From Nemertoderma westbladi (lineage: Eukaryota; Animalia; Xenacoelomorpha): DNA of 64,000 bases. The translations under genes and the position numbers were made by a program. The number at the start of each line of letters is the position of its first letter. Positions within the stretch are counted from its first letter, which is position 1. The notes beneath the pieces are model-generated. The model worked only from the letters and a program-made list of their open reading frames with translations. It had not been told where the DNA came from and searched no databases. Positions 1 through 64,000 of the stretch are shown piece after piece. The stretch spans positions 26,858 through 90,857 of the forward strand of contig JAUCBJ010000315.1 of the NCBI GenBank assembly GCA_032718475.1, read 5' to 3'.

Positions 1-305
1 CTAATGTGTCTGCGGGGGTTCCGGTCTGCCGCCAAGAGACCGGTACGGGCAGCAGATGTCGCTGACACCTCCATCGTGTTAGCGAACGCCGACACAGAGC
101 CAGGCGCAGGCATGTTTATATAGATTACAGGCTGTTTGGTGGTGGTACAGTTTGCCTGTTTGTTGTTGTTTAAGTTTTTAAATTTCCCGCGTTTCTGTAA
201 TTACTGTTTTTAATTGTTTGTTATAGTGCCTATAATTGTGTTTGTATTTCTGAAGGTTTTTATTACTTTGTGAATAAATGAGGCTTGTAAAGTAAAAAAA
301 AAAAA
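1..305 (+). mobile_element. 3' end of a CRE-clade (RLE) non-LTR retrotransposon with poly(A) tail, inserted in a minisatellite
   Basis: Frame 1 reads LMCLRGFRSAAKRPVRAADVADTSIVLANADTEPGAGMFI* (stop at 121-123). This resembles the C-terminus at 31411-31575 (LLCLRGCRSAKRRPVR) and the CLRG motif ending the 22062-25619 ORF. AATAAA at ~273, poly(A) at 294-305. Confidence 0.8.
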
Positions 306-454
306 CTGTAGTAGTACTGTATAGTACTGTAGTACAGTAGTACTGTAGTAGTACTGTAGTAGTCCTGTAGTACTGTAGTAGTACTGTAGTACTGTAATAG
401 TACTGTAGTAGTACTGTAGTAGTACTGTAGTAGTATTGTACTGTAGTACTGCAG
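306..454. repeat. Minisatellite of mixed CTGTAGTAGTA / CTGTAGTA units
   Basis: Directly visible tandem 11- and 8-bp units; reverse complement of the array at 31214-32100. Confidence 0.95.
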
Positions 455-515
455 TTTTTAAATGTGATGTTTCCTAAACGAAAGAAATATAAAAGAGGAA
501 TTAGCCCAAAAAAAA
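455..515 (+). mobile_element. Short poly(A)-ended insertion in the minisatellite
   Basis: About 60 nt of unique sequence ending in A8 followed by CTGTAG; absent from the paralogous position near 31214. Confidence 0.55.
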
Positions 516-725
516 CTGTAGTGCTACTTGTGATTCGCAGTTTCTGTTACTGGGATAAACTCAGTGTCCAAGGAGGATTGGCAGATCTTAGACAGTTTGT
601 TTAAGAAGTTCCACCTGTATGTTTCCTTTTCTCTACCATTAATTGAACATTTTGTAACCAAAGAGCAGAATGTATTTAGCCAGGAGTATGATATAAAAAG
701 ACTGCATTAATATCATTATCATACA

Positions 726-1112
726 CGAAGTGGGGACTTCGCGCAGCACGAAGTTGGCAGAGCCTTAGCGAATTGACACTGTTAGGGGGTAGGTCAATTT
801 ATGCAAATAGTCACGTTGGCCCTCTAGCGGCAGACTGGAGAACTGCAGATGGATTCGCCTCCTTTGAAAGTCACAGCTAATGGTCTAATACATATCTGCC
901 AAGTTTCAGCTTAAACGGATTAAAAGCAAAGAAATGGGAGGGCATTTAATGTTTAGACATGTGGCCCTCTAGCGGGAGACCATTGCACTGATGGTGTCTG
1001 AAAGTCTCTCAAAAATCTCAACTTTTGCTCATATTGATACCTACAAATTTTCAACTTGGCAGCTTTAAATCCGACAAAGTTATTAGCATGTCAAAATCGT
1101 AACGACGACGAC

Positions 1113-1175
<63 letters not shown>

Positions 1176-1273
1176 AACGACGACGACGACGACGACAACT
1201 ATTTGCATAAATTGACCCACCCCCTAACAGTGTCAATTCGCTAAGGCTCCGCCAACTTCGTGGCTCGCCCCAC
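726..1273 (-). mobile_element. Non-autonomous Helentron-associated (DINE-1/pearl-like) element
   Basis: Subterminal inverted repeats of ~65 bp (747-811 vs 1198-1262), internal (GAC)n, terminal hairpin GAAGT-GGGG-ACTTC. Inserted in an A/T run without a TSD. The paralogous site near 31010 is empty. A second family member lies at 26967-28283. Confidence 0.65.
1102..1198. repeat. (GAC)n microsatellite inside the element
   Basis: About 32 GAC/AAC triplets. Confidence 0.95.
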
Positions 1274-1380
1274 AAACTAAACTAATTTATTTTTATCAAC
1301 TAAACTAACATTATTCACAAGAGATATAAAAAGTTAATAACATTACAATACAAATTATAAATAACTTGGTTAGAACTTTA

Positions 1381-2694
1381 TCAGCAGTTTAAATTATTAT
1401 TGTTTATTGTGAAGTTAGTAAAAGGATAGTTCTCTCTGTGTTTCTTTTTCCCTAAACCAGTTGGGTTTAAAACAATCCCGGAATCCGATGAATAACTCGT
1501 GATGGATCCCGAGTTCTCCGTTACATTGTGTATTAGAGAAGGGATCCAATCCGTTGTAGGGGCGCGTAGGAATATCTTCGATTCCACAAACTCCGCCAGG
1601 GGGGCGAATATGGAAATGAATTACATTGGTTAATAAACTCATGGTTGCCATAGTAATGCGTTGGGCTGTAGATTTTGTTTGGAAGAGTTTTAGATTTGCA
1701 GAAGCGAAGTTCCGGGAAGGTTGTATTGGGATCCAAGGATAGTTGCTTAGCAACAGCATGCATGGTGGGGATACTTAGGTCTGGAAAACGATAAATAATA
1801 ATTATTAACAAACAATAAAATAGCTCCAATTTAAAAATTCCTGTTCATAGAATATATAGAACTTATTGAACTGTGTAGAACTGATGTATGAATGGATGCT
1901 ACTGGCAAAGGTGGCAAAGGCACGATATTCTATCCAAAACATAATGTAAAGTCAATAGAACAGTTTCATTTTTGGGAGTAATCAGGTGTTATTTGCGTCG
2001 CGTTATCAGGTGTTATTTGCACCCCCCCCACCCCCCCCCCCCCCATTTGGAACCTTGGAACGCGAATTACCTTTAGTAAGATTCCTGGCGAATTCATCGA
2101 TTTCCGGCGCTCTTTCTCTCTTCAAAATTTCCGCCAAACTGTTGATATAGTTTTTAGCCAATCGGAGAGTTTCAATCTTTGACAACTTTACATCACCTAC
2201 GGGTGGCATTACGCCACGCAACCCATCCAACGCGCCGTTCAGACTGTGCATCCGGCCTCTTTCTCTCGCGTTCGCTTTCTTTCGTCGAAGTTTCACTTTC
2301 ACTAAACGAAGTTTTGTCAATCGCTTCTTTTTAGGGCCGCGCTTTTTTGGTTTCGTCGCGTCTGCGAAATGAAAATATTTAGAATCGGAAAGTTTAATTT
2401 TATTCGTATACAGTCTCTTACCACTGTTCAATACTGTTATTATCGTCTCCTCTATAAATTCAAAATGGTTTCGCAAACTCTTTACATTGCTAATTTATTG
2501 GAGGTTATCGAGAGCAAAGCAAAAAAAAAGCCACCAGAGTTGAACGTTTTAGAAAGAATATAATTTCAACCACTTAAATTATTACCTGGAATTTCCTCTT
2601 TAAACATGTCATCGTTGCTATCCAGGGCTTTGATTTCTTCTAATTCATCTGCTGATAAGAGACTAAATAAATCCATGCCTTCGTAACTCGACAT
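1381..2694 (-). pseudogene. neuroD: NeuroD-family bHLH gene, copy A; exons 2694-2586, 2361-2071, 1780-1381; frameshifted in exon 3
   Basis: KKRGPKKK basic motif, b[27 protein letters not shown]...[15 protein letters not shown], and a NeuroD-domain-like [21 protein letters not shown] formed across GT-AG introns. Relative to copy B it has C6 instead of C5 at ~1599-1604 (early stop at 1533) and an 8-nt deletion at ~1440. The bHLH itself is intact. Confidence 0.75.
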
Positions 2695-3452
2695 TCTCTC
2701 TTTTTGGTTTTACTTATAATTTAAAATAATGTTGTTTATTTTATTAAAAGTATTTATTTTTTATAACAAGTATCTCTTCAATAAATAATCTTTTTGTTAC
2801 AGTTTATATAAAATTATATTTTTAAAGCCAAAATGAAAGTTTAAAATGTTTTTTAAGTTTTGTTACTTCGGCATTTTTAACCCATTACAAATTGGAGGCA
2901 CATCATTGGTTACATTTCTGTAAGCTTTCACATTGCGAAGCCGCTATTGGATGAATTTGGAAACTATTTATCAAGTAATGTTTAGGAGGGCCGGTAGGCC
3001 TACTTAATCAAACATTATATAGCAAACTAATTGCACAGACCGCTAAATAGCGATGGGATGGATGAGTTGGAATTTGAACCGAAATTTCGCGATAGAGTGA
3101 GAGGTACCGGGTGGGGTGTAAGCCGTTCATTGGCCTTTCCGAAGGAGACGGAGTGAAGTTAAACCAAGGGAGCAGTAATATAGAGAATATGGGTTACTTT
3201 AAATTAAGTTTTTAATAATTATTGTATTTTTTTATTTGTATATATATTTTATTCATTGGAACGCCGGGTGCTATGCTCAGGTATTTTTACAACTAATAAC
3301 TTGTTATGTCATTATATATAGGGGGGGGGGGGGGGGGGGGGTTATAAAGGAATCTACGTACTGTTCTATATTTTTAATTTATTTTAGCCTATAGTTTAGT
3401 TCAAAATGCCCCCTTTTTTAGAAAACGCGGCCACTTTAAGTCTATCCATTAT

Positions 3453-3872
3453 AACGAACCTGCCTGCCTATTAATAGGCCAGGGTAGTTTTTGTCAAGAG
3501 TTGAGCCGTTCAAAAACACGATGAGGTTACCTGGTTATGTGTGTATGTGTGTATAACCATCCAATATCTCAAAAACTCAAGCAGTACGCAAAAATTTTAA
3601 TAACAAACTCGAAGAGCTATTTATCTGGTGGGGTAATACATTATACAAAATAACAGTTGATATTTGATTACTGTCTGGGTTAGAGTGAGATAGTAATAAA
3701 TTTGGCAAGTAATATACTTCTCTGCAGTTTGAGCTATCCATTCAATAAATGGTAGTAGCTTACGAGGCCCTCATGAGTACCAGCAGCTGGTGTTTCTATC
3801 GTTGAATAGATGGCAATTTTCGTGTTTTCATTTTCACTCACTCAGGGTACTGGTTTGAGGGGCAGGTTCGTT
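3453..3872. mobile_element. Small putative MITE
   Basis: 12-bp terminal inverted repeats AACGAACCTGCC / GGCAGGTTCGTT; segment absent from the paralogous NeuroD upstream region near 28795; TSD unclear. Confidence 0.45.
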
Positions 3873-5006
3873 TAAAGCCAGCTTGCTGGCTTTTTAGTAA
3901 GCATCAGGGCATTCGGTTTATATCATGCGTTACCACCATTCAGATAAAATACCTTCACTACTGTTGTACAGGTATACATGTAGTATGGTAGATGCCTATA
4001 TATTCTTCAGCATACAGTGATGACTATCGTATATGTAAGGTGTAACAGTGTGTGACAATGGTTAGTGTAGTGTAGCACAAAGCACAATCAGTGTCTCGGC
4101 CTGTTACACTTCAGTTCATCTGCTATTCAACCATCAATTGAAACCTCTTATAATTTAATTCATTTACTTTGAATTTGCCATCAGGCGAAGTATAATTTAC
4201 ATTTTCTGCAGGTACCATTAACCCTATTAAACCCGGTGGGGGGGTAAATATGACACCCTCCCCCCCCCCCCCCCGTGGTTTTTTTGTTATAACTCTGAAA
4301 CAAACGTACTGTAGTTGGGAATCTGAAATTTTAATACTTTTCCTAAAAATCTATTGCCTTCCTAATAGTGAAAACCGTATTCAAAAATATTGGGAACTTT
4401 TCGAGCTATAGCACCATTTTTTAACCCTACTTTTGGCGCTTTTTTTGAGACGTTTTTTGAAAATTACATTTCATTAAATATGATTTGTAACATCTCTATT
4501 TTTGATTTACACCGGTTTTTTTGGTGTTTACAATTAGATGGAATTCATATAAATTAAATTAGAAATGTAAAACTTGTTTTTTTAGGCGGGTGCCAAATTT
4601 TGGTGCCAGCACCAAATTTTGAAATACTGTATGTCAATTTTGAAAATTAATTGTTTGAATCTGTTTTTTGGGCAATAGGGGTTTTTTGGGGTTCTGATTT
4701 CGATAGAATATATACGTGTAGCACCAGGCGTATCAAACTTGTTTTTTTCGGTGCTGTGTACAAAATTTGGTGCCAGCACGAAATTTTGAAAATCTATTCA
4801 AAACTTCAATTGCTTGTGACAACTTATTTCCCGCGTTTTAGAGGTTTATGGCGGTTCTAAATTCAATGTAATAAATAATTATCTTACTAGACTTCTCATA
4901 CTTGTATTTTTCGGATGTGGGTGCAAATTTTTGTGCTAGCACCAAATTTTGAAAACCATCAAATACATCAAGAGATTGTGTCACCTTGTTTCTGTGTGTG
5001 TTATAC

Positions 5007-5184
5007 ACACATGGCAGCCCATGACATTCTTGAGACGCATCTTAAAGGCAACTGGCCTTGAAGATGCGGATGATCTAGCAAATATATCATGGGTGATAGG
5101 GAGTTGTGGCGGCGCAATTTTGTCGACAAGCCGGCACAGCAATCTCAATAATGCAGCTGCAATTCAGCATGCCGATCCTAGTAG
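5007..5184 (+). mobile_element. 5'-truncated RTE-clade LINE 3' end
   Basis: Matches 26655-26827 (QPMTFLRRILK..GLEDADDLAN); TAG tail; TATAC duplication at the flanks. Confidence 0.8.
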
Positions 5185-5562
5185 TATACGGGTTTGTGAG
5201 GGTTCTGAATTCAATGGAATAAGTAAAAATTACATACGAGTTATCTAACTTGTATTTTTCGTCGGTGGGTGAAAATTGCTGTTCCAGCACCAAATTTTTT
5301 AAAATAAGCAAATTGATCAGTAGATAGTATCATCTTGTTTCTTGCCTTATACGGGTTTATGAGGGTCCTGAATCCGATGGAATCAAGAAAAACAGCACTA
5401 GACATCTCAAACTTGTACTTTTTGATGATGGGTACGAAATTTGGCAATATTGCATCGAAAATTGCGTGTAGCAATAAACTGGCAAATTTGAAATGTATTT
5501 CATTAGAATCAGCGCCCCAGAAAACCTAGAAATGTAAATTTATAGCATCGTATAAGTTAATT

Positions 5563-8476
5563 GTTAGCAAAGTTTTCAATCCTGAAGCCAACAATAGGTC
5601 AGATCATGTGCCAGTTGGTTCAATATTCAATGTACACTTGGCACAACAAGATGTGGAGCATAGCAATACAGATAGAAATTGGGCAATGTTCAGGAAGCCC
5701 ACATTCATATTTGTGAAGGATTCCCTAGGAGAATTATAGAATTATCGGGATGAAATCCGGGAAAGTGTAATAATTCATGGAAAACAGACCCATCTTCAGA
5801 CTGTGGACAGTGTGGGCATTGAATCGAGTGCTAAATTCATTGTGACAACGCTATATCAGGCAGCAAGAAACAATATTCCGCATGTATACCAAAGGCGACA
5901 CAAAGGAATGAACAATCAATTTACAAGAAAAACACAATGTCAGCAAACGTCGGACAGAGAGAAAATGACATTGGTAAACCCTGTGCAGGATAAGGATGGG
6001 AGGAATGTTTAAGTAAGTGTGGAAGCACGGAGCGGATGTGACCCAATTACAAAGTTACAGAATAGGAGGGCCAAAAATCAAGCTGAGAACCAAGCATACT
6101 GGCAACATGTGAGGGACCTCGCAAAGAACTGCCGAACTAACAGGACAAAGTTCTGGCGCACCTTAACCCTATTAAACCCGGGGGGGGGGGTCAATATGAC
6201 CCCCCCCCGTGGTTTTTTTATTATAATTCTGAAACAAACGCAGTTGGGAATCGGAAATTTTATGACTTTTCCTAAAAATCTATTGTCTTCCTAGTAGTGA
6301 AAACTGTTTTCAAAAATATTGAGTAGTTTTCGAGTTATAGCACCATTTTTTAACCCTACTTTTGGCACTTTTTTTGAGACGTTTTTTGAAAATTACATTT
6401 CATTAAATATTAATTGTAACATCTCTATTTTTGATTTACACCGGTTTTTTGGTGTTAGTAATTGGATGGAATTCATGTAAATTGATTTAGAAATTTCAAA
6501 CTTGTTTTTTTCGGCGGGTGCCAAATTTTGGTACCAGCACCAAATTTTGAAATATGTCAATTTTGTAAATTGATTGTTTGAAACTTGTTTTTACGCAATT
6601 GGGGTTTTTTGGGGTTCTGGTTTCGATGAAATATATACGAGTTGCACCAAGCGTATCAAACTTGTATTTTTCGGTGCTGTGTGCAAATTTTGGTGCTAGC
6701 ACGAAATTTTGAAAATCCATTCAATAGATAAAATTGTTTGTGACAATTTATTTCTTGCATTTTAGAGGTTTATGGCTGTTCTGAATTCAATGGAATATAT
6801 AATTATCGAACTAGACATCTCAACCTTGTATTTTTTGGAAGTGGGTGCAAAATGTGGTGCTAGCACCAAATTTTGAAAACCATCAAATATATCAATTGAT
6901 TGTGTCATCTTGTTTCTTGCGTTATACGGGTTTGTTAGGGTTTTGAATTCAATGGAAGCAGTAAAAATTTCATAAGAGTTTTCAAACTTGTATTTTTCGC
7001 CGGTGGGTGACAATTGTTGTGCCAGCACCAAATTTTGGAAAATGAGTAAATTGATCAGTAGATAGTATCATCTTGTTTCTTGCGTTATACGGGTTTATGA
7101 GGGCCCTGAATCCGATGGAATCAATAAAAACAGCACTGGACATCGCAAACTTGTACTTTTTGGTGATGGGTACGAAATTTTGGTGCTAGCACCAAAATTT
7201 GCCAAATTACGCCGAAAAATACAAGTAGCAATGATCTGCATATTTGAAATGTATTCCATTAGAATCAGCGCCCTAGAAAACCTGAAAATGTAAATTTATA
7301 GCATCGTATAAGTGAATTAAAAATTTTGTGTTCTAACTGAAAAGTGCTAGTTACTTGTTTTTTTCATTTTTTCCTACGCATAGATGACTAAACAGCCATT
7401 TATGGTAATCATATCATTTTTAAATATTTTCCAATGTATTTCGCGCCCCTGAAAACCTGTATTGAAAAACAATTAGCAGAAAAAAGTAACTTTCAAATTT
7501 TGTGAAAATTGTGCCCTACTTGTAATTTTGGTGCTGCAATATTACCACCCCAGTAAATTTTTTCGAAATTTTTTTTTTTCGGTCGGATCCAGACTAGTGA
7601 TACATACGTACACACAAAAAAATCAGACGTTTTCGTTAATATTTGTAGATTTTAGAGGGAAGTGTCAATATGACCCCCCCCCCCCCCCCCCCGGTATTTG
7701 TACAGCATTTTATAGCCCGGTACTAATAGGGTTAAAGGGAGAAAATACGGTTGAAATGACAGATGTACATAAAGACCAACTTTTCATGGATTATAAAGAA
7801 AGGTTTAGAGTTCTGACAGATAAGACCAACTGGGAGCCCAGAAATAGACACCGCTTATCTGAGCCCATGACGGAGGCAGCAAATGTATCAGCAGCAATTC
7901 GATCCTTAAATTTAGGAAAATCATCAGATTATCATGCGCTGAAGGCGGAACACCTCCTCCATGGTCAGTATGATGAATTACATGGATTCTTAACAGACAT
8001 GTACAACAACATAATGACTATTAGTTTCTTCCCACAGTACCTATGTACAAGCCTTCTATTACCCTTGCTGAAAAGTGAAGATCGTGATATACACAAGACG
8101 AGTAGCTATCGCGTCGCTATGGAGTATTAATCGACCATGCGTTCTAATTAGTCCTAATAAGTAATAATTCTTATTAATTAACGCAATACTTAAGTGCAGA
8201 GTTGGTATTAAGATAAGGTGTTATATTAGGTATTATACGTACATATTGTTTAATGTGTCTCCCTATGATTTTAGTGCAACTGCACTACACTACATATATC
8301 TACTTAACGCAAGGCTTAATTAGTACCGGTATATATTTTTATTGTGCAATATTGTATTGTGTTTCCAGTTGATTTTAGTGCAAATGCGAATTATATTATT
8401 TTAACTTGTGAATTTTTATTATTATAGCCACCGGAGCGTAAGCCTGATGATAAAATGAATGATGAAATGAAATGAA
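5563..8476 (+). mobile_element. Degenerate, internally deleted L2/CR1-group LINE
   Basis: KFWRTL|KGENT...AAIRSLNLGKSSD..LKAEHL...LLPLLK...SSYR resembles the region just upstream of an APE-type LINE RT core. It is split by the inner piggyBac copy and has a (TGAAA)n-like tail at ~8455-8476. Boundaries are approximate. Confidence 0.6.
6167..7731. mobile_element. Non-autonomous piggyBac-like element (uninterrupted inner copy, 1565 bp)
   Basis: TTAA TSDs at 6163-6166 and 7732-7735; CCCTATTA...TAATAGGG termini; collinear with the outer copy; internal subrepeats. Confidence 0.9.
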
Positions 8477-10877
8477 AATTAATTAAAAATTTGTGTTCAA
8501 AGCGAAAAGTGCTGGTTACTTGTTTTTTTTCATTTTTTGCCTACGTAGAGGACTAAAACAGCTACATATAGTTAGTAGATCAATTTTAAATATTTTCAAT
8601 GGATTTTGCGCTCCAGAAAACCTGTATTGAAAAACAATTTGCCGAAAATTGTAACTTTCAAAATTTATGAAAATTGTTAGCTACTTGTAATTTTGGTGCT
8701 GCCAAATAGCCACCTCGGTACATTTTTTCGAAATTTTTTTTTCGGTCGGATTCGGACTAGTGAAATCTACGTACCAACAAAAATCAGACGTTTTCTTTAA
8801 TATTTGTAGATTTTAAAGAGGGGGGGGGGGGGGCAATATGACCCCCCTCCGGTATTTGTACAAAATTTTATAGCCCGGTACTAATAGGTTTAAGAAAGAA
8901 AAAGGGCCCGCCTTTGTTGAAATTCAAGCAAGGACTACTACAGTATTATTTTTAACAACTGTTTTCATATTTTTTTGTTTGGAATTTAAACCAAATACAC
9001 GTTGGTTAAATCTTTACAATTTATATTCAGTCTCTAACGCGTAAACCATATTATAATTAAGCAATCACCTCATTAAATACCTCCATACAGGCCTCACACA
9101 GTGTCCACAACAACTTCACACGATACTGAAAGTAAATATGTAAATGAATTTACATACTAGAATTAGCAGGAGTAGCTAACTTTGGAATTAACTTAGTCTG
9201 ATTGTGCCGACGGTCTGCCTACCCTCAGGATGTTGTTATAACTGACAGTAATGTAATCAAAGAACTCCACCACCACTAAATAGCTTCGGTTGCTAAACTA
9301 ATTTACTACAAGGCGTAGCTTCTGTAAGATGCTTTGCTACCGGTTGGGCATGTATTTTTACTGATTTTTGAATTTTGCATATTTGTAACTCTCTAACTCG
9401 GCTTATAATGAAGCCTCATGATCTGCCTGTATTATAATAATTCATCAATATTTCCTAATAATAACACAGGTAGTGGATTATCTGCCAAAGTAATCTTGAT
9501 AACATTGCAATGGTTTATGATAGAAAAATTGGCTTATATATTTGGGGGGGATTTACATATCATTATTATCGGTATTTTTGGTGAATAAGTGGTTTCACAT
9601 TACTCTAACATTTATTACAAGGTATATTTATTTATTTTTTATAACTGCAACACGACAATTTTATGGTCAGCCACGTAAATCCACTTCCTCTCATTCCTCA
9701 ACACAGAGCTGTGGATTTTAACAAAATGTTTGCGGAATGCCAATTTCAGACCATCATGTTTCCTCTCAACAGCGATTATAGCTAGATCATGAAGGTTAAT
9801 CTTATTTCTAATCTTTAATCCGCAAACTTCTTATTGGTCCAATCAAGCGAATTTATGAATTTATTGCCCTATCGCTGGTAAGACGTGACTGCAGGCAGGG
9901 TAACGCTGTTCCAATATTATCAATACAATTCGGAATCATTTTTATGTTCCGGAACCTAACTCTCTACCATTCATTAAAAGTCGCATCCACGCCATCCATT
10001 TTTATCTTGATAACGATAGCTAACATCCATCGGATAATACTAGCGCTGTATTTGGCTACCATACGTCAGATGAGGCCACCAGTCCCTCCTCTTCATAATT
10101 GGTAAGACCCATCTGTTATTACTAAGGCCCTTCTTGTTGTAGCTAAGAGTGAGCCTACAATGATATGGAGTTATGTCGCTAAACTTAGGCCTAATGTTAC
10201 GGTATTCTGTTGTCGGTACATTAGCGAGGTTTACGCTTCAATTGCTCTCTTATCTTCGGATTACCAATGTTTCTATTTGGGGATTCTCTCATTACTGTCT
10301 CTCTCAAAAATGAGCAAAAATGTCGTGCCACCACCATACAATCTACAATTGAGCGGACGGGCAATGCAGCGGGCATTAAGAATGCTATGCCGACTTGTCG
10401 GCAAAATTGCACCTCCACAACTCCCTATCTTAAATTTTCGATCACCAAAAACCAAAACTAAACGACATATCGCCGACAAACGATATAAAACATTTTCTAT
10501 TTGAGCAATCTACTAAAGATTAAAGTTATAAAGTGATGTCGCCATAATTTGTAGTAATGTAATAATGTAGTCACACAAAAGAAAGAAGGACGACAGAAAA
10601 TAGGCCAACCCCTTTCGGAGTGAATGTTGAATCGAACAAAGGTTTACATAAAGGTGGCATTGGGCCAAATCATAATTGTTCGTTGGAGCAAAATTAATTG
10701 TTAGTCGAATTAATATCTGGGGCCGTTTAAACAGCAGTATAGAGAGAGGAAAATTCAAACTATTCAAACCAATTCAAACACTAAAGAAACATTTATTATC
10801 ATTAAAGTTATCTTGAAATTAATATGTGTCACACGGGAGAAGTAATTTAATATATAAATTAATATACAAAAATATAC

Positions 10878-11100
10878 GTCTAGTGGTAAAATTCCTGGTG
10901 TTCCAGTCATGAGGTCCTGGTTCGATCCCTAGATGGGGCAACACTACGTGGGAACAGGGATTCAATTGCTGTAGCCCAACATAGACCTTCATCCATTACT
11001 GGAGTAGATAAATGGGAACCACATCAACTTGGGAAACAGTGTGGAACGGATTCCTGTGGACCACGCGGTTGTGAAAAGACATTACTTGGCTTAATTAACC
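10878..11100 (+). mobile_element. tRNA-derived SINE
   Basis: A-box-like TCTAGTGG and B-box GGTTCGATCC followed by a non-tRNA body; related copies at 48505-48690 and 53965-54160. Confidence 0.7.
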
Positions 11101-11789
11101 AGAAAGATTCTCCTCCTATTCAATATTCAAAAATATATTTATTATATTTAGCAAGAAATATATATATAGTTGGTTTATAAAAACTTGGTTTACCAAGTTT
11201 ATTAAATACATTGAAACTAAATTACATTTTTATTCATCTTGATGGACACTAAGGAATTGTGACATTTTAAATCCTTCTTCATTATTGGTGCGGATTAAAC
11301 GTTATTGGATCCCAAATAAAATTAAATAATTTAATATAATTCCGTAGATCGTTGTACGAAAAGGTCCTACTGTATTAAACGTTAAAGAACCGATTATTTA
11401 AGCAAACCTCATTCTTTGCGCTCGCTTTGTAAGAACAAATCACAACTCGGTGAATTAATTTATTCTCTCAATGTAAAAATATTAATTAAGGGAAATGAGC
11501 AGGTTTCAGTCGCACGTAATTCTAACCAAAACAATAAACGAAAGCAATAGAACAACTTACAGTTTCATTTTTGGGAGAAATCAGCTGTTATATGTTAGTA
11601 ATGAAGCAGGTTACAGAGGCGTGTTGTGGGAACCAAAACAATACACGAAAGTTAAAACATGTGTTTAGTATAGGTCTTTATTATTTGAGTCATGGGTCTT
11701 TGGTCTTTGTTTTGTAGTCACCCAATAATTAATTAGTTTTTAATTCAGTAGCATTTTCAGAGGAGGAAATGATTTATCTTTGAAAATTC

Positions 11790-12250
11790 TAATTGCGGAG
11801 CAGTTATATTATAATTATCTACCACTAATATCCGAGAATATTTAGAGCCATTATTTACACCCAATTAACTCGGACCCCAACAGACAGACAGACACCAACG
11901 TTCTACCTGAACCTACAGATTAACCGAGGTTTAAACAGTCCCCTGTTGCGACACACTTCTCCAGATAATTACTCCCCACAGAGCACAGAGAGTTAAGGAG
12001 CCACACGCCTCCCTCCCTAAACCCTAACTAACAGACAATGTCCTCTTGAAGAAGTTCACACATTATAAGTGGGATGAGGTCCATCCAGTTTGTGGGTTTG
12101 GGCCGAGCCAGTTAGCGGTTTGCGATGGACCCATAGAATCTATTGAGTTTGCAAACAATTAACCCGTATTTGTAACTGTGCCCGGGTCGCATGTCCCTTA
12201 TCAGTGAGGGGTATTAGAGTGTTAGAACGGGATGCGGAACCCAAGAGCTG
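11790..12250. repeat. Unclassified repeat, possibly a degenerate LINE 3' end; duplicated at ~49955-50408
   Basis: Near-identical direct copy in the third segment; no intact ORF. Confidence 0.5.
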
Positions 12251-12610
12251 TACTTGTTTAAAAATAGCCAGATAAAAAAGGAATTGAGTGAATTTTGTGA
12301 GCTTTCTAAGCATTTATTTATAACAATGAAGTTAAATACTGATTACAAGTAATCTTCCACCACATTGGTAATGTATAATATACTCTATTTAATAGACCTA
12401 CACTATATCTATAAATACAATACATTATGAATATATTTGATTAAATTCAATCATTGGTGCTGAATAATACTGTAATACGGTGCAGAATACAGTACAGAAT
12501 ACTGTAATTTAACAAAAAAATATTTTAATATCTATAATCACAATTTAAATATTTAAGCCAGCCTTTTAAATAAAATACTACGGAGCCCTTATGGGTCATT
12601 TATTCATAAC

Positions 12611-12901
12611 TACTAGGCCTACTACTACTACTAGGATCGGCATGCTGCATTACAGCTGCATTTTAAGAATGCTGTGCCGGCTTGTCAACAAAATTGCACC
12701 GCCACAACTCCCTATCACCCATGACATTTGCTAGATCATCCGCATCTTCAAGGCCAGTGTCCTTTAAGATGCGGATAATCTAGCAAATGTCATGGGTGAT
12801 AGGGAGTTGTGGCGGTGCAATTTTGTTGACAAGCCGGCACAGCATTCTTAAAAATGCAGCTGCAATGCAGCATGCCGATCCTAGTAGTAGTAGTCCTAGT
12901 A
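12611..12901. repeat. Fold-back palindrome made of two RTE LINE 3' ends
   Basis: (CTA)n plus an antisense RTE end joined at AAGATGCG to a sense RTE end plus (TAG)n; arms ~135 bp. Confidence 0.85.
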
Positions 12902-13460
12902 TGTGACTTCCAAATCCTGGAAAGCCTATTCAAGGCTGCCCATGCCTTTCCCTTAAGTATTCGAAAATAAAATTGTATAGTAATAAAATAATGTATGTAT
13001 AAACACCATGATCCGTAATCTATGTCTGAAATTTTAAATCCAACTAGTTCAACTCACCATCGATGACCCCATGTGAGGCCAGAATTTTCGATTTTCCCCA
13101 TTTTTTACATTTTTGGTCGTAATTTATTATTATTACTAGAAAGCATGTGTTGCAAGGATTCCAAAAATATAATAAATATACCCTGACAGCGATTTTACAA
13201 TCTTTGAATGACAATGTCAGCTGTTTCTCAACGAAACAAGATATTGTTACATATTTGGATTCCTTCCACAAATTCTGGTTCCAAAGTCTTGGTGTAATTG
13301 ACGGTTAGTTTATCTACAGTAATTGTGTTTAAAATTTCAAGTAATATGAAAAAGATTTGCGGGAAAATATAGGTCCGTGTCACCATTGCCACTACATTAC
13401 GGGAAAAGGTGTACCAATACAAAAAAAGGTTAATGTCAATCTTTATCAATACCCCGAATT

Positions 13461-14153
13461 CTAAAAGATTAGACACATTATGATGATCACGGCTAGTTGT
13501 ATCATTGATGAGATGTTGTTTGCAGACCCATTCATCGTCGTGGTGTAATCGACAACGTTAGTGGTTGCATCGCCAGTCGTTGCTGCTACGGTAGTTGGAC
13601 GTGATGTAAATAAGTCAGCTGCGTCCCATTCGAAAGCAGGGCAAGTGCTGTTACAGCAATCAAATTGACAAATTTCCTTTGTGAGTGTCATCTGACTCTT
13701 GTAAATTTCTTTCACTTTGAAGAAAAGATCACCGAAACCATTCATCAGTTGATCTGCCACCTCGGGGGAAGTGAATATTGATTCGCATTGGAATCCTTCT
13801 GGATTAGAACATGGATTCTCATTGTTCCACGATACCTTGCAACTGTATGCATTCCATTCCAACAAGCCGTTGAACTTAACATCATTCTCCATGACGTATC
13901 CAAAGAATCTCATGCTTAAAAATCCGCATTGGTCTTCGCAATGATTTTCAATGAAGGGGGGTCTGTCTCCGAAGTTGGCAAATATTAGGCGGTCAATATA
14001 CGATTGGACCTTATTTTCGAAATCTTCATTTTCATTTGTGTAATTGTAGGTTGAACCAAATTTACAAGTGTAGCAAAATCCAAATGAGCAGTGCAACGCT
14101 AAGCAAAGCCCTTGTATGAGCCAGAGCTCATACCGACGAGCTGAGTTTCGCAT
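13461..14153 (-). CDS. Intronless Cys-rich cell-surface protein, probably GPI-anchored, possibly Ly6/uPAR-like (230 aa)
   Basis: Hydrophobic signal peptide, CYTC near the mature N-terminus, distal CQFDCCNSTC, Thr-rich stalk, small-residue NGSA site and hydrophobic C-terminal tail. The family assignment is inferred. Confidence 0.75.
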   Translation of the reverse strand: MRNSARRYELWLIQGLCLALHCSFGFCYTCKFGSTYNYTNENEDFENKVQSYIDRLIFANFGDRPPFIENHCEDQCGFLSMRFFGYVMENDVKFNGLLEWNAYSCKVSWNNENPCSNPEGFQCESIFTSPEVADQLMNGFGDLFFKVKEIYKSQMTLTKEICQFDCCNSTCPAFEWDAADLFTSRPTTVAATTGDATTNVVDYTTTMNGSANNISSMIQLAVIIIMCLIF

Positions 14154-15179
14154 GCTAATTGCAAAGCGCCACTTTCATTGGAGATATTCAAAGATTCAAT
14201 AGGTGTAAATTCATCGGGTCTATAAACCTTCTTTCTTATATTTCAAGAAAAGTGAATGTATAGTAATGAGATGCAATTAATCCTTGTTTTGTTTTTCCAA
14301 TTAAATATATTCAATTGTATTTCCGATGATAAATGTAATAGTTATGATATGATTCTAATTCACTTTATATTAAATATAAGTTATTGATTAATAGTGGATA
14401 TTCGATCTTTGTTGTTTAAATTTTCGATACATACATAGATACACGTTGTGGGGGCTTCGCGCGGCACAAGAGCCTATATAAGAAAGTGTACTGATCTCTA
14501 TTAGATATACGAAAATCCTCATTCCCAAAATATCAACGAAGGATGCTTTCAGTTTGTAAAAAACAGATATCCATTTGAGTTTGCATTAACTGTCATTTGT
14601 AAACCTTCTAACTAGGGCTACTTAAGTTAAGTATGACATTTTTAGTTTTACAATACTCGTCTCCTTCATTACCCTAGTTGCACTCACCCTGTTTTGTCTC
14701 AAAATATTTTTTATAAACGGAGACTAACGACCTTTATAACTATGCAAAGTATCGAAATTGTGCGATTAATTGCTGATTTGTGGTAGATGGATACTCGTAT
14801 CCACTGCAAAACTCGTTGCGTTCGTCCTGTACAACATTCCATTATCAGTAATGGATAAAATGACATAATGACATGACCTGTACATCTGGTCACACAAATA
14901 CCTAGCATAAAACATTCTACCACCGGTACTGATCAAAATGACATATCGTCCAATACGCTAAACCAGGTTGTTTAGGAGTCATCATAATACTCGCCTCTTT
15001 CATTAACCTCGTTGCGATCGTCCTGAAGGCCACACAAAAATTATACATGGGAAATTTATAAAGTTTTGGCAAACAACATGTGTGCAAAGTTTGGTTAGAA
15101 CCCAAGATAATGACGAAGAATAAGGAAGACTCTCTAAACCTTTCAAGTTTATATCAAGCCCGGTTCACAGATACACTTT

Positions 15180-15347
15180 GTGGTGACAGTGAAGTGAAAA
15201 TGCAGTTCCAGCGCTGTGAGAGAGTGGTGTGAGATAGCAGTGGCAGCGCAGTGAGAGCGTGGTGAGAGAGTGGTGACAGCGCTGTGAGAGTGCAGTGAGA
15301 GTGCCTTAAGTGAGCGGCGGTGACAGCGCGGTGAGAGAGTGGTGATA
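15180..15347. repeat. Degenerate (CAGTGAGAG/GGTGA)-type tandem repeat
   Basis: Recurrent GTGAGAG and GTGACAG units. Confidence 0.7.
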
Positions 15348-15384
15348 GAATAAAGATAGATCAGTCGATCAGTTAAGGGATTTG

Positions 15385-15605
15385 GAAGGTACTGTAAATT
15401 CGCTAAAGGGTACCGTAAAAGAACATAAATTTGAACTACAAGAAGCAACGGATTGCGTTGGAAAGCGATAAACTAGTTAGCATACAAAAGGGTATACCAC
15501 CCCCTGTAACTGTATATAAGACTCTTACGTCTGAATCTAATAATCGGAAAGTCGGAAACCCCTATAGCAAATAATATAAATAGACCAACTTATAATGAGA
15601 CCCCT
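15385..15605 (+). mobile_element. Degenerate gag fragment of the same BEL/Pao family
   Basis: Reads ...IALESDKLVSIQKGIPPPVT, matching gag IALERDKLVNTQKGIPPPSVT at ~42135-42195. Confidence 0.7.
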
Positions 15606-15904
15606 ATATGTCTGACATGTCTATATGTATAGGTCCAACAGTACAATATGCCGCCTGGCATATGGGGATACAGAAAAGGTTGAATAGTTTATGAAGTGGT
15701 CATCCTTGGGAGATTGTGTTGCGCAACCATTCTTTTCCGGTAACATCCAAGAGAGAAAGGAGCTTCCGTTGCTTCTTGTTTCCTTCCTTCACTTTACTTT
15801 ACATCATTTAGGTAAATACCAATTACGTCACACAATGTGCAACTGTATGTAAAGTAATAAAATTCGGCAGTGTATCGCACTGTACTGTATGTCCGAGTTT
15901 AGGA

Positions 15905-16315
15905 ACGGATACCGCAGAAATATACCACCGACAATAGTCTGACTACCACCGACAAAAACTAATAATAAAAGAAACACACCCACATATGAAAAACACTAAC
16001 GTTTTTTACCATTACGCTATGCAATATAATAATTTAAAACAGATAATATATGAAGGCGGTATTATATTTTAAAGAAATTATCGTGACTAATTACACCACC
16101 GACAACAGGCCGACAGTGGACAATATACTTTGTTATAAATATTTGGACTGGAAATAAAAATTGTATAATCATGTACTTAAATAGTTTACTAACATTGCCG
16201 AAGTTGTCGGTATACTGTCGGTTTGCGATTTTACCTGTCGGTTTGTGTCGGTTTATGTCTTTTGTTGTCGGTGGTTGTCGGTGGTATGCGAAAGGTGTCG
16301 GTGACGTATATGCCC
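15905..16315. repeat. Possible MITE with inverted arrays of ACCGACA / TGTCGGT
   Basis: ACCACCGACA motifs on the left and TGTCGGT(GGT) motifs on the right; termini not resolved. Confidence 0.4.
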
Positions 16316-16911
16316 CTATATGTCTATATGTTTTTTGTTGGGACGTGTTTATTGCAAATTTTCTCCAGTTTGTCATAAAAAACAACATTACATTTTTCTA
16401 TATTTTCGACTTTTTTATCAGTATAAGACCAGTTAGAAGTTAGTTGAATATCGTGAAGAAAGTTTGTGCTATTGAAATTTGAAAAGTCAAATGCCGTATG
16501 ATGATTTTAAAATAACAGGAATACTTTTGGAGCCAAGTAAAGGTGGGTTGATGGTCTGATATACCAATTTTTACTTTTAAAGTTCTCGATTTTGATAAAC
16601 AAGAGGTAATACGATAATGTGATATGATATATAATAAATATATATAATATATAATATAATATATATATAATATAAAATATTATGATATATGATCGATTCA
16701 GTTTGAATAGTTGAACCGGTATTATTAGTCCAGGAGCTGCTAATGCGAGTAGGTGAATTAATTAATTGTACAAATCCGTAGCTATTAAGTAAGTTGATAT
16801 ATTCCTTCGGTTTGTCCTCCAGACTGCCAGATACAGACTCTTATGACGCTAATAAACAACACCAATACCAATACCAACGCTACTCCCATTCAAAATTCAT
16901 ATTTGTCACAG

Positions 16912-17045
16912 TGGGGATAAGTTACCAGGGGCGATAAAGACCCAGGGGCGATATATTCCCAAGGGGCAATAAAGGACCATTTGAGGGGCGATAAGTTCCC
17001 AGAGGGCGATAAGGGCCAGGGGCGACAAAGGTGCAAGGGGCGAGA
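16912..17045. repeat. Short tandem repeat with GGGGCGATAA core
   Basis: About 8 degenerate units. Confidence 0.7.
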
Positions 17046-17054
17046 AGCCCCACA

Positions 17055-17216
17055 ATCAGATTGAAAAGGTAAGCGAACCCGAAATGCACGTCCAATTCAG
17101 TGACGTGAATAACACAGACCAGAGTTCAGAGATGGAAGGATTCTACACCGATGAGTTTTCCGATGAGAGCGAATCCTGCTACATGATTAACGCAGCCATC
17201 TATAGAGCCCTCACCC
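17055..17216 (+). mobile_element. Isolated BEL/Pao gag-protease linker fragment
   Basis: Reads KVSEPEMHVQFSDVNNTDQSSEMEGFYTDEFSDESESCYMINAAIYRALT, homologous to the pol ORF at ~40660-40810. Confidence 0.85.
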
Positions 17217-17724
17217 AGCTACGTGTATAATTTTTTCATGACATCCCTGCTACCGTATTTCGCTTGACACAAATGTGATGAACACAATAGGCCTAAAGGC
17301 CTTTGGGATAGCTCACCTTACATAAAAGAAATTGTCTTAAATAGATAATTAAATATATTTTATGAAAACATTTAAATTTAAAGTACAACCTGTTGGTTTA
17401 ATAGAGTATAATACAGTAGTTTGCTATGACCTGATGTATAATATACATCAGGTCATAGCAAACTACTGTATCATCAATGTATATTTATGTAGAGTATATA
17501 ATAATTACATACATGTAGTAAAGAGGAAAGCTAGAAAGAATACAAATCAATAATGTCATTACTCAACGTTATATATCCTCATCCTAAATAAATTGTTTGT
17601 TGGAATAGAGAAATAATGCTGTGAAGTAAATTATTAACTTCGTGAAATAACAAATTTAAAGAACAAGAGTGTGAGAGAATGTGATTAGATTCAAAACTAC
17701 TATAAAAGTCTTAGGGTTTTAAGC

Positions 17725-18938
17725 CAGGGCCTTATTTAGGGAGCCGAAGGGGCCGAGGCCCCCCACCACAGGGGGCCCCCACCAGGATCCCACAACTATA
17801 GGGATCGACCGAACTATAGAGGAGCCGAACCGGAACCGAACTGAAACCGAACATGGCAATTTTGAATTTTACCACTTATTTTTCCCAAAATATATGAAAA
17901 ACAAAAATAAAAAGTTATTGTGAAAAATAGTAAATATTTTTGTGGCTTATGAAATTATATTTTTTTAACCTTCAATTCTTGATTGATAAATTTAGTTAAT
18001 TAGATAATTATGATAAAGTTAGATTTTTATTGATAAAACCCATAAATAAAACGTGGATATAAAATGTAAAATCGGGATGCAAAAGATCACTTTCCGAGCT
18101 ACGAAACGAAAATTGGATACAACTTGTCTGGATACAAGGGGTCCGTTTACCTTACAAAATGAAAAATAAAAATGTGGGAAGTTAAGAACAGTCGGGGGGG
18201 GGAGTGTCCGCGGGGGGGAAGTGTCCGGGGGGGAAGTGTCCGGGGGGGAAGTGTCCTACTTGAACGGGGGGAACTGTCCGGGGGGGAAGTGTCAGGGGGG
18301 GAAGTGTCTGGGGGTGAAGTGTCCGGGGGGGGAAGTGTCCTACTTGAACGGGGGGGGGGGAACTGTCCGGGGGGGAAGTGTCCTACTTGAACGGGGGGGG
18401 GAACTATCCTACTTGAACGGGGGGGGGGGAACTGTCCGGGGGGGAAGTGTCCGCACACCCATCAGACATTTATTGAGGCTGAGGGCTGTGTAGGTTGACT
18501 GTCATTATTTACTAAAAGACCAACACTAGAAGCAACCTGCTCCAATGAGCAGGTTGCTCTAGGCTTACAATAAACTGAAGTAGAATTAGATCGTTTTTTT
18601 GACTTCGATTTATGACATGAATTTAGGAAAGAATTACCTAGAATAAATAGTGGATGAAGACAAATAATTTGATGAAAATCACTCGAAATCTTCAAAGATA
18701 GATGGCAGTGGCACAGAAATCACTCAAAATAATTATTAGGCCCTAATTTTATTAACAATCAATATGGTGCTGAAGTGCATGAGCATTGAGGTGACTAGCG
18801 AACTTAATGCAGAACAGTTGTACAGTACATAATCAACATTATCGAATGCAGCAGCTATGTCTACCTAAACATTGAACGCTTGAACGCTGTTACTGAACGT
18901 TATTACCCAGGCCGCCCACCACTCTAAATCCGGCCCTG
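17725..18938. mobile_element. Non-autonomous hAT-like element
   Basis: TIRs CAGGGCCTTATTTAG / CTAAATCCGGCCCTG (13 of 15 match); 8-bp TSD TTTTAAGC / TTTTAAAC. Confidence 0.75.
18192..18452. repeat. G-rich tandem repeat (GGGGGGAAGTGTCC)n
   Basis: About 16 units of ~15 bp with long G tracts; G-quadruplex potential. Confidence 0.9.
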
Positions 18939-20094
18939 TTTTAAACGCAACCAAGTTTAAATTTAAAATACAATTTTTCTGACCTGTTATGTAGAATAGC
19001 ATCTTAGGTACATATATTCAAAATTATAGCCAAACCAAACAATTCTGAAACGCTGAGAGTGATAAATCGAAGAATTGTCCGAAAATTATCACAAATACCA
19101 ATTATGTGATTACTGGATGTAAAAAATACAAAAAAGGAATTAATTTAATTTAAAACATAAAGGAAAATGAACATGTTACAGTGGAGATCTCTCTAACCAA
19201 AATAATAAAGAAAACTTTATACTTTAAAACTGTTGTAGCAAACAACCCTGTAATGATGTGGGCCGAGCCACTAAGTAAGATGAGCCTTAGCAAAAAAAAT
19301 ATAGCACTGTAATATGTTCTACGGTTTATCATATGTTGCTCTTGGTTAGATTTACGACTTATTAACTGATCAAAATGCGGATTCTTCCACCAAATTTTTT
19401 TTTTTTTATGAAATTTATTAAACGTAATTTTAAAAGGACATACTTCTCGCTACGCATGTTGTACAGTAAGGCTGCCTAGAAGTCAAAAGTCGGCGAGTTG
19501 TGAGATTTCAAGAAATCATCATTGATGGACATTAAAAGTGACAAAGAAACAGCCACTTACAGCGTCGACTGTTTAGTTTAAGCTTCGCTTACAATTATCC
19601 GACCCTGTCAATTAACAAACTCAATATAAGACCATCTGTTCCATTTTAATACATCCTAGAGATTTTCGTAAGGGCCACCCATTTAATACCCCCTGCTAAA
19701 CGCCCAGCGGACAGCGCCCTATAATTCAAGTGATATAATTACTCAACTTTCTTTGCAACATTCTTATACAAATAAATCCCAGTCAGTCGGCCGTTGTGTA
19801 TAGGGGGACACAGCAGTATGACGACTTGGGTCGGGCCCTGTTACAATGTAACTGTAGAGGAATCTATGGGAGAATTCAGTTTCATAGAATATACATTGTC
19901 TTCTTATAAACTTTTGTACACTTTCAGTGGTTGTAGGTATAGCAGCAGCAAGTGCATACACCAAGCACACACGTGTTCAGGTTAAAACACAGTCCAGGAT
20001 GGCCATACTATAGAACAATATAGATCAAAGTACAGCAAGAAATGGAAGAGGGAGAAGATTTTGCAGCCAGACAATAATGTACAGACCCATAACT

Positions 20095-20480
20095 ATGTGC
20101 CGGCTTGTCGACAAAACTGCGCCGCCACAACTCCCTATCACCCATGACATTTGCTAGATCATCCGCATCTTCAAGGCCAGTGTCCATTAAGATGCATCTC
20201 AAGAACGTCATGGACTGTCCACCATGCTTATTCACTCCATGCACAAGATCCAAAGCACAAGATTATGTACTGGCTGGTCCTCACGGCGAAAGCAATGCCC
20301 TGCAAAGCGGAGGCGGCTTTGTTCTAGTTAGTGTAAAGTTTAGGGGAACCAATGAAACACCTCCAATGTTATATAGTGTCTGGTTGGACATGTGAGCATT
20401 GTACTTGACACAGTGAACCCGGCGTTGCATTCGTGTGAATCTGCCATCCATGGTGTCCTCAGCAGTTAGAGCCCAACATT
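20095..20480 (-). mobile_element. Degenerate RTE LINE fragment (duplicated at ~51855-52250)
   Basis: Reverse complement of 26398-26780 (WALTAEDT...ANVMGDRELWR). Confidence 0.85.
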
Positions 20481-22061
20481 GACTCCAGCAAACACATACC
20501 CCAGGTACACGAAGAACAGCACTAAACACACATAGTACCACCAGTACGCAAGTTTATACCTACACAGCACTTTTGAGAGAGACAGTTATGAGAGAATCCC
20601 CAAATAGAAACATTGGTAATTCGAAGATAAGAGAGCAATTGAAGCGTAAACCTCGCTAATGTACCGAGAACAGAATACCGTAACATTAGGCCTAAGTTTA
20701 GCGACATAACTCCATATCATTGTAGGCTCACTCTTAGCTACAACAAGAAGGGCCTTAGTAATAACAGATGGGTCGGCAGTTGATTTACGATTAATTAACC
20801 AATTAAGAAGAGGAGGTGGCGCTGGTGGCCTCCTTCTTCGCATGTAAGTTAGCCAATTACAGCGCCAGTTATATCCGATAGATGTTAGGTAACTTTATGA
20901 GATAAAAATGGATGGGGTGAATGAGACTTTTAATGAATGGTAGAGATTTAGGTTCCGGGACATAAAAATGATCCTGACATTCTGATGTAGATAAGTATAG
21001 ATAGGCCTACCACTACTACTAACTATAATCGGCCTGTTGTATTGCAGCTGCACATATTGCTGGCTTAACAAAGGCCACCACCATGCAATCCACAATTGGC
21101 ATGCTACAATGCAGCGTGCATTAAGAATGCTATGCCGCTATGAATGCTACAATACAGTATTGGAATGACACATGTCATAATGATACGATATTGGTGTTTG
21201 TTATGAACTGATTGTTAGTAGCAAAAGGTACTATTAGAAGATAGTGGGGGTATAACCTCGGGAATATCATACAGATAAAACACAGCGTTACCCAGCAGGC
21301 ACATCTTACCAACGATGGTAAGAAATATAACATAGCTTAATCGGACCAATAAGTTAGTTTAATAAGCCAAGTAGGACCAATAAGAGTAGTTTGGGTTAAA
21401 GATTTGAAACAATATCAACCTGAATGATACAGTGCATGATCCCGCTATATGATAGCCAGCTGTTGGGAGTTTCTCAGCTATTGACATACCGCAAACATAA
21501 ATAATTATTGTTAAAATATATATATTATATTAATCTTTAATCCAGGGACGTATGCCCATATCATACAAAGTAAAAATATATATTAAAATTAAAGCAGAGC
21601 ACAAGATAAACTGTACTTATAGAAGATTGTAATTGGTGGTACTTTAAAATAAGGTGACATGCACAGACAAGATAATAAAGGTACGAAAAATAAACCAAAA
21701 GAAAAAAAAGATATTAAATACAAATATATATTTACAACCCAGCTGTGTATGGATATGTCCTTCATAATAAATACACAGCTCTATTTTGAGGATGGAGACT
21801 GAAGAGGAAGTGGATTCACATGGCTGACCACAAATTGTCGTGTTGCAGTTGTAAAAAATACATAAATATACCTTGTAATTCTACCTGCAGAAAATGTGTT
21901 GTAACTAGTAAATTATGAAACCGAATTCATAAATTTATTATTCCATTACTAAATTATAAAATCAGGCGAAGCACAAATGATCACAAATTAATTAAGTAGA
22001 ATAATTAAGATAGAAGCACAGGTTAACAATAAATATTTACAAGAAAGAAACAGATATGTAA

Positions 22062-25000
22062 TCAGTACATATCTGGGTCAACACCCCGAATCCCCGCCCC
22101 ATCCCCAAACCCGAGGCCCCGCCATGGCCTCCTACCACCCCGGAGGCACAGAGAGGTCGCCCGAAGGAGACCAAACTGCAGCCGCCGCCTCACCGCACCC
22201 AAAACCTCTCCCAAACCCCGCTGTCTCATCCCGACCCTCTTAGAGCATAGGGTCTCCGCAAGGTGCCGGATGAATACAGCCGCCTCCGCACCCCACACAC
22301 CGTCGGTGGAACACACCAACGGGGTGAAGTGCATCCTGCGGGATTCGCAGGCCTCCTGGTAGTGGGCCCGCTTGACCCGCTCCCTCTGGGCGAGTAAGGT
22401 CTCCGTTGAGGCGTTGGAGCGAACATAGGAAGTGGCGTCGAGATTTATAATCGATACGTCGAAAGACGCCACTACCTGGTTCGCCCAAACACCCCTGGAT
22501 ACCAAATCCGCCCTCACCCCCTCCACAGCCTGCCCATCCGAGACCAGGTGACCTTCGGCCAGGGTGACCTCCCGCTCGACGTTAGTCGCACCGAAGGCCT
22601 CCGCAAGAAGGTCACCAAACACGTCCCGGATCTCATTGTGCCGGCGAATAACTAGCCCTCCGACCTTGCAGCTGAGAGCGTGCGCAGTGTCGAAGGGCTC
22701 GCCGCAGCCCTCGCAGTTTACTGGAAGGTCTGGGGGCGCCATACTATACCGCAACGCGAGGTTGTCCCGAAAAGACTGCGGGTCCAGGTCGGTGTGGTCT
22801 ATGGGCGAGGGTTGCGCGGAGAGCCATCCACCAGTCTTGTATTTCGCCGCCCGGCTGACAGTTCGGCGCCGATCAGGTGGGAACGCCGCCAGAGAGGCCT
22901 CGAATTTGGCCTTACAGGCGGCGTCCTGTGTCTGTCGACACTCGACAAGGGCTGTCTTGAGGCAGGCGACGTGGTCAGCGACGTGGAGACGCCCGCCAGT
23001 CTCTATGGCCTCCACAATCCTCGCAGTACCGGAAGTCGATGCGAGATGGGCCGGCCCGGATCGCTCGATGGGGTCCCGGATGCCCAGACCACCGTGTCGG
23101 ACCGGGAGAAGCTGGAGCCGATCGAGGGCCGGGCTGTGGGTCGAACCGAAGAGAGAGGGGATGTATCGGTTGACCAACATCGACCGGATCGGAGCGAGTT
23201 CTGACTCGTGTGGGTTGCACACCCGGAGGATGTAGTCCCACTCAGCTTGCAGACAGCGGCTCATCGCTGAGTGGGCTGTCTGGGGGAACTCTGTCGCGAC
23301 GTCCGCTAGGATGTCGATGGACTTCGTCCAGCCAGACACCTTCTCCGCTAGAAACGCACGCTTGCCAACGGAGTCGCCAACATAGCCTCCAAGAAAGCGG
23401 TGGCCATGAGATATCCGGACACCGCTGGAGCCGAATATCTCGTGGGCAGTGTCTTCCAGTCCATGTTTGATAACCAACTGGCTCTTACTCGGCTCGGGGA
23501 AGAATCCGATTGAGGGGCCGAATTCTTTCAGCATCAGCCACCACCGATGTACAGCTGCCAGTCTGCCAACAGCCGATGCGTCGTCAGCGTACCAACACTG
23601 GCAGCATTCCGAGCGCTTGTTGCATGGTTCTTGCACAGCCGGTGAAGTCGGGGGAACGACCGAGTCCATTAGGGGCGCGACATCAGCCTGCACCGCCGGT
23701 GAAGTCGGAGAAACGTCTGAGTCTGTTACGGGCGCGACAACCGCCTGCACCGCCGGTGAAGTCAGAGGAACAATTGAGTCCGTTACAGGTGCGACTGACA
23801 CCTGCACCGCTGGTAAAGTCGGAGGAATGACCGAGTCCGTTACTGGCGAGACAATCGCCTGCACCGCCGGTGAAATTGGGGGAACAATCGAGTCCGTTAT
23901 GGGCGCGACAAACGCCTGCACCTGCACCACCGGTGAATTCAGAGGGACAACCGAGTCCGTTGCGGGCGCGACAACCGCCTGCACCGCCTGTGAAGAAGCT
24001 GCAACGCTGCGGAGAACCCAGATCAGTGGCAACGAGGAACAACAATATCCACCCATTGCTAGTGGGTCGCCCTGCGTGTATCCCTCTTTGCTCCAGAGGG
24101 GAGGGTTCTCTCCTGGGAGGTAGAGAGCAGCGTGGCCGTTGTAGGCGTTGAACATAAACCGCGAGCATCTGTGCCAGTTGATACGGCAGCTCCACAGTGA
24201 GGCTGATCGGCTGATGGAGTTGAATGCGTTTTTGGCATCCACAAGCAGAATGCAGTCGGATTCCTCCTGGTCGAACAGCCCGGTCATGGAGTGTACTGCG
24301 CCCTCGATTCCCGCCTTCAACCCGCCACACAGCTGGTCTGCCCCGCACACCTGGCCGATATCGGACCCGGTAGTAGAGATGATACAGTTCGCGAGGAGTC
24401 TGTAGGGGACCTCCCCGACCCCGATCGGTCGGACACCTGGCTGTTTGTCGAGGGCGACAAGTCGACAGGCTCGGAGAGCCCGGATCTCCCCCCAAGGAAT
24501 CACCGAGTTCGCCATCCGACGCGCGAGGGCAGCGAACGCTTCCCGGAGCCGGCTACTGTGGGTGTCGTACCGTGTCAATAGCGAGTGCCAGAACTCCGCG
24601 TCACCACCCACTGGCCCGGGACTACCCTGCAGGTTCTGCGCGACCTTCAGGACAACCTGGGCGGTGATGTCGACGTCCTCAAAGGGGGGTAGACCACTGG
24701 CAGGGACCGTGAAGACGTCTTGGGGTGGGGTGATGGGGTCAGGGTGTTTCGACTCCAGCACATCTCGTACAGTGATACCGACGCGCTGGCCCTCAGCCTG
24801 GGAGTTGGGGTCCAGGACACAGCCGCCGTCCCTGTCGGTGACACCTCGAATTGCAGCCCGGTTCTGGCGGGTAAGAACCTTACGGTTAAAGATACGGGCG
24901 GCGTTGTCGGTTGTAGTACGACCTGGGCGTCCTCGAGAAGAAGTAAACTTCGAGGCACAGCGCTCTGCCTCGCGTGGCAGCTGTTCGGACTCACCCTGTT

Positions 25001-25619
25001 CCCACATATCTATTCGGCGAATCACGGTTCTGCGAATATCCGCCCCTTTAAACACCTGAGGATCGCGCTGGAACACTGTTGCAGCAAAGCAGAGGAAGCG
25101 CTCCGACGGGTGGACTCCTCGGTTGAGGAGGCCGATCTCGTCCGCGAGCATCCCCGCTGCTCTCCTACCGACGTTTCCGCCGGGAACAAAGTACCGCCGC
25201 GATGGCAGGTGTGTTAGGCGCTCGTGTATGTCCGCCCAGAAGGAGTCGGTAGAGGTGCCCGGTTCGTTGACCCAGACGCCTCCGAAGGCCGACTCGATGG
25301 ATTCCACCAGGGAGAAAAGAGCAGTCGGAGCAAGGGGACCCTCAGGTTCGGGTACCAGAGTGGTATCCATGTCGTCTGAATTAGAGTCTAGGGAGGTGGA
25401 CGAGGGCGAGGTTGAGTTTAGAACCGAGGGTTGAGACGACGAATTCGGAGAGGAATGATTCGTCGACGAACTGGCTGGAAGGACGGTTGCCGTTGGTCCA
25501 TTGGCGCATTGGTTGAGGGTTAGTGGAGTACACGAGGTGCAGGGAACTCCAGCTTTGGAGCACCTGCACCCCCGACAAGCCCCGCTGCGGCAAGTGCAGC
25601 AGCGTTGCGTGGGTGCCAT
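22062..25619 (-). CDS. CRE-type polyprotein: N-terminal Cys cluster, reverse transcriptase, CCHC knuckle, PD-(D/E)xK endonuclease (1185 aa)
   Basis: RT motifs GVRPIGVGE, VDAKNAFN, QGDPLAM and YADD; CEGC..H...C-RHNEIRD; RADL...FDVS...K endonuclease motifs. Confidence 0.92.
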   Translation of the reverse strand: MAPTQRCCTCRSGACRGCRCSKAGVPCTSCTPLTLNQCANGPTATVLPASSSTNHSSPNSSSQPSVLNSTSPSSTSLDSNSDDMDTTLVPEPEGPLAPTALFSLVESIESAFGGVWVNEPGTSTDSFWADIHERLTHLPSRRYFVPGGNVGRRAAGMLADEIGLLNRGVHPSERFLCFAATVFQRDPQVFKGADIRRTVIRRIDMWEQGESEQLPREAERCASKFTSSRGRPGRTTTDNAARIFNRKVLTRQNRAAIRGVTDRDGGCVLDPNSQAEGQRVGITVRDVLESKHPDPITPPQDVFTVPASGLPPFEDVDITAQVVLKVAQNLQGSPGPVGGDAEFWHSLLTRYDTHSSRLREAFAALARRMANSVIPWGEIRALRACRLVALDKQPGVRPIGVGEVPYRLLANCIISTTGSDIGQVCGADQLCGGLKAGIEGAVHSMTGLFDQEESDCILLVDAKNAFNSISRSASLWSCRINWHRCSRFMFNAYNGHAALYLPGENPPLWSKEGYTQGDPLAMGGYCCSSLPLIWVLRSVAASSQAVQAVVAPATDSVVPLNSPVVQVQAFVAPITDSIVPPISPAVQAIVSPVTDSVIPPTLPAVQVSVAPVTDSIVPLTSPAVQAVVAPVTDSDVSPTSPAVQADVAPLMDSVVPPTSPAVQEPCNKRSECCQCWYADDASAVGRLAAVHRWWLMLKEFGPSIGFFPEPSKSQLVIKHGLEDTAHEIFGSSGVRISHGHRFLGGYVGDSVGKRAFLAEKVSGWTKSIDILADVATEFPQTAHSAMSRCLQAEWDYILRVCNPHESELAPIRSMLVNRYIPSLFGSTHSPALDRLQLLPVRHGGLGIRDPIERSGPAHLASTSGTARIVEAIETGGRLHVADHVACLKTALVECRQTQDAACKAKFEASLAAFPPDRRRTVSRAAKYKTGGWLSAQPSPIDHTDLDPQSFRDNLALRYSMAPPDLPVNCEGCGEPFDTAHALSCKVGGLVIRRHNEIRDVFGDLLAEAFGATNVEREVTLAEGHLVSDGQAVEGVRADLVSRGVWANQVVASFDVSIINLDATSYVRSNASTETLLAQRERVKRAHYQEACESRRMHFTPLVCSTDGVWGAEAAVFIRHLAETLCSKRVGMRQRGLGEVLGAVRRRLQFGLLRATSLCLRGGRRPWRGLGFGDGAGIRGVDPDMY
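23632..23988 (-). repeat. In-frame 57-bp coding minisatellite inside the RT domain
   Basis: Six units of AVQAxVAPxTDSxVPxTSP. Confidence 0.9.
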
Positions 25620-26023
25620 TACTGCATTATTAGAATCAAAATATCAAGTCAGAAGTCAGCAGTACAGCTGTACTGCCTGTACGTCAGGCCCGTATCGTGC
25701 GGGGGGCTTTGGGGGCACTGCCCCCCCAGAGAAGTCCCACTGCCCCCCCAGAGAAGTCCCACTGCCCCCCCAGACATGTATTGTTCACTCGTCTTGTTCA
25801 CAGTTAATTAATAATAATATTGTTGGTAATCAATATTATTGGATTCACATACTCCTGCCCACTGACCTGACCTGACTCCCCACCATTCCATTTGGTCCAA
25901 TTCCTATAATACTACATGACATTAATATACCTACCTACCTGTAATAATTACTAAAAATACTCGAAAGCTCTAGGTTCTCTCATTGGCTACCGGGGGGGTA
26001 TAGGGGTTGTTTGTTGTTGACCG

Positions 26024-26827
26024 AGGAGTACTCTCAGAATCATTAGAGGGAGCCCAACGGCTCCTCAGCTCATTAGAACATGCTGCTTCTAGTGTTGGTC
26101 TTTTTATTAACTCCAGAAAGACCAAAATTCTGACCGTTAACTTTGAAAGTCCTCAGCAAGTCTCTGATCGGATGAGCATAAGCTCAAAGGATGGTATGCT
26201 TGAGCATGTGGACGACTTCTGTTACCTGGGATCATGGATCCGGAAGTCAGGTGAGGACCTTCGAATACGTAAGGGAAAGGCATGGGTAGCCTTGAATAGG
26301 CTTTCCAGGATTTGGAAGTCACCGAGAATTAATCGGAAACTTAAGGTCCGATTATTTAGAGCGGCAGTAGTTCCAGTACTCCTCTACGGGAGTCCATGCT
26401 GGGCTCTAACTGCTGAGGACACCAAATCTCTGGATGGCACATTCACAAGAATGCTACGCCGGGTTCATTGTGTCAAGTACAATGCACACATCTCCAACCA
26501 GACACTATATAACATTGGAGGTGTCTCATTGGTTCCCCCAAGCTTGACACTAGAACAAAATCGCCTCCGCTTTGCAGGACATTGCTTTCGCCGTGAGGAC
26601 CAGCCAGTGCATAATCTTGTACTTTGGCAGCCTCATGGAGTGAATAAGCATGGTGGACAGCCCATGACTTTCTTGAGACGCATCTTAAAGGACACTGGCC
26701 TTAAAGATGCGGATGATCTAGCAAATGTCATGGGTGATAGGGAGTTGTGGCGGTGCAATTTTGTTGACAAGCCGGCACAGCATTCTTAAAAATGCAGCTG
26801 CAATGCAGCATGCCGATCCTAGTAGTA
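26024..26827 (+). mobile_element. 5'-truncated RTE-clade LINE
   Basis: Open RT C-terminal half (VGLFINSRKTK, FCYLGS, VLLYGSPCW, RLRFAGH); (TAG)n tail; 11-bp TSD GTTGTTGACCG at 26013-26023 and 26828-26838. Confidence 0.9.
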
Positions 26828-26966
26828 GTTGTTGACCGTTGACCCATTGTCTATTTGCTTGTAGTTTGGGAGCCAGCTTGCAGCTAAAAGGCTTGGCGCT
26901 GAGGGTTGCTTGCGCTGGTATCCATAGCTAAAAATTGTTGTAACTTAGCCTTAACCATATTATACC

Positions 26967-28283
26967 TGAAGTGGGTCCTTCGCGCAGCACGTGACATAAA
27001 TTTATGCAAGTGTAATCTTGAAAGCAAAATAAGCAAAATCTAAGCAGATGCCCTTGATCACTTTACACCAGCCTAGAGGCGGGCTTGAAAACTGCAGTCG
27101 ATTTAAACCTTGTACTCTCTTTGAGGTCATTTTTGACCCATCGAAGATTTAAACTTACACAATTTTATCACACATTGATATTTTATCTCGAAATTTTGTG
27201 ACATTTATTATTTTATAGTACTTGTCAATTAGAAAAACAAAAATGTAAAAATTTGCAAGGGGGTCTATTCAATTTTACAATTTATAGGGGCCTACACATC
27301 GTGTTTTGTACCTGTACCATTCAATATCAACGAAAAACTTTTTTTGATTTCAACTCAGTTCGCAAACTTAGTTTGATACCAAAATCTTCTAGTATTCCTA
27401 CTGCATTGATATTATGCTCATTTAGAACCGCAATGACCGATTTAGTTGTAGTAGACACCTTCAAAACAAGCATAAAGCGAATAGTTTTTGAGATATTTGT
27501 CAGGTATTTGTCAATATCGCATCAAGGCGCTAATTTTGACTTGTGCCGGACTTCACATTATCTGCAATATCTCAAAAACTATTCGCTCTATGCTTGTTTT
27601 GAAGGTGTCTACACCAACTAAATCGGTCATTGGGGGCGGTTCTAAATGAGCGTAATATCAATGCAGTAGGAATAATAGAAGTTGATCATCACAAAAATGG
27701 GGAATATGACTCACTTGCACCAAGGGCGGGTACTGGCCATGTGCCTGTGGGAATATTTCCTGTCATCCCCAAATCAAAATTTTGGTATCTATCGAAGTTT
27801 GGGCTCATTTGATGACATCTGATGTGCAAACTCAGTTTAAATTCGACAAAAATTTTTTCGGACCACCCCAACCCTCTCATTTACCTGAGGTCAAAATTGA
27901 ACTCAAAGAAACTGTTTGAGAAACGAAGGGGTACACAAGGGTTAAGACCACATAAAAAGTTTAAATGACACAGCTAATGGTCGAGTACAATTCTGCCAAG
28001 TTTCAGCTTAAACGGATTAAAAGCAAATAAATGGGAGGACATTTAATGTTTAGACATGTAGCCATCTAGCGGGAGACTGTTGAAGTGTTGGGGTCAAAAG
28101 TCGCTAAATAATGTCAAGTTTTGGACATATTTATGCCTACAAATTTTCAATTCGACAGCTTTAAATAAATTCTGCCTTATATGAATGTCAAAATAGTTAC
28201 GTCAACAACTATTTGCCATTATTGACATTCTCCTTAACAGTGTCAATTCGCCAAGGCTCCGCCAACTTCGTGGCTCGCCCCAC
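26967..28283 (-). mobile_element. Longer member of the Helentron-associated family seen at 726-1273
   Basis: Shares both termini (GAAGTGGG..CTTCGCGCAGCACG; GGCTCCGCCAACTTCGTGGCTCGCCCCAC) and 27965-28283 homology; internal palindrome at ~27388-27680. Confidence 0.65.
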
Positions 28284-29099
28284 ACACCTTTAAACAATAT
28301 TGATTTTACTTTATGTACTAAATTAACTCTCACTTTGTTGTATGCTCCCCAAATCCTAGTTATGGGTTTTGCCCCCCCAGATTTGGCCTCTGCCCCCCCA
28401 GATATTATGATCACCATACGGGCCTGCTGTACGTACAGGTAGCAATAGCAGGATAAGGATTGCATGATTGAGTCGTGTCAGTACAGGAGTCAGTACTAGT
28501 AAATTATACTTCGCATGATGGCTAATTCAAAGTAAATGAATGAAATTATAAGAGGTTTCAATTGATGGTTGAATAGGAGATGAACTGAAGTGTAACAGGC
28601 CATGACACTGATTGTGCTTTGTGCTACACTACACTAACCATTGTCACACACTGTTACACCTTACATATACGATAGTCATCACTGTATGCTGAAGAATATA
28701 TAGGCCTACCATACTATACCTGTACAACAGTAGTGGATGTATTTTATCTGAATGTGGTCACGCATGATATAAACCGAATACACTGATACTTATCATTGAT
28801 CGACTTAAAGTGGCCGCGTTTTCTAAAAAAGGGGGATTTTGAACTAAACTATAGGCTAAAATAAATTAAAAATATAGAACAGTACGTAGATTCCTTTAAC
28901 TTATCTTCGTATCCTTCGGAAAGGCCAATGAACGGTTTACACCCCACCCGGTACCTCTCACTCTATCGCGAAATTTGGGTTCAAATTCCAACTAATCCCA
29001 TCGCTAATTAGCGGTCTGTGCAATTAGTTTGCTATAGAATGTTTGATTAAGTAGGCCTACCGGCCCTCCTAAACATTACTTGATAAATAGTTTCCAAAT

Positions 29100-29250
29100 T
29101 CATCCAATAGCGGCTTCGCAATGAAAGCTTACAGAAATATAACCAATGATGTGCCTCCAATTTCTACGGTTTAAAATGCCGAAGTAACAAAACTTAAAAA
29201 ACATTTTAAACTTTCATTTTGGCTTTAAAAATATAAATTTATATAAACTG
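29100..29250 (+). promoter_or_regulatory. Putative NeuroD core promoter (CCAAT boxes, TATA)
   Basis: CCAAT at ~29104, ~29143 and ~29157, and TTTATATAAA at ~29238, about 110 nt before the ATG; conserved in copy A (~2800-2955). Confidence 0.45.
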
Positions 29251-29354
29251 TAACAAAAAGATTATTTATTGAAGAGATACTTGTAATAAAAAATAAATAC
29301 TTTTAATAAAATAAACAACATATTTTAAATTATAAGTAAAACCAAAAAGAGAGA

Positions 29355-30907
29355 ATGTCGAGTTACGAAGGCATGGATTTATTTAGTCTCTTATCAGCAG
29401 ATGAATTAGAAGAAATCAAAGCCTTGGATAGCAACGATGACATGTTTAAAGAGGAAATTCCAGGTAATAATTAAAAAAAAAGTGGTTGAAATTATATTCT
29501 TTCTAAAACGTTCAACTCTAGTGGCTTTTTTTTGCTTTGCTCTCGATAACCTCCAATAAAATAGCAATGTAAAGAGTTTGCGAAACCATTTTGTATTTTT
29601 GTAGGGAGACGATAATAACAGTATTGAACAGTGGTAAGAGACTGTATACGAATCAAATTAAACTTTCCGATTCTAAATATTTTCATTTCGCAGACGCGAC
29701 GAAACCAAAAAAGCGCGGCCCTAAAAAGAAGCGATTGACAAAACTTCGTTTAGTGAAAGTGAAACTTCGACGAAAGAAAGCGAACGCGAGAGAAAGAGGC
29801 CGGATGCACAGTCTGAACGGCGCGTTGGACGGGTTGCGTGGCGTAATGCCACCCGTAGGTGATGTAAAGTTGTCAAAGATTGAAACTCTCCGATTGGCTA
29901 AAAACTATATCAACAGTTTGGCGGAAATTTTGAAGAGAGAAAGAGCGCCGGAAATCGATGAATTCGCCAGGAATCTTACTAAAGGTAATTCGCGTTCCAA
30001 ATGGGGGGGGGGGGGGTGAATCGACGCAAATAACACCTGATTACTCCCAAAAATAAAACAAATCGTGCCTTTGCAACCTGCTCCTTTCCTTATTAATTGA
30101 AAACTTATCATTGAGACGAGAAATAAGTTACCATGCAGGCTTTTTTCAGATACACTCTCGCGTTTTTCTACGTTGGCATAACTCCTTCGAGATTTTCCAA
30201 TAATTATCTTACGACTTAAAAACGCTGTAGTTTGAACATCATGTATATGTCGTTTATTTGTACTTTAAATATATATTAGAATTTGATAATACTACTGCTC
30301 TCCATGTACAATTAAACATATAAACTCTTATATATATCTGTTTTGTATATCTGCATTGTTTCTAACGAGCTGTGCCAGTAGCATCCATTCATACATCAGT
30401 TCTACACAGTTCATATAGTTCTATATATTCTATGAGCAGAAATTTTTAAATTGGGGCTATTTTATTGTTTGTTAAATAATTATTATTTATCGTTTTCCAG
30501 ACCTAAGTATCCCCACCATGCATGCTGTTGCCAAGCAACTATCCTTGGATCCCAATACCACCTTCCCGGAACTTCGCTTCTGCAAATCGAAAACTCTTCC
30601 AAACAAAATCTACAGCCCAACGCATTACTATGGCAACCATGAGTTTATTAACCAATGTAATTCATTTCCATATTCGCCCCCTGGCGGAGTTTGTGGAATC
30701 GAAGATATTCCTACGCGCCCCTACAACGGATTGGATCCCTTCTCTAATACACAATGTAATGGAGAACTCGGGATCTATCACGAGTTATTCATCGGATTCC
30801 GGGATAATTTTAAACCCAACTGGTTTAGGGAAAAAGAAACACTGAGTTACAGAGAGAACTATCCCTTTACTAACTTCCCAATAAACAATAATAATTTAAA
30901 CTGCTAA
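29355..30907 (+). CDS. neuroD: NeuroD-family bHLH transcription factor, copy B; exons 29355-29463, 29694-29984, 30501-30907 (268 aa)
   Basis: Phase-1 GT-AG introns give one open frame MSSYEGMD...[16 protein letters not shown]-bHLH-ARNLTK/[18 protein letters not shown]...LNC*. The exon model is inferred from splice signals. Confidence 0.85.
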
Positions 30908-31310
30908 TAAAGTTCTAACCAAGTTATTTATAATTTGTATTGTAATGTTATTAACTTTTCATATCTCTTGTGAATATGTTAGTTTAGTTGATAAAAATAA
31001 ATTAGTTTAGTTTGTACGATAATGATGTTAATGTAGTACTTTATATTTCATACTCCTGGCTAAATACATTCTGCTCTTTGGGTACAAAATGTTCAACTAA
31101 TGGTGGAGAAAATGAAACGTACAGGCGGAACTTTTTAAACAAACTGTCTAAGATCTGCCAATCCTCCCTGGACACTGAGTTTATCCCAGAAACAGAAAGT
31201 GTGAATCACAAGTAGCACTACAGTACTACAGTACTACTACAGTACTACAGTACCACTACAGTACTACTACAGTACTACAGTACTACTACAGTACTACAGT
31301 ACTACTACAG

Positions 31311-31365
31311 TTTTTTTTTTTTTTTATATATGTCAATTTAATAAAGCAAAATGCCAACAAATATA
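31311..31365 (-). mobile_element. Very short poly(A)-tailed retro-insertion in the minisatellite
   Basis: T15 at 31311-31325 plus ~40 unique nt, with ATTAAA on the minus strand; satellite on both sides. Confidence 0.65.
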
Positions 31366-31410
31366 TACTACAGTACTACTACAGTACTACAGTACTACTA
31401 CAGTACTACT

Positions 31411-31791
31411 CAGAGTCAGTCAGAGTGTGTTGTGTGGGTTCGCAGGAGGTTGAGTTTCGCCCTTTTGCGGTCAGCCCTCCTGTGCCTTCGCGGCTGTCGA
31501 TCAGCTAAGCGGCGTCCGGTTCGGTGCGACGTGGAGTCGATCATCCACAGCAATGCCGACTGCAACCCGGCGTAGGCGACTGTGGATAACAACCCTCCAA
31601 GTTTGGAGGACAGTCAGACAGTAACATATACTAACTGTAGTATTAATTTAACAGTGTATATTTGTCTGGTTGTTGGTGGTGGTTGCTATGCGATCTGATG
31701 TGCATCAGCTGTTTTTACAAGCTTTAATAATAAATATACGGCTATAGTTTTCCAGGTAGGATAGTAAAAAAAAAAAAAAAAAAAAAAAAAA
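31411..31791 (+). mobile_element. 5'-truncated CRE-clade element with poly(A) tail in the minisatellite
   Basis: VVWVRRRLSFALLRSALLCLRGCR resembles VRRRLQFGLLRATSLCLRGGR of the full-length ORF; AATAAA at ~31729; A26 tail at 31766-31791. Confidence 0.85.
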
Positions 31792-32106
31792 CTACAGTAC
31801 TACTACAGTACTACTCCAGTACTACTATAGTACTACGTACAGTACTACTACAGTACTACAGTACTACTACAGTACTACTATACTACAGTACTACTACAGT
31901 AGTACTACAGTACTACTACAGTACTACTACAGTACTACTGTACTACAGTACTACTGTACTACAGTACTACTACAGTACTACTACAGTAATACTACAGTAC
32001 TACTACAGTACTACAATACTACAGTACTACTACAGTACTACTACAGTACTACTACAGTACTACTACTACTACAGTACTACTACAGTACCACTACAGTAGT
32101 AAACAG

Positions 32107-33333
32107 TGTTCGCGCTTTCAGACCTTTGGCAGTTTAACCCACCAAATTAAGATGTCTTCTAGATATTAAATCTGTTTTTTAGTCTATGACAAGTATTTGA
32201 TTCACTACACTAGTCGAAACCAATCCGTGCGCGACCATTCACCCGCTGGATATTCCCGGGAGATTGGGTTCGACGGTTTAATTTTTATTGCTATGTAAGC
32301 CTAATGTATTATTCGACTGACAGTATTATATAATCTCTGACAATATTATTCACCTTCGGTAATATTAACAGTTCCTTTAGGACGTGGCGCTTTATCTATA
32401 TAAACAGAGTTATGACTTAAACTACTCACAACGATATGGCTTAATTATAATTCACATATATGGCGCATTCTTTAGGAATTGCTTCTTTAACAGACTCACT
32501 CATACACTATGCTGCACAATACTGCACACTAATATGCCAATCTTCACTGATTTTAGTCACATATAAAAGGAACACAGGCTGACTCATGTAGGGTCTATCA
32601 AATAACATTAGATTCACTTCAAACCACTTTAACATAAGTCACAATCGTTATTGGTAACCTTTCTCTCTTACCTTCGGTATATCAAGAATATTGGGTTGCG
32701 GGGTTATTTATCGTTATTCCAAATATAATAATTCATCAACCATATTATGAAGAACTGACAGTAAATAGCAGTAAACACAACAACTGAACAGTTAGGTAGA
32801 TCGGTACATCAGTACCGGTATGTCAGCAGTGAGATATTTACAGAGATATTCAAGTTAAAGGATATATGCCCTTTATAATTAAACCTACTAGTGTAAGACT
32901 AAAAAGCAGTACAGCACAAAAAACTTCCAAGCCGTTCTTTCTTTGGCTCAAGACTGAATGTAAACACTGCACATAGGCATTGCGTCATTTCTCGGAAATT
33001 TTCTGTACAAGGAGCCACAAAAACGCTCTCATTGGCTGACTGAACTGAGAGACGCCGTAGAACAAAGGAAATCAACACGTATGAATGTCAGCTGTTAACC
33101 GTAGTCATAGTAACTACTGTTCAAGAGTAGCTATCACCCCTTTGCGTCACGAATTGCCATAGAATCATAAAATATGCCTTTCACAGTACACATACGGAGG
33201 AAATAGGTCTTAGATCCTCTAAAAACACCGATACAGCAATAATACGGTCTCTTACACTTATTAAATCAACTACAGAGTATTTTAATGTAAAAGATAATAA
33301 AAATAACGGGGCAATTCAGCAAAGGCTTTTACA
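32107..33333 (-). repeat. 3' LTR
   Basis: Direct repeat of 46384-47610; one substitution noticed by eye (32534 A vs 46811 C). Confidence 0.97.
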
Positions 33334-36133
33334 CCGCTCCCAGAAAATGGGATTTTCAGTCTATAAAATATAAAAATCACAGTTTCTAAAACATAAAGAT
33401 ACTCTAAACAGTTAGTCTTTCTTACGCAGACGGCGTTTCGCAGTTTTTTGAGGCTAGCAAGAGTCTTTTCTCTTTGGGGGGAGCCACTTTACTAGGAGGG
33501 CCATAACTCCTGGGTGAAGGGTGCAATATGATTGCATCAGAAGGTGTAGGATTGTGGTCGAGGTATCTGCCGTTTCGATATGCTTCTCCTCGAGCTGATT
33601 TTCCTCCGCTCGTAGCTGGATACGTTCATCCAAAACTCTCGCAGAGAATAGGATCGTCCAAGTTCGATAACTTCTTAGAGATTCTGGATTTCCCAATCGA
33701 ATTGAGATAAGGCCAATTCGTTTATCGATTGGACTCACTGTTATAACTTACGTTTATCTGAACAAACGCAGGTTTCCTTTTTGATCTTTATAAAATAGCG
33801 TTTAACTCGTTTCGTACAACGCTCTCCTTCCCCTTGATGAGGGGTTGTATCGCGTTAAACGTGGACGACCATACGGTTGGATAGTGATATTAGGTGTCCG
33901 CGTCACAATCCGGCTAGGTAAGATGGGCGGCTAGCTAGAAATCACTGTCGGAGTGTTACCGATTAATTGTTAGGGTAGCACTAGATCTTTGAACAGTGAA
34001 TACAGTCCGCGAGGATCCGCGACACCACCAAGATCGCAGGTCTGAGGTCCAACTAAGGAATGAGGAGGTTTGACCGAGTATTCCGGGACTCTGATCGTAG
34101 GTTTACTCCAGGATCGTTCGAGCCGAGTGAGCATAGGTGATACTTCAACAAGTTTCGGTTTACGTGGATGTTTATGTCTTTCCGTTTATTAGTTGGGTCT
34201 AGGGCATTTATCGTAATAATACCAAAGACGCACGTCTGGTAGGGTAAACGCGGGTGATATTTATTTGTTGTTACAATGCTTCTATCAAGAATTCCAAATA
34301 TACGTTGGAGTTACCGCGTCCATTTGTTTCTTAAGTGTCTTTTCTTTCGAGTCGATTTCGAATAGAATTTTCGCATTCGAATTTCCGTTTATGGTTCTGA
34401 CTCCGCTGGGCAGGATATATGGTCGACATAGTCCATATTGTGTAAATCGATAGGATGACAAGACCATCTTCTATCAACTCCGTCATATCTGCTATATATG
34501 AGTTTATCCATATTATAATGAGTTTATATTTAGGCGAGCGGGCGTCGCTGCCTACCCCAATCAACCCCGGACAGTACGAGATCCTCAGCGCCGATGTGTC
34601 GTCGCCGCTGTACTTTCGCCAACGACGTAGCCGCACAACGACAACGACAACCGGCACAAGTCACTCAACTGTCCGTCCCAAAGGCTTAGATGTACTTCAG
34701 GTTTCCTTGGAGAGTTAGGTTACTTTTACGATTGCGACTAGCTACTGTAAACACACCTTAGCAGTAACATTCACCTATAAACTCACAAATACCACACACA
34801 CAACTTGTCACAAATTACACACACTCGGGTCACTTGTCCGTTAGTCAATGCCTTCCAGAATGTCACTGTATTATTATGTATCCTTGGATACTATCAGTGC
34901 ACTATTTATTCCCTATGCTATTCAATGGGACAAGTTTTCTATTGTTCTTTTAACTCAATTCTAATTCTAGCGTGGTTGTTGCTATGGTGACATTATGCAA
35001 AGCTAGCGGTAGAATTAGGGTGATTCCAATGCATACAGATCTGGGATGTTATTTAATAGTAATTCTTTAATAGTCAATGCTCTGTTTTATACATGACTTT
35101 ATGAATTTTATCGGCTATTGACTATGTTTGGGAGACTTTCACACACTCATACGCATGATAAGATAAATCTCCGCTCCCTTGATCTATTAATTAATGGAAT
35201 TTTGGGAACTTTATAAATTGCGTAAAAATGGCAATTTATTAAATTCATTAAAAGGCATGAATTTAAATTGATTCCCTGAAATTTTATTATTTGATAATTA
35301 AATGGACATATTTGGATTCCAGAACATGTCTAGGGACACAAGATCCTTAATTCTAAGAAATTGTCTCTTTAAGAATATCGGTAAATGCTACGATATCTTA
35401 ATTGACTAGAATTGTTGAAGATCTGAATTTTACAGATTTTGATTTATTAGATTTGCAAATATTAAATAATTAATATTTGAGATGGGCACCGATTTATTCC
35501 AGAACTTGTCTGGGGACGTTAACCACTGATTCTAGAATTTGTCTTTCAAGTATATCGGTGGGTGCCGCGATATCTTAATCGACTAGAATTACAGATGGTC
35601 AAAGGGTTTAACAGATTTATTTTGCGTTATACGCTACTGTTAAAGGGACATCACGCTACTATATGTATTATTTAATATACGGTATGAGAGCAATATCGCA
35701 CGAAGCAATGTCAGTGTGAAGAGGCAAGTCGTTTCCAAGGTCTACCCAGAGCTTGGTTTAGCCGAGACACGAGGATCTGAACTTTGCATTCCTAATACTC
35801 TGCCTACCAATAATACTTAAATATAGTAGTGGCTTTATTGTACTTTAATAAGTACAGACATTTCATCTTACTGTAGTTACGTATTTATAATAGAATACGA
35901 GCAGTAAGGAAAGAGAAAATAATTATTTCTCGCCGTCGCACTAAATATAATATAAGTAATTACGTACGTAATAAACACGAATATATTGCACTATTCTACA
36001 AAATAATCGCTAAATAATATTCTACTAAATTAAATAAAACGATTATAATAAAATTACATAGTAATACATACATAAATATAAAAATAATAATAGAATATAA
36101 AATAATAGAGTCACACGCCCACTCCGAACGATA

Positions 36134-39100
36134 TTAAGTTGGGGAGTCCCTAGATGTCGGTTGGATTAGGGAAGTGGTCGTGGGAAGAGTTTCTTGCCTT
36201 CCATAGTTTCCGGAGAGCTCTCTGTCTCTTTCCAGTAAACATAAACGTCCCACTGGGCGATTGAGCTGTTGAGTCTCAAAGACTATCCCTGGTTTCTTAA
36301 AGTTCCGCCGCATGACGACGAGCTCTACTGATCGCACCAAACCATCGCTCGAGATATAAGTCTCGATGATACGTCCTGTTTGCCATCGCTTACGTGGGAG
36401 ATCGGGGTCCACAATAAGCACCATGTCTCCAGCGCTGACGTTTTCTTGCTGCGCAAACCACTTAGTTCGAAGTTGTAGAGTGGGCAGGTAATGTTTCTCG
36501 AAATGGTCAGCGAAACGACGGGATAGCAACTGCATAAGTTGCCAGGTTCGACGGCAGTACTCGTCTCCGTCTGTGATCTCCGATTGCGGGAGCATGGCTA
36601 CGGGTTTCTTCAGTAGGAAGTGCGCGGGTGTTAGCGCTTCCAGGGAATCCGGATTTGAAGAGACTGGCATAAGCGGTCTTTCGTTGAGATAGGCGGCGAT
36701 TTCCTCCATTAACGTCCGCAATAGTTCGTCGGTGAGATAAGCGCGACAAGGCACAATAAAGTGGAACGCAGTCTTCACGCTCCTGATCAATCTCTCCCAA
36801 CTTCCTCCCCACCAAGGGGCGTCGGCGGCGTTGAAGGTCCAGCTAGACGCTGTTATCCTTAGCTGATCGTCCACCTGTCTTTTGTTCCAGTCCTTTACGT
36901 AAGCTTGAATTTCGTTGTTGGCGCCAATGAAGTTCGTTCCCTTATCCGATCTCATCGTGTTACTGGTTCCGAAGCGGGCGATCTGTCGTCGTAAACTCAA
37001 CACGAAGCTGTTGGTGGATAGATCGTTTACCATATCGAGATGGATAGCTCTACAAGTCATACAAACGAAGATGACACACCATCTCTTGACTATAGTCCGG
37101 GCACGATATACTTCAATAGGGCCAAATAAATCCACACCGGTATTAGTAAAGGGTGGTTCATAGAAGCTTACTCTTTCCCTAGGTAATTCTGCCTCTCGCT
37201 GTGTTAAAGGCCTACTGAATGCTTTCTTACAGGGTATGCAGTTCCTAAGAACTTGGTTCAGAGCCCTACGGGGTTTATAAAAATAGTAGCGAGTTCGAAT
37301 TTCGCTCAGAACTCGTTCTCTACCAGCATGATACAGTTTGCTATGAACATCCACAATCATCTTGATTTGTATCTCAAGATTTCTAATGAGGATGGGAAAC
37401 TTAGTGTCAAAGGATAATGGGGCGTTGGTTAGCCTACCTCCAACACGTATTAACCCATCTATCATGGTACTAGAGAAGCGATCCCTTAAGCGCATCTGTG
37501 GATTTCTTAACAACAGGAAATACTTATCGGAATCCTCATAGCATTGTAGGAGTCTCAGCATCTGTTTGTTGGTTTCATCATGCTCCTGGTAGCTGATCTT
37601 CTCCTTTAGAAACCTGTGGGGTACCTTATATTGGGGAAGATCTTTAACAACATGGACTCGTGCAGATGTTGATGGAGCATCATCACTATTGGTCTTTGTT
37701 CCGGAGTAACGATGATGAAAACATCGTTTCAAATAGGTGACGGCCTTACAGAGCCGATTCCAGGAACTGTAGTGACGTATGGCTCTCTGCAAGAGAGGTG
37801 AGAGTCCTTGCGAGATATCTGGTATTCCAGATTTCCAATCCTTGTCACGGATTTCCAAGACTTCTTTCGTCGTGGCGGTGGGTTTCTGATCCAAAGCATC
37901 ATCTCCGGAAGTAAATAATACAGATAGATCAACCGCAGGTTTAAACAACTTCGATTTACTCGCTCGAGTTTTGGGTTTAACTTTCTCCGCTCCCTTGGCC
38001 TGTCTGATCTCTGCAGTTGTGAGATGGGGTGGCCATTCTTCTTCTTCTCGGTAGAGAAAGTCGGGTCCACCTAACCATTCGGGAGTATTTACCAATTCCT
38101 TTGGAGTCGCTCCTCGGGACGCGATGTCCGCTGGATTAATCGTTCCGGGGCAATGTCTCCATTGGTCCATCGTCGTGCGACTAAGTATGATGGCTACTCT
38201 GTTGGTAACGAAGACGCTGAACTGACAGACTTCATTGGTTATATACTCTAACACGAGTAAAGCGTCGGTCCAATAGACAGTTTTCTCTAACGTATAGTCA
38301 ATCTGTTCGGTTACATTCCGGCCGATGGCTGTAGCGTATAGAGCCGCTTTTAACTCCGCTCGAGGAACTTTCAACTTGTTGTTGATTAATGCCTTAGAAG
38401 TAACCAAAGCGACTTTGATTCCATCCGGAGTTTCCACTCTTAGGTAGGCTACTATACCGATTCCCATATCGCTGGCGTCTCCAAACACATGGAGTTGATA
38501 GGAATACGTAGGGAGAACATGACCAAAATATGAACGGGAAATTATAAACTCCTCGATAGCCGGTAGAGAATCTTCCCATTTCATCCACTGCTTCAGTAAT
38601 TCCCCCTTAAGTGGATCGTCCCATGAGTGGTTTTCAAGCCACATTTGTTGTACCAAACTTCGAGCAATCAATATAACTGGGCTAATAAATCCCAATGGAT
38701 CGAAATAAGTGCTCAGTATACTTAAGCAAATCCGTTTGGTTCGAACAGGATTATCTCGCTGTTTTAGTTGGAAAAACAGGATATCTCTCTCTGTGTCCCA
38801 TTTCAAGCCGAGTGTCTTGGTTTCTGGCAGATCATCTTTGATCAAATCGAGATCTTTCGCTCCGCGATCTTCCGCAGGGATCGACTCCAGAAACTCACGG
38901 GAGTTGCTGGTGAATTTGGTTAATCGAAATCCACCTCTTTTTAAGCACTCTACCGTTCCCTTAGCGACCTCAATGGCTTCCTCAACTGATGGGAGGGACT
39001 TCAGATTGTCGTCCATGTATATGTCTTTCTTGATGTTGTCGATTACTTCCTTAGAGAATGCCTCTCGATTGTCCTCTGCAGTAGTACGCACTACCGAACA

Positions 39101-41805
39101 GGCGTTGGAAGGGCTTGAGATTATCCCAAAGGCCTGGATGGTCATCCAGTACTCCACCGGTTTCTGGTTGAGGTCTCCTTCGGGCCACCATAGAAATCGT
39201 AGGCTATCTCGATCCCTATCCAACACTTTGACTTGCAAGAACATGCCTTCTATATCGGAGGCGAAAGCAATCGAATATTGTCTCAATCTTAAAAGAATTC
39301 CCAACAAAGATTGAAGCAAGTTGGGTCCGGGTAACAATTCAGAGTTAAGGGATTGACCCATGTAAAGAGCGGAGCCATCAAACACTACTCTCACTTCATT
39401 TGGTTTACCGGGTTTAGGAACGTAATGGTGAGTTAAATAATACGTTCTTTCAGTCACAGGTGTTTCTTCCGGTACCCTCTCCGCGTATCCCTTATTAATA
39501 AATTTTTCCAGCTGTGTTTGATACATTGCTTTAGCTGATGAATTAGCCGTAAGGCGTCGATGGAGTTGCGCGATTCTTTTTTCCGCCAAAGGTCTGTTAT
39601 TGATGAACTTCGGTTCTTTCTTGCGGAAAGGTAAACCGACTTCATACCTACCTTGATCTTTGAGGAAACATGTAGTTGTCTCTTGGATCTGCTTGGCCCT
39701 TTCCTCTTCCACCGACAAGGCTTTATCGTAGGAATTGGGCTCTACCGCCTCTTGCGTAAAGAATCGTACAGCATGTTCATCCCGAATCTTGGCATTATGA
39801 CGCTCAATGACGTCATTTAACTCGTCGTTATAAGCTTCTCGTTCAGATGGATAGAGAAGTTGACATAAGTTCACTTGGTTTTGCCAAGCCTCGTTTTCCT
39901 TAAGGAGATCGATGGTATTCTCCTCATCAAAAAGCTGGTGAACATCGTCGTTATCTGAGGAGTATGGAATTCCCTCAGTTGAGTTGTCTCCCTCACTGGT
40001 ATCATCTTCCCATTCACTCACCTGGCATACGCTCTCTTGCGGTAGTCTTTCTCTGAGTGTTCTACGGGAAGGGCCAGTAAAGTACCAACCTACTCTAGTT
40101 CTTACCGCATAGGTCTGTAGTGGCTGCGGTTGAGCAGGCCGTTTCTCTAATGTCTCCAGCGCCTCATGCGCGTTTTGGCCGATGAGTATTTGCACTCCAG
40201 GATAATCAGTCTGGAATCGAGGTATGTTAAGATGTTGGATGCTCTCATCCTCGTCCCAATTATAAAGGTCTGCTTGAGTAGTAGCGAAGTTCTTTATAGC
40301 CACCATTTTCACTGACCTTATGCTGTGTTCTCCTAGTTCGTCTTGTGGGGTGGACAACGCGCCTACATAATAATCAGCTGTTATTGTAGATTTCCAAACT
40401 TGCATTATGCCAGACATGTTGAGCTTAGTTTGGAACTTGAGTTGTCCAGCAAATATATCTTCGGCTAGCTCTTTATCGATGAATGTTCCTGTGCTGCCGG
40501 AGTCCAGGAGGGCGTTCACTACATAACTCCTCTTAGGTCCGTGAACCCTTACTTGCACCACAGGAAACTCTCGGATCCCTACATTGGAAGATGTCTCTTT
40601 CCAAGGTGGTTGTCGTTCAGAAGTAGTTACAGTAAAGTCGTTCTCTGGATCCTTTTCATATGTGAGTGCTCGATACACTGCGGTATTTATCATGTAACAG
40701 GATTCGTTTTCGTCGGAGAACTCGTCTGTATAGAATCCTTCCATCTCAGATTGATCAGTGTCGTTCACATCACTGAATTGGACATGTAGCTCGGAATCAC
40801 TTACCTGATTCGGACTATTTCGATCGAATTCAGCGTGCAACAAGATATGATGTTTCGCACCACACTTTGCACACCTTATGTCAGAGAAACAGGTTCGCCG
40901 TTGGTGTCCTTGTCTGAGGCAATTATAACATAACCGCTTATCCCACATGACTTCGCGTCTCTCTGTTAATGATTTCTTTAGAAATTCATCACATCTATTC
41001 AAATGGTGAATCCCGTCGCACAGCGCACATTTTGGTTTGATGTTACTTACCTTATTTTGAGTCACATTGTGTACACTTGCCCTTTCTTCGGGTTTTCTCA
41101 CCTGAATTCTCTTGGGAGACGTGGGAGGAGTTTTTCTTACCTGTTCCCTCCTGTCATTTGTTCGAGACTTAAATTTACTTACCTGATCTTTAGGCATTTT
41201 GTTCACGTAATAAGATCTATCCGTGTCTTTCCCGCTATCTTCTCCTTGAGAAGTCTGGCTTTCGCCGTCATCGGTATAACATACTGGTGTTACCTTTCTC
41301 CTAGAGACGGGTTTTTCACTTACCTTGTTTTCCGGTGTCTTCTCTCGGGACTGCTTGAGGAGTTGCAATTTCACTTCTCCATCCAAGAATGACATGAGAT
41401 CAGCCATGGTAGGGTCTCGTCGTTGTTGTTCCATCATATAAAGTACTTTCTTATCCCAGCGTGTGCCTACCCCACCTTTCGGTAAAGTAGAAGCCACAGC
41501 TCCAATGACCATAGAACTTTGGTATTCATGAGACTTACCTAACCAATCTAATTGTCTACAGATCTCTTGAATCTCATCGGAAAACTCTATTATCCCACTG
41601 CTGATGAACTTTCTGGGCGCTACTAATTTTGCATATAAATATTTAGCGATATTATTCCTATTACCATACCTGATGTTTAGTATATCCCAAACTTGTCTTA
41701 ATCCGTCTGGATGGCCAATAAACTTTAACGCCATTAACTTGGGAGATCCTTCCAAGCACTCGATGAGGTATCTAAGTTTTTCTCCATTAGATAGTTCTGT
41801 ATGTT
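36134..41805 (-). CDS. BEL/Pao gag C-terminus plus pol (Zn knuckles, aspartic protease, RT, RNase H, integrase)
   Basis: CALCDGIHHLNRC, CYNCLRQGHQRRTC, CAKCGAKHHILLH; LLDSGS; RVVFDGS; YMDD; LHVFGDAS; GVDLFGP; RSDKGTNF; GGSWERLIRSVK. The frame is open upstream of the listed ORF start (TELSNGEKLRYLIECLEG). Confidence 0.95.
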
Positions 41806-44229
41806 ATCTTTGTAATATTCATTAAAAGGTAACCATTTCATCTCATCTCCATTGAACTTGACGATCTCTCCAACCTTTACCGCTTGCCGGGCTTCGGTTC
41901 TAGCCATTTGACGCGTAAAACTTTCTTGGGCCATTGTGCTATTTAATATCGAGTTATCGGTATATAAATTTCTCTGATTATGATCAGTTCTATAGGGAAT
42001 ATCATTATCAACAGGTCTATAATTACCCTTAATAGGGTTCACTATAGGAGTTTCTACTTCGCTAGCAGTATATATGCGTGTAGGCTCCACACCTTGCGCA
42101 TGCAATACTTCAGACCTAACAGGTTGACACATTGTTACAGAGGGTGGTGGTATACCCTTTTGGGTATTTACTAATTTATCGCGTTCTAGCGCGATACTTT
42201 GCTGCACTTCTTGCAACTCTAGCCTACTTTCCCTTACTGTGCCCTTGAATTGCTGGACAGTCTCCTGCATCTGCCCGAGCAGGATATCCATCCCCCGCCG
42301 TCCCCTGTCCACCCATTCGACCGCCGAAGCGGGAGTCGCCAACGTTGTAGCGGGCGGACGAGGGACAACGGGCGACAAATTATGAATATTTCGCTCGGGG
42401 TCCAGGACCTGAACTGTCGCCTGGGCAGTTCTACTGGGCACAGGTAGCTTAGTGCTATGTAGAGGGAATTTAGAAGTAGCTTCAGGGAGCACAGGTGTGT
42501 CTATCACCGAAGGGGTGATTTCAAGAACAGGCCTAATTATTTCAGGCTCATCTACTATAGTAGGGAGTCTTTCTATTGTAATTATTTGGTCTGTGGGCTC
42601 TGTACTACCTAAGTTGGTGTTATTTAGTTGCCTTCTAACAGCTGGAGGCAAATCAGGCAATTTCTGCCGGTGGAATGTTCTTTTACGTCTGCTTAGGCGA
42701 GATCGATTTCTTCCGCCTTCAGTGTCGGTGGTATCGCCTTCCTCAGATGAGGTATACCCTTGTCTTTTGGGAGTAGATCGACTCATCATCTGCATATTAC
42801 TAGCTGCTAACTGTTTACTGAAGTCGTCTTGCTTCTCTTGAAGATTTTCCAACTCCAGTTGGATGATCTCTTCAGCCGCTTTTCGTTCTACTTCCGCCAC
42901 TGCTGCCGCTTTTGCCTCTGCTGCTGCCGCTTTTGCCTCTGCCGCTGCCGCTTTTCGTTCTGCTTCCGCCACTGCTGCCGCTTTTGCCTCTGCCGCTGCC
43001 GCTTTTGCCTCTGCCGCTGCCGCTTTTCTTTCTGCCTCTGCCACTGCTGCTATCTTTCTGTCTTCTATACGCTTTTTCCTTACTTGTTCTTCCCTTTCTC
43101 TAGCGATGCGGAGTTGTTCATCGAATTTAGCTTGGTTCGCCGCTAACCTATCCACATCAATCGCATCTAACACAAGTTTGGCTCCTTCGCTATTAGGGCT
43201 AAGTCCCTCTAGCCTTCTCCTCAACTCTTCATCTCCCACAAAACGCTGATAGTCTGACAGATAGATATCAATGGCATCCTTCTTATGCGGTTTCTCTGCC
43301 GTCGCTTCACTTTCCACTTGGGAAAAAGTAGCGTCTGTTGATTCTCCATGGGTTGAGCGCTCCTCCAACTGAGCCTTCCACTGAGCTGCTCCTTGAACCT
43401 GGCGACTCACCCGTTGAAACCAAGTCTTTACGGCAACTTGCAACGACGTGTCTTGCCTTCTTTTAGAAGCCTCCTCAAAGGCGGATAAGATTAGCCTAAT
43501 CCGCAGAACTCTTTCTCTAACTTGATAAAGCAGCGATCCCTGCTCTTGAGGTCCTTGAGGTTGTTGAAAAATTTGCTTTTCTATTCGCTCCATAGAGCTG
43601 AAGAATCCCTGTGCGTATCCGGCTGCGGACCTCTTCCACACAGCTGGATCGATGGTTTCCTTGGCTACTCCCATCCGGTGTATGTCTTCCCAGGCAGCTT
43701 CTGATAAATCAAACGGGAGTCCGGGTCCGGGGAAGTTCCATTGCGACTCGACAATAGACTTCAGTTCTTCACTAGTGTAGCCCGCGTAGCTATCTCTAGT
43801 TGACCGTTGACTTCTCGCCCAATCGATCTGGTGTTCTTCTACCGCGATCAATAACCCAGCGAGCACGGCTGCAGGAAGGATGAGAAGGGGATCCGTATAA
43901 ACCGCATCCGTCATCTCTGCTCCGCTCTCGGGTGTCAGCTCTACAGTATCCTCACTACTGGAGCTGCTGGGCCGCTGAGGAATAAGTTCTTGACTAGCGG
44001 GTTGTTGCTGTTCCGCTGCTTGTTGGTCCCGCTTGACCTGAGCTCGAGTGCCTATGATAGACCTACGATGTTGGACTAGCCTAGGTTCTGTTATTACTAC
44101 TGGAGGGATGACCTTCCTCACAGTGGGAGGTGAACTGGATTTACGACCAGACGTTTGTACGTCTCTATCTGAGTCGCAGATAGTGACATCTAATAAACTG
44201 TCTGACAGGTTCTGCTTAGTATCAGACAT
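41734..44229 (-). CDS. BEL/Pao gag N-terminal part (coiled coil, Ala/Glu/Lys repeat), out of frame with the downstream ORF
   Basis: 831-aa ORF ending in the start of the Pao gag domain (FNGDEMKWLPF); homologous to the ORF starting at 62773. Confidence 0.88.
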   Translation of the reverse strand: MSDTKQNLSDSLLDVTICDSDRDVQTSGRKSSSPPTVRKVIPPVVITEPRLVQHRRSIIGTRAQVKRDQQAAEQQQPASQELIPQRPSSSSSEDTVELTPESGAEMTDAVYTDPLLILPAAVLAGLLIAVEEHQIDWARSQRSTRDSYAGYTSEELKSIVESQWNFPGPGLPFDLSEAAWEDIHRMGVAKETIDPAVWKRSAAGYAQGFFSSMERIEKQIFQQPQGPQEQGSLLYQVRERVLRIRLILSAFEEASKRRQDTSLQVAVKTWFQRVSRQVQGAAQWKAQLEERSTHGESTDATFSQVESEATAEKPHKKDAIDIYLSDYQRFVGDEELRRRLEGLSPNSEGAKLVLDAIDVDRLAANQAKFDEQLRIAREREEQVRKKRIEDRKIAAVAEAERKAAAAEAKAAAAEAKAAAVAEAERKAAAAEAKAAAAEAKAAAVAEVERKAAEEIIQLELENLQEKQDDFSKQLAASNMQMMSRSTPKRQGYTSSEEGDTTDTEGGRNRSRLSRRKRTFHRQKLPDLPPAVRRQLNNTNLGSTEPTDQIITIERLPTIVDEPEIIRPVLEITPSVIDTPVLPEATSKFPLHSTKLPVPSRTAQATVQVLDPERNIHNLSPVVPRPPATTLATPASAVEWVDRGRRGMDILLGQMQETVQQFKGTVRESRLELQEVQQSIALERDKLVNTQKGIPPPSVTMCQPVRSEVLHAQGVEPTRIYTASEVETPIVNPIKGNYRPVDNDIPYRTDHNQRNLYTDNSILNSTMAQESFTRQMARTEARQAVKVGEIVKFNGDEMKWLPFNEYYKDNIQNYLMEKNLDTSSSAWKDLPS

Positions 44230-46371
44230 GACTATGTATACCGTTGAATGTCTACTGCTGTATTACAGTCTGAGTAAGTCTAGTAACTCAGTATTACCTG
44301 CTAGCCTAGTAATTAATTACCGGTACTGCTACTCAGTGTAGCGTGATATATAATATATTAGAATACCGGTATGCTTATAGTATATATAACTATTATTACA
44401 GACTAGGTTTATCACAGAATACCGGTATAATTTTAGCACAAATATATATAAATATATAATAGGCCTATCGGAATACCGGTATACAGCTTACAATTTATAG
44501 TATATATAATTCTGGACTAGAATTAATTACAAGTACCGGTATAATTTCAGCCTAATATTTATAGAAATAAAGATAATAGGCCTATCGTAAATACCGGTAT
44601 ATCAATTATTATAAATAATTGAATTTCTGTATTTTAGGGTTACTTGGTTACTTACTTACTTTATTACCGTTATTTGAGCAGTAGTCCAACTGATATTGAG
44701 ACCTAATTGTTATATGGTAGGCCTACTATTTATAAATCGTTAGATTTGATTTATAATATATATATACCCGTTTTAATGGGTTTTGTCAATGTTTGAAATA
44801 AATGTTATTATTTCTGGGGAGTAATCACTACACAAAGCGGTGCGCTTTCAGTGAAGTGTTACGTACAGGACACTAAAACAAATAATACTAATTTACCTAA
44901 GTTACTTAATACTACAAATTACGTACAATTCGGGTTGAGATTACAATCTCTAAATAAACACAAAAATTTACAAAAACAAATACGAATTTTTAGGGTAATT
45001 TTACAAGAAGGCTACAAACCAGCCTAACAAAGGGTTAGAAAACCGGTTATTACAGCGGACAGGGTACTACGGTATTTGAAATAATAAGTAGTAGTAAATA
45101 CACTGCGTTGTCTAGATAGGAAAATACCACCGCCTGACGACCTATAGCCGTATCGCTATAGGTTCTACGTTATGTATCACGGAGTGTTCCTACCTAGAAG
45201 TTAATAGAGCTAATCGAATGTGCCTATCAACCACTTTACAACACAAATATAATGCCTACAATAATTACTTCGGAAAGTACTATACACTAAACCCTAAATT
45301 AGGTACGAGTACTTGTATAACAAATAATCAGTAGTTAAATATACTTGAACAGCTAAAAGAACCACGGCATCTGCTGGAGTGACCGATGCACAAAATCACC
45401 AGTCTTTACCTACGCCGAGCAGCCCGTGTAGTACCGAGGTTAATTTAACTATAGCGGTATGTATAACAAACACAATTACTGTAGGAACAAACTTGGGGAC
45501 TGAATGTTGCGGATAATCGCATAAACTCTGAATAATAAATATTACGCTACGCGTACAAACTACTCAAACAAAATACAGACCGAACACTGACAGACTACTA
45601 TCAAGCCTAAACAAACTACGGTATATGCAGACTCCGAAATGATTAGGGAGTATGCGCTCTAACCCAGTAGTGCGACTTATTCTTTAGTCGGGGGTTTACC
45701 TTACAGCGTTCGCTGCCCCTACTGCCTAATCGTACTTAATCGGACAGATGATCTACACACGCGGCAATCCGTTCAGACCTAATAACAGCCAGACAACTAT
45801 CCAGCCTACAAATTATCTAAATAAAATTATACGCTACCCGTACAGACTTACACAAACAAAGTACAGACTAAACGATGGCAGACTACTCTCAAGCCTAAAT
45901 AAACTACAGGACATGCAGACTCCGAAATGATTAGGGAGTATGCGCTCTAACCCAGTAGTGCGACTTATTCTTTAGTTGGGGGTTTACCTTACAGCGTTGC
46001 TGCCCCTACTTCCTAACCGTACTTAATCGGACAAGTGCTCTACACACACTGCAATTCGTTCGGACTTAACAGCAATCAGACAACAGCTCAGCCTACAAAT
46101 TGTCTGTACAATCTGATCAGGTTTACACGCCTTCTGTTCAATACTGGCCTACAAATAAATAAAACTGACAGAAATAGGCCTAAGTAAAATCCCAATAAAA
46201 ACCAGGCGTCCCCGATTAATTATTAAGACCTACCGGCATATATAATCAAATCGAATAATACTGCTGTACTTATACGGAAGTAGGTACCGGTCCGGATGAT
46301 CAGGCAGTCAGGCCTACTGGTTACCGGTCGACCGGTACTTTCGACTTTATTGCTTACTGCAATAAAGAAGC

Positions 46372-46383
46372 TATATCCTTTAA
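46372..46383 (-). other. Non-tRNA primer-binding site, complementary to LTR positions 47132-47143
   Basis: Sense strand TTAAAGGATATA abuts the 5' LTR end, has no TGG, and is the exact complement of TATATCCTTTAA in the LTR. Confidence 0.8.
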
Positions 46384-47610
46384 TGTTCGCGCTTTCAGAC
46401 CTTTGGCAGTTTAACCCACCAAATTAAGATGTCTTCTAGATATTAAATCTGTTTTTTAGTCTATGACAAGTATTTGATTCACTACACTAGTCGAAACCAA
46501 TCCGTGCGCGACCATTCACCCGCTGGATATTCCCGGGAGATTGGGTTCGACGGTTTAATTTTTATTGCTATGTAAGCCTAATGTATTATTCGACTGACAG
46601 TATTATATAATCTCTGACAATATTATTCACCTTCGGTAATATTAACAGTTCCTTTAGGACGTGGCGCTTTATCTATATAAACAGAGTTATGACTTAAACT
46701 ACTCACAACGATATGGCTTAATTATAATTCACATATATGGCGCATTCTTTAGGAATTGCTTCTTTAACAGACTCACTCATACACTATGCTGCACAATACT
46801 GCACACTAATCTGCCAATCTTCACTGATTTTAGTCACATATAAAAGGAACACAGGCTGACTCATGTAGGGTCTATCAAATAACATTAGATTCACTTCAAA
46901 CCACTTTAACATAAGTCACAATCGTTATTGGTAACCTTTCTCTCTTACCTTCGGTATATCAAGAATATTGGGTTGCGGGGTTATTTATCGTTATTCCAAA
47001 TATAATAATTCATCAACCATATTATGAAGAACTGACAGTAAATAGCAGTAAACACAACAACTGAACAGTTAGGTAGATCGGTACATCAGTACCGGTATGT
47101 CAGCAGTGAGATATTTACAGAGATATTCAAGTTAAAGGATATATGCCCTTTATAATTAAACCTACTAGTGTAAGACTAAAAAGCAGTACAGCACAAAAAA
47201 CTTCCAAGCCGTTCTTTCTTTGGCTCAAGACTGAATGTAAACACTGCACATAGGCATTGCGTCATTTCTCGGAAATTTTCTGTACAAGGAGCCACAAAAA
47301 CGCTCTCATTGGCTGACTGAACTGAGAGACGCCGTAGAACAAAGGAAATCAACACGTATGAATGTCAGCTGTTAACCGTAGTCATAGTAACTACTGTTCA
47401 AGAGTAGCTATCACCCCTTTGCGTCACGAATTGCCATAGAATCATAAAATATGCCTTTCACAGTACACATACGGAGGAAATAGGTCTTAGATCCTCTAAA
47501 AACACCGATACAGCAATAATACGGTCTCTTACACTTATTAAATCAACTACAGAGTATTTTAATGTAAAAGATAATAAAAATAACGGGGCAATTCAGCAAA
47601 GGCTTTTACA
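46384..47610 (-). repeat. 5' LTR
   Basis: Direct repeat of 32107-33333; CCAAT (~47310) and TGACGCAA (~47280) on the sense strand. Confidence 0.97.
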
Positions 47611-48504
47611 AACAGATAAATATATATTAGCCTGCTGCATTGCAGCTGCACAATGAGATTCTATCATGATGGCTAACAAAAATATTTGTACCACCACCAA
47701 GCAATCTACAATTGGCTTCCTGTAATGCTGCGTGCATTAACAATGCATCAAGATAAAATTGCACCTTCACAACTCCAGATCTTACTTTTTCGATCACCGA
47801 AAATAAAAGACATATCGCCGACAAACGAAAAACAACATTTTCTATTTGAGCAATCTACTAAATATTAAAGTTATAAAATGATGTCGCCATAATTTTTTAT
47901 GTTTTTTATACATCGTTTAAAGCGCTGTAAAATATAGTCACACAAAAGAAAGAAGGACGACAGAAAAAGGCCAACCCCTTTCGGAGTGAATGTTGAATCG
48001 AACAAAGGTTTACATAAAGGTGGCATTGGGCCAAATCATAATTGTTCGTTGGAGCAAAATTATTTGTTAGTCGAAATAATATCTGGGGCCGTTTAAACAG
48101 CAGTAAAGATAGGAAAATTCAAACTCATTAAACCTAAACAAACTACATAATAGTGGCTGACATTGTACCGGTAGTTTGGTAGGGGCTGTCTGCCGACACA
48201 CAACAGGACGTCGCCCCATTGACTGACCCTATAGATAGGCCTAAAGGCTAATTTGTGTTAGGTTAGGCTAGCAGTTTACTTGAAGGGGAAAAGGTTGAGT
48301 GTGTTAACCACCCCGATATATTTTATGCTTCATTTTCTCGGGTTAAACTTACGTGGGAAAAATACGTTTGATATTTTTTAAAACTGTGTCAACGGCCGGC
48401 CAGTACGTGTATGCAATTCTGTGTTTCGTTGCCATTAAATCACACAAAATTTAAACATTTCTTATCTTTAAGTTATCTTGAAATTAATATGTGACAAAAT
48501 GTGA

Positions 48505-48690
48505 TGCGGCTTGGTCTAGTGGTAACATTCCTGGTGTTCCAGTCCTTAGGTCCTGATTCGATCCCTAGATGCGGCAACACATCGTTGGTACATGGATTCT
48601 ATTAATGCAGCGTAGCCCAACACAGACCTTAATCCATTACTGTATCGATAAATGGGAACCAAGGCAACTTGGGAAACAGTGTGGAAGGAA
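48505..48690 (+). mobile_element. tRNA-derived SINE (paralog of 10878 copy)
   Basis: TGGTCTAGTGG A box, GATTCGATCC B box, shared body. Confidence 0.7.
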
Positions 48691-51600
48691 TTACCACATT
48701 GGAATTAAATTAGATTTTTATTCAGCTGTTGGTCCATTGAAACACCTCGCTAAGGAATTGTTTTGCTTCCAATCAGTAAAGTGAAATTTTAAATCCTCTC
48801 CATTGGTGCGGTTTTACATTATTGAGAATAATTAGTGATACAAATTGTTGTTTCATTAGATGGTTTGAATAAAAATAAACATTTGCTCAGGTTCCAGAAA
48901 TAACAACAAAAATGTATCCTTATTAGCGCTGGTGATATCCTCAGAATGGCGCCAAAAAGTACCACGTTACGGACTCATGTCTAAGTTGAAACGTAAGTAA
49001 CAATTTAGAGAAAACATGGACGGTGTTATGCAAAAGGGTGTTATTCCACATTTTGTCGAAATTGAGTTTTTGGTATCATTCGATAGAGGAAAATGTAATC
49101 TACCTAATTAATGAGATCGATCCTATTGCCCAATAATATGAGGAAATTCATTAAAAATACGAGAAAGTTAAGCCACAGTTTTGATTTGTGATTAGTAAAA
49201 GAGTGTTAAACCACAAATAATATTGCAAAAAAAATTTAAACCACATAATAATTGTGTGGCTTGACATCTTTTTGCAAGTATGACACCTTTTGACAATTTA
49301 ACGTTTTGCCAAATATGAAGTTTTCAAAAAGTGTTAAAGCCACATTTTTATCAATATTTCGGAGAAAATGCTATATTCTAGCACAAAAACTTGAAAAATA
49401 CTTTAATTTTCCTAAATGTTTTCTTATAAAAACACAACAGTATCTGGATAATTCAACAACGATCACACAGGATGTTAAAAACTTTGATATCGATTATCTC
49501 AAATTGAACTTTTGTGGCAATACCCTTTTGCATAACACCGTCCAAAGTATGTTTTAGTAGTGAGTGAGTTCGAGAGTGACTCACGCCTATTGAGTAATTT
49601 AGACATTGTTCTATGGGGAGAATGCCCGAGAATCACATTAATTATGACAATGTATTATTGTTCACCATATAGTTCTTTTAGTGACAGCAATTAGTTCAAT
49701 GAAAGACAGTAGAATATGAGAGAGTTTAATTTATTAAATTTAAATAATTTAATAAAATTACGTAGATCATTGTATGAAAAGGTCCTATTAAACGTTAAAT
49801 CAACGTTTATAAGCAAAGCTCACTCGCTGCGCCCGCTTGGTAAGAACAAATCACAACTCGGTGAATTCATTTCTTGTCTCAATGTTAAAATATGCATTAA
49901 GGGAAAGGATCAGGTTACAGTTGCACGTTATTCTAACCAAAACAATAAACGAAATTGCGGAGCAGTCATAAATAACTACCACTATTTTCAAAGAATATTT
50001 AGAGCCATTATTTACACCCAATTAACTCGGACCCCAACAGACAGACAGACACCAACGTTCTACCTGAACCTACAGATTAACCGAGGTTTAAACAGTCCCC
50101 TGTTGCGACACACTTCTCCAGATAATTACTCCCCACAGTGCAGAGAGAGTTAAGGAGCCACACGCCTCCCTCCCTAAACCCTAACTGTAACAGACAATGT
50201 CCTCTTGAAGAAGTTCACACATTATAAGTAGGAGGAGGTCCATCCTGTTTGTGGGTTTGGGCCGAGCGAGTTAGCGGTTTGCGATGGACCCATAGAATCT
50301 ATTGAGTTTGCAAACAATTAACCCGTATTTGTAACTGTGCCCGAGTCGCATGTCCCTTATCTGTGAGGGGTATTAGAGTGTTAGAACGGGCTGCGGAACC
50401 CAAGAGCTTGTTCTATATCTGCGGGGGATTTATCTCGAGTTGAGGTTGGCCACAAGAGGAAGGCGGTTGTTTCCGTAAATAATTATTCCGATTATTCTTC
50501 ACAGAACTCGGCTGTATGCGGTGTTGGACGTTGGTGTCCAGGTTATTATGTATCAATTCAGTTTGAAGGGATTAAATTCGATTTTATCAGAGTAAATCAT
50601 TTATAACAATCTATACATTATGTATTTATAAAGGAGACCCAAATTACTTTTTCTGACTCCCTACGATCGCACTATCAATGGGATATCCGCAGTAAAGCAC
50701 TCTCATATCTTGTGTTAAAGGGGGAAATGAACACAAATACCAATTATGTGATTACTGGATTTAAAAAATATAAAAAAGGAATTAATTTAATTTAAAACAT
50801 TAAGGGAAAGGAACATGTTACAGTGGAGATCTCTCTAACCAAAATAATAAAGAAAACTTTATTTAATATGCGACCATTTATTTAATCTACATAACGCAAT
50901 CACCGAATAATATAGAGGTGTGGAGGAAGTGGTGGATCCAAGGGAAGGGGGCAGCTTCCCCCTCCCCCAGCATTTGAGGGGGGCCAACCCCACACCCCCC
51001 CCCCCCCCCCTCCCCCCACTCTAAGCAAACAACACTGTAATGATGTGGACCGAGCCACGAAGTAAGGTGAGCCTTTGCAAACATAGCACTGTAATACGTT
51101 CGTCTATCATATGTTGCTGTTGGCTAGATTTACGACTTTATTAACTGATCAAAATGCGGATTCTTCCAGCAAATTTGTTTTTATGAAATATTTTAAACGG
51201 ATATAATTCTCGCTACGCATGTTGTACAGTAAGGCTGCCTAGAAGTCAAAAGTCGGCGAGTTGTGAGATTTCAAGAAATCTTCATTGATGGACATTAAAA
51301 GTGACAAAGAAACAGCCACTTACAGCGTCGACTGTTTAGTTTAAGCTTCGCTTACAATTATCCGACCCTGTCAATTAACAAACTCAATATAAGACCATCT
51401 GTTCCATTTTAATACATCCTAGAGATTTTCGTAAGGGCCGCCCATTTAATACCCCCTGCTAAACGCCCAGCGGACAGCGCCCTATAATTCAAGTGATATA
51501 ATTACTCAACTTTCTTTGCAACATTCTTATACAAATAAAACCCAGTCAGTCGGCCGTTGTGTATAGGGGGACACAGCAGTATGACGACTTGGGTCGGGCC

Positions 51601-51854
51601 CTGTTACAGTGTAACTGTAGAGGCATCTATGGGAGAATTCAGTTTCATAGAATATACATTGTCTTCTTATAAACTTTTGTACACTTTCAGTGGTTATAGA
51701 TATAGCAGCAAGTGCATACACCAAGCACACACGTGTTCAGTAAAAACACAGTCCAGAATGGCCATACTATAGAACAATATAGATCAAAGTACAGCAAGAA
51801 ATGGAAGAGGGAGAAGATTTCGCAGCCAGACAATAATGTAAAGACCCATAACTA

Positions 51855-52250
51855 TGTGCCGGCTTGTCGACAAAATTGCGCCGCCACAACTCCCTATCAC
51901 CCATGACATTTGCTAGATCATCCGCATCGTCAAGGCCAGTGTCCTTTAAGATGCATCTCAAGAACGTCATGGGCTGTCCAGGTCCACCATGCTTATTCAC
52001 TCCATGAGGCTGCCAAAGCACAATATTATGTACTGGTTGGTCCACACGACGAAATCAATGTCCTGCAAAGCGGAGGCGGCTTTATTCTAGTGTCAAGCTT
52101 GGGGGAACCAGTGAAACACCTCCAATGTTATATAGTGTCTGATTGGAGATGTGTGCATTGTGTACTTGATACAGTGAACCCGACGTTGCATTATTGTGAA
52201 TGTGCCATCCAGAGATTTGGTTTCCTCAGCAGTTAGAGCCCAGCATTGAC
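51855..52250 (-). mobile_element. Degenerate RTE LINE fragment
   Basis: Paralog of 20095-20480. Confidence 0.85.
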
Positions 52251-53856
52251 TCCAGCAAGCACACACCCCAGGCACCGAAAGAACAGCACTAAACACACAT
52301 AGTACCACCAGTACGCAAGTTTATACAGACACAGCACTTTTGAGAGAGACAGTTATGAGAGAATCCCCAACTAGAAACATTGGTAATCGATAAGAGAGCA
52401 ATAGAAGCAATTGAAGCGTAAACCTCGTTAATGTACCGATAACAGAATACCGTAACATTAGGCCTAAGTTTAGCGACATAACTCCATATCATTGTAGGCT
52501 CACTCTTAGCTACAAGAAGGGCCTTAGTAATAACAGATGGGTTGACAGTTGATTTACGATGAATTAACCAATTATGAAGAGGAGGGGCTGGTGGCCTCAT
52601 CTGACGTAAGGTAGCCAATTACAGCGCCAGTTATATCCGATGGATGTTAGCTATCGTTATCAAGATTAAAATGGATGGGGTGGATGCGACTTTTAATGAA
52701 TGGTAGAGATTTAGTTTTCGGGACATAAAAATGATCCTGATAATATTTCGTAAATTATTAAGTAATTTAAACATGACTTATGTTAATCAAACGCTATTGC
52801 AATGCTAGTTGTTAATGTACGAGTTTCTAGTTAGTGCCGTTACATTAAATAATACCAAACAGATCCAACATAATTAATTTTTTATGAGGAGGGGATCGGT
52901 TATACGATAATGGGATTTCTGATGTAGATAAGTCTAGCACTACTACTATAATCGACCTGCTGCATTGCAGCTGCACAGCACATATATATACAATGCTGCC
53001 GTAACAAAAATATTATTCCAACCACCATGCAATCGGGAATATCGTACAGCCCAAACACAGCGTTACCCTGCAATCACATTTTACCAGCGATGGTAAGCAA
53101 TCAAATAGCTTGATCGTAGGGGGGGCCTACCGATAAGTAGTTTGGATAAAAGATTATAAATAAGATCATAATAATGATCTTGCTATTTGATAGCCAGCTG
53201 TTGGGAGGAATCATGAGAGTCATCAGCTATTGACATTCCGGAAACATATATAATTATTATTGTTAACATGCACAGCTCTGTGTTGAGGATCGAGAGGAAG
53301 GGATAGTTCTGAAAGAGGACAATTACCGAAAGGTAACGAAAGCTATTGAAAAGGTTAAAGCGGGGGCGAAAACTATCCATTCAATGATAGGGGGTACAGT
53401 TCGCACTTTCAGCGTTCCATATCATTCATAAACAAAAAATATGTGGGGTCTAATTAAAATAATTGCTGTTTAATTTCAAATAAACCTTCGCAAAATATAC
53501 ATTAACTGATACAGTAGGCTACAGCAGTAGTAAGGGTAGTTTTAGTACAGTGCTAGGCTAGGCAACTGCAATAGCAGTATTGGCTGATTGAACACCAGAT
53601 CGGCTGACCGACGGGCAGACCGACTACCGTCTGACCACGGGGCAGCGCATTATTACTGCATTAAGGACGAAGGATTGATTACAGTACAAACTTTGTACTG
53701 GTAATCAAGGGACGGTGCAGTGTTGTGGTGAGGCCTACAGGTTTTACTATCGCCGTTATCAGTACCGGAATCAGATATCGCTTTAAAAGTATTATATAGT
53801 TTGAAATGTATAGACCATTCTCAATGCCGAAAATAATTAATTATATGTGTAAATCC

Positions 53857-53887
<31 letters not shown>

Positions 53888-53964
53888 ATAAATATGAATG
53901 AATGAATGGGAGAATCTTTTAGGCTCGTTAAGCCAAAGAATGCCTGTTCACCACCATGGGTGAT

Positions 53965-54160
53965 ATTCCACAGTAAACCCTTCCACTCTGTTTCCCAAGT
54001 TGCCTTGGTTCCCATTTATCGACCACTGAAGGATGAAAGCCAGGGTTGGGCTAGGCTGCAGCATTTAAAGCACTGTGCCCAAACAGTGCTGCCCCATCTA
54101 GGGATCGAACCAGGGCTCCCTAATCGGAAGCACAGTAATGTCACCACTAGACCAAGCTGC
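53965..54160 (-). mobile_element. tRNA-derived SINE
   Basis: Minus strand reads GCAGCTTGGTCTAGTGG...GGTTCGATCCCTAGATGGGGCA followed by the same body. Confidence 0.75.
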
Positions 54161-56376
54161 TTGCAAAAAAATAATATATATAAGCCAATGTTTCTATGGT
54201 AAACAAACTCTTGTACTGTATGTTATCAAGATTAAATGGCAGACCATCTTTATTCCCGAATTATTATAATACAGGCTGATCATGAGGCTTTCTTATAAAC
54301 CGAGTTAGAGAGTTACAAATAAGCAAAATTCAAAAAACAGCAAAGAGACATGCCCAACCGGTAGCAAAGCATCTTACAGAAGCTCCGCCTTGTAGTAAAT
54401 TAGTTTAGCAACCGGAGCTATTTAATGGTGGTGGGGTTCTTTGATTACATTACTGTCAGTTATAACAACATCCTGAGGGTAGGCAGACCGTCAGCACAAT
54501 CAGACTAAGTTAATTACAAAGTTAGCTACTCCTGCTAATTCTAGTATGTAAATTCATTTACATATTTACTTTCAGTATCGTGTGATGTTGTTGTGGTCAC
54601 TCTGTGAGGCCTGCATGAAGGTATTTAATGAGGTGATTGCTTAATTATAATATGGTTTACGCGTTAGAGACTGAATATAAATTGTAAAGATTTAACCAAC
54701 GTGAATTTGGCTTAAAATTCCAAACATGAAAATATGAAAACAGTTGTTAAAAATAATACTGTAATAGTCTTTGCTTGAATTTCAGAGACAGGGGAGGGGG
54801 AGACTGGACGCAAATCCCATCTTGGCGAATTAATATCCCGCCTCAATGTTAAATTCTCCATTTAGGAAAAGGAGCAGGTTACAGTACCACGTTATTTTAA
54901 CCAAAACAATAAACTAAACACAATAGATCATGTTACAGTCTTATTTTTGAGAGTAATCAGCTGTTATGTGCGTCGAATTTCCCCAGGAGAGAGATGAATT
55001 TTTATTGCGTCAAGTTTCCCCCCCTGTATGGAATTTCAACAAAGGCGGTCCCTTTTTCTTTCTTAATGGTACCTGCAGAAAATGTGTTGTAACTAGTAAA
55101 TTAAACTTCGCCTGATGGCTAATTCAAAGCAAATGAATTAAATTATAAGTGGTTTCAATTGATGGTTGAATAGCAGATGAACTGAAGTGTAACAGGCTGA
55201 GACACTGATTGTGCTTTGTGCTACACTACCCTAACCATTGTCACACACTGTTACACCTTACATATGATATGCCTTACTGTATGCTGAAGAATATTTATAG
55301 GCTTACAATACTATACCGGTACAGTAGTAGTGTAGGCATTCTGAGTGGTAGTAACGGTTGATGTAAACTGAATGCCCTGATTAACATATAACTAGCCATT
55401 GTTGGTGGGTGAGCATTTGCACTTTTTTACACCCCACATGCACCCAGGTTGGTAAGGTAATATTAGGCCGGACTTAAACTACAAAGTCAAAACATAAAGA
55501 ATATTATATACAAATAGTATGTTACATTTTTTTATAATAGGAAAATGACATCAACATTAATTGTTTTGTAATTATCGAACAATTAATGACAATATTTGTT
55601 TTATAAATTATGGTAAATAATTACATATACACAATACAAATTCATCAAAGCACCCCCCCCCCCCCCCCCCCATATTTTTCTACATATACATTAATAATAT
55701 TAAATGGAATATGAAACGCAACTACGTAGCTACATAACACACACAGTCGATGTCCACAAGGAGGCATAATTTTGTAATTTGTTGTAAATTTTTTATAAGC
55801 GTTTTGATATTTCACCTTTTGTATAGTAAAGTGAGATATGAGCGTCTAAAGGTTGCAAGATATACCACACATGAGGCCATACATTATAGGTCTATTTAAT
55901 ATTTAATAATAACAACGTTCTAGAATGTAATTTATCTCACTAGCAATAATTATTACAGTATTATTTAATATACCTACAGCTACACATACATAAACAAAAT
56001 GTTCCAGAACGATAGATTGTGTTTATTAAATATAATAAATGGCCGCAGCTAACGATAATTCCTGAACGACCATAATCTCAACTGTTTCTCACCGAATCAG
56101 AAAATATTATATATTTGGATAACCTGCGACATAATATTATAGTGACATGAAAAATATTTGAAATTATAAAATATTCCATTCTTTACAGCATTTCAAACGC
56201 TTTTAAAAAAATTTAAAGGCAAAGTCTACAATTCTCGTTCATTCTGTTTTTCAATTTCAAGCAAAATATTTAAATAAACATACGGAAAAATGTGGGGGAT
56301 CGTTTGATGCCGATGCGTTATACAGTAGTTACTAATTACAGGTCATCATTATGTAATACAATCAATGTTATAGGTA

Positions 56377-57642
56377 CTATGTACTACCGGTGCTGTTTTG
56401 TTGTAAATAATTAGAATTTGTGTTCGTGGAATTTCTCCACTTGCAAGTAAAAATACATTTAAATAGAGCCAAAAACGAACCCAAAAATATTACTACACCG
56501 CCTACTAAACTGATAGTTTCTATGGAATCTTTGGGGAAAAGCGAAATCTGAAAGACAAAGGAAAACAGAACTTCGAAGGAGCTGACGCAAACTACAATCG
56601 TTGTAGACTGCCACTCGAACGCTTTTATAGTTATAACAGTAGCCAGTAATTCCAGAAGCGCTATTACCATGGGAACACAGCGTTTTTGTAAAGAACAAGT
56701 AGGCCATTGGTATCCTCCAAATAATGGAATCAATGGTATGAGAATTAAACTTAGAACACTTCCCCATGTTGTAAATGATAGCCAATGAACATTGTTTCCT
56801 ATTTTTGACAAAAGAACAGCGTAAACTGAATTTAAAAAGGCGGAAATTATTGATGCAATAATAGCGTAGTCTCTTTTTGGATACCTCGAATAAACGTCGT
56901 CGTCATTTTCGTTGTCTCCAAATATTGCACTGGGTCGCGCCACTAGGATTACCCCGCATATATTTATAAGTAGAATTAAACCGTCCACAAACCCGAAGTT
57001 CTGCTTTAGGAAGATTCTCGCGAGAATCGCCACGAAGGCGGACTTCCCGAACACAAGCACGGTGACCAAACCAAGTTCCATATTCTGAAAACTGAAAGTC
57101 AACAACGCGTCCAATAAAACGACAACAACACCCTGAAGAAACAACAAGTAGTTTATTAATTTATTCTCCTTTGAATAAAGTTTCATTCCACGATTCAAAA
57201 CCACCGGAAGTGGAATAAAAAATAGAAAGGAATATTTAAACATAACGAGATGTATGGCTTCTATTCCGGCTACTTTACAGAGTAGATTCACCAAGCTCCA
57301 GATAAACGATGCTATTATAGCCAACACTAGCCCAGCTATTAAACGCCATTTATTAGCCGGAGTGCTGCTTCGTGGATCAATCGTTCTCTCTGCTTCCCGC
57401 ACTACCACCGGTATATTCGCACTAACTTTTCTATGGAATAATGCCAGAATCGATTTCCGAGAGCGCCAACTCTCCCTTTTAACGAACGACAAACCGGCCA
57501 GGGTGTGTCTTTGTTGTTGTACATCTATCTCGTCGCCATCTACCGAATTTTCTTCACTGAACTTCTCCAATGTTGAATCGGATGACGTCACAGACTTAAA
57601 GTTATGCGGATGAGACGACTGTATGTTTGACGTCATCGACAT
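56377..57642 (-). CDS. SLC35G-like EamA/DMT superfamily transporter, intronless (421 aa)
   Basis: About 10 hydrophobic segments in two EamA-like repeats; FVAILARIFLKQ, GVILVARPSAIFG and SFEVLFSFVFQ motifs. Confidence 0.88.
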   Translation of the reverse strand: MSMTSNIQSSHPHNFKSVTSSDSTLEKFSEENSVDGDEIDVQQQRHTLAGLSFVKRESWRSRKSILALFHRKVSANIPVVVREAERTIDPRSSTPANKWRLIAGLVLAIIASFIWSLVNLLCKVAGIEAIHLVMFKYSFLFFIPLPVVLNRGMKLYSKENKLINYLLFLQGVVVVLLDALLTFSFQNMELGLVTVLVFGKSAFVAILARIFLKQNFGFVDGLILLINICGVILVARPSAIFGDNENDDDVYSRYPKRDYAIIASIISAFLNSVYAVLLSKIGNNVHWLSFTTWGSVLSLILIPLIPLFGGYQWPTCSLQKRCVPMVIALLELLATVITIKAFEWQSTTIVVCVSSFEVLFSFVFQISLFPKDSIETISLVGGVVIFLGSFLALFKCIFTCKWRNSTNTNSNYLQQNSTGST

Positions 57643-57816
57643 ATTCGATTATTTTTAAAGATTCTTGTATATTTAATTTTTTGAAATATTTAAAAGGACA
57701 ACTTTTGAAATATTTGTTTCCACTTATCTAATACTGAATGAACAAAACTACAGTATAACATGTACTTTGCACAAACAAAGGAAGTGACTTTTTGTGAGTC
57801 CAAAACCACTCTTTCA

Positions 57817-58485
57817 TAGAACTGCAGTTTTATAACCTAAATTATTGTTACCACGGCAACAGTGAAGAGTTCTAGAACAAAAAATATATAATATACACTA
57901 TTCTAGAACAAAAATAAAATAAACAAATTATTGTTCTAGAACTATAGCTAGTAATTTTTTAAATTTAAAATAGCTAGTACAAAAAAAATTATTTATTTAT
58001 ATTATTATTAAAAAATTATCTGCCGGTACCAAATTGTTTTATTTGTTAAATTTACTAGCTATTTTAAAATAAAAAAAAAATAGCTATATGTTTTAGAACA
58101 TTATAATTTTTTATTTTATTTATGTAATATTATATGTATTATATACTATTCTAGAACATAAATAATACAAATAATATAATGTTCTAGAACATATAGCTAG
58201 TTATTTTTAAAATTTAAAATAGCTAATAATACAAAAAATATTATTTATTTATATATTTATTTAATAGAAAATTTATTTACCAAATTGGATACCGGTATTT
58301 TTTTAAATTTACTAGCTATTTTAAAATTAAAAAAAAACTAGCTATATGTTCTAGAACATTATATTTTTTATTTTTTTATGTTGTAAAATAATATTTTCTT
58401 TTCTTTACTTTTCTATTCTTCTAGAACTCTTCAATGTTGCCATATAGTAACAATGAAATATGTTTTAAAAATGCAGTTCTATACG
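57817..58485. repeat. AT-rich fold-back element with TTCTAGAAC / TAGCTA subrepeats
   Basis: Imperfect inverted arms (ATAGAACTGCA...GGCAACAGTGAAGAGTTCTAGAA vs TTCTAGAACTCTTCAATGTTGCC...TGCAGTTCTAT). A perfect 22-bp inverted pair follows at 58546-58567 / 59176-59197. Confidence 0.7.
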
Positions 58486-60392
58486 GAACTCTAGCCGATT
58501 TTTAATACAAATATTTAGCTAAAAATATCTCAATTGTTTCTTTGGCATTGGTACACCTTGGGTACCCGTAGTTTGACCAACTTTTTTCATATGTAACAGT
58601 CTTTTATCGTGAGGGTTTTTTTATAACAAATATTTGACGTTCTGGCAGTAGGAATAGTAGCTAATAATTTTGATTTTTGCTAGCTACCGGTAGTGTAGTA
58701 CTTTTTTTAGTTAGTGAAAAAAATTAAATTTGAAAATTTTTTTATAATTTTTTCTTGTGAAAATGACTTTTTCTCATGAGTATTTTTATTCTAGAATAAA
58801 TATTTTACAATCTGTCAGTAAGATGGTAGCTAGTAATTTCGATTTTGTGTTAGCTAGTACTTTTTATAAGATATTAAAAAAATTAAACTTATTTAGAACA
58901 TCAAACATAACTGTGAATTTATGTGCTTTAAGTTCTAGATTCAAAATTCTGCAGTTTCTATGGGGTCTAATCATTTAAAATGACCATTTCTTTTAATAAG
59001 GATTTACCGGTATATGGTGATTCGACTGTACTATTTAATTTTCTTCAAAAAATGTTCTAGAACAAAAAATTGTGGTCTAGAACAAAATCTTGTATCTATC
59101 ATGATAGCTAACACATATTCTATCACATTTATAAAAAAAATAGCATAAATAGCTAGTATAACAAATCTGGTCAATGGGTACCCAAGGTGTACCAATGGGT
59201 ACCTGTAAAAGCTTTTGCTGAATTGTCCGGTTATTTTTCCTTATTTTTCCCGTAAAATACTCTGTAGTTGGTTTACCAGGCATAAAAAGGCCGTTTCCTT
59301 GCTGTACTGGTGTTTTAGCGGACATAAAAGCTATTTCTTCTGTATTTGTACTTTAGAGGACATAATCCGTAATTCCGTGACGTAAAAGCTCGATACTCTT
59401 GAAAACAGTGTCGCTACCATGACGACGGCTAGCAGCTGATATTGCCACGTCGACGTTTCTTTGTTTCTTTGTTCTCTCGTTGTTCAGGTTGACCAATCAG
59501 AGCGTTTGTTGTCTCTGTGTTGGAGGTGTATACAGAAACTCAGTAGTTCAGTGTTATGTTTTGCCCAGAGCCTAAGAACCGGCTTTTGGCACCTCCGTGT
59601 TTTCAGTTTTTAGTCCTACACTAGTAGGCTTAATTATAAGGACATATATCCGTTATCTGCATACTGCATACTGCAGTACTGCATACACTGCATACTGTGT
59701 AACACTGTGCATACTTTTATATTGTTATACTGCTATTTACTGTCAGTTCTTCATAATATGGTTGATGAATTATTATATTTGGAATAACGACAAATAACCC
59801 CGAAACCCAATATTCTTGATATACCGAAGGTAAGAGAGAAAGGTTACAGATAAATGATTGCGACCTATGTTGAGTGGTTTGAAGTGAATCTAATGTTATT
59901 TGATAGACCCTACATGATTCGGTCCGTGTTCCTTTTATATGTGACTAAAATCAGTGAAGATCGGCAGATCAGTGTGCAGTATTGTGCAGCATTGTGTATG
60001 AGTGAGACTGATAACGAAGCATTTCCTAAAGAATGCGCCATATATGTGAATTATAACTAAGCCATATCGTTGTGAGTAGTTTAAGTCATAACTCTGTTTC
60101 TATAGATAGAGCGCCACGTCCTAAAGGAACTGTTAATATTTCCCGAAGGTGAATAATATTGTCAGAGATTATATAATACTGTCAGTCGAATAATACATTA
60201 GGCTTACATAGCAATAAGATTAAGCCGTCGAACCCAATCTCCCGGGTATATCCAGCGGGTGAATGATCGCGCACAGATTGGTTTCGACTAGTGTAGTGAA
60301 TTAAATACTTGTCATAGACTAAAGGTGATTTATTATCTAGAAGACATCCTAATTTGGCGGGTTAAACTGCCAAAGGTCTGAAAGCGCGAACA

Positions 60393-60404
60393 ATAACGGA
60401 TATA
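60393..60404 (+). other. Non-tRNA primer-binding site, complementary to LTR positions 59645-59656
   Basis: ATAACGGATATA abuts the LTR end and is the exact complement of TATATCCGTTAT. Confidence 0.8.
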
Positions 60405-62772
60405 GCTTCTTTATTGCAGTAAGCAATAAAGTTGAAAGTACCGGTCAACCGGTAAACCTGAAAGGTACATCTGTAGGTCAGTAGGCCCAACTGCCAGAAC
60501 CGGTACTGCCGTAGGTCCGTAGGTCCAACTGCCAGAACCGGTACTTCTGTAGGTCCGTAGGCCTAACTGTCCTAACCGGTACTTCCCGTATAAGTACATT
60601 AGTATTATTCGATTTTGATAGTTATATACCGGTAGGCCTTAATAATTAATCAGGGACTGCAGCCCTGGTTTTTTATTGAGATTTTTACTTATTTCTGTCA
60701 AGTTTTATTTGTTTGTAGGCCAGTATTGAACAGAAGGCGTGTAAGCCTGATCAGATTGTACAGACAATTTGTAGGCTGAGCTGTTGTCTGATTGCTGTTA
60801 AGTCTGAACGGATTGCAGTGTGTGTAGATCACCTGTCCGATTAAGTACGGTTAGGAAGTAGGGGCAGCGAATGCTGTAAGGTAAACCCCCAACTAAAGAA
60901 TAAGTCGTACTACTGGGTTAGAACGCATACTCCCTAATCATTTCGGAGTCTGCATGTCCTGTAGTTTATTTAGGCTTGAGAGTAGTCTGCCATCGTTTAG
61001 TCTGTACTTTGTTTGTGTAAGTCTGTACGGGTAGCGTATAATTTTATTTAGATAATTTGTAGGCTGGATAGTTGTCTGGCTGTTATTAGGTCTGAACGGA
61101 TTGCAGCGTGTGTAGATCACTTGTCCGATAAAGAACGGTTAGGAAGTAGGGGCAGCGAATGCTGTAAGGTAAACCCCCAATTAAAGAATAAGTCGTACTA
61201 CTGGGTTAGAACGCATACTACCTAATTATTTCGGAGTCTGCATATACCGTAGTTTGTTTAGGCTTGATAGTAGTCTGTCAGTGTTCGGTCTGCATTTTGT
61301 TTGAGTAGTTTGTACGCGTAGCGTAATATTTATTATTCAGAGTTTATGCGATTATTCGCAACATTCATTCCCCAAGTTTGTTCCTACAGTAATTGTGTTT
61401 GTTATACATACCGCTATAGTTAAATTAACCCCGGTACTACACGGGCTGCTTGGCGTAGGTAAAGACTGGTGATTTTGTGCATCGGTCACTCCAGCAGATG
61501 CCGTGGTTCTTTTAGCTGTTCAAGTATATTTAACTACTGATTATATGTTGTACAAGTACTCGTACCTAATTTAGGGTTTAGTGTACAGTGCTTTCCGAAA
61601 GTAATTAGTGTAGGCATTATATTTGTGTTGTAAAGTGGTTGATAGGCACGTTCGATTAGCTCTATTAACTTCTAGGTAGGAACACTCCGTGATACATAAC
61701 GTAGAACCTATAGCGATACGGCTATAGGTCGTCAGGCGGTGGTATTTTCCTATCTGGACAACGCAGTGTATTTACTACTACTTATTATTTTCAAATACCG
61801 TAGTACCCTGTCCGTTGTAATAACCAGATTTCTAACCCTTTGTTAGGCTGGTTTGTAGACTTCTTGTAAAATTACCCTAAAAATTCGTATTTTGTGTTTT
61901 TTGTAAATTTTTGTGTTTATTTAGAGATTGTAATCTCACCCGAATTGTACGTAATTTGTAGTATTAAGTAACTTAGGTAAATTAGCATTATTTGTTTTAG
62001 TGTCCTATAAGTAACACTTCACTGAAAGCGCACCGCTTTGTGTAGTGATTACTCCCCAGAAATAATAACATTTATTTCAACATTGACAAAACCCATTAAA
62101 CGGGTATATATATATTATAAATCAAATCTAACGATTTATAAATAGTAGGCCTGCCATACAACCATTAGGTCTCAATATCAGTTGGATTACTGCTCAAATA
62201 ACGGTAATAAAGTAAGTAAGGTAACCAAGTAACCCTTGAAATTCAGAAATTCAGTTATTTAAAATAATTGATATATCGGTATTTACAATAGGCTTATTAT
62301 ATTTATTTCTATAAATTTTAGGTTGAAATCATACCGGTATTCTGTAATTAATTCTAGTTTGTAATTATACTTATATATATACACTATAAGTGTAAACTGC
62401 ATACCGGTATTTACGATAGGCCTATTATCTTTATTTCTATAAATTTAGGCTGAAATTATACCGGTACTTGTAATTAATTCTAGTCCAGAATTATATATAC
62501 TACAAACTGTAAGCTGTATACCGGTATTCCGATAGGCCTATTATATATTTATATATATTTGTGCTAAAATTATACCGGTATTCTGTGATAAACCTAGTCT
62601 GTAATAATAGTTATATATACTATAAGCATACCGGTATTCTAATATATTATATATATCACGCTACACTGAGTAGCAGTACCGGTAATTAATTACTAGGCTA
62701 GCAGTTAATACTGAGTTACTAGACTTGCTCAGACTGTAATACAGCAGTAGACATTCAACTGTACACATAAGC

Positions 62773-64000
62773 ATGTCTGACGCAAAGCAGAATCTGTCAG
62801 ACAGTCTACTAGATACAACCGAGAGCGAAGTGACAGCAGAGAAACCGCATAAGAGGGATGCCATTGACATCTATCTGTCAGACTATCAACGTTTTTTAGG
62901 TGATGACGAGTTGAGGAGAAGGTTAGAGGGACTTAGCCCTAATAGTGAAGGAACCAAGCTTGTGTTGGATGCCATCGATGTGGAAATGAGAGCTGCGAAT
63001 CAGGCTAAATTCGATGAACAACTCCGCATCGCTAGAGACCAAGAGGAAAGGGTTAAGAAAAAACGTATAGAAGACAGAAAGGCAGCGGCAGTAGCAGCAG
63101 CAGTGGCATCGGCAGAAGCGGAAAGAAAGGCGGCAGCGGCAGAGGCAGAGGCAGAAGCGGGAAGAAAGGCGGCAGCGGCAGAGGCCGAAGCGGAAAGAAA
63201 GGCGGCAGCGGCAGAGGCCGAAGCGGAAAGAAAGGCGGCAGCGGCAGAGGCCGAAGTGGAAAGAAAAGTGGCAGAGGCAGTAGCAGAAGCAGAACGGAGA
63301 GCGACTGAAGAAATCACCCAGTTAGAATTGGAAAACATTCAGGAGAATCAAGACTGCATAAATAAACAGTTAACAGCTAGCAATATGCAGATGATGAATC
63401 GATCTACTCCCAAACGACAGGGATATACATCATCTGAGGAAGGTGATACCACCGATACTGAAGGCAAAGGAAATAGATCTCGTTTAAGAAGACGTAAAAG
63501 AACATTCCACCGTCAGAAATTGCCTGATTTGCCTCCAGCTGTTAGAAGGCAACTAAATAACACCAACTTAGGTAGTACAGAGCCCACAGACCAAATAATT
63601 AAAATAGAAAGACTCCCTACTATAGTAGATGAGCCTGAAATAATTAGGCCTGTTCTTGAAATCACCCCTTCGGTGATAGACATACCTGTGCTCCCTGAGA
63701 CTACCTCTAAATTCCCTTTGCATAGCACTAAGCTACCTGTGCCCCGTAGAACTGCCCCGGATACAGTTCAGGTCCTGGACCCCGAGCGAATTATTCATAA
63801 TTTGTCGCCCGTTGTCCCTCGTCCGCCCGCTACAACGTTGGCGACTCCCGCTTCGGCGGTCGAATGGGTGGACGAGAGACGGCGGGGGAGGGATATCCTG
63901 CTCGGGCAGATGCAGGAGACTGTCCAGCAATTCAAGGGCACAGTAAGGGAAAGTAGGCTAGAGTTGCAAGAAGTGCAGCAAAGTATCGCGCTCGAACGCG
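62773..64000 (+). CDS. gag of the second BEL/Pao element (open to window end)
   Basis: MSDAKQNLSDSLLDTTESEVTAEKPHKRDAIDIYLSDYQRF...; not in the ORF track because no stop occurs inside the window. Confidence 0.9.
   Translation, partial: MSDAKQNLSDSLLDTTESEVTAEKPHKRDAIDIYLSDYQRFLGDDELRRRLEGLSPNSEGTKLVLDAIDVEMRAANQAKFDEQLRIARDQEERVKKKRIEDRKAAAVAAAVASAEAERKAAAAEAEAEAGRKAAAAEAEAERKAAAAEAEAERKAAAAEAEVERKVAEAVAEAERRATEEITQLELENIQENQDCINKQLTASNMQMMNRSTPKRQGYTSSEEGDTTDTEGKGNRSRLRRRKRTFHRQKLPDLPPAVRRQLNNTNLGSTEPTDQIIKIERLPTIVDEPEIIRPVLEITPSVIDIPVLPETTSKFPLHSTKLPVPRRTAPDTVQVLDPERIIHNLSPVVPRPPATTLATPASAVEWVDERRRGRDILLGQMQETVQQFKGTVRESRLELQEVQQSIALER

Follow-up and report, generated by a model that had tools for sequence, protein, structure and literature searches.

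Introduction

Self-priming of reverse transcription is described for the Tf1/sushi group of LTR retrotransposons (PMC6317226, PMC4600332, PMC10085805). In Tf1, the transcript's initial 11 bases anneal to its primer-binding site (PBS), with RNase H cleaving between bases 11 and 12 (PMC7175516), and in Tf2 a downstream start gives a primer-less mRNA, only the LTR start yielding the replicating RNA (PMC5341516). The same mechanism has been predicted for the copia TAR lineage and for plant Tcn1 (PMC6317226), and one proposal holds it to be ancestral (PMC3601003). For the BEL/Pao family, the ICTV description of the Belpaoviridae gives an 18-base PBS for tRNA-Arg or tRNA-Gly and a length of 4.2-10 kb (PMC8742986), in agreement with the premise of a first-pass annotation of the present locus that characterised BEL/Pao elements are tRNA-primed. 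The motif set of the family includes a triple Cys-His box, LLDXG and LIG in the protease, YXDD in the reverse transcriptase (RT) and DAS in RNase H (PMC554778). A term search of the BEL/Pao surveys PMC554778, PMC3118150 and PMC6238403 returned no mention of PBS, tRNA or priming, and the portions consulted of PMC5443660, PMC3286476 and PMC6934838 contain no self-primed BEL/Pao element. The first-pass annotation had named no described case, and the literature searched likewise held none, most subscription papers, Repbase reports, GyDB pages and supplements lying outside that search. The C. elegans element Cer7 has reportedly been proposed to encode its own tRNA-like primer, which would be a different kind of self-supplied primer within BEL/Pao.

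A recent BEL/Pao element in the window

The window, by which we mean the whole 64-kb stretch of DNA analysed, contains a recent BEL/Pao LTR retrotransposon of 15.5 kb on the minus strand, hereafter E1. Its LTR ends were set by a 1,227-bp direct repeat (47610-46384 and 33333-32107), by the TG...CA termini and by a 5-bp target duplication. The features of E1 are as follows.

46384..47610, minus strand: 5' LTR, 1,227 bp, TG...CA
32107..33333, minus strand: 3' LTR, a single difference from the 5' LTR, with its own copy of the 12-mer at 32866-32855
47611..47615, minus strand: target-site duplication, 5 bp, upstream copy
32102..32106, minus strand: target-site duplication, 5 bp, downstream copy
41734..44262, minus strand: gag open frame, 842 codons from stop to stop
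36134..41803, minus strand: second open frame, with the capsid remainder (DUF1759), triple Cys-His box, protease LLDSG, RT YMDD, RNase H DAS, integrase and DUF5641
33334..33341, minus strand: PPT, a purine-rich tract adjoining the 3' LTR
46372..46383, minus strand: PBS, the exact complement of the LTR 12-mer, adjoining the LTR end, without TGG
47132..47143, minus strand: predicted self-primer, 12 bases (TATATCCTTTAA)

The near identity of the two LTRs, together with the 5-base target duplication, indicates that the insertion is recent. The assignment to BEL/Pao, already made in the first-pass annotation, is borne out by Pfam profiles (Peptidase_A17 at E 5e-36, DUF1759, DUF5641 and an integrase zinc finger), by the motifs and by PF05380, which is present in all 120 homologues listed out of 1,342. 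The nearest homologues are ~40-45% identical, and the named ones among the matches listed are cnidarians, echinoderms, fish and a nemertean. The triple Cys-His box, the LLDSG/LIG protease, the YMDD RT, the DAS RNase H and the terminal position of the integrase correspond to the BEL/Pao motifs in PMC554778, and the LTRs with TG...CA, the target duplication and the PPT complete the structural picture of the family. No chromodomain occurs among the Pfam matches of E1, which places it outside the Tf1/sushi group as defined by Ty3/gypsy chromovirus affinity and an integrase chromodomain.

Several other traits of the element deserve a record. The reading frame switches from the gag frame to the downstream frame within the DUF1759 capsid domain (41803-41734, minus strand), which may reflect a programmed shift, a mutation or an assembly error. 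The non-coding arms are unusually long, with a 2.1-kb leader (46371-44263) and 2.8 kb before the 3' LTR (36133-33342), both on the minus strand. The leader contains a 290-bp tandem duplication at 45527-46105, the units of which recur in a second copy of the element at 60762-61341, and no env-like frame was found in 33334-36133, where the longest frame has 109 codons. In the region 31791-32098, E1 sits at the border of a tandem repeat of 8/11 bases that is preceded by a 26-base A run.

The primer-binding site is complementary to a segment of the LTR

The first-pass annotation had reported that the 12 bases at 46383-46372 are the exact complement of those at 47143-47132, and both the coordinates and the 12/12 match proved correct. 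The match starts at the first base past the CA of the LTR and ends at exactly 12 bases. TGG, the mark of a site for a tRNA CCA end, had been described as missing after the 5' LTR and is absent from the first 40 bases in both E1 and the second copy, E2. Neither copy has the 18-base PBS for the 3' end of tRNA-Arg or tRNA-Gly that the ICTV gives for BEL/Pao, a family that is itself delimited by phylogeny; what is found beside the LTR is a PBS complementary to an LTR segment in place of a tRNA CCA end, the arrangement characteristic of self-priming. ARAGORN predicted no tRNA gene in the 64-kb window, and Rfam gave no match over 46200-47700 at E up to 1.

The PBS/LTR match is real and well above chance. 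Among 10,000 LTRs simulated with an order-2 Markov model, a match of at least 12 bases at offset 0 arose once for E1 and five times for E2, rising to 6/10,000 and 10/10,000, respectively, when the best of offsets 0-5 was taken. When mock PBSs were scanned along E1, 2 of 14,257 positions gave a 12-base match to the LTR, the real PBS being one of the two. The 12-mer of E1 is 83% A+T.

A second copy retains the match through compensating changes

E2 lies on the opposite strand and leaves the window.

59204..60392, plus strand: 5' LTR of E2, 1,189 bp, 81% identical to that of E1
59645..59656, plus strand: predicted self-primer of E2 (TATATCCGTTAT), two changes relative to E1
60393..60404, plus strand: PBS of E2 (ATAACGGATATA), with both compensating changes
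47050..47131, minus strand: hypervariable segment of E1 directly past the 12-mer, 39% identity to E2, public-contig depth 10-30 times below that of U5
47144..47199, minus strand: E1/E2-conserved block (73%) immediately upstream of the 12-mer, containing TATAAA at 47154-47149

Covariation between PBS and LTR among family copies had been suggested as a check in the first-pass annotation, and the two copies that make up our set, E1 and E2, do show it. Their PBSs differ at positions 1 and 5, and the LTR segment of E2 has both complementary changes, which again gives 12/12. E1 and E2 do not differ over the 62 bases that flank the PBS (34 before and 28 after), and U5 differs in 35 of 662 aligned columns (5.3%); from this divergence we estimate by hand a chance of ~2 in 10,000 for two exact compensations with no other change. 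Crossed pairs of primer and PBS between the copies would form 7 paired bases at -8.1 kcal/mol, as compared with -12.4 and -14.1 kcal/mol for the own pairs. These data support a PBS that changes in step with its own LTR, as seen in the two compensating substitutions.

The E2-type PBS base is a real variant within the family. At 46379 it accounts for 26% (run X1) and 28% (run X3) of public-contig depth and for none of the depth, itself very low, in X4, with the qualifications that contig depth is not copy number, that X1 is possibly the window's own source, that X5 contigs do not cover this position and that 68 weaker differences were not displayed. The same depth is high over 47137-47167 and falls 10-30 times below that of U5 over 47044-47136, so that family-wide conservation ends about where the 12-mer ends. 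The LTR as a whole is a mosaic when 47610-46384 is aligned with 59204-60392: identity is 62% over the upstream 410 bases, 39% just past the 12-mer and 94% from 47049 on, which looks like an exchange of U3 between subfamilies.

Predicted folding of the 5' leader and signals in the LTR

The following elements were located around the PBS and within the LTR of E1.

46345..46367, minus strand: 9-bp hairpin right past the PBS, identical in E2
46387..46511, minus strand: U5 stems predicted alongside the PBS (46511-46506 with 46392-46387; 46504-46500 with 46400-46396; hairpin 46423-46402), also predicted in E2
47308..47312, minus strand: CCAAT box ~165 bases upstream of the 12-mer, conserved in E2
47030..47035, minus strand: TCAGTT, initiator-like, also a predicted splice acceptor, lying where E1/E2 conservation resumes and giving a rival start at 47033
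46944..46952, minus strand: predicted splice donor within the LTR, conserved in E2, the intron of which would begin at 46948

With the 5' end of the RNA placed at 47143, the 12-bp helix between primer and PBS appears in both the minimum-energy and the centroid fold (z -3.8 against 20 shuffles). Its pair probability is ~1 in E1 and E2 for RNAs that begin 0-15 bases ahead of the 12-mer; for longer extensions the values for E1 and E2 are 0.42 and 0.02 at 20 bases, 0.65 and 0.84 at 30, 0.9 and 0.0 at 50, and 0.02 and 0.0 at 100. The folding model thus mildly favours a start within 15 bases, without fixing the start site. When compared with the three-duplex 'pretzel' of Tf1, both copies are predicted to form the central duplex and the U5-side stem, the 3' side of the PBS being taken up by a local hairpin. 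For a primer supplied by another RNA molecule, two-molecule folds give the helix a probability of 0.48 and 0.31 in a short context and of 0.00 and 0.01 in a longer one. Upstream, the TATAAA block can add to the pairing (-19.9 and -20.2 kcal/mol).

Three candidate transcription starts emerge, at ~47143, at ~47124 and at 47033. Position -30 from 47143 has no TATA; the sole TATAAA upstream, which the first-pass annotation had itself raised as a caveat, lies at 47154-47149, 5 bases before the 12-mer (TATAAG in E2), and a start driven by it is predicted near 47124, beyond the primer. In the region of the third candidate, E1/E2 identity rises from 39% to 94%. The poly(A) site is predicted to lie well past these starts, for instance following 46566-46561. 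A CCAAT box and a second motif had been placed ~140-170 nt upstream of the 12-mer; the CCAAT box stands, but the nearer motif, TGACGCAA at 47264-47257, is only ~115-120 bases upstream and is not conserved in E2. A primer spanning a spliced junction found no match in E1 or E2 with strict splice sites, loose sites giving 8 and 11 bases with poor donors.

Distant relatives pair across predicted splice junctions

Relatives were sought among 80 BEL/Pao loci from metagenome contigs (the best 80 of 533), 19 of which were too short and many of which had no paired LTRs. Eight were chosen because their two LTR copies terminate in common at one position, which in L014 was placed by hand after the match had been seen. 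One of the eight (L054) has a tRNA-type TGG site, and no contiguous PBS/LTR match above 9 bases occurs in the remaining seven. In all of these seven, a PBS segment 0-3 bases from the LTR end pairs over 11-15 bases across a predicted GT-AG exon-exon junction, and none of ~1,550-1,640 control windows was as good for any of the loci. The introns measure 76-186 bases, and the downstream exon always supplies 6-7 of the paired bases.

L003: LTR donor/acceptor 230/306
L007: LTR donor/acceptor 289/452
L014: LTR donor/acceptor 369/473
L017: LTR donor/acceptor 197/273
L044: LTR donor/acceptor 173/358
L071: LTR donor/acceptor 270/408
L072: LTR donor/acceptor 231/306

Since such a junction is absent as contiguous DNA, the pairing in this group points to an event at the RNA level, with splicing as the predicted step. 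A poly(A) hexamer lies downstream of the acceptor and primer segment in six of the seven, and TATAWA lies upstream of the paired segment in three of them (by 31, 133 and 165 bases); from these sequence signals, the primer of the spliced relatives likely comes from the 5' leader, although not always from its extreme end. The seven loci sit on seven separate branches of the tree. A wider scan, carried out without controls, gave junction matches of 11-12 bases in four of the ten loci for which the LTR start is known, two of them near-copies of L007 and L044, and in two of 40 split contigs, the majority of which do not include the needed part of the LTR; the 11-12 base matches obtained without a control are those of L010, L019, L021, L028, L030 and L046.

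Boundary-free scans of the relatives for contiguous matches returned many of 10 bases, at chance level. Possible uninterrupted self-primers of 10-11 bases were observed in one clade (L025 at 122-132, L058 at 71-80 and L033 at 92-101); these were picked after inspection with LTR ends that are not fixed, and 1, 9 and 17 of 500 simulated controls, respectively, were as good. The relatives are only ~40-45% identical to E1 in RT/RNase H. In the tree, which has 88 rows and an arbitrary root on L054, the branch of E1 is long (1.24). The exact 31-base LTR-end pattern was found in no stretch of the metagenome contigs, and no relative was present among 25 pattern matches in viral contigs.

Discussion

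We consider it likely that the E1-type family self-primes reverse transcription in some form. By analogy with Tf1, we propose, at a probability of about 0.6, that the primer is cut from the 5' leader of the element's own RNA. The full-length RNA would begin at or shortly upstream of 47143, and its front would fold back so that the 12-mer pairs with the PBS ~750 bases downstream, between the U5 stems and the hairpin. A cut after base 47132, for which the cut by the RNase H domain of Tf1 is the analogue, would leave a free 3' end lying precisely on the LTR boundary. RT would then copy U5 and R and jump to the 3' LTR, whose copy would restore the 12-mer, and plus-strand copying of the primer would, under the standard replication scheme, rewrite the PBS, so that PBS and LTR would change together. 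A start downstream of the 12-mer, whether driven by TATAAA or located at 47033, would give a primer-less mRNA, which is a feature of Tf2 (PMC5341516) and for E1 a proposal by analogy; such dual starts could reconcile the rival start signals. This scheme is supported by the exact match at offset 0 in two copies, the compensating changes, the predicted folds and the junction matches of the relatives. Against it stand the missing TATA at -30, the rival starts at 47124 and 47033, the erratic folds beyond 15 bases and a covariation set of only two copies, as well as the partial correspondence to the three-duplex structure of Tf1, the distance of the relatives, and the long branch of E1 with its lack of a spliced match.

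The element might also self-prime from RNA that starts downstream of the 12-mer (~47124 or 47033), the 12-mer then being supplied by the 3' LTR copy of the packaged RNA, by the processed 3' end of that RNA or by a short transcript made separately from an LTR. The position of TATAAA, the initiator-like TCAGTT on the conservation boundary and the extension of pairing into the TATAAA block would all fit such a source, and if TATAAA serves, as we presume it could, as a variant poly(A) signal, the cut would fall ~17 bases on, at the end of the 12-mer. However, E2 has TATAAG yet covaries, the helix forms poorly in two-molecule folds, polyadenylation would leave the 3' end blocked, cutting of the 3' LTR would lose the R needed for the jump, and in 6/7 spliced relatives the primer segment precedes the poly(A) hexamer; we regard this source as rather unlikely. 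It is improbable, in our judgement, that the 12-bp helix is a long-range RNA structure serving packaging, dimerisation or a translation switch while another primer is used. Folding and covariation demonstrate pairing, not priming, and further conserved stems exist in U5, but the helix stops in both copies precisely on the LTR boundary, the point at which a primer has to end, there is no second primer site, and the relatives retain their match within three bases of the same boundary.

Priming by a host tRNA, half-tRNA or other small RNA, with the LTR match as a by-product, would agree with the tRNA-Arg or tRNA-Gly priming that the ICTV gives for the family (PMC8742986), with the TGG site in one of the eight relatives and with the half-tRNA priming known in Ty1/copia (PMC6317226). 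The two PBS variants would nevertheless call for two such RNAs, nothing would make the LTR follow them, and TGG is absent from the 40 bases in question. Read as an anticodon arm, neither PBS complement shows by eye the tRNA pattern of U33 and a purine at 37 with a fitting anticodon, and a host RNA primer seems to us very improbable. Chance complementarity in A+T-rich DNA, or an accident of copying at the DNA level, could draw on the base composition of the 12-mer and on the one other 12-base match along E1; it is barely credible in view of the boundary position, the two compensating changes and the relatives' matches, which do not exist as contiguous DNA.

With the 5'-leader primer as the preferred reading, E1 is best read as an element that works like Tf1 yet is not a Tf1/sushi element. 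It shares with Tf1, Tf2, Tj1 and the Tf1/sushi group the lack of a tRNA site and a short LTR segment (11 bases in Tf1, 12 in E1) complementary to a PBS by the LTR end, as well as U5 stems, predicted in E1, beside the PBS (PMC7175516, PMC4600332 and PMC10085805). It differs from these Ty3/gypsy chromoviruses in being BEL/Pao, in having no chromodomain match and in the ~750 bases that separate primer and PBS. In Tf1 the third duplex joins the 3' side of the PBS with the LTR (PMC10085805), whereas a local hairpin after the PBS is predicted in its place in E1, whose start and cut are predicted. In common with the Belpaoviridae of the ICTV (Semotivirus; PMC554778), E1 has LTRs, a PPT, the triple Cys-His box, the PR-RT-RH-IN order, Peptidase_A17, DUF1759 and DUF5641; it departs from them in its self-complementary PBS and in its length of 15.5 kb, as opposed to 4.2-10 kb (PMC8742986). 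For the TAR lineage of Ty1/copia (Houba, Osr-1) and plant Tcn1, self-priming is likewise predicted from a PBS/LTR match, of at least 10 bases within 0-5 of the LTR end (PMC6317226); those predictions concern other families, in plants.

What is new here is likely the occurrence of self-priming in the BEL/Pao family, the mechanism itself being known from Tf1/sushi, and an independent origin within BEL/Pao is plausible. Our opinion is evenly divided on a broader proposition, according to which a large branch of marine-animal BEL/Pao would have dropped tRNA priming and would self-prime, the primer arising in many families only after splicing of an LTR intron and here as one uninterrupted 12-mer, with the spliced and unspliced designs switched within BEL/Pao, independently of Tf1. 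If self-priming in E1 is true, it would be present in all three LTR-retrotransposon families, and the question of an ancestral trait or several inventions would be reopened. Such elements would be freed from the host tRNA supply and presumably also from silencing by tRNA fragments directed at the PBS, and the failure of tRNA-based PBS finders on them would be explained. The family, young and abundant and with natural compensating variants, offers a direct test case.

Other contents of the window

The dispersed repeats at 1272-3163 and 28895-31015, and at 19237-20977 and 51024-52740, are 91-96% identical and are probably further mobile elements. A frame of 1,193 codons on the minus strand (22062-25643) has no Pfam match, and a plus-strand frame at 26004-26789 has a weak match to DUF6451, below the cut-off. 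At 56377-57648, on the minus strand, lies a single-frame EamA-like transporter with one homologue match, at 25% identity.

Follow-up and report, generated by a model that had tools for sequence, protein, structure and literature searches.

Matched changes in an LTR segment and the primer-binding site suggest self-primed reverse transcription in two BEL/Pao retrotransposons of Nemertoderma westbladi

Self-priming, in which an LTR retrotransposon primes reverse transcription with a piece of its own RNA rather than with a tRNA, has been described for the Tf1/sushi group, Tcn1 and the Copia TAR lineage (excerpts of PMC6317226 and PMC4600332). In Tf1, the RNA's first 11 bases pair with its primer-binding site (PBS), RNase H cutting between base 11 and base 12 (PMC7175516, excerpt); about half of the Tf1 cDNA has the reverse-transcribed full PBS at its 3′ end (PMC11042837, excerpt). 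By a published criterion, self-priming is predicted where at least 10 bp of pairing start 0–5 nt after the LTR (PMC6317226, excerpt). BEL/Pao, one of the main LTR superfamilies, is described as tRNA-primed: the ICTV profile of the Belpaoviridae gives tRNA priming, an 18-nt PBS for tRNA-Arg or tRNA-Gly and genomes of 4.2–10 kb (PMC8742986). Its clades include Sinbad, Sparrow, Surcouf, Suzu, Tas and others (PMC6238403, excerpt). Term look-ups in excerpts of three BEL papers (PMC554778, PMC3118150 and PMC6238403) found no discussion of PBS or tRNA, and excerpts of PMC6934838, PMC3601003 and PMC3286476 contributed nothing about how BEL elements are primed. Neither self-primed BEL elements nor a primer spanning a splice junction turned up in a literature search whose scope lay largely outside subscription journals, Repbase, GyDB and supplements.

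The window analysed here, a stretch of 64,000 nt, contains two BEL/Pao LTR retrotransposons of one family, element 1 on the minus strand and element 2 on the plus strand (Table 1). Element 1 is a young BEL/Pao element; its two LTRs show a single difference. We judged membership on RT and domain content rather than on primer type. Element 1 has the BEL/Pao domain order (PR-RT-RH-IN) and the specific Pfam domains, with PF05380 matched at a Pfam E of 5e-36 alongside DUF1759, DUF5641 and an integrase zinc finger, and it has TG..CA LTR ends, a target-site duplication and a PPT. By eye, what we take to be the RNase H motifs are intact in ORF2. ORF1 has no match in Pfam. Element 1 has 717 homologues at E ≤ 1e-20, of which at least 120, all those among the matches listed, carry PF05380; they include named proteins of echinoderms, cnidarians, a nemertean, a mussel and a fish, with up to 45% identity. 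These Pfam and homologue matches rule out membership of the Tf1/sushi clade of Ty3/gypsy chromoviruses. Judged by the lack of a TGG behind the LTR, neither element has the 18-nt PBS matching a tRNA 3′ end that is given for the Belpaoviridae, and an Rfam search gave no match.

Table 1 Coordinates of the two BEL/Pao elements and of their predicted priming features, numbered along the window
Feature	Position	Strand	Remarks
Element 1, whole	47610-32107	-	Complete, 15.5 kb
Element 1, 5′ LTR	46384..47610	-	1227 nt
Element 1, 3′ LTR	32107..33333	-	1227 nt; 12-mer repeated at 32866-32855
Element 1, 5-bp target-site duplication	left copy 47611..47615, right copy 32102-32106	-	
Element 1, LTR 12-mer, predicted self primer	47143-47132 (and 32866-32855 in 3′ LTR)	-	TATATCCTTTAA
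Element 1, PBS	46383-46372	-	TTAAAGGATATA; 12/12 complement of 47143-47132
Element 1, ORF1, gag side	41734..44262	-	842 codons, stop to stop
Element 1, ORF2	36134..41803	-	DUF1759, protease motif, RT (YMDD), PF05380, integrase zinc finger, DUF5641
Element 1, purine-rich tract before 3′ LTR	33334..33341	-	PPT-like, by sequence
Element 2, 5′ LTR	59204..60392	+	1189 nt, TGT..ACA
Element 2, LTR 12-mer, predicted self primer	59645..59656	+	TATATCCGTTAT
Element 2, PBS	60393..60404	+	ATAACGGATATA; 12/12 complement of 59645-59656, no spacer, no TGG
Element 2, hairpin directly behind PBS	60409..60431	+	9 bp, predicted; identical in element 1
Element 2, gag-side ORF	62740..63999	+	Open at window end

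The LTR of element 2 is 81% identical to that of element 1 overall and ~95% identical in the 3′ two-thirds, the leaders are ~92% identical, and ~280 residues of element 1 are missing from the gag side of element 2. In element 1, the two long frames share 70 nt close to where DUF1759 begins (41734-41803, minus strand), the 5′ leader measures 2.1 kb and has internal repeats of ~290 nt and ~140 nt, and 2.8 kb in which all frames are ≤109 codons separate pol from the 3′ LTR (33334-36133, minus strand). The element adjoins the edge of an 8/11-nt minisatellite (31780-32101, 31178-31410, 299-463) that appears again inside a larger inverted duplication, roughly 500-2900 versus 29200-31200. Elsewhere in the window, a 1193-codon open frame on the minus strand (22062-25643) resembles, by eye, a non-LTR retrotransposon with a YADD RT motif, a C-terminal zinc knuckle and a restriction-like endonuclease, presumably CRE/NeSL-like; it has 57-nt tandem repeats in the RT region, a GC content of ~60% against 36% around it, and no Pfam match. 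A single-frame EamA-like transporter gene (56377-57648, minus strand; Pfam E 7e-16) encodes a protein for which our search found no homologue at E ≤ 1e-10. An AT-rich, MITE-like imperfect palindrome of ~250 nt (77%) occupies 58143-58394.

Both PBS 12-mers begin at the first base after the ..AACA end of the LTR (offset 0), and the partner 12-mer lies 736–748 nt upstream of the PBS; those of element 2 were found where an earlier note on this sequence had placed them. The LTR end of element 1 is set by its two LTRs plus the 5-bp target duplication, and alignment served to place that of element 2, whose 3′ end lies beyond the window. In neither element does a TGG occur in the 60 nt behind the LTR end. 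A perfect 12-bp complement in the element's own LTR has a shuffle p of 0.0004–0.0012, and none of 400 downstream control windows matches a 12-bp complement. In folds started next to the 12-mer, a start that we chose, the 12 pairs have probabilities of 0.70–1.00. With 12 bp at offset 0, both elements lie within the published self-priming criterion. The PBS of element 2 begins with ATAAC (60393-60397), like the five bases given for the Tf1 PBS (PMC11042837, excerpt), a likeness that is probably a coincidence because element 1 differs there.

The earlier note had pointed to a double change at positions 8 and 12 with 12/12 pairing kept, and this is confirmed: both positions differ between the elements on both sides, in the LTR 12-mer and in the PBS. 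The PBS flanks differ at 13 of 238 sites (5.5%), giving a chance of ~1.9e-4 that the PBS would change at exactly the two matching sites, to the matching bases and nowhere else (1.7e-3 conditional on two PBS changes). The two LTR-side changes alone are unremarkable because local LTR divergence is high (21.5% in U3 and 28% in the 80 nt after the 12-mer). Crossed duplexes have an energy of −7.3 kcal/mol, versus −11.6 and −13.3 kcal/mol for each element's own. Within the window family, covariation is a comparison of two copies. Contigs from public sequencing runs, none of the runs being recorded as RNA, were compared in two layouts, with 40 of 111 and 40 of 63 rows listed; none of these rows shows the four changed sites, and shares in the layouts are skewed to whichever reference was taken. 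In both layouts the summed contig depth is 5- to 20-fold lower immediately 3′ of the 12-mer, which suggests that subfamilies diverge there. The most diverged part of the LTR (28%, with low-complexity repeats) is the 80 nt right after the 12-mer (47131-47050 / 59657-59725), and a conserved block lies just upstream of it.

We therefore propose, with a probability of roughly 0.8 on the evidence of sequence, that the window elements prime reverse transcription with a piece of their own RNA and not with a tRNA. By the Tf1 model, the 5′ region of the element transcript would fold back onto the PBS, the element's RNase H would cleave where the paired stretch ends on its 3′ side, and the freed RNA piece would prime minus-strand DNA. 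The primer would then be copied into the new PBS during plus-strand synthesis, so that a change in the 12-mer would enter both LTRs via the 3′ copy and the PBS one cycle later; matched changes would therefore need no two selected mutations. The earlier note had offered either such a self-derived primer or selection on the duplex as the cause of the matched changes. That pair of causes is supported (PBS-side chance ~2e-4, no TGG), and the two are not separated by the data. We lean somewhat towards re-copying over selection alone because even the weak terminal A–U pair changed in step.

Relatives were collected by alignment search of metagenome and genome contigs, yielding 101 BEL loci (79 from the best 80 of 504, and 22 more) that are presumably host-animal DNA; for most of them, RT identity is 39–45%. 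The 22 contigs L080–L101 code for BEL/Pao RT and in several cases also have LTRs; they come from bacterial genome bins and are likely host DNA inside those bins. RT searches of viral contigs found no relative, and a 21-nt LTR-end pattern had 0 matches in viral and metagenome contigs. In 11 families the LTR end was set independently, where the 5′ and 3′ LTRs part, and none of the 11 has a TGG within 5 nt of it. The LTRs of the relatives hold an intron-like segment (GTRAG..pyrimidine-YAG), and the PBS pairs with the bases flanking both its sides, which is why contiguous self-complements are short in these elements. Under a strict splice filter with perfect pairing, 5 of the 11 families pair over 11–15 bp, against 0 of 200 controls each. 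The filters were loosened after this strict first pass, once the pattern had been seen; with the looser filter, own PBS against own predicted junction scores at least 10 in 9 of the 11 families, and 5 of 110 swapped pairs do so (permutation p 5e-6). The exceptions are L018, which has no intron and a contiguous 10 bp, and L083, with one PBS mismatch in both LTRs and a score of 9 that is reached by 13 of 100 controls.

A scan of loci with a long ORF near the RT counted at least 10 perfect pairs across a predicted junction at 32 of 1,591 positions after ACA versus 218 of 82,538 other positions (29 loci). About 4 of the 32 matches are expected by chance and 6 are chance-like; the remaining 26 fall in 17 families. 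Of 23 rows, which include 11 chosen because they had a match, 21 attain 10 perfect pairs; shifting the splice site by 1–2 nt keeps at least 10 bp in only 4 of 184 cases. The predicted introns span 71–451 nt in these rows (67 nt in L075), pairing starts 0–4 nt after the LTR, the primer side mostly ends in AC, and a poly(A)-like word follows within 200 nt of the acceptor in 16 of the 23. A search for the best two-piece duplex that ignored splice signals returned GT..AG in 1 of 11 families versus 3 of 165 controls, and is underpowered because chance two-piece matches outscore 11–12 bp. A tolerant junction search of 52 further loci gave mostly noise, and the spliced junction was not found as DNA in the 101 loci. 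A contiguous complement starting at an initiator-like YAG was also tried as a reading of the relatives (Fisher p 0.001 for offsets 0–3 and 0.057 for offset 0; blind scan 17 of 1,484 versus 764 of 76,692, no enrichment) and was dropped because those AGs are acceptor-like.

A partner that is one contiguous stretch of LTR, as the earlier note described it, holds for the window's elements; most relatives have a predicted splice junction instead. In elements 1 and 2 the best junction scores are 7 and 4, equalled by 57 of 100 and 92 of 100 controls, and the contiguous pairing scores are 13 and 13.5; by their sequence, the two are the contiguous, intron-free form. Two splice-like features were seen in their LTRs. 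The conserved LTR block opens with a pyrimidine-rich tract ending in TAG (59607-59613 / 47182-47176), ~32 nt before the 12-mer, that could be a splice acceptor; a conserved donor for it was not seen in the two LTRs. A donor-like AG/GTAAGA is likewise conserved in both LTRs, together with a word resembling a branch point and a TAG 77 nt further on (59830-59906 / 46948-46872), a spacing close to the size of the relatives' shortest introns, and the junction that this site would form has no complement longer than 7 nt in the 5′ leader of the window's elements.

A search for further covariation in related families, as the earlier note had proposed, found a second double compensatory change between L081 and L082 (78% identical). 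The last exon-1 bases are CAC in L081 and TAA in L082 and the PBS reads GTG and TTA, so two of the last three exon-1 bases differ, and likewise two matching PBS bases, with 11 perfect pairs in each. What looked like an unmatched PBS change between them was only apparent, being the matched change at the donor. The middle of the intron has large indels. Another donor in L081 scores slightly higher than that of the 338-nt intron, which was chosen because covariation with L082 picks it. More widely, ~20 distant families have differing PBS letters, each matched by differing LTR letters, and do not show the independent variation of PBS and LTR partner that the earlier note said would speak against it.

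These families bear on the idea that the pattern reflects chance, or a one-off event at the DNA level such as a short template switch or conversion between the arms, with no priming role. The idea draws on the small comparison, just two copies of the window family, and on the fast evolution of the LTR around the 12-mer. Against it, the joint chance is very small, and distant families show the pattern again, in their case with the pairing confined to a predicted splice junction; a junction of that kind is invisible at the DNA level, which disfavours a DNA-level event. We regard this explanation as extremely unlikely.

The duplex could also be real and selected but structural, serving packaging, dimerisation or the control of translation or splicing, with a host RNA such as a tRNA half as the primer. 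Half-tRNA priming occurs in Copia lineages (PMC6317226, excerpt), self-priming is here a prediction from sequence, and the look for tRNA genes covered the window, in which none lies. A structural role is nevertheless unlikely: in every family the paired stretch lies 0–4 nt after the LTR end, exactly at the priming point, and leaves no space for another primer. A host-RNA primer would have to accommodate ~20 families with different letters, and elements 1 and 2 would need two host RNAs between them.

Self-priming thus remains our preferred reading, and the RT phylogeny that the earlier note had called for bears on how far the relatives speak for the window. Besides elements 1 and 2 and L018, the contiguous form is seen in L017 and L060, whose LTR ends were inferred from the PBS match itself; L017 has a TGG 26 nt earlier than its inferred LTR end, at the point where the contig end truncates its 3′ LTR. 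In quick trees of 95 rows (7 loci dropped as short) and 28 rows, L018 groups as sister to junction-type families, and so, separately, does L017 (SH-aLRT 95–100), and a single clade of the four contiguous-type elements is rejected (AU p 1e-39). Element 1 forms a long branch outside all others (support 98 and 91; distant outgroup), so the relatives' evidence reaches it by analogy; its lineage may have lost the intron or may never have had one.

For most relatives we predict a primer put together by splicing an intron of 67–451 nt from the 5′ LTR copy. Only this cap-near copy would be spliced and able to pair with the PBS. An unspliced 3′ LTR copy would hand the intron down; it would survive because the 3′ LTR is the template for all sequence upstream of the cut. 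A donor close to the cap may be recognised through the cap, which could explain why the 5′ copy is spliced and the 3′ copy is not. Occasional splicing of the 3′ copy would yield contiguous forms, which, the window's two elements included, may have arisen more than once, likely by intron loss. Primer and site would drift freely together. On balance we think it probable that a wide branch of BEL/Pao elements in aquatic animals has abandoned tRNA priming for a self primer built by the spliceosome, with splicing of the cap-near 5′ copy only, per-cycle rewriting of the PBS, transposition gated by splicing and contiguous forms arising repeatedly.

A further possibility is a self-derived primer whose source is not the 5′ end in cis. 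Transcription would then start downstream of the 12-mer, and the primer would be supplied by the 3′ copy of the LTR or by another RNA molecule, which for junction types would be an LTR transcript that has been spliced and acts in trans. In element 1 a TATAAA stands 6–11 nt before the 12-mer and could put the start behind it, against the cis model, and the same 12-mer is present in the 3′ LTR. Relatives show no consistent TATA spacing before their donors: in 5 of 23 rows a TATA-like word falls inside the 70 nt, at −29 to −60. The word is not conserved as TATAAA in element 2, however, and both LTRs have a CCAAT 150–170 nt upstream of the 12-mer and initiator-like TCAGT words ~90–105 nt upstream; the start would therefore fall before the 12-mer. 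Cutting the 3′ copy would, moreover, be expected to shorten the strand-transfer template. We consider a primer of this origin very unlikely, and priming by the cis 5′ region remains the reading carried into the comparison below.

If it is correct, BEL/Pao would be the third self-priming superfamily, after Gypsy and Copia. Such elements would presumably be freed from tRNA supply and from silencing by tRNA fragments, and self-priming would explain why PBS finders fail on them. The natural compensatory changes are a kind of sequence support absent from earlier self-priming predictions. The splice-built primer, for which we found no precedent in the literature, would be the more surprising part.

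In domain order, PF05380, DUF1759, DUF5641, TG..CA LTRs, 5-bp duplication and PPT, the window's elements resemble the Belpaoviridae as profiled by the ICTV in 2021 (PMC8742986); unlike that profile, element 1 measures 15.5 kb and is without a tRNA-type PBS. The plant Copia TAR lineage (Houba, Osr-1) and the Tcn1 chromoviruses were predicted to be self-primed by the same sequence criterion; they belong to other superfamilies and hosts, and covariation or a splice junction is not mentioned for them in the excerpt (PMC6317226). With Tf1 and Tf2 of S. pombe, Tj1 and the Tf1/sushi group, the window's elements share the lack of a tRNA site, a PBS directly after the LTR that is complementary to 11–12 nt of the element's own LTR, and an RT with an RNase H domain (PMC7175516 and PMC4600332, excerpts). 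They differ in belonging to BEL/Pao and not to Ty3/gypsy, and in the place of the partner: for Tf1 the primer has been demonstrated to be the RNA's first 11 nt (PMC7175516, excerpt), whereas the partner here lies ~740 nt away and its position relative to the transcript start is a prediction. Finally, no intron is described for Tf1 in these excerpts, whereas most of the BEL relatives studied here need a predicted splice.
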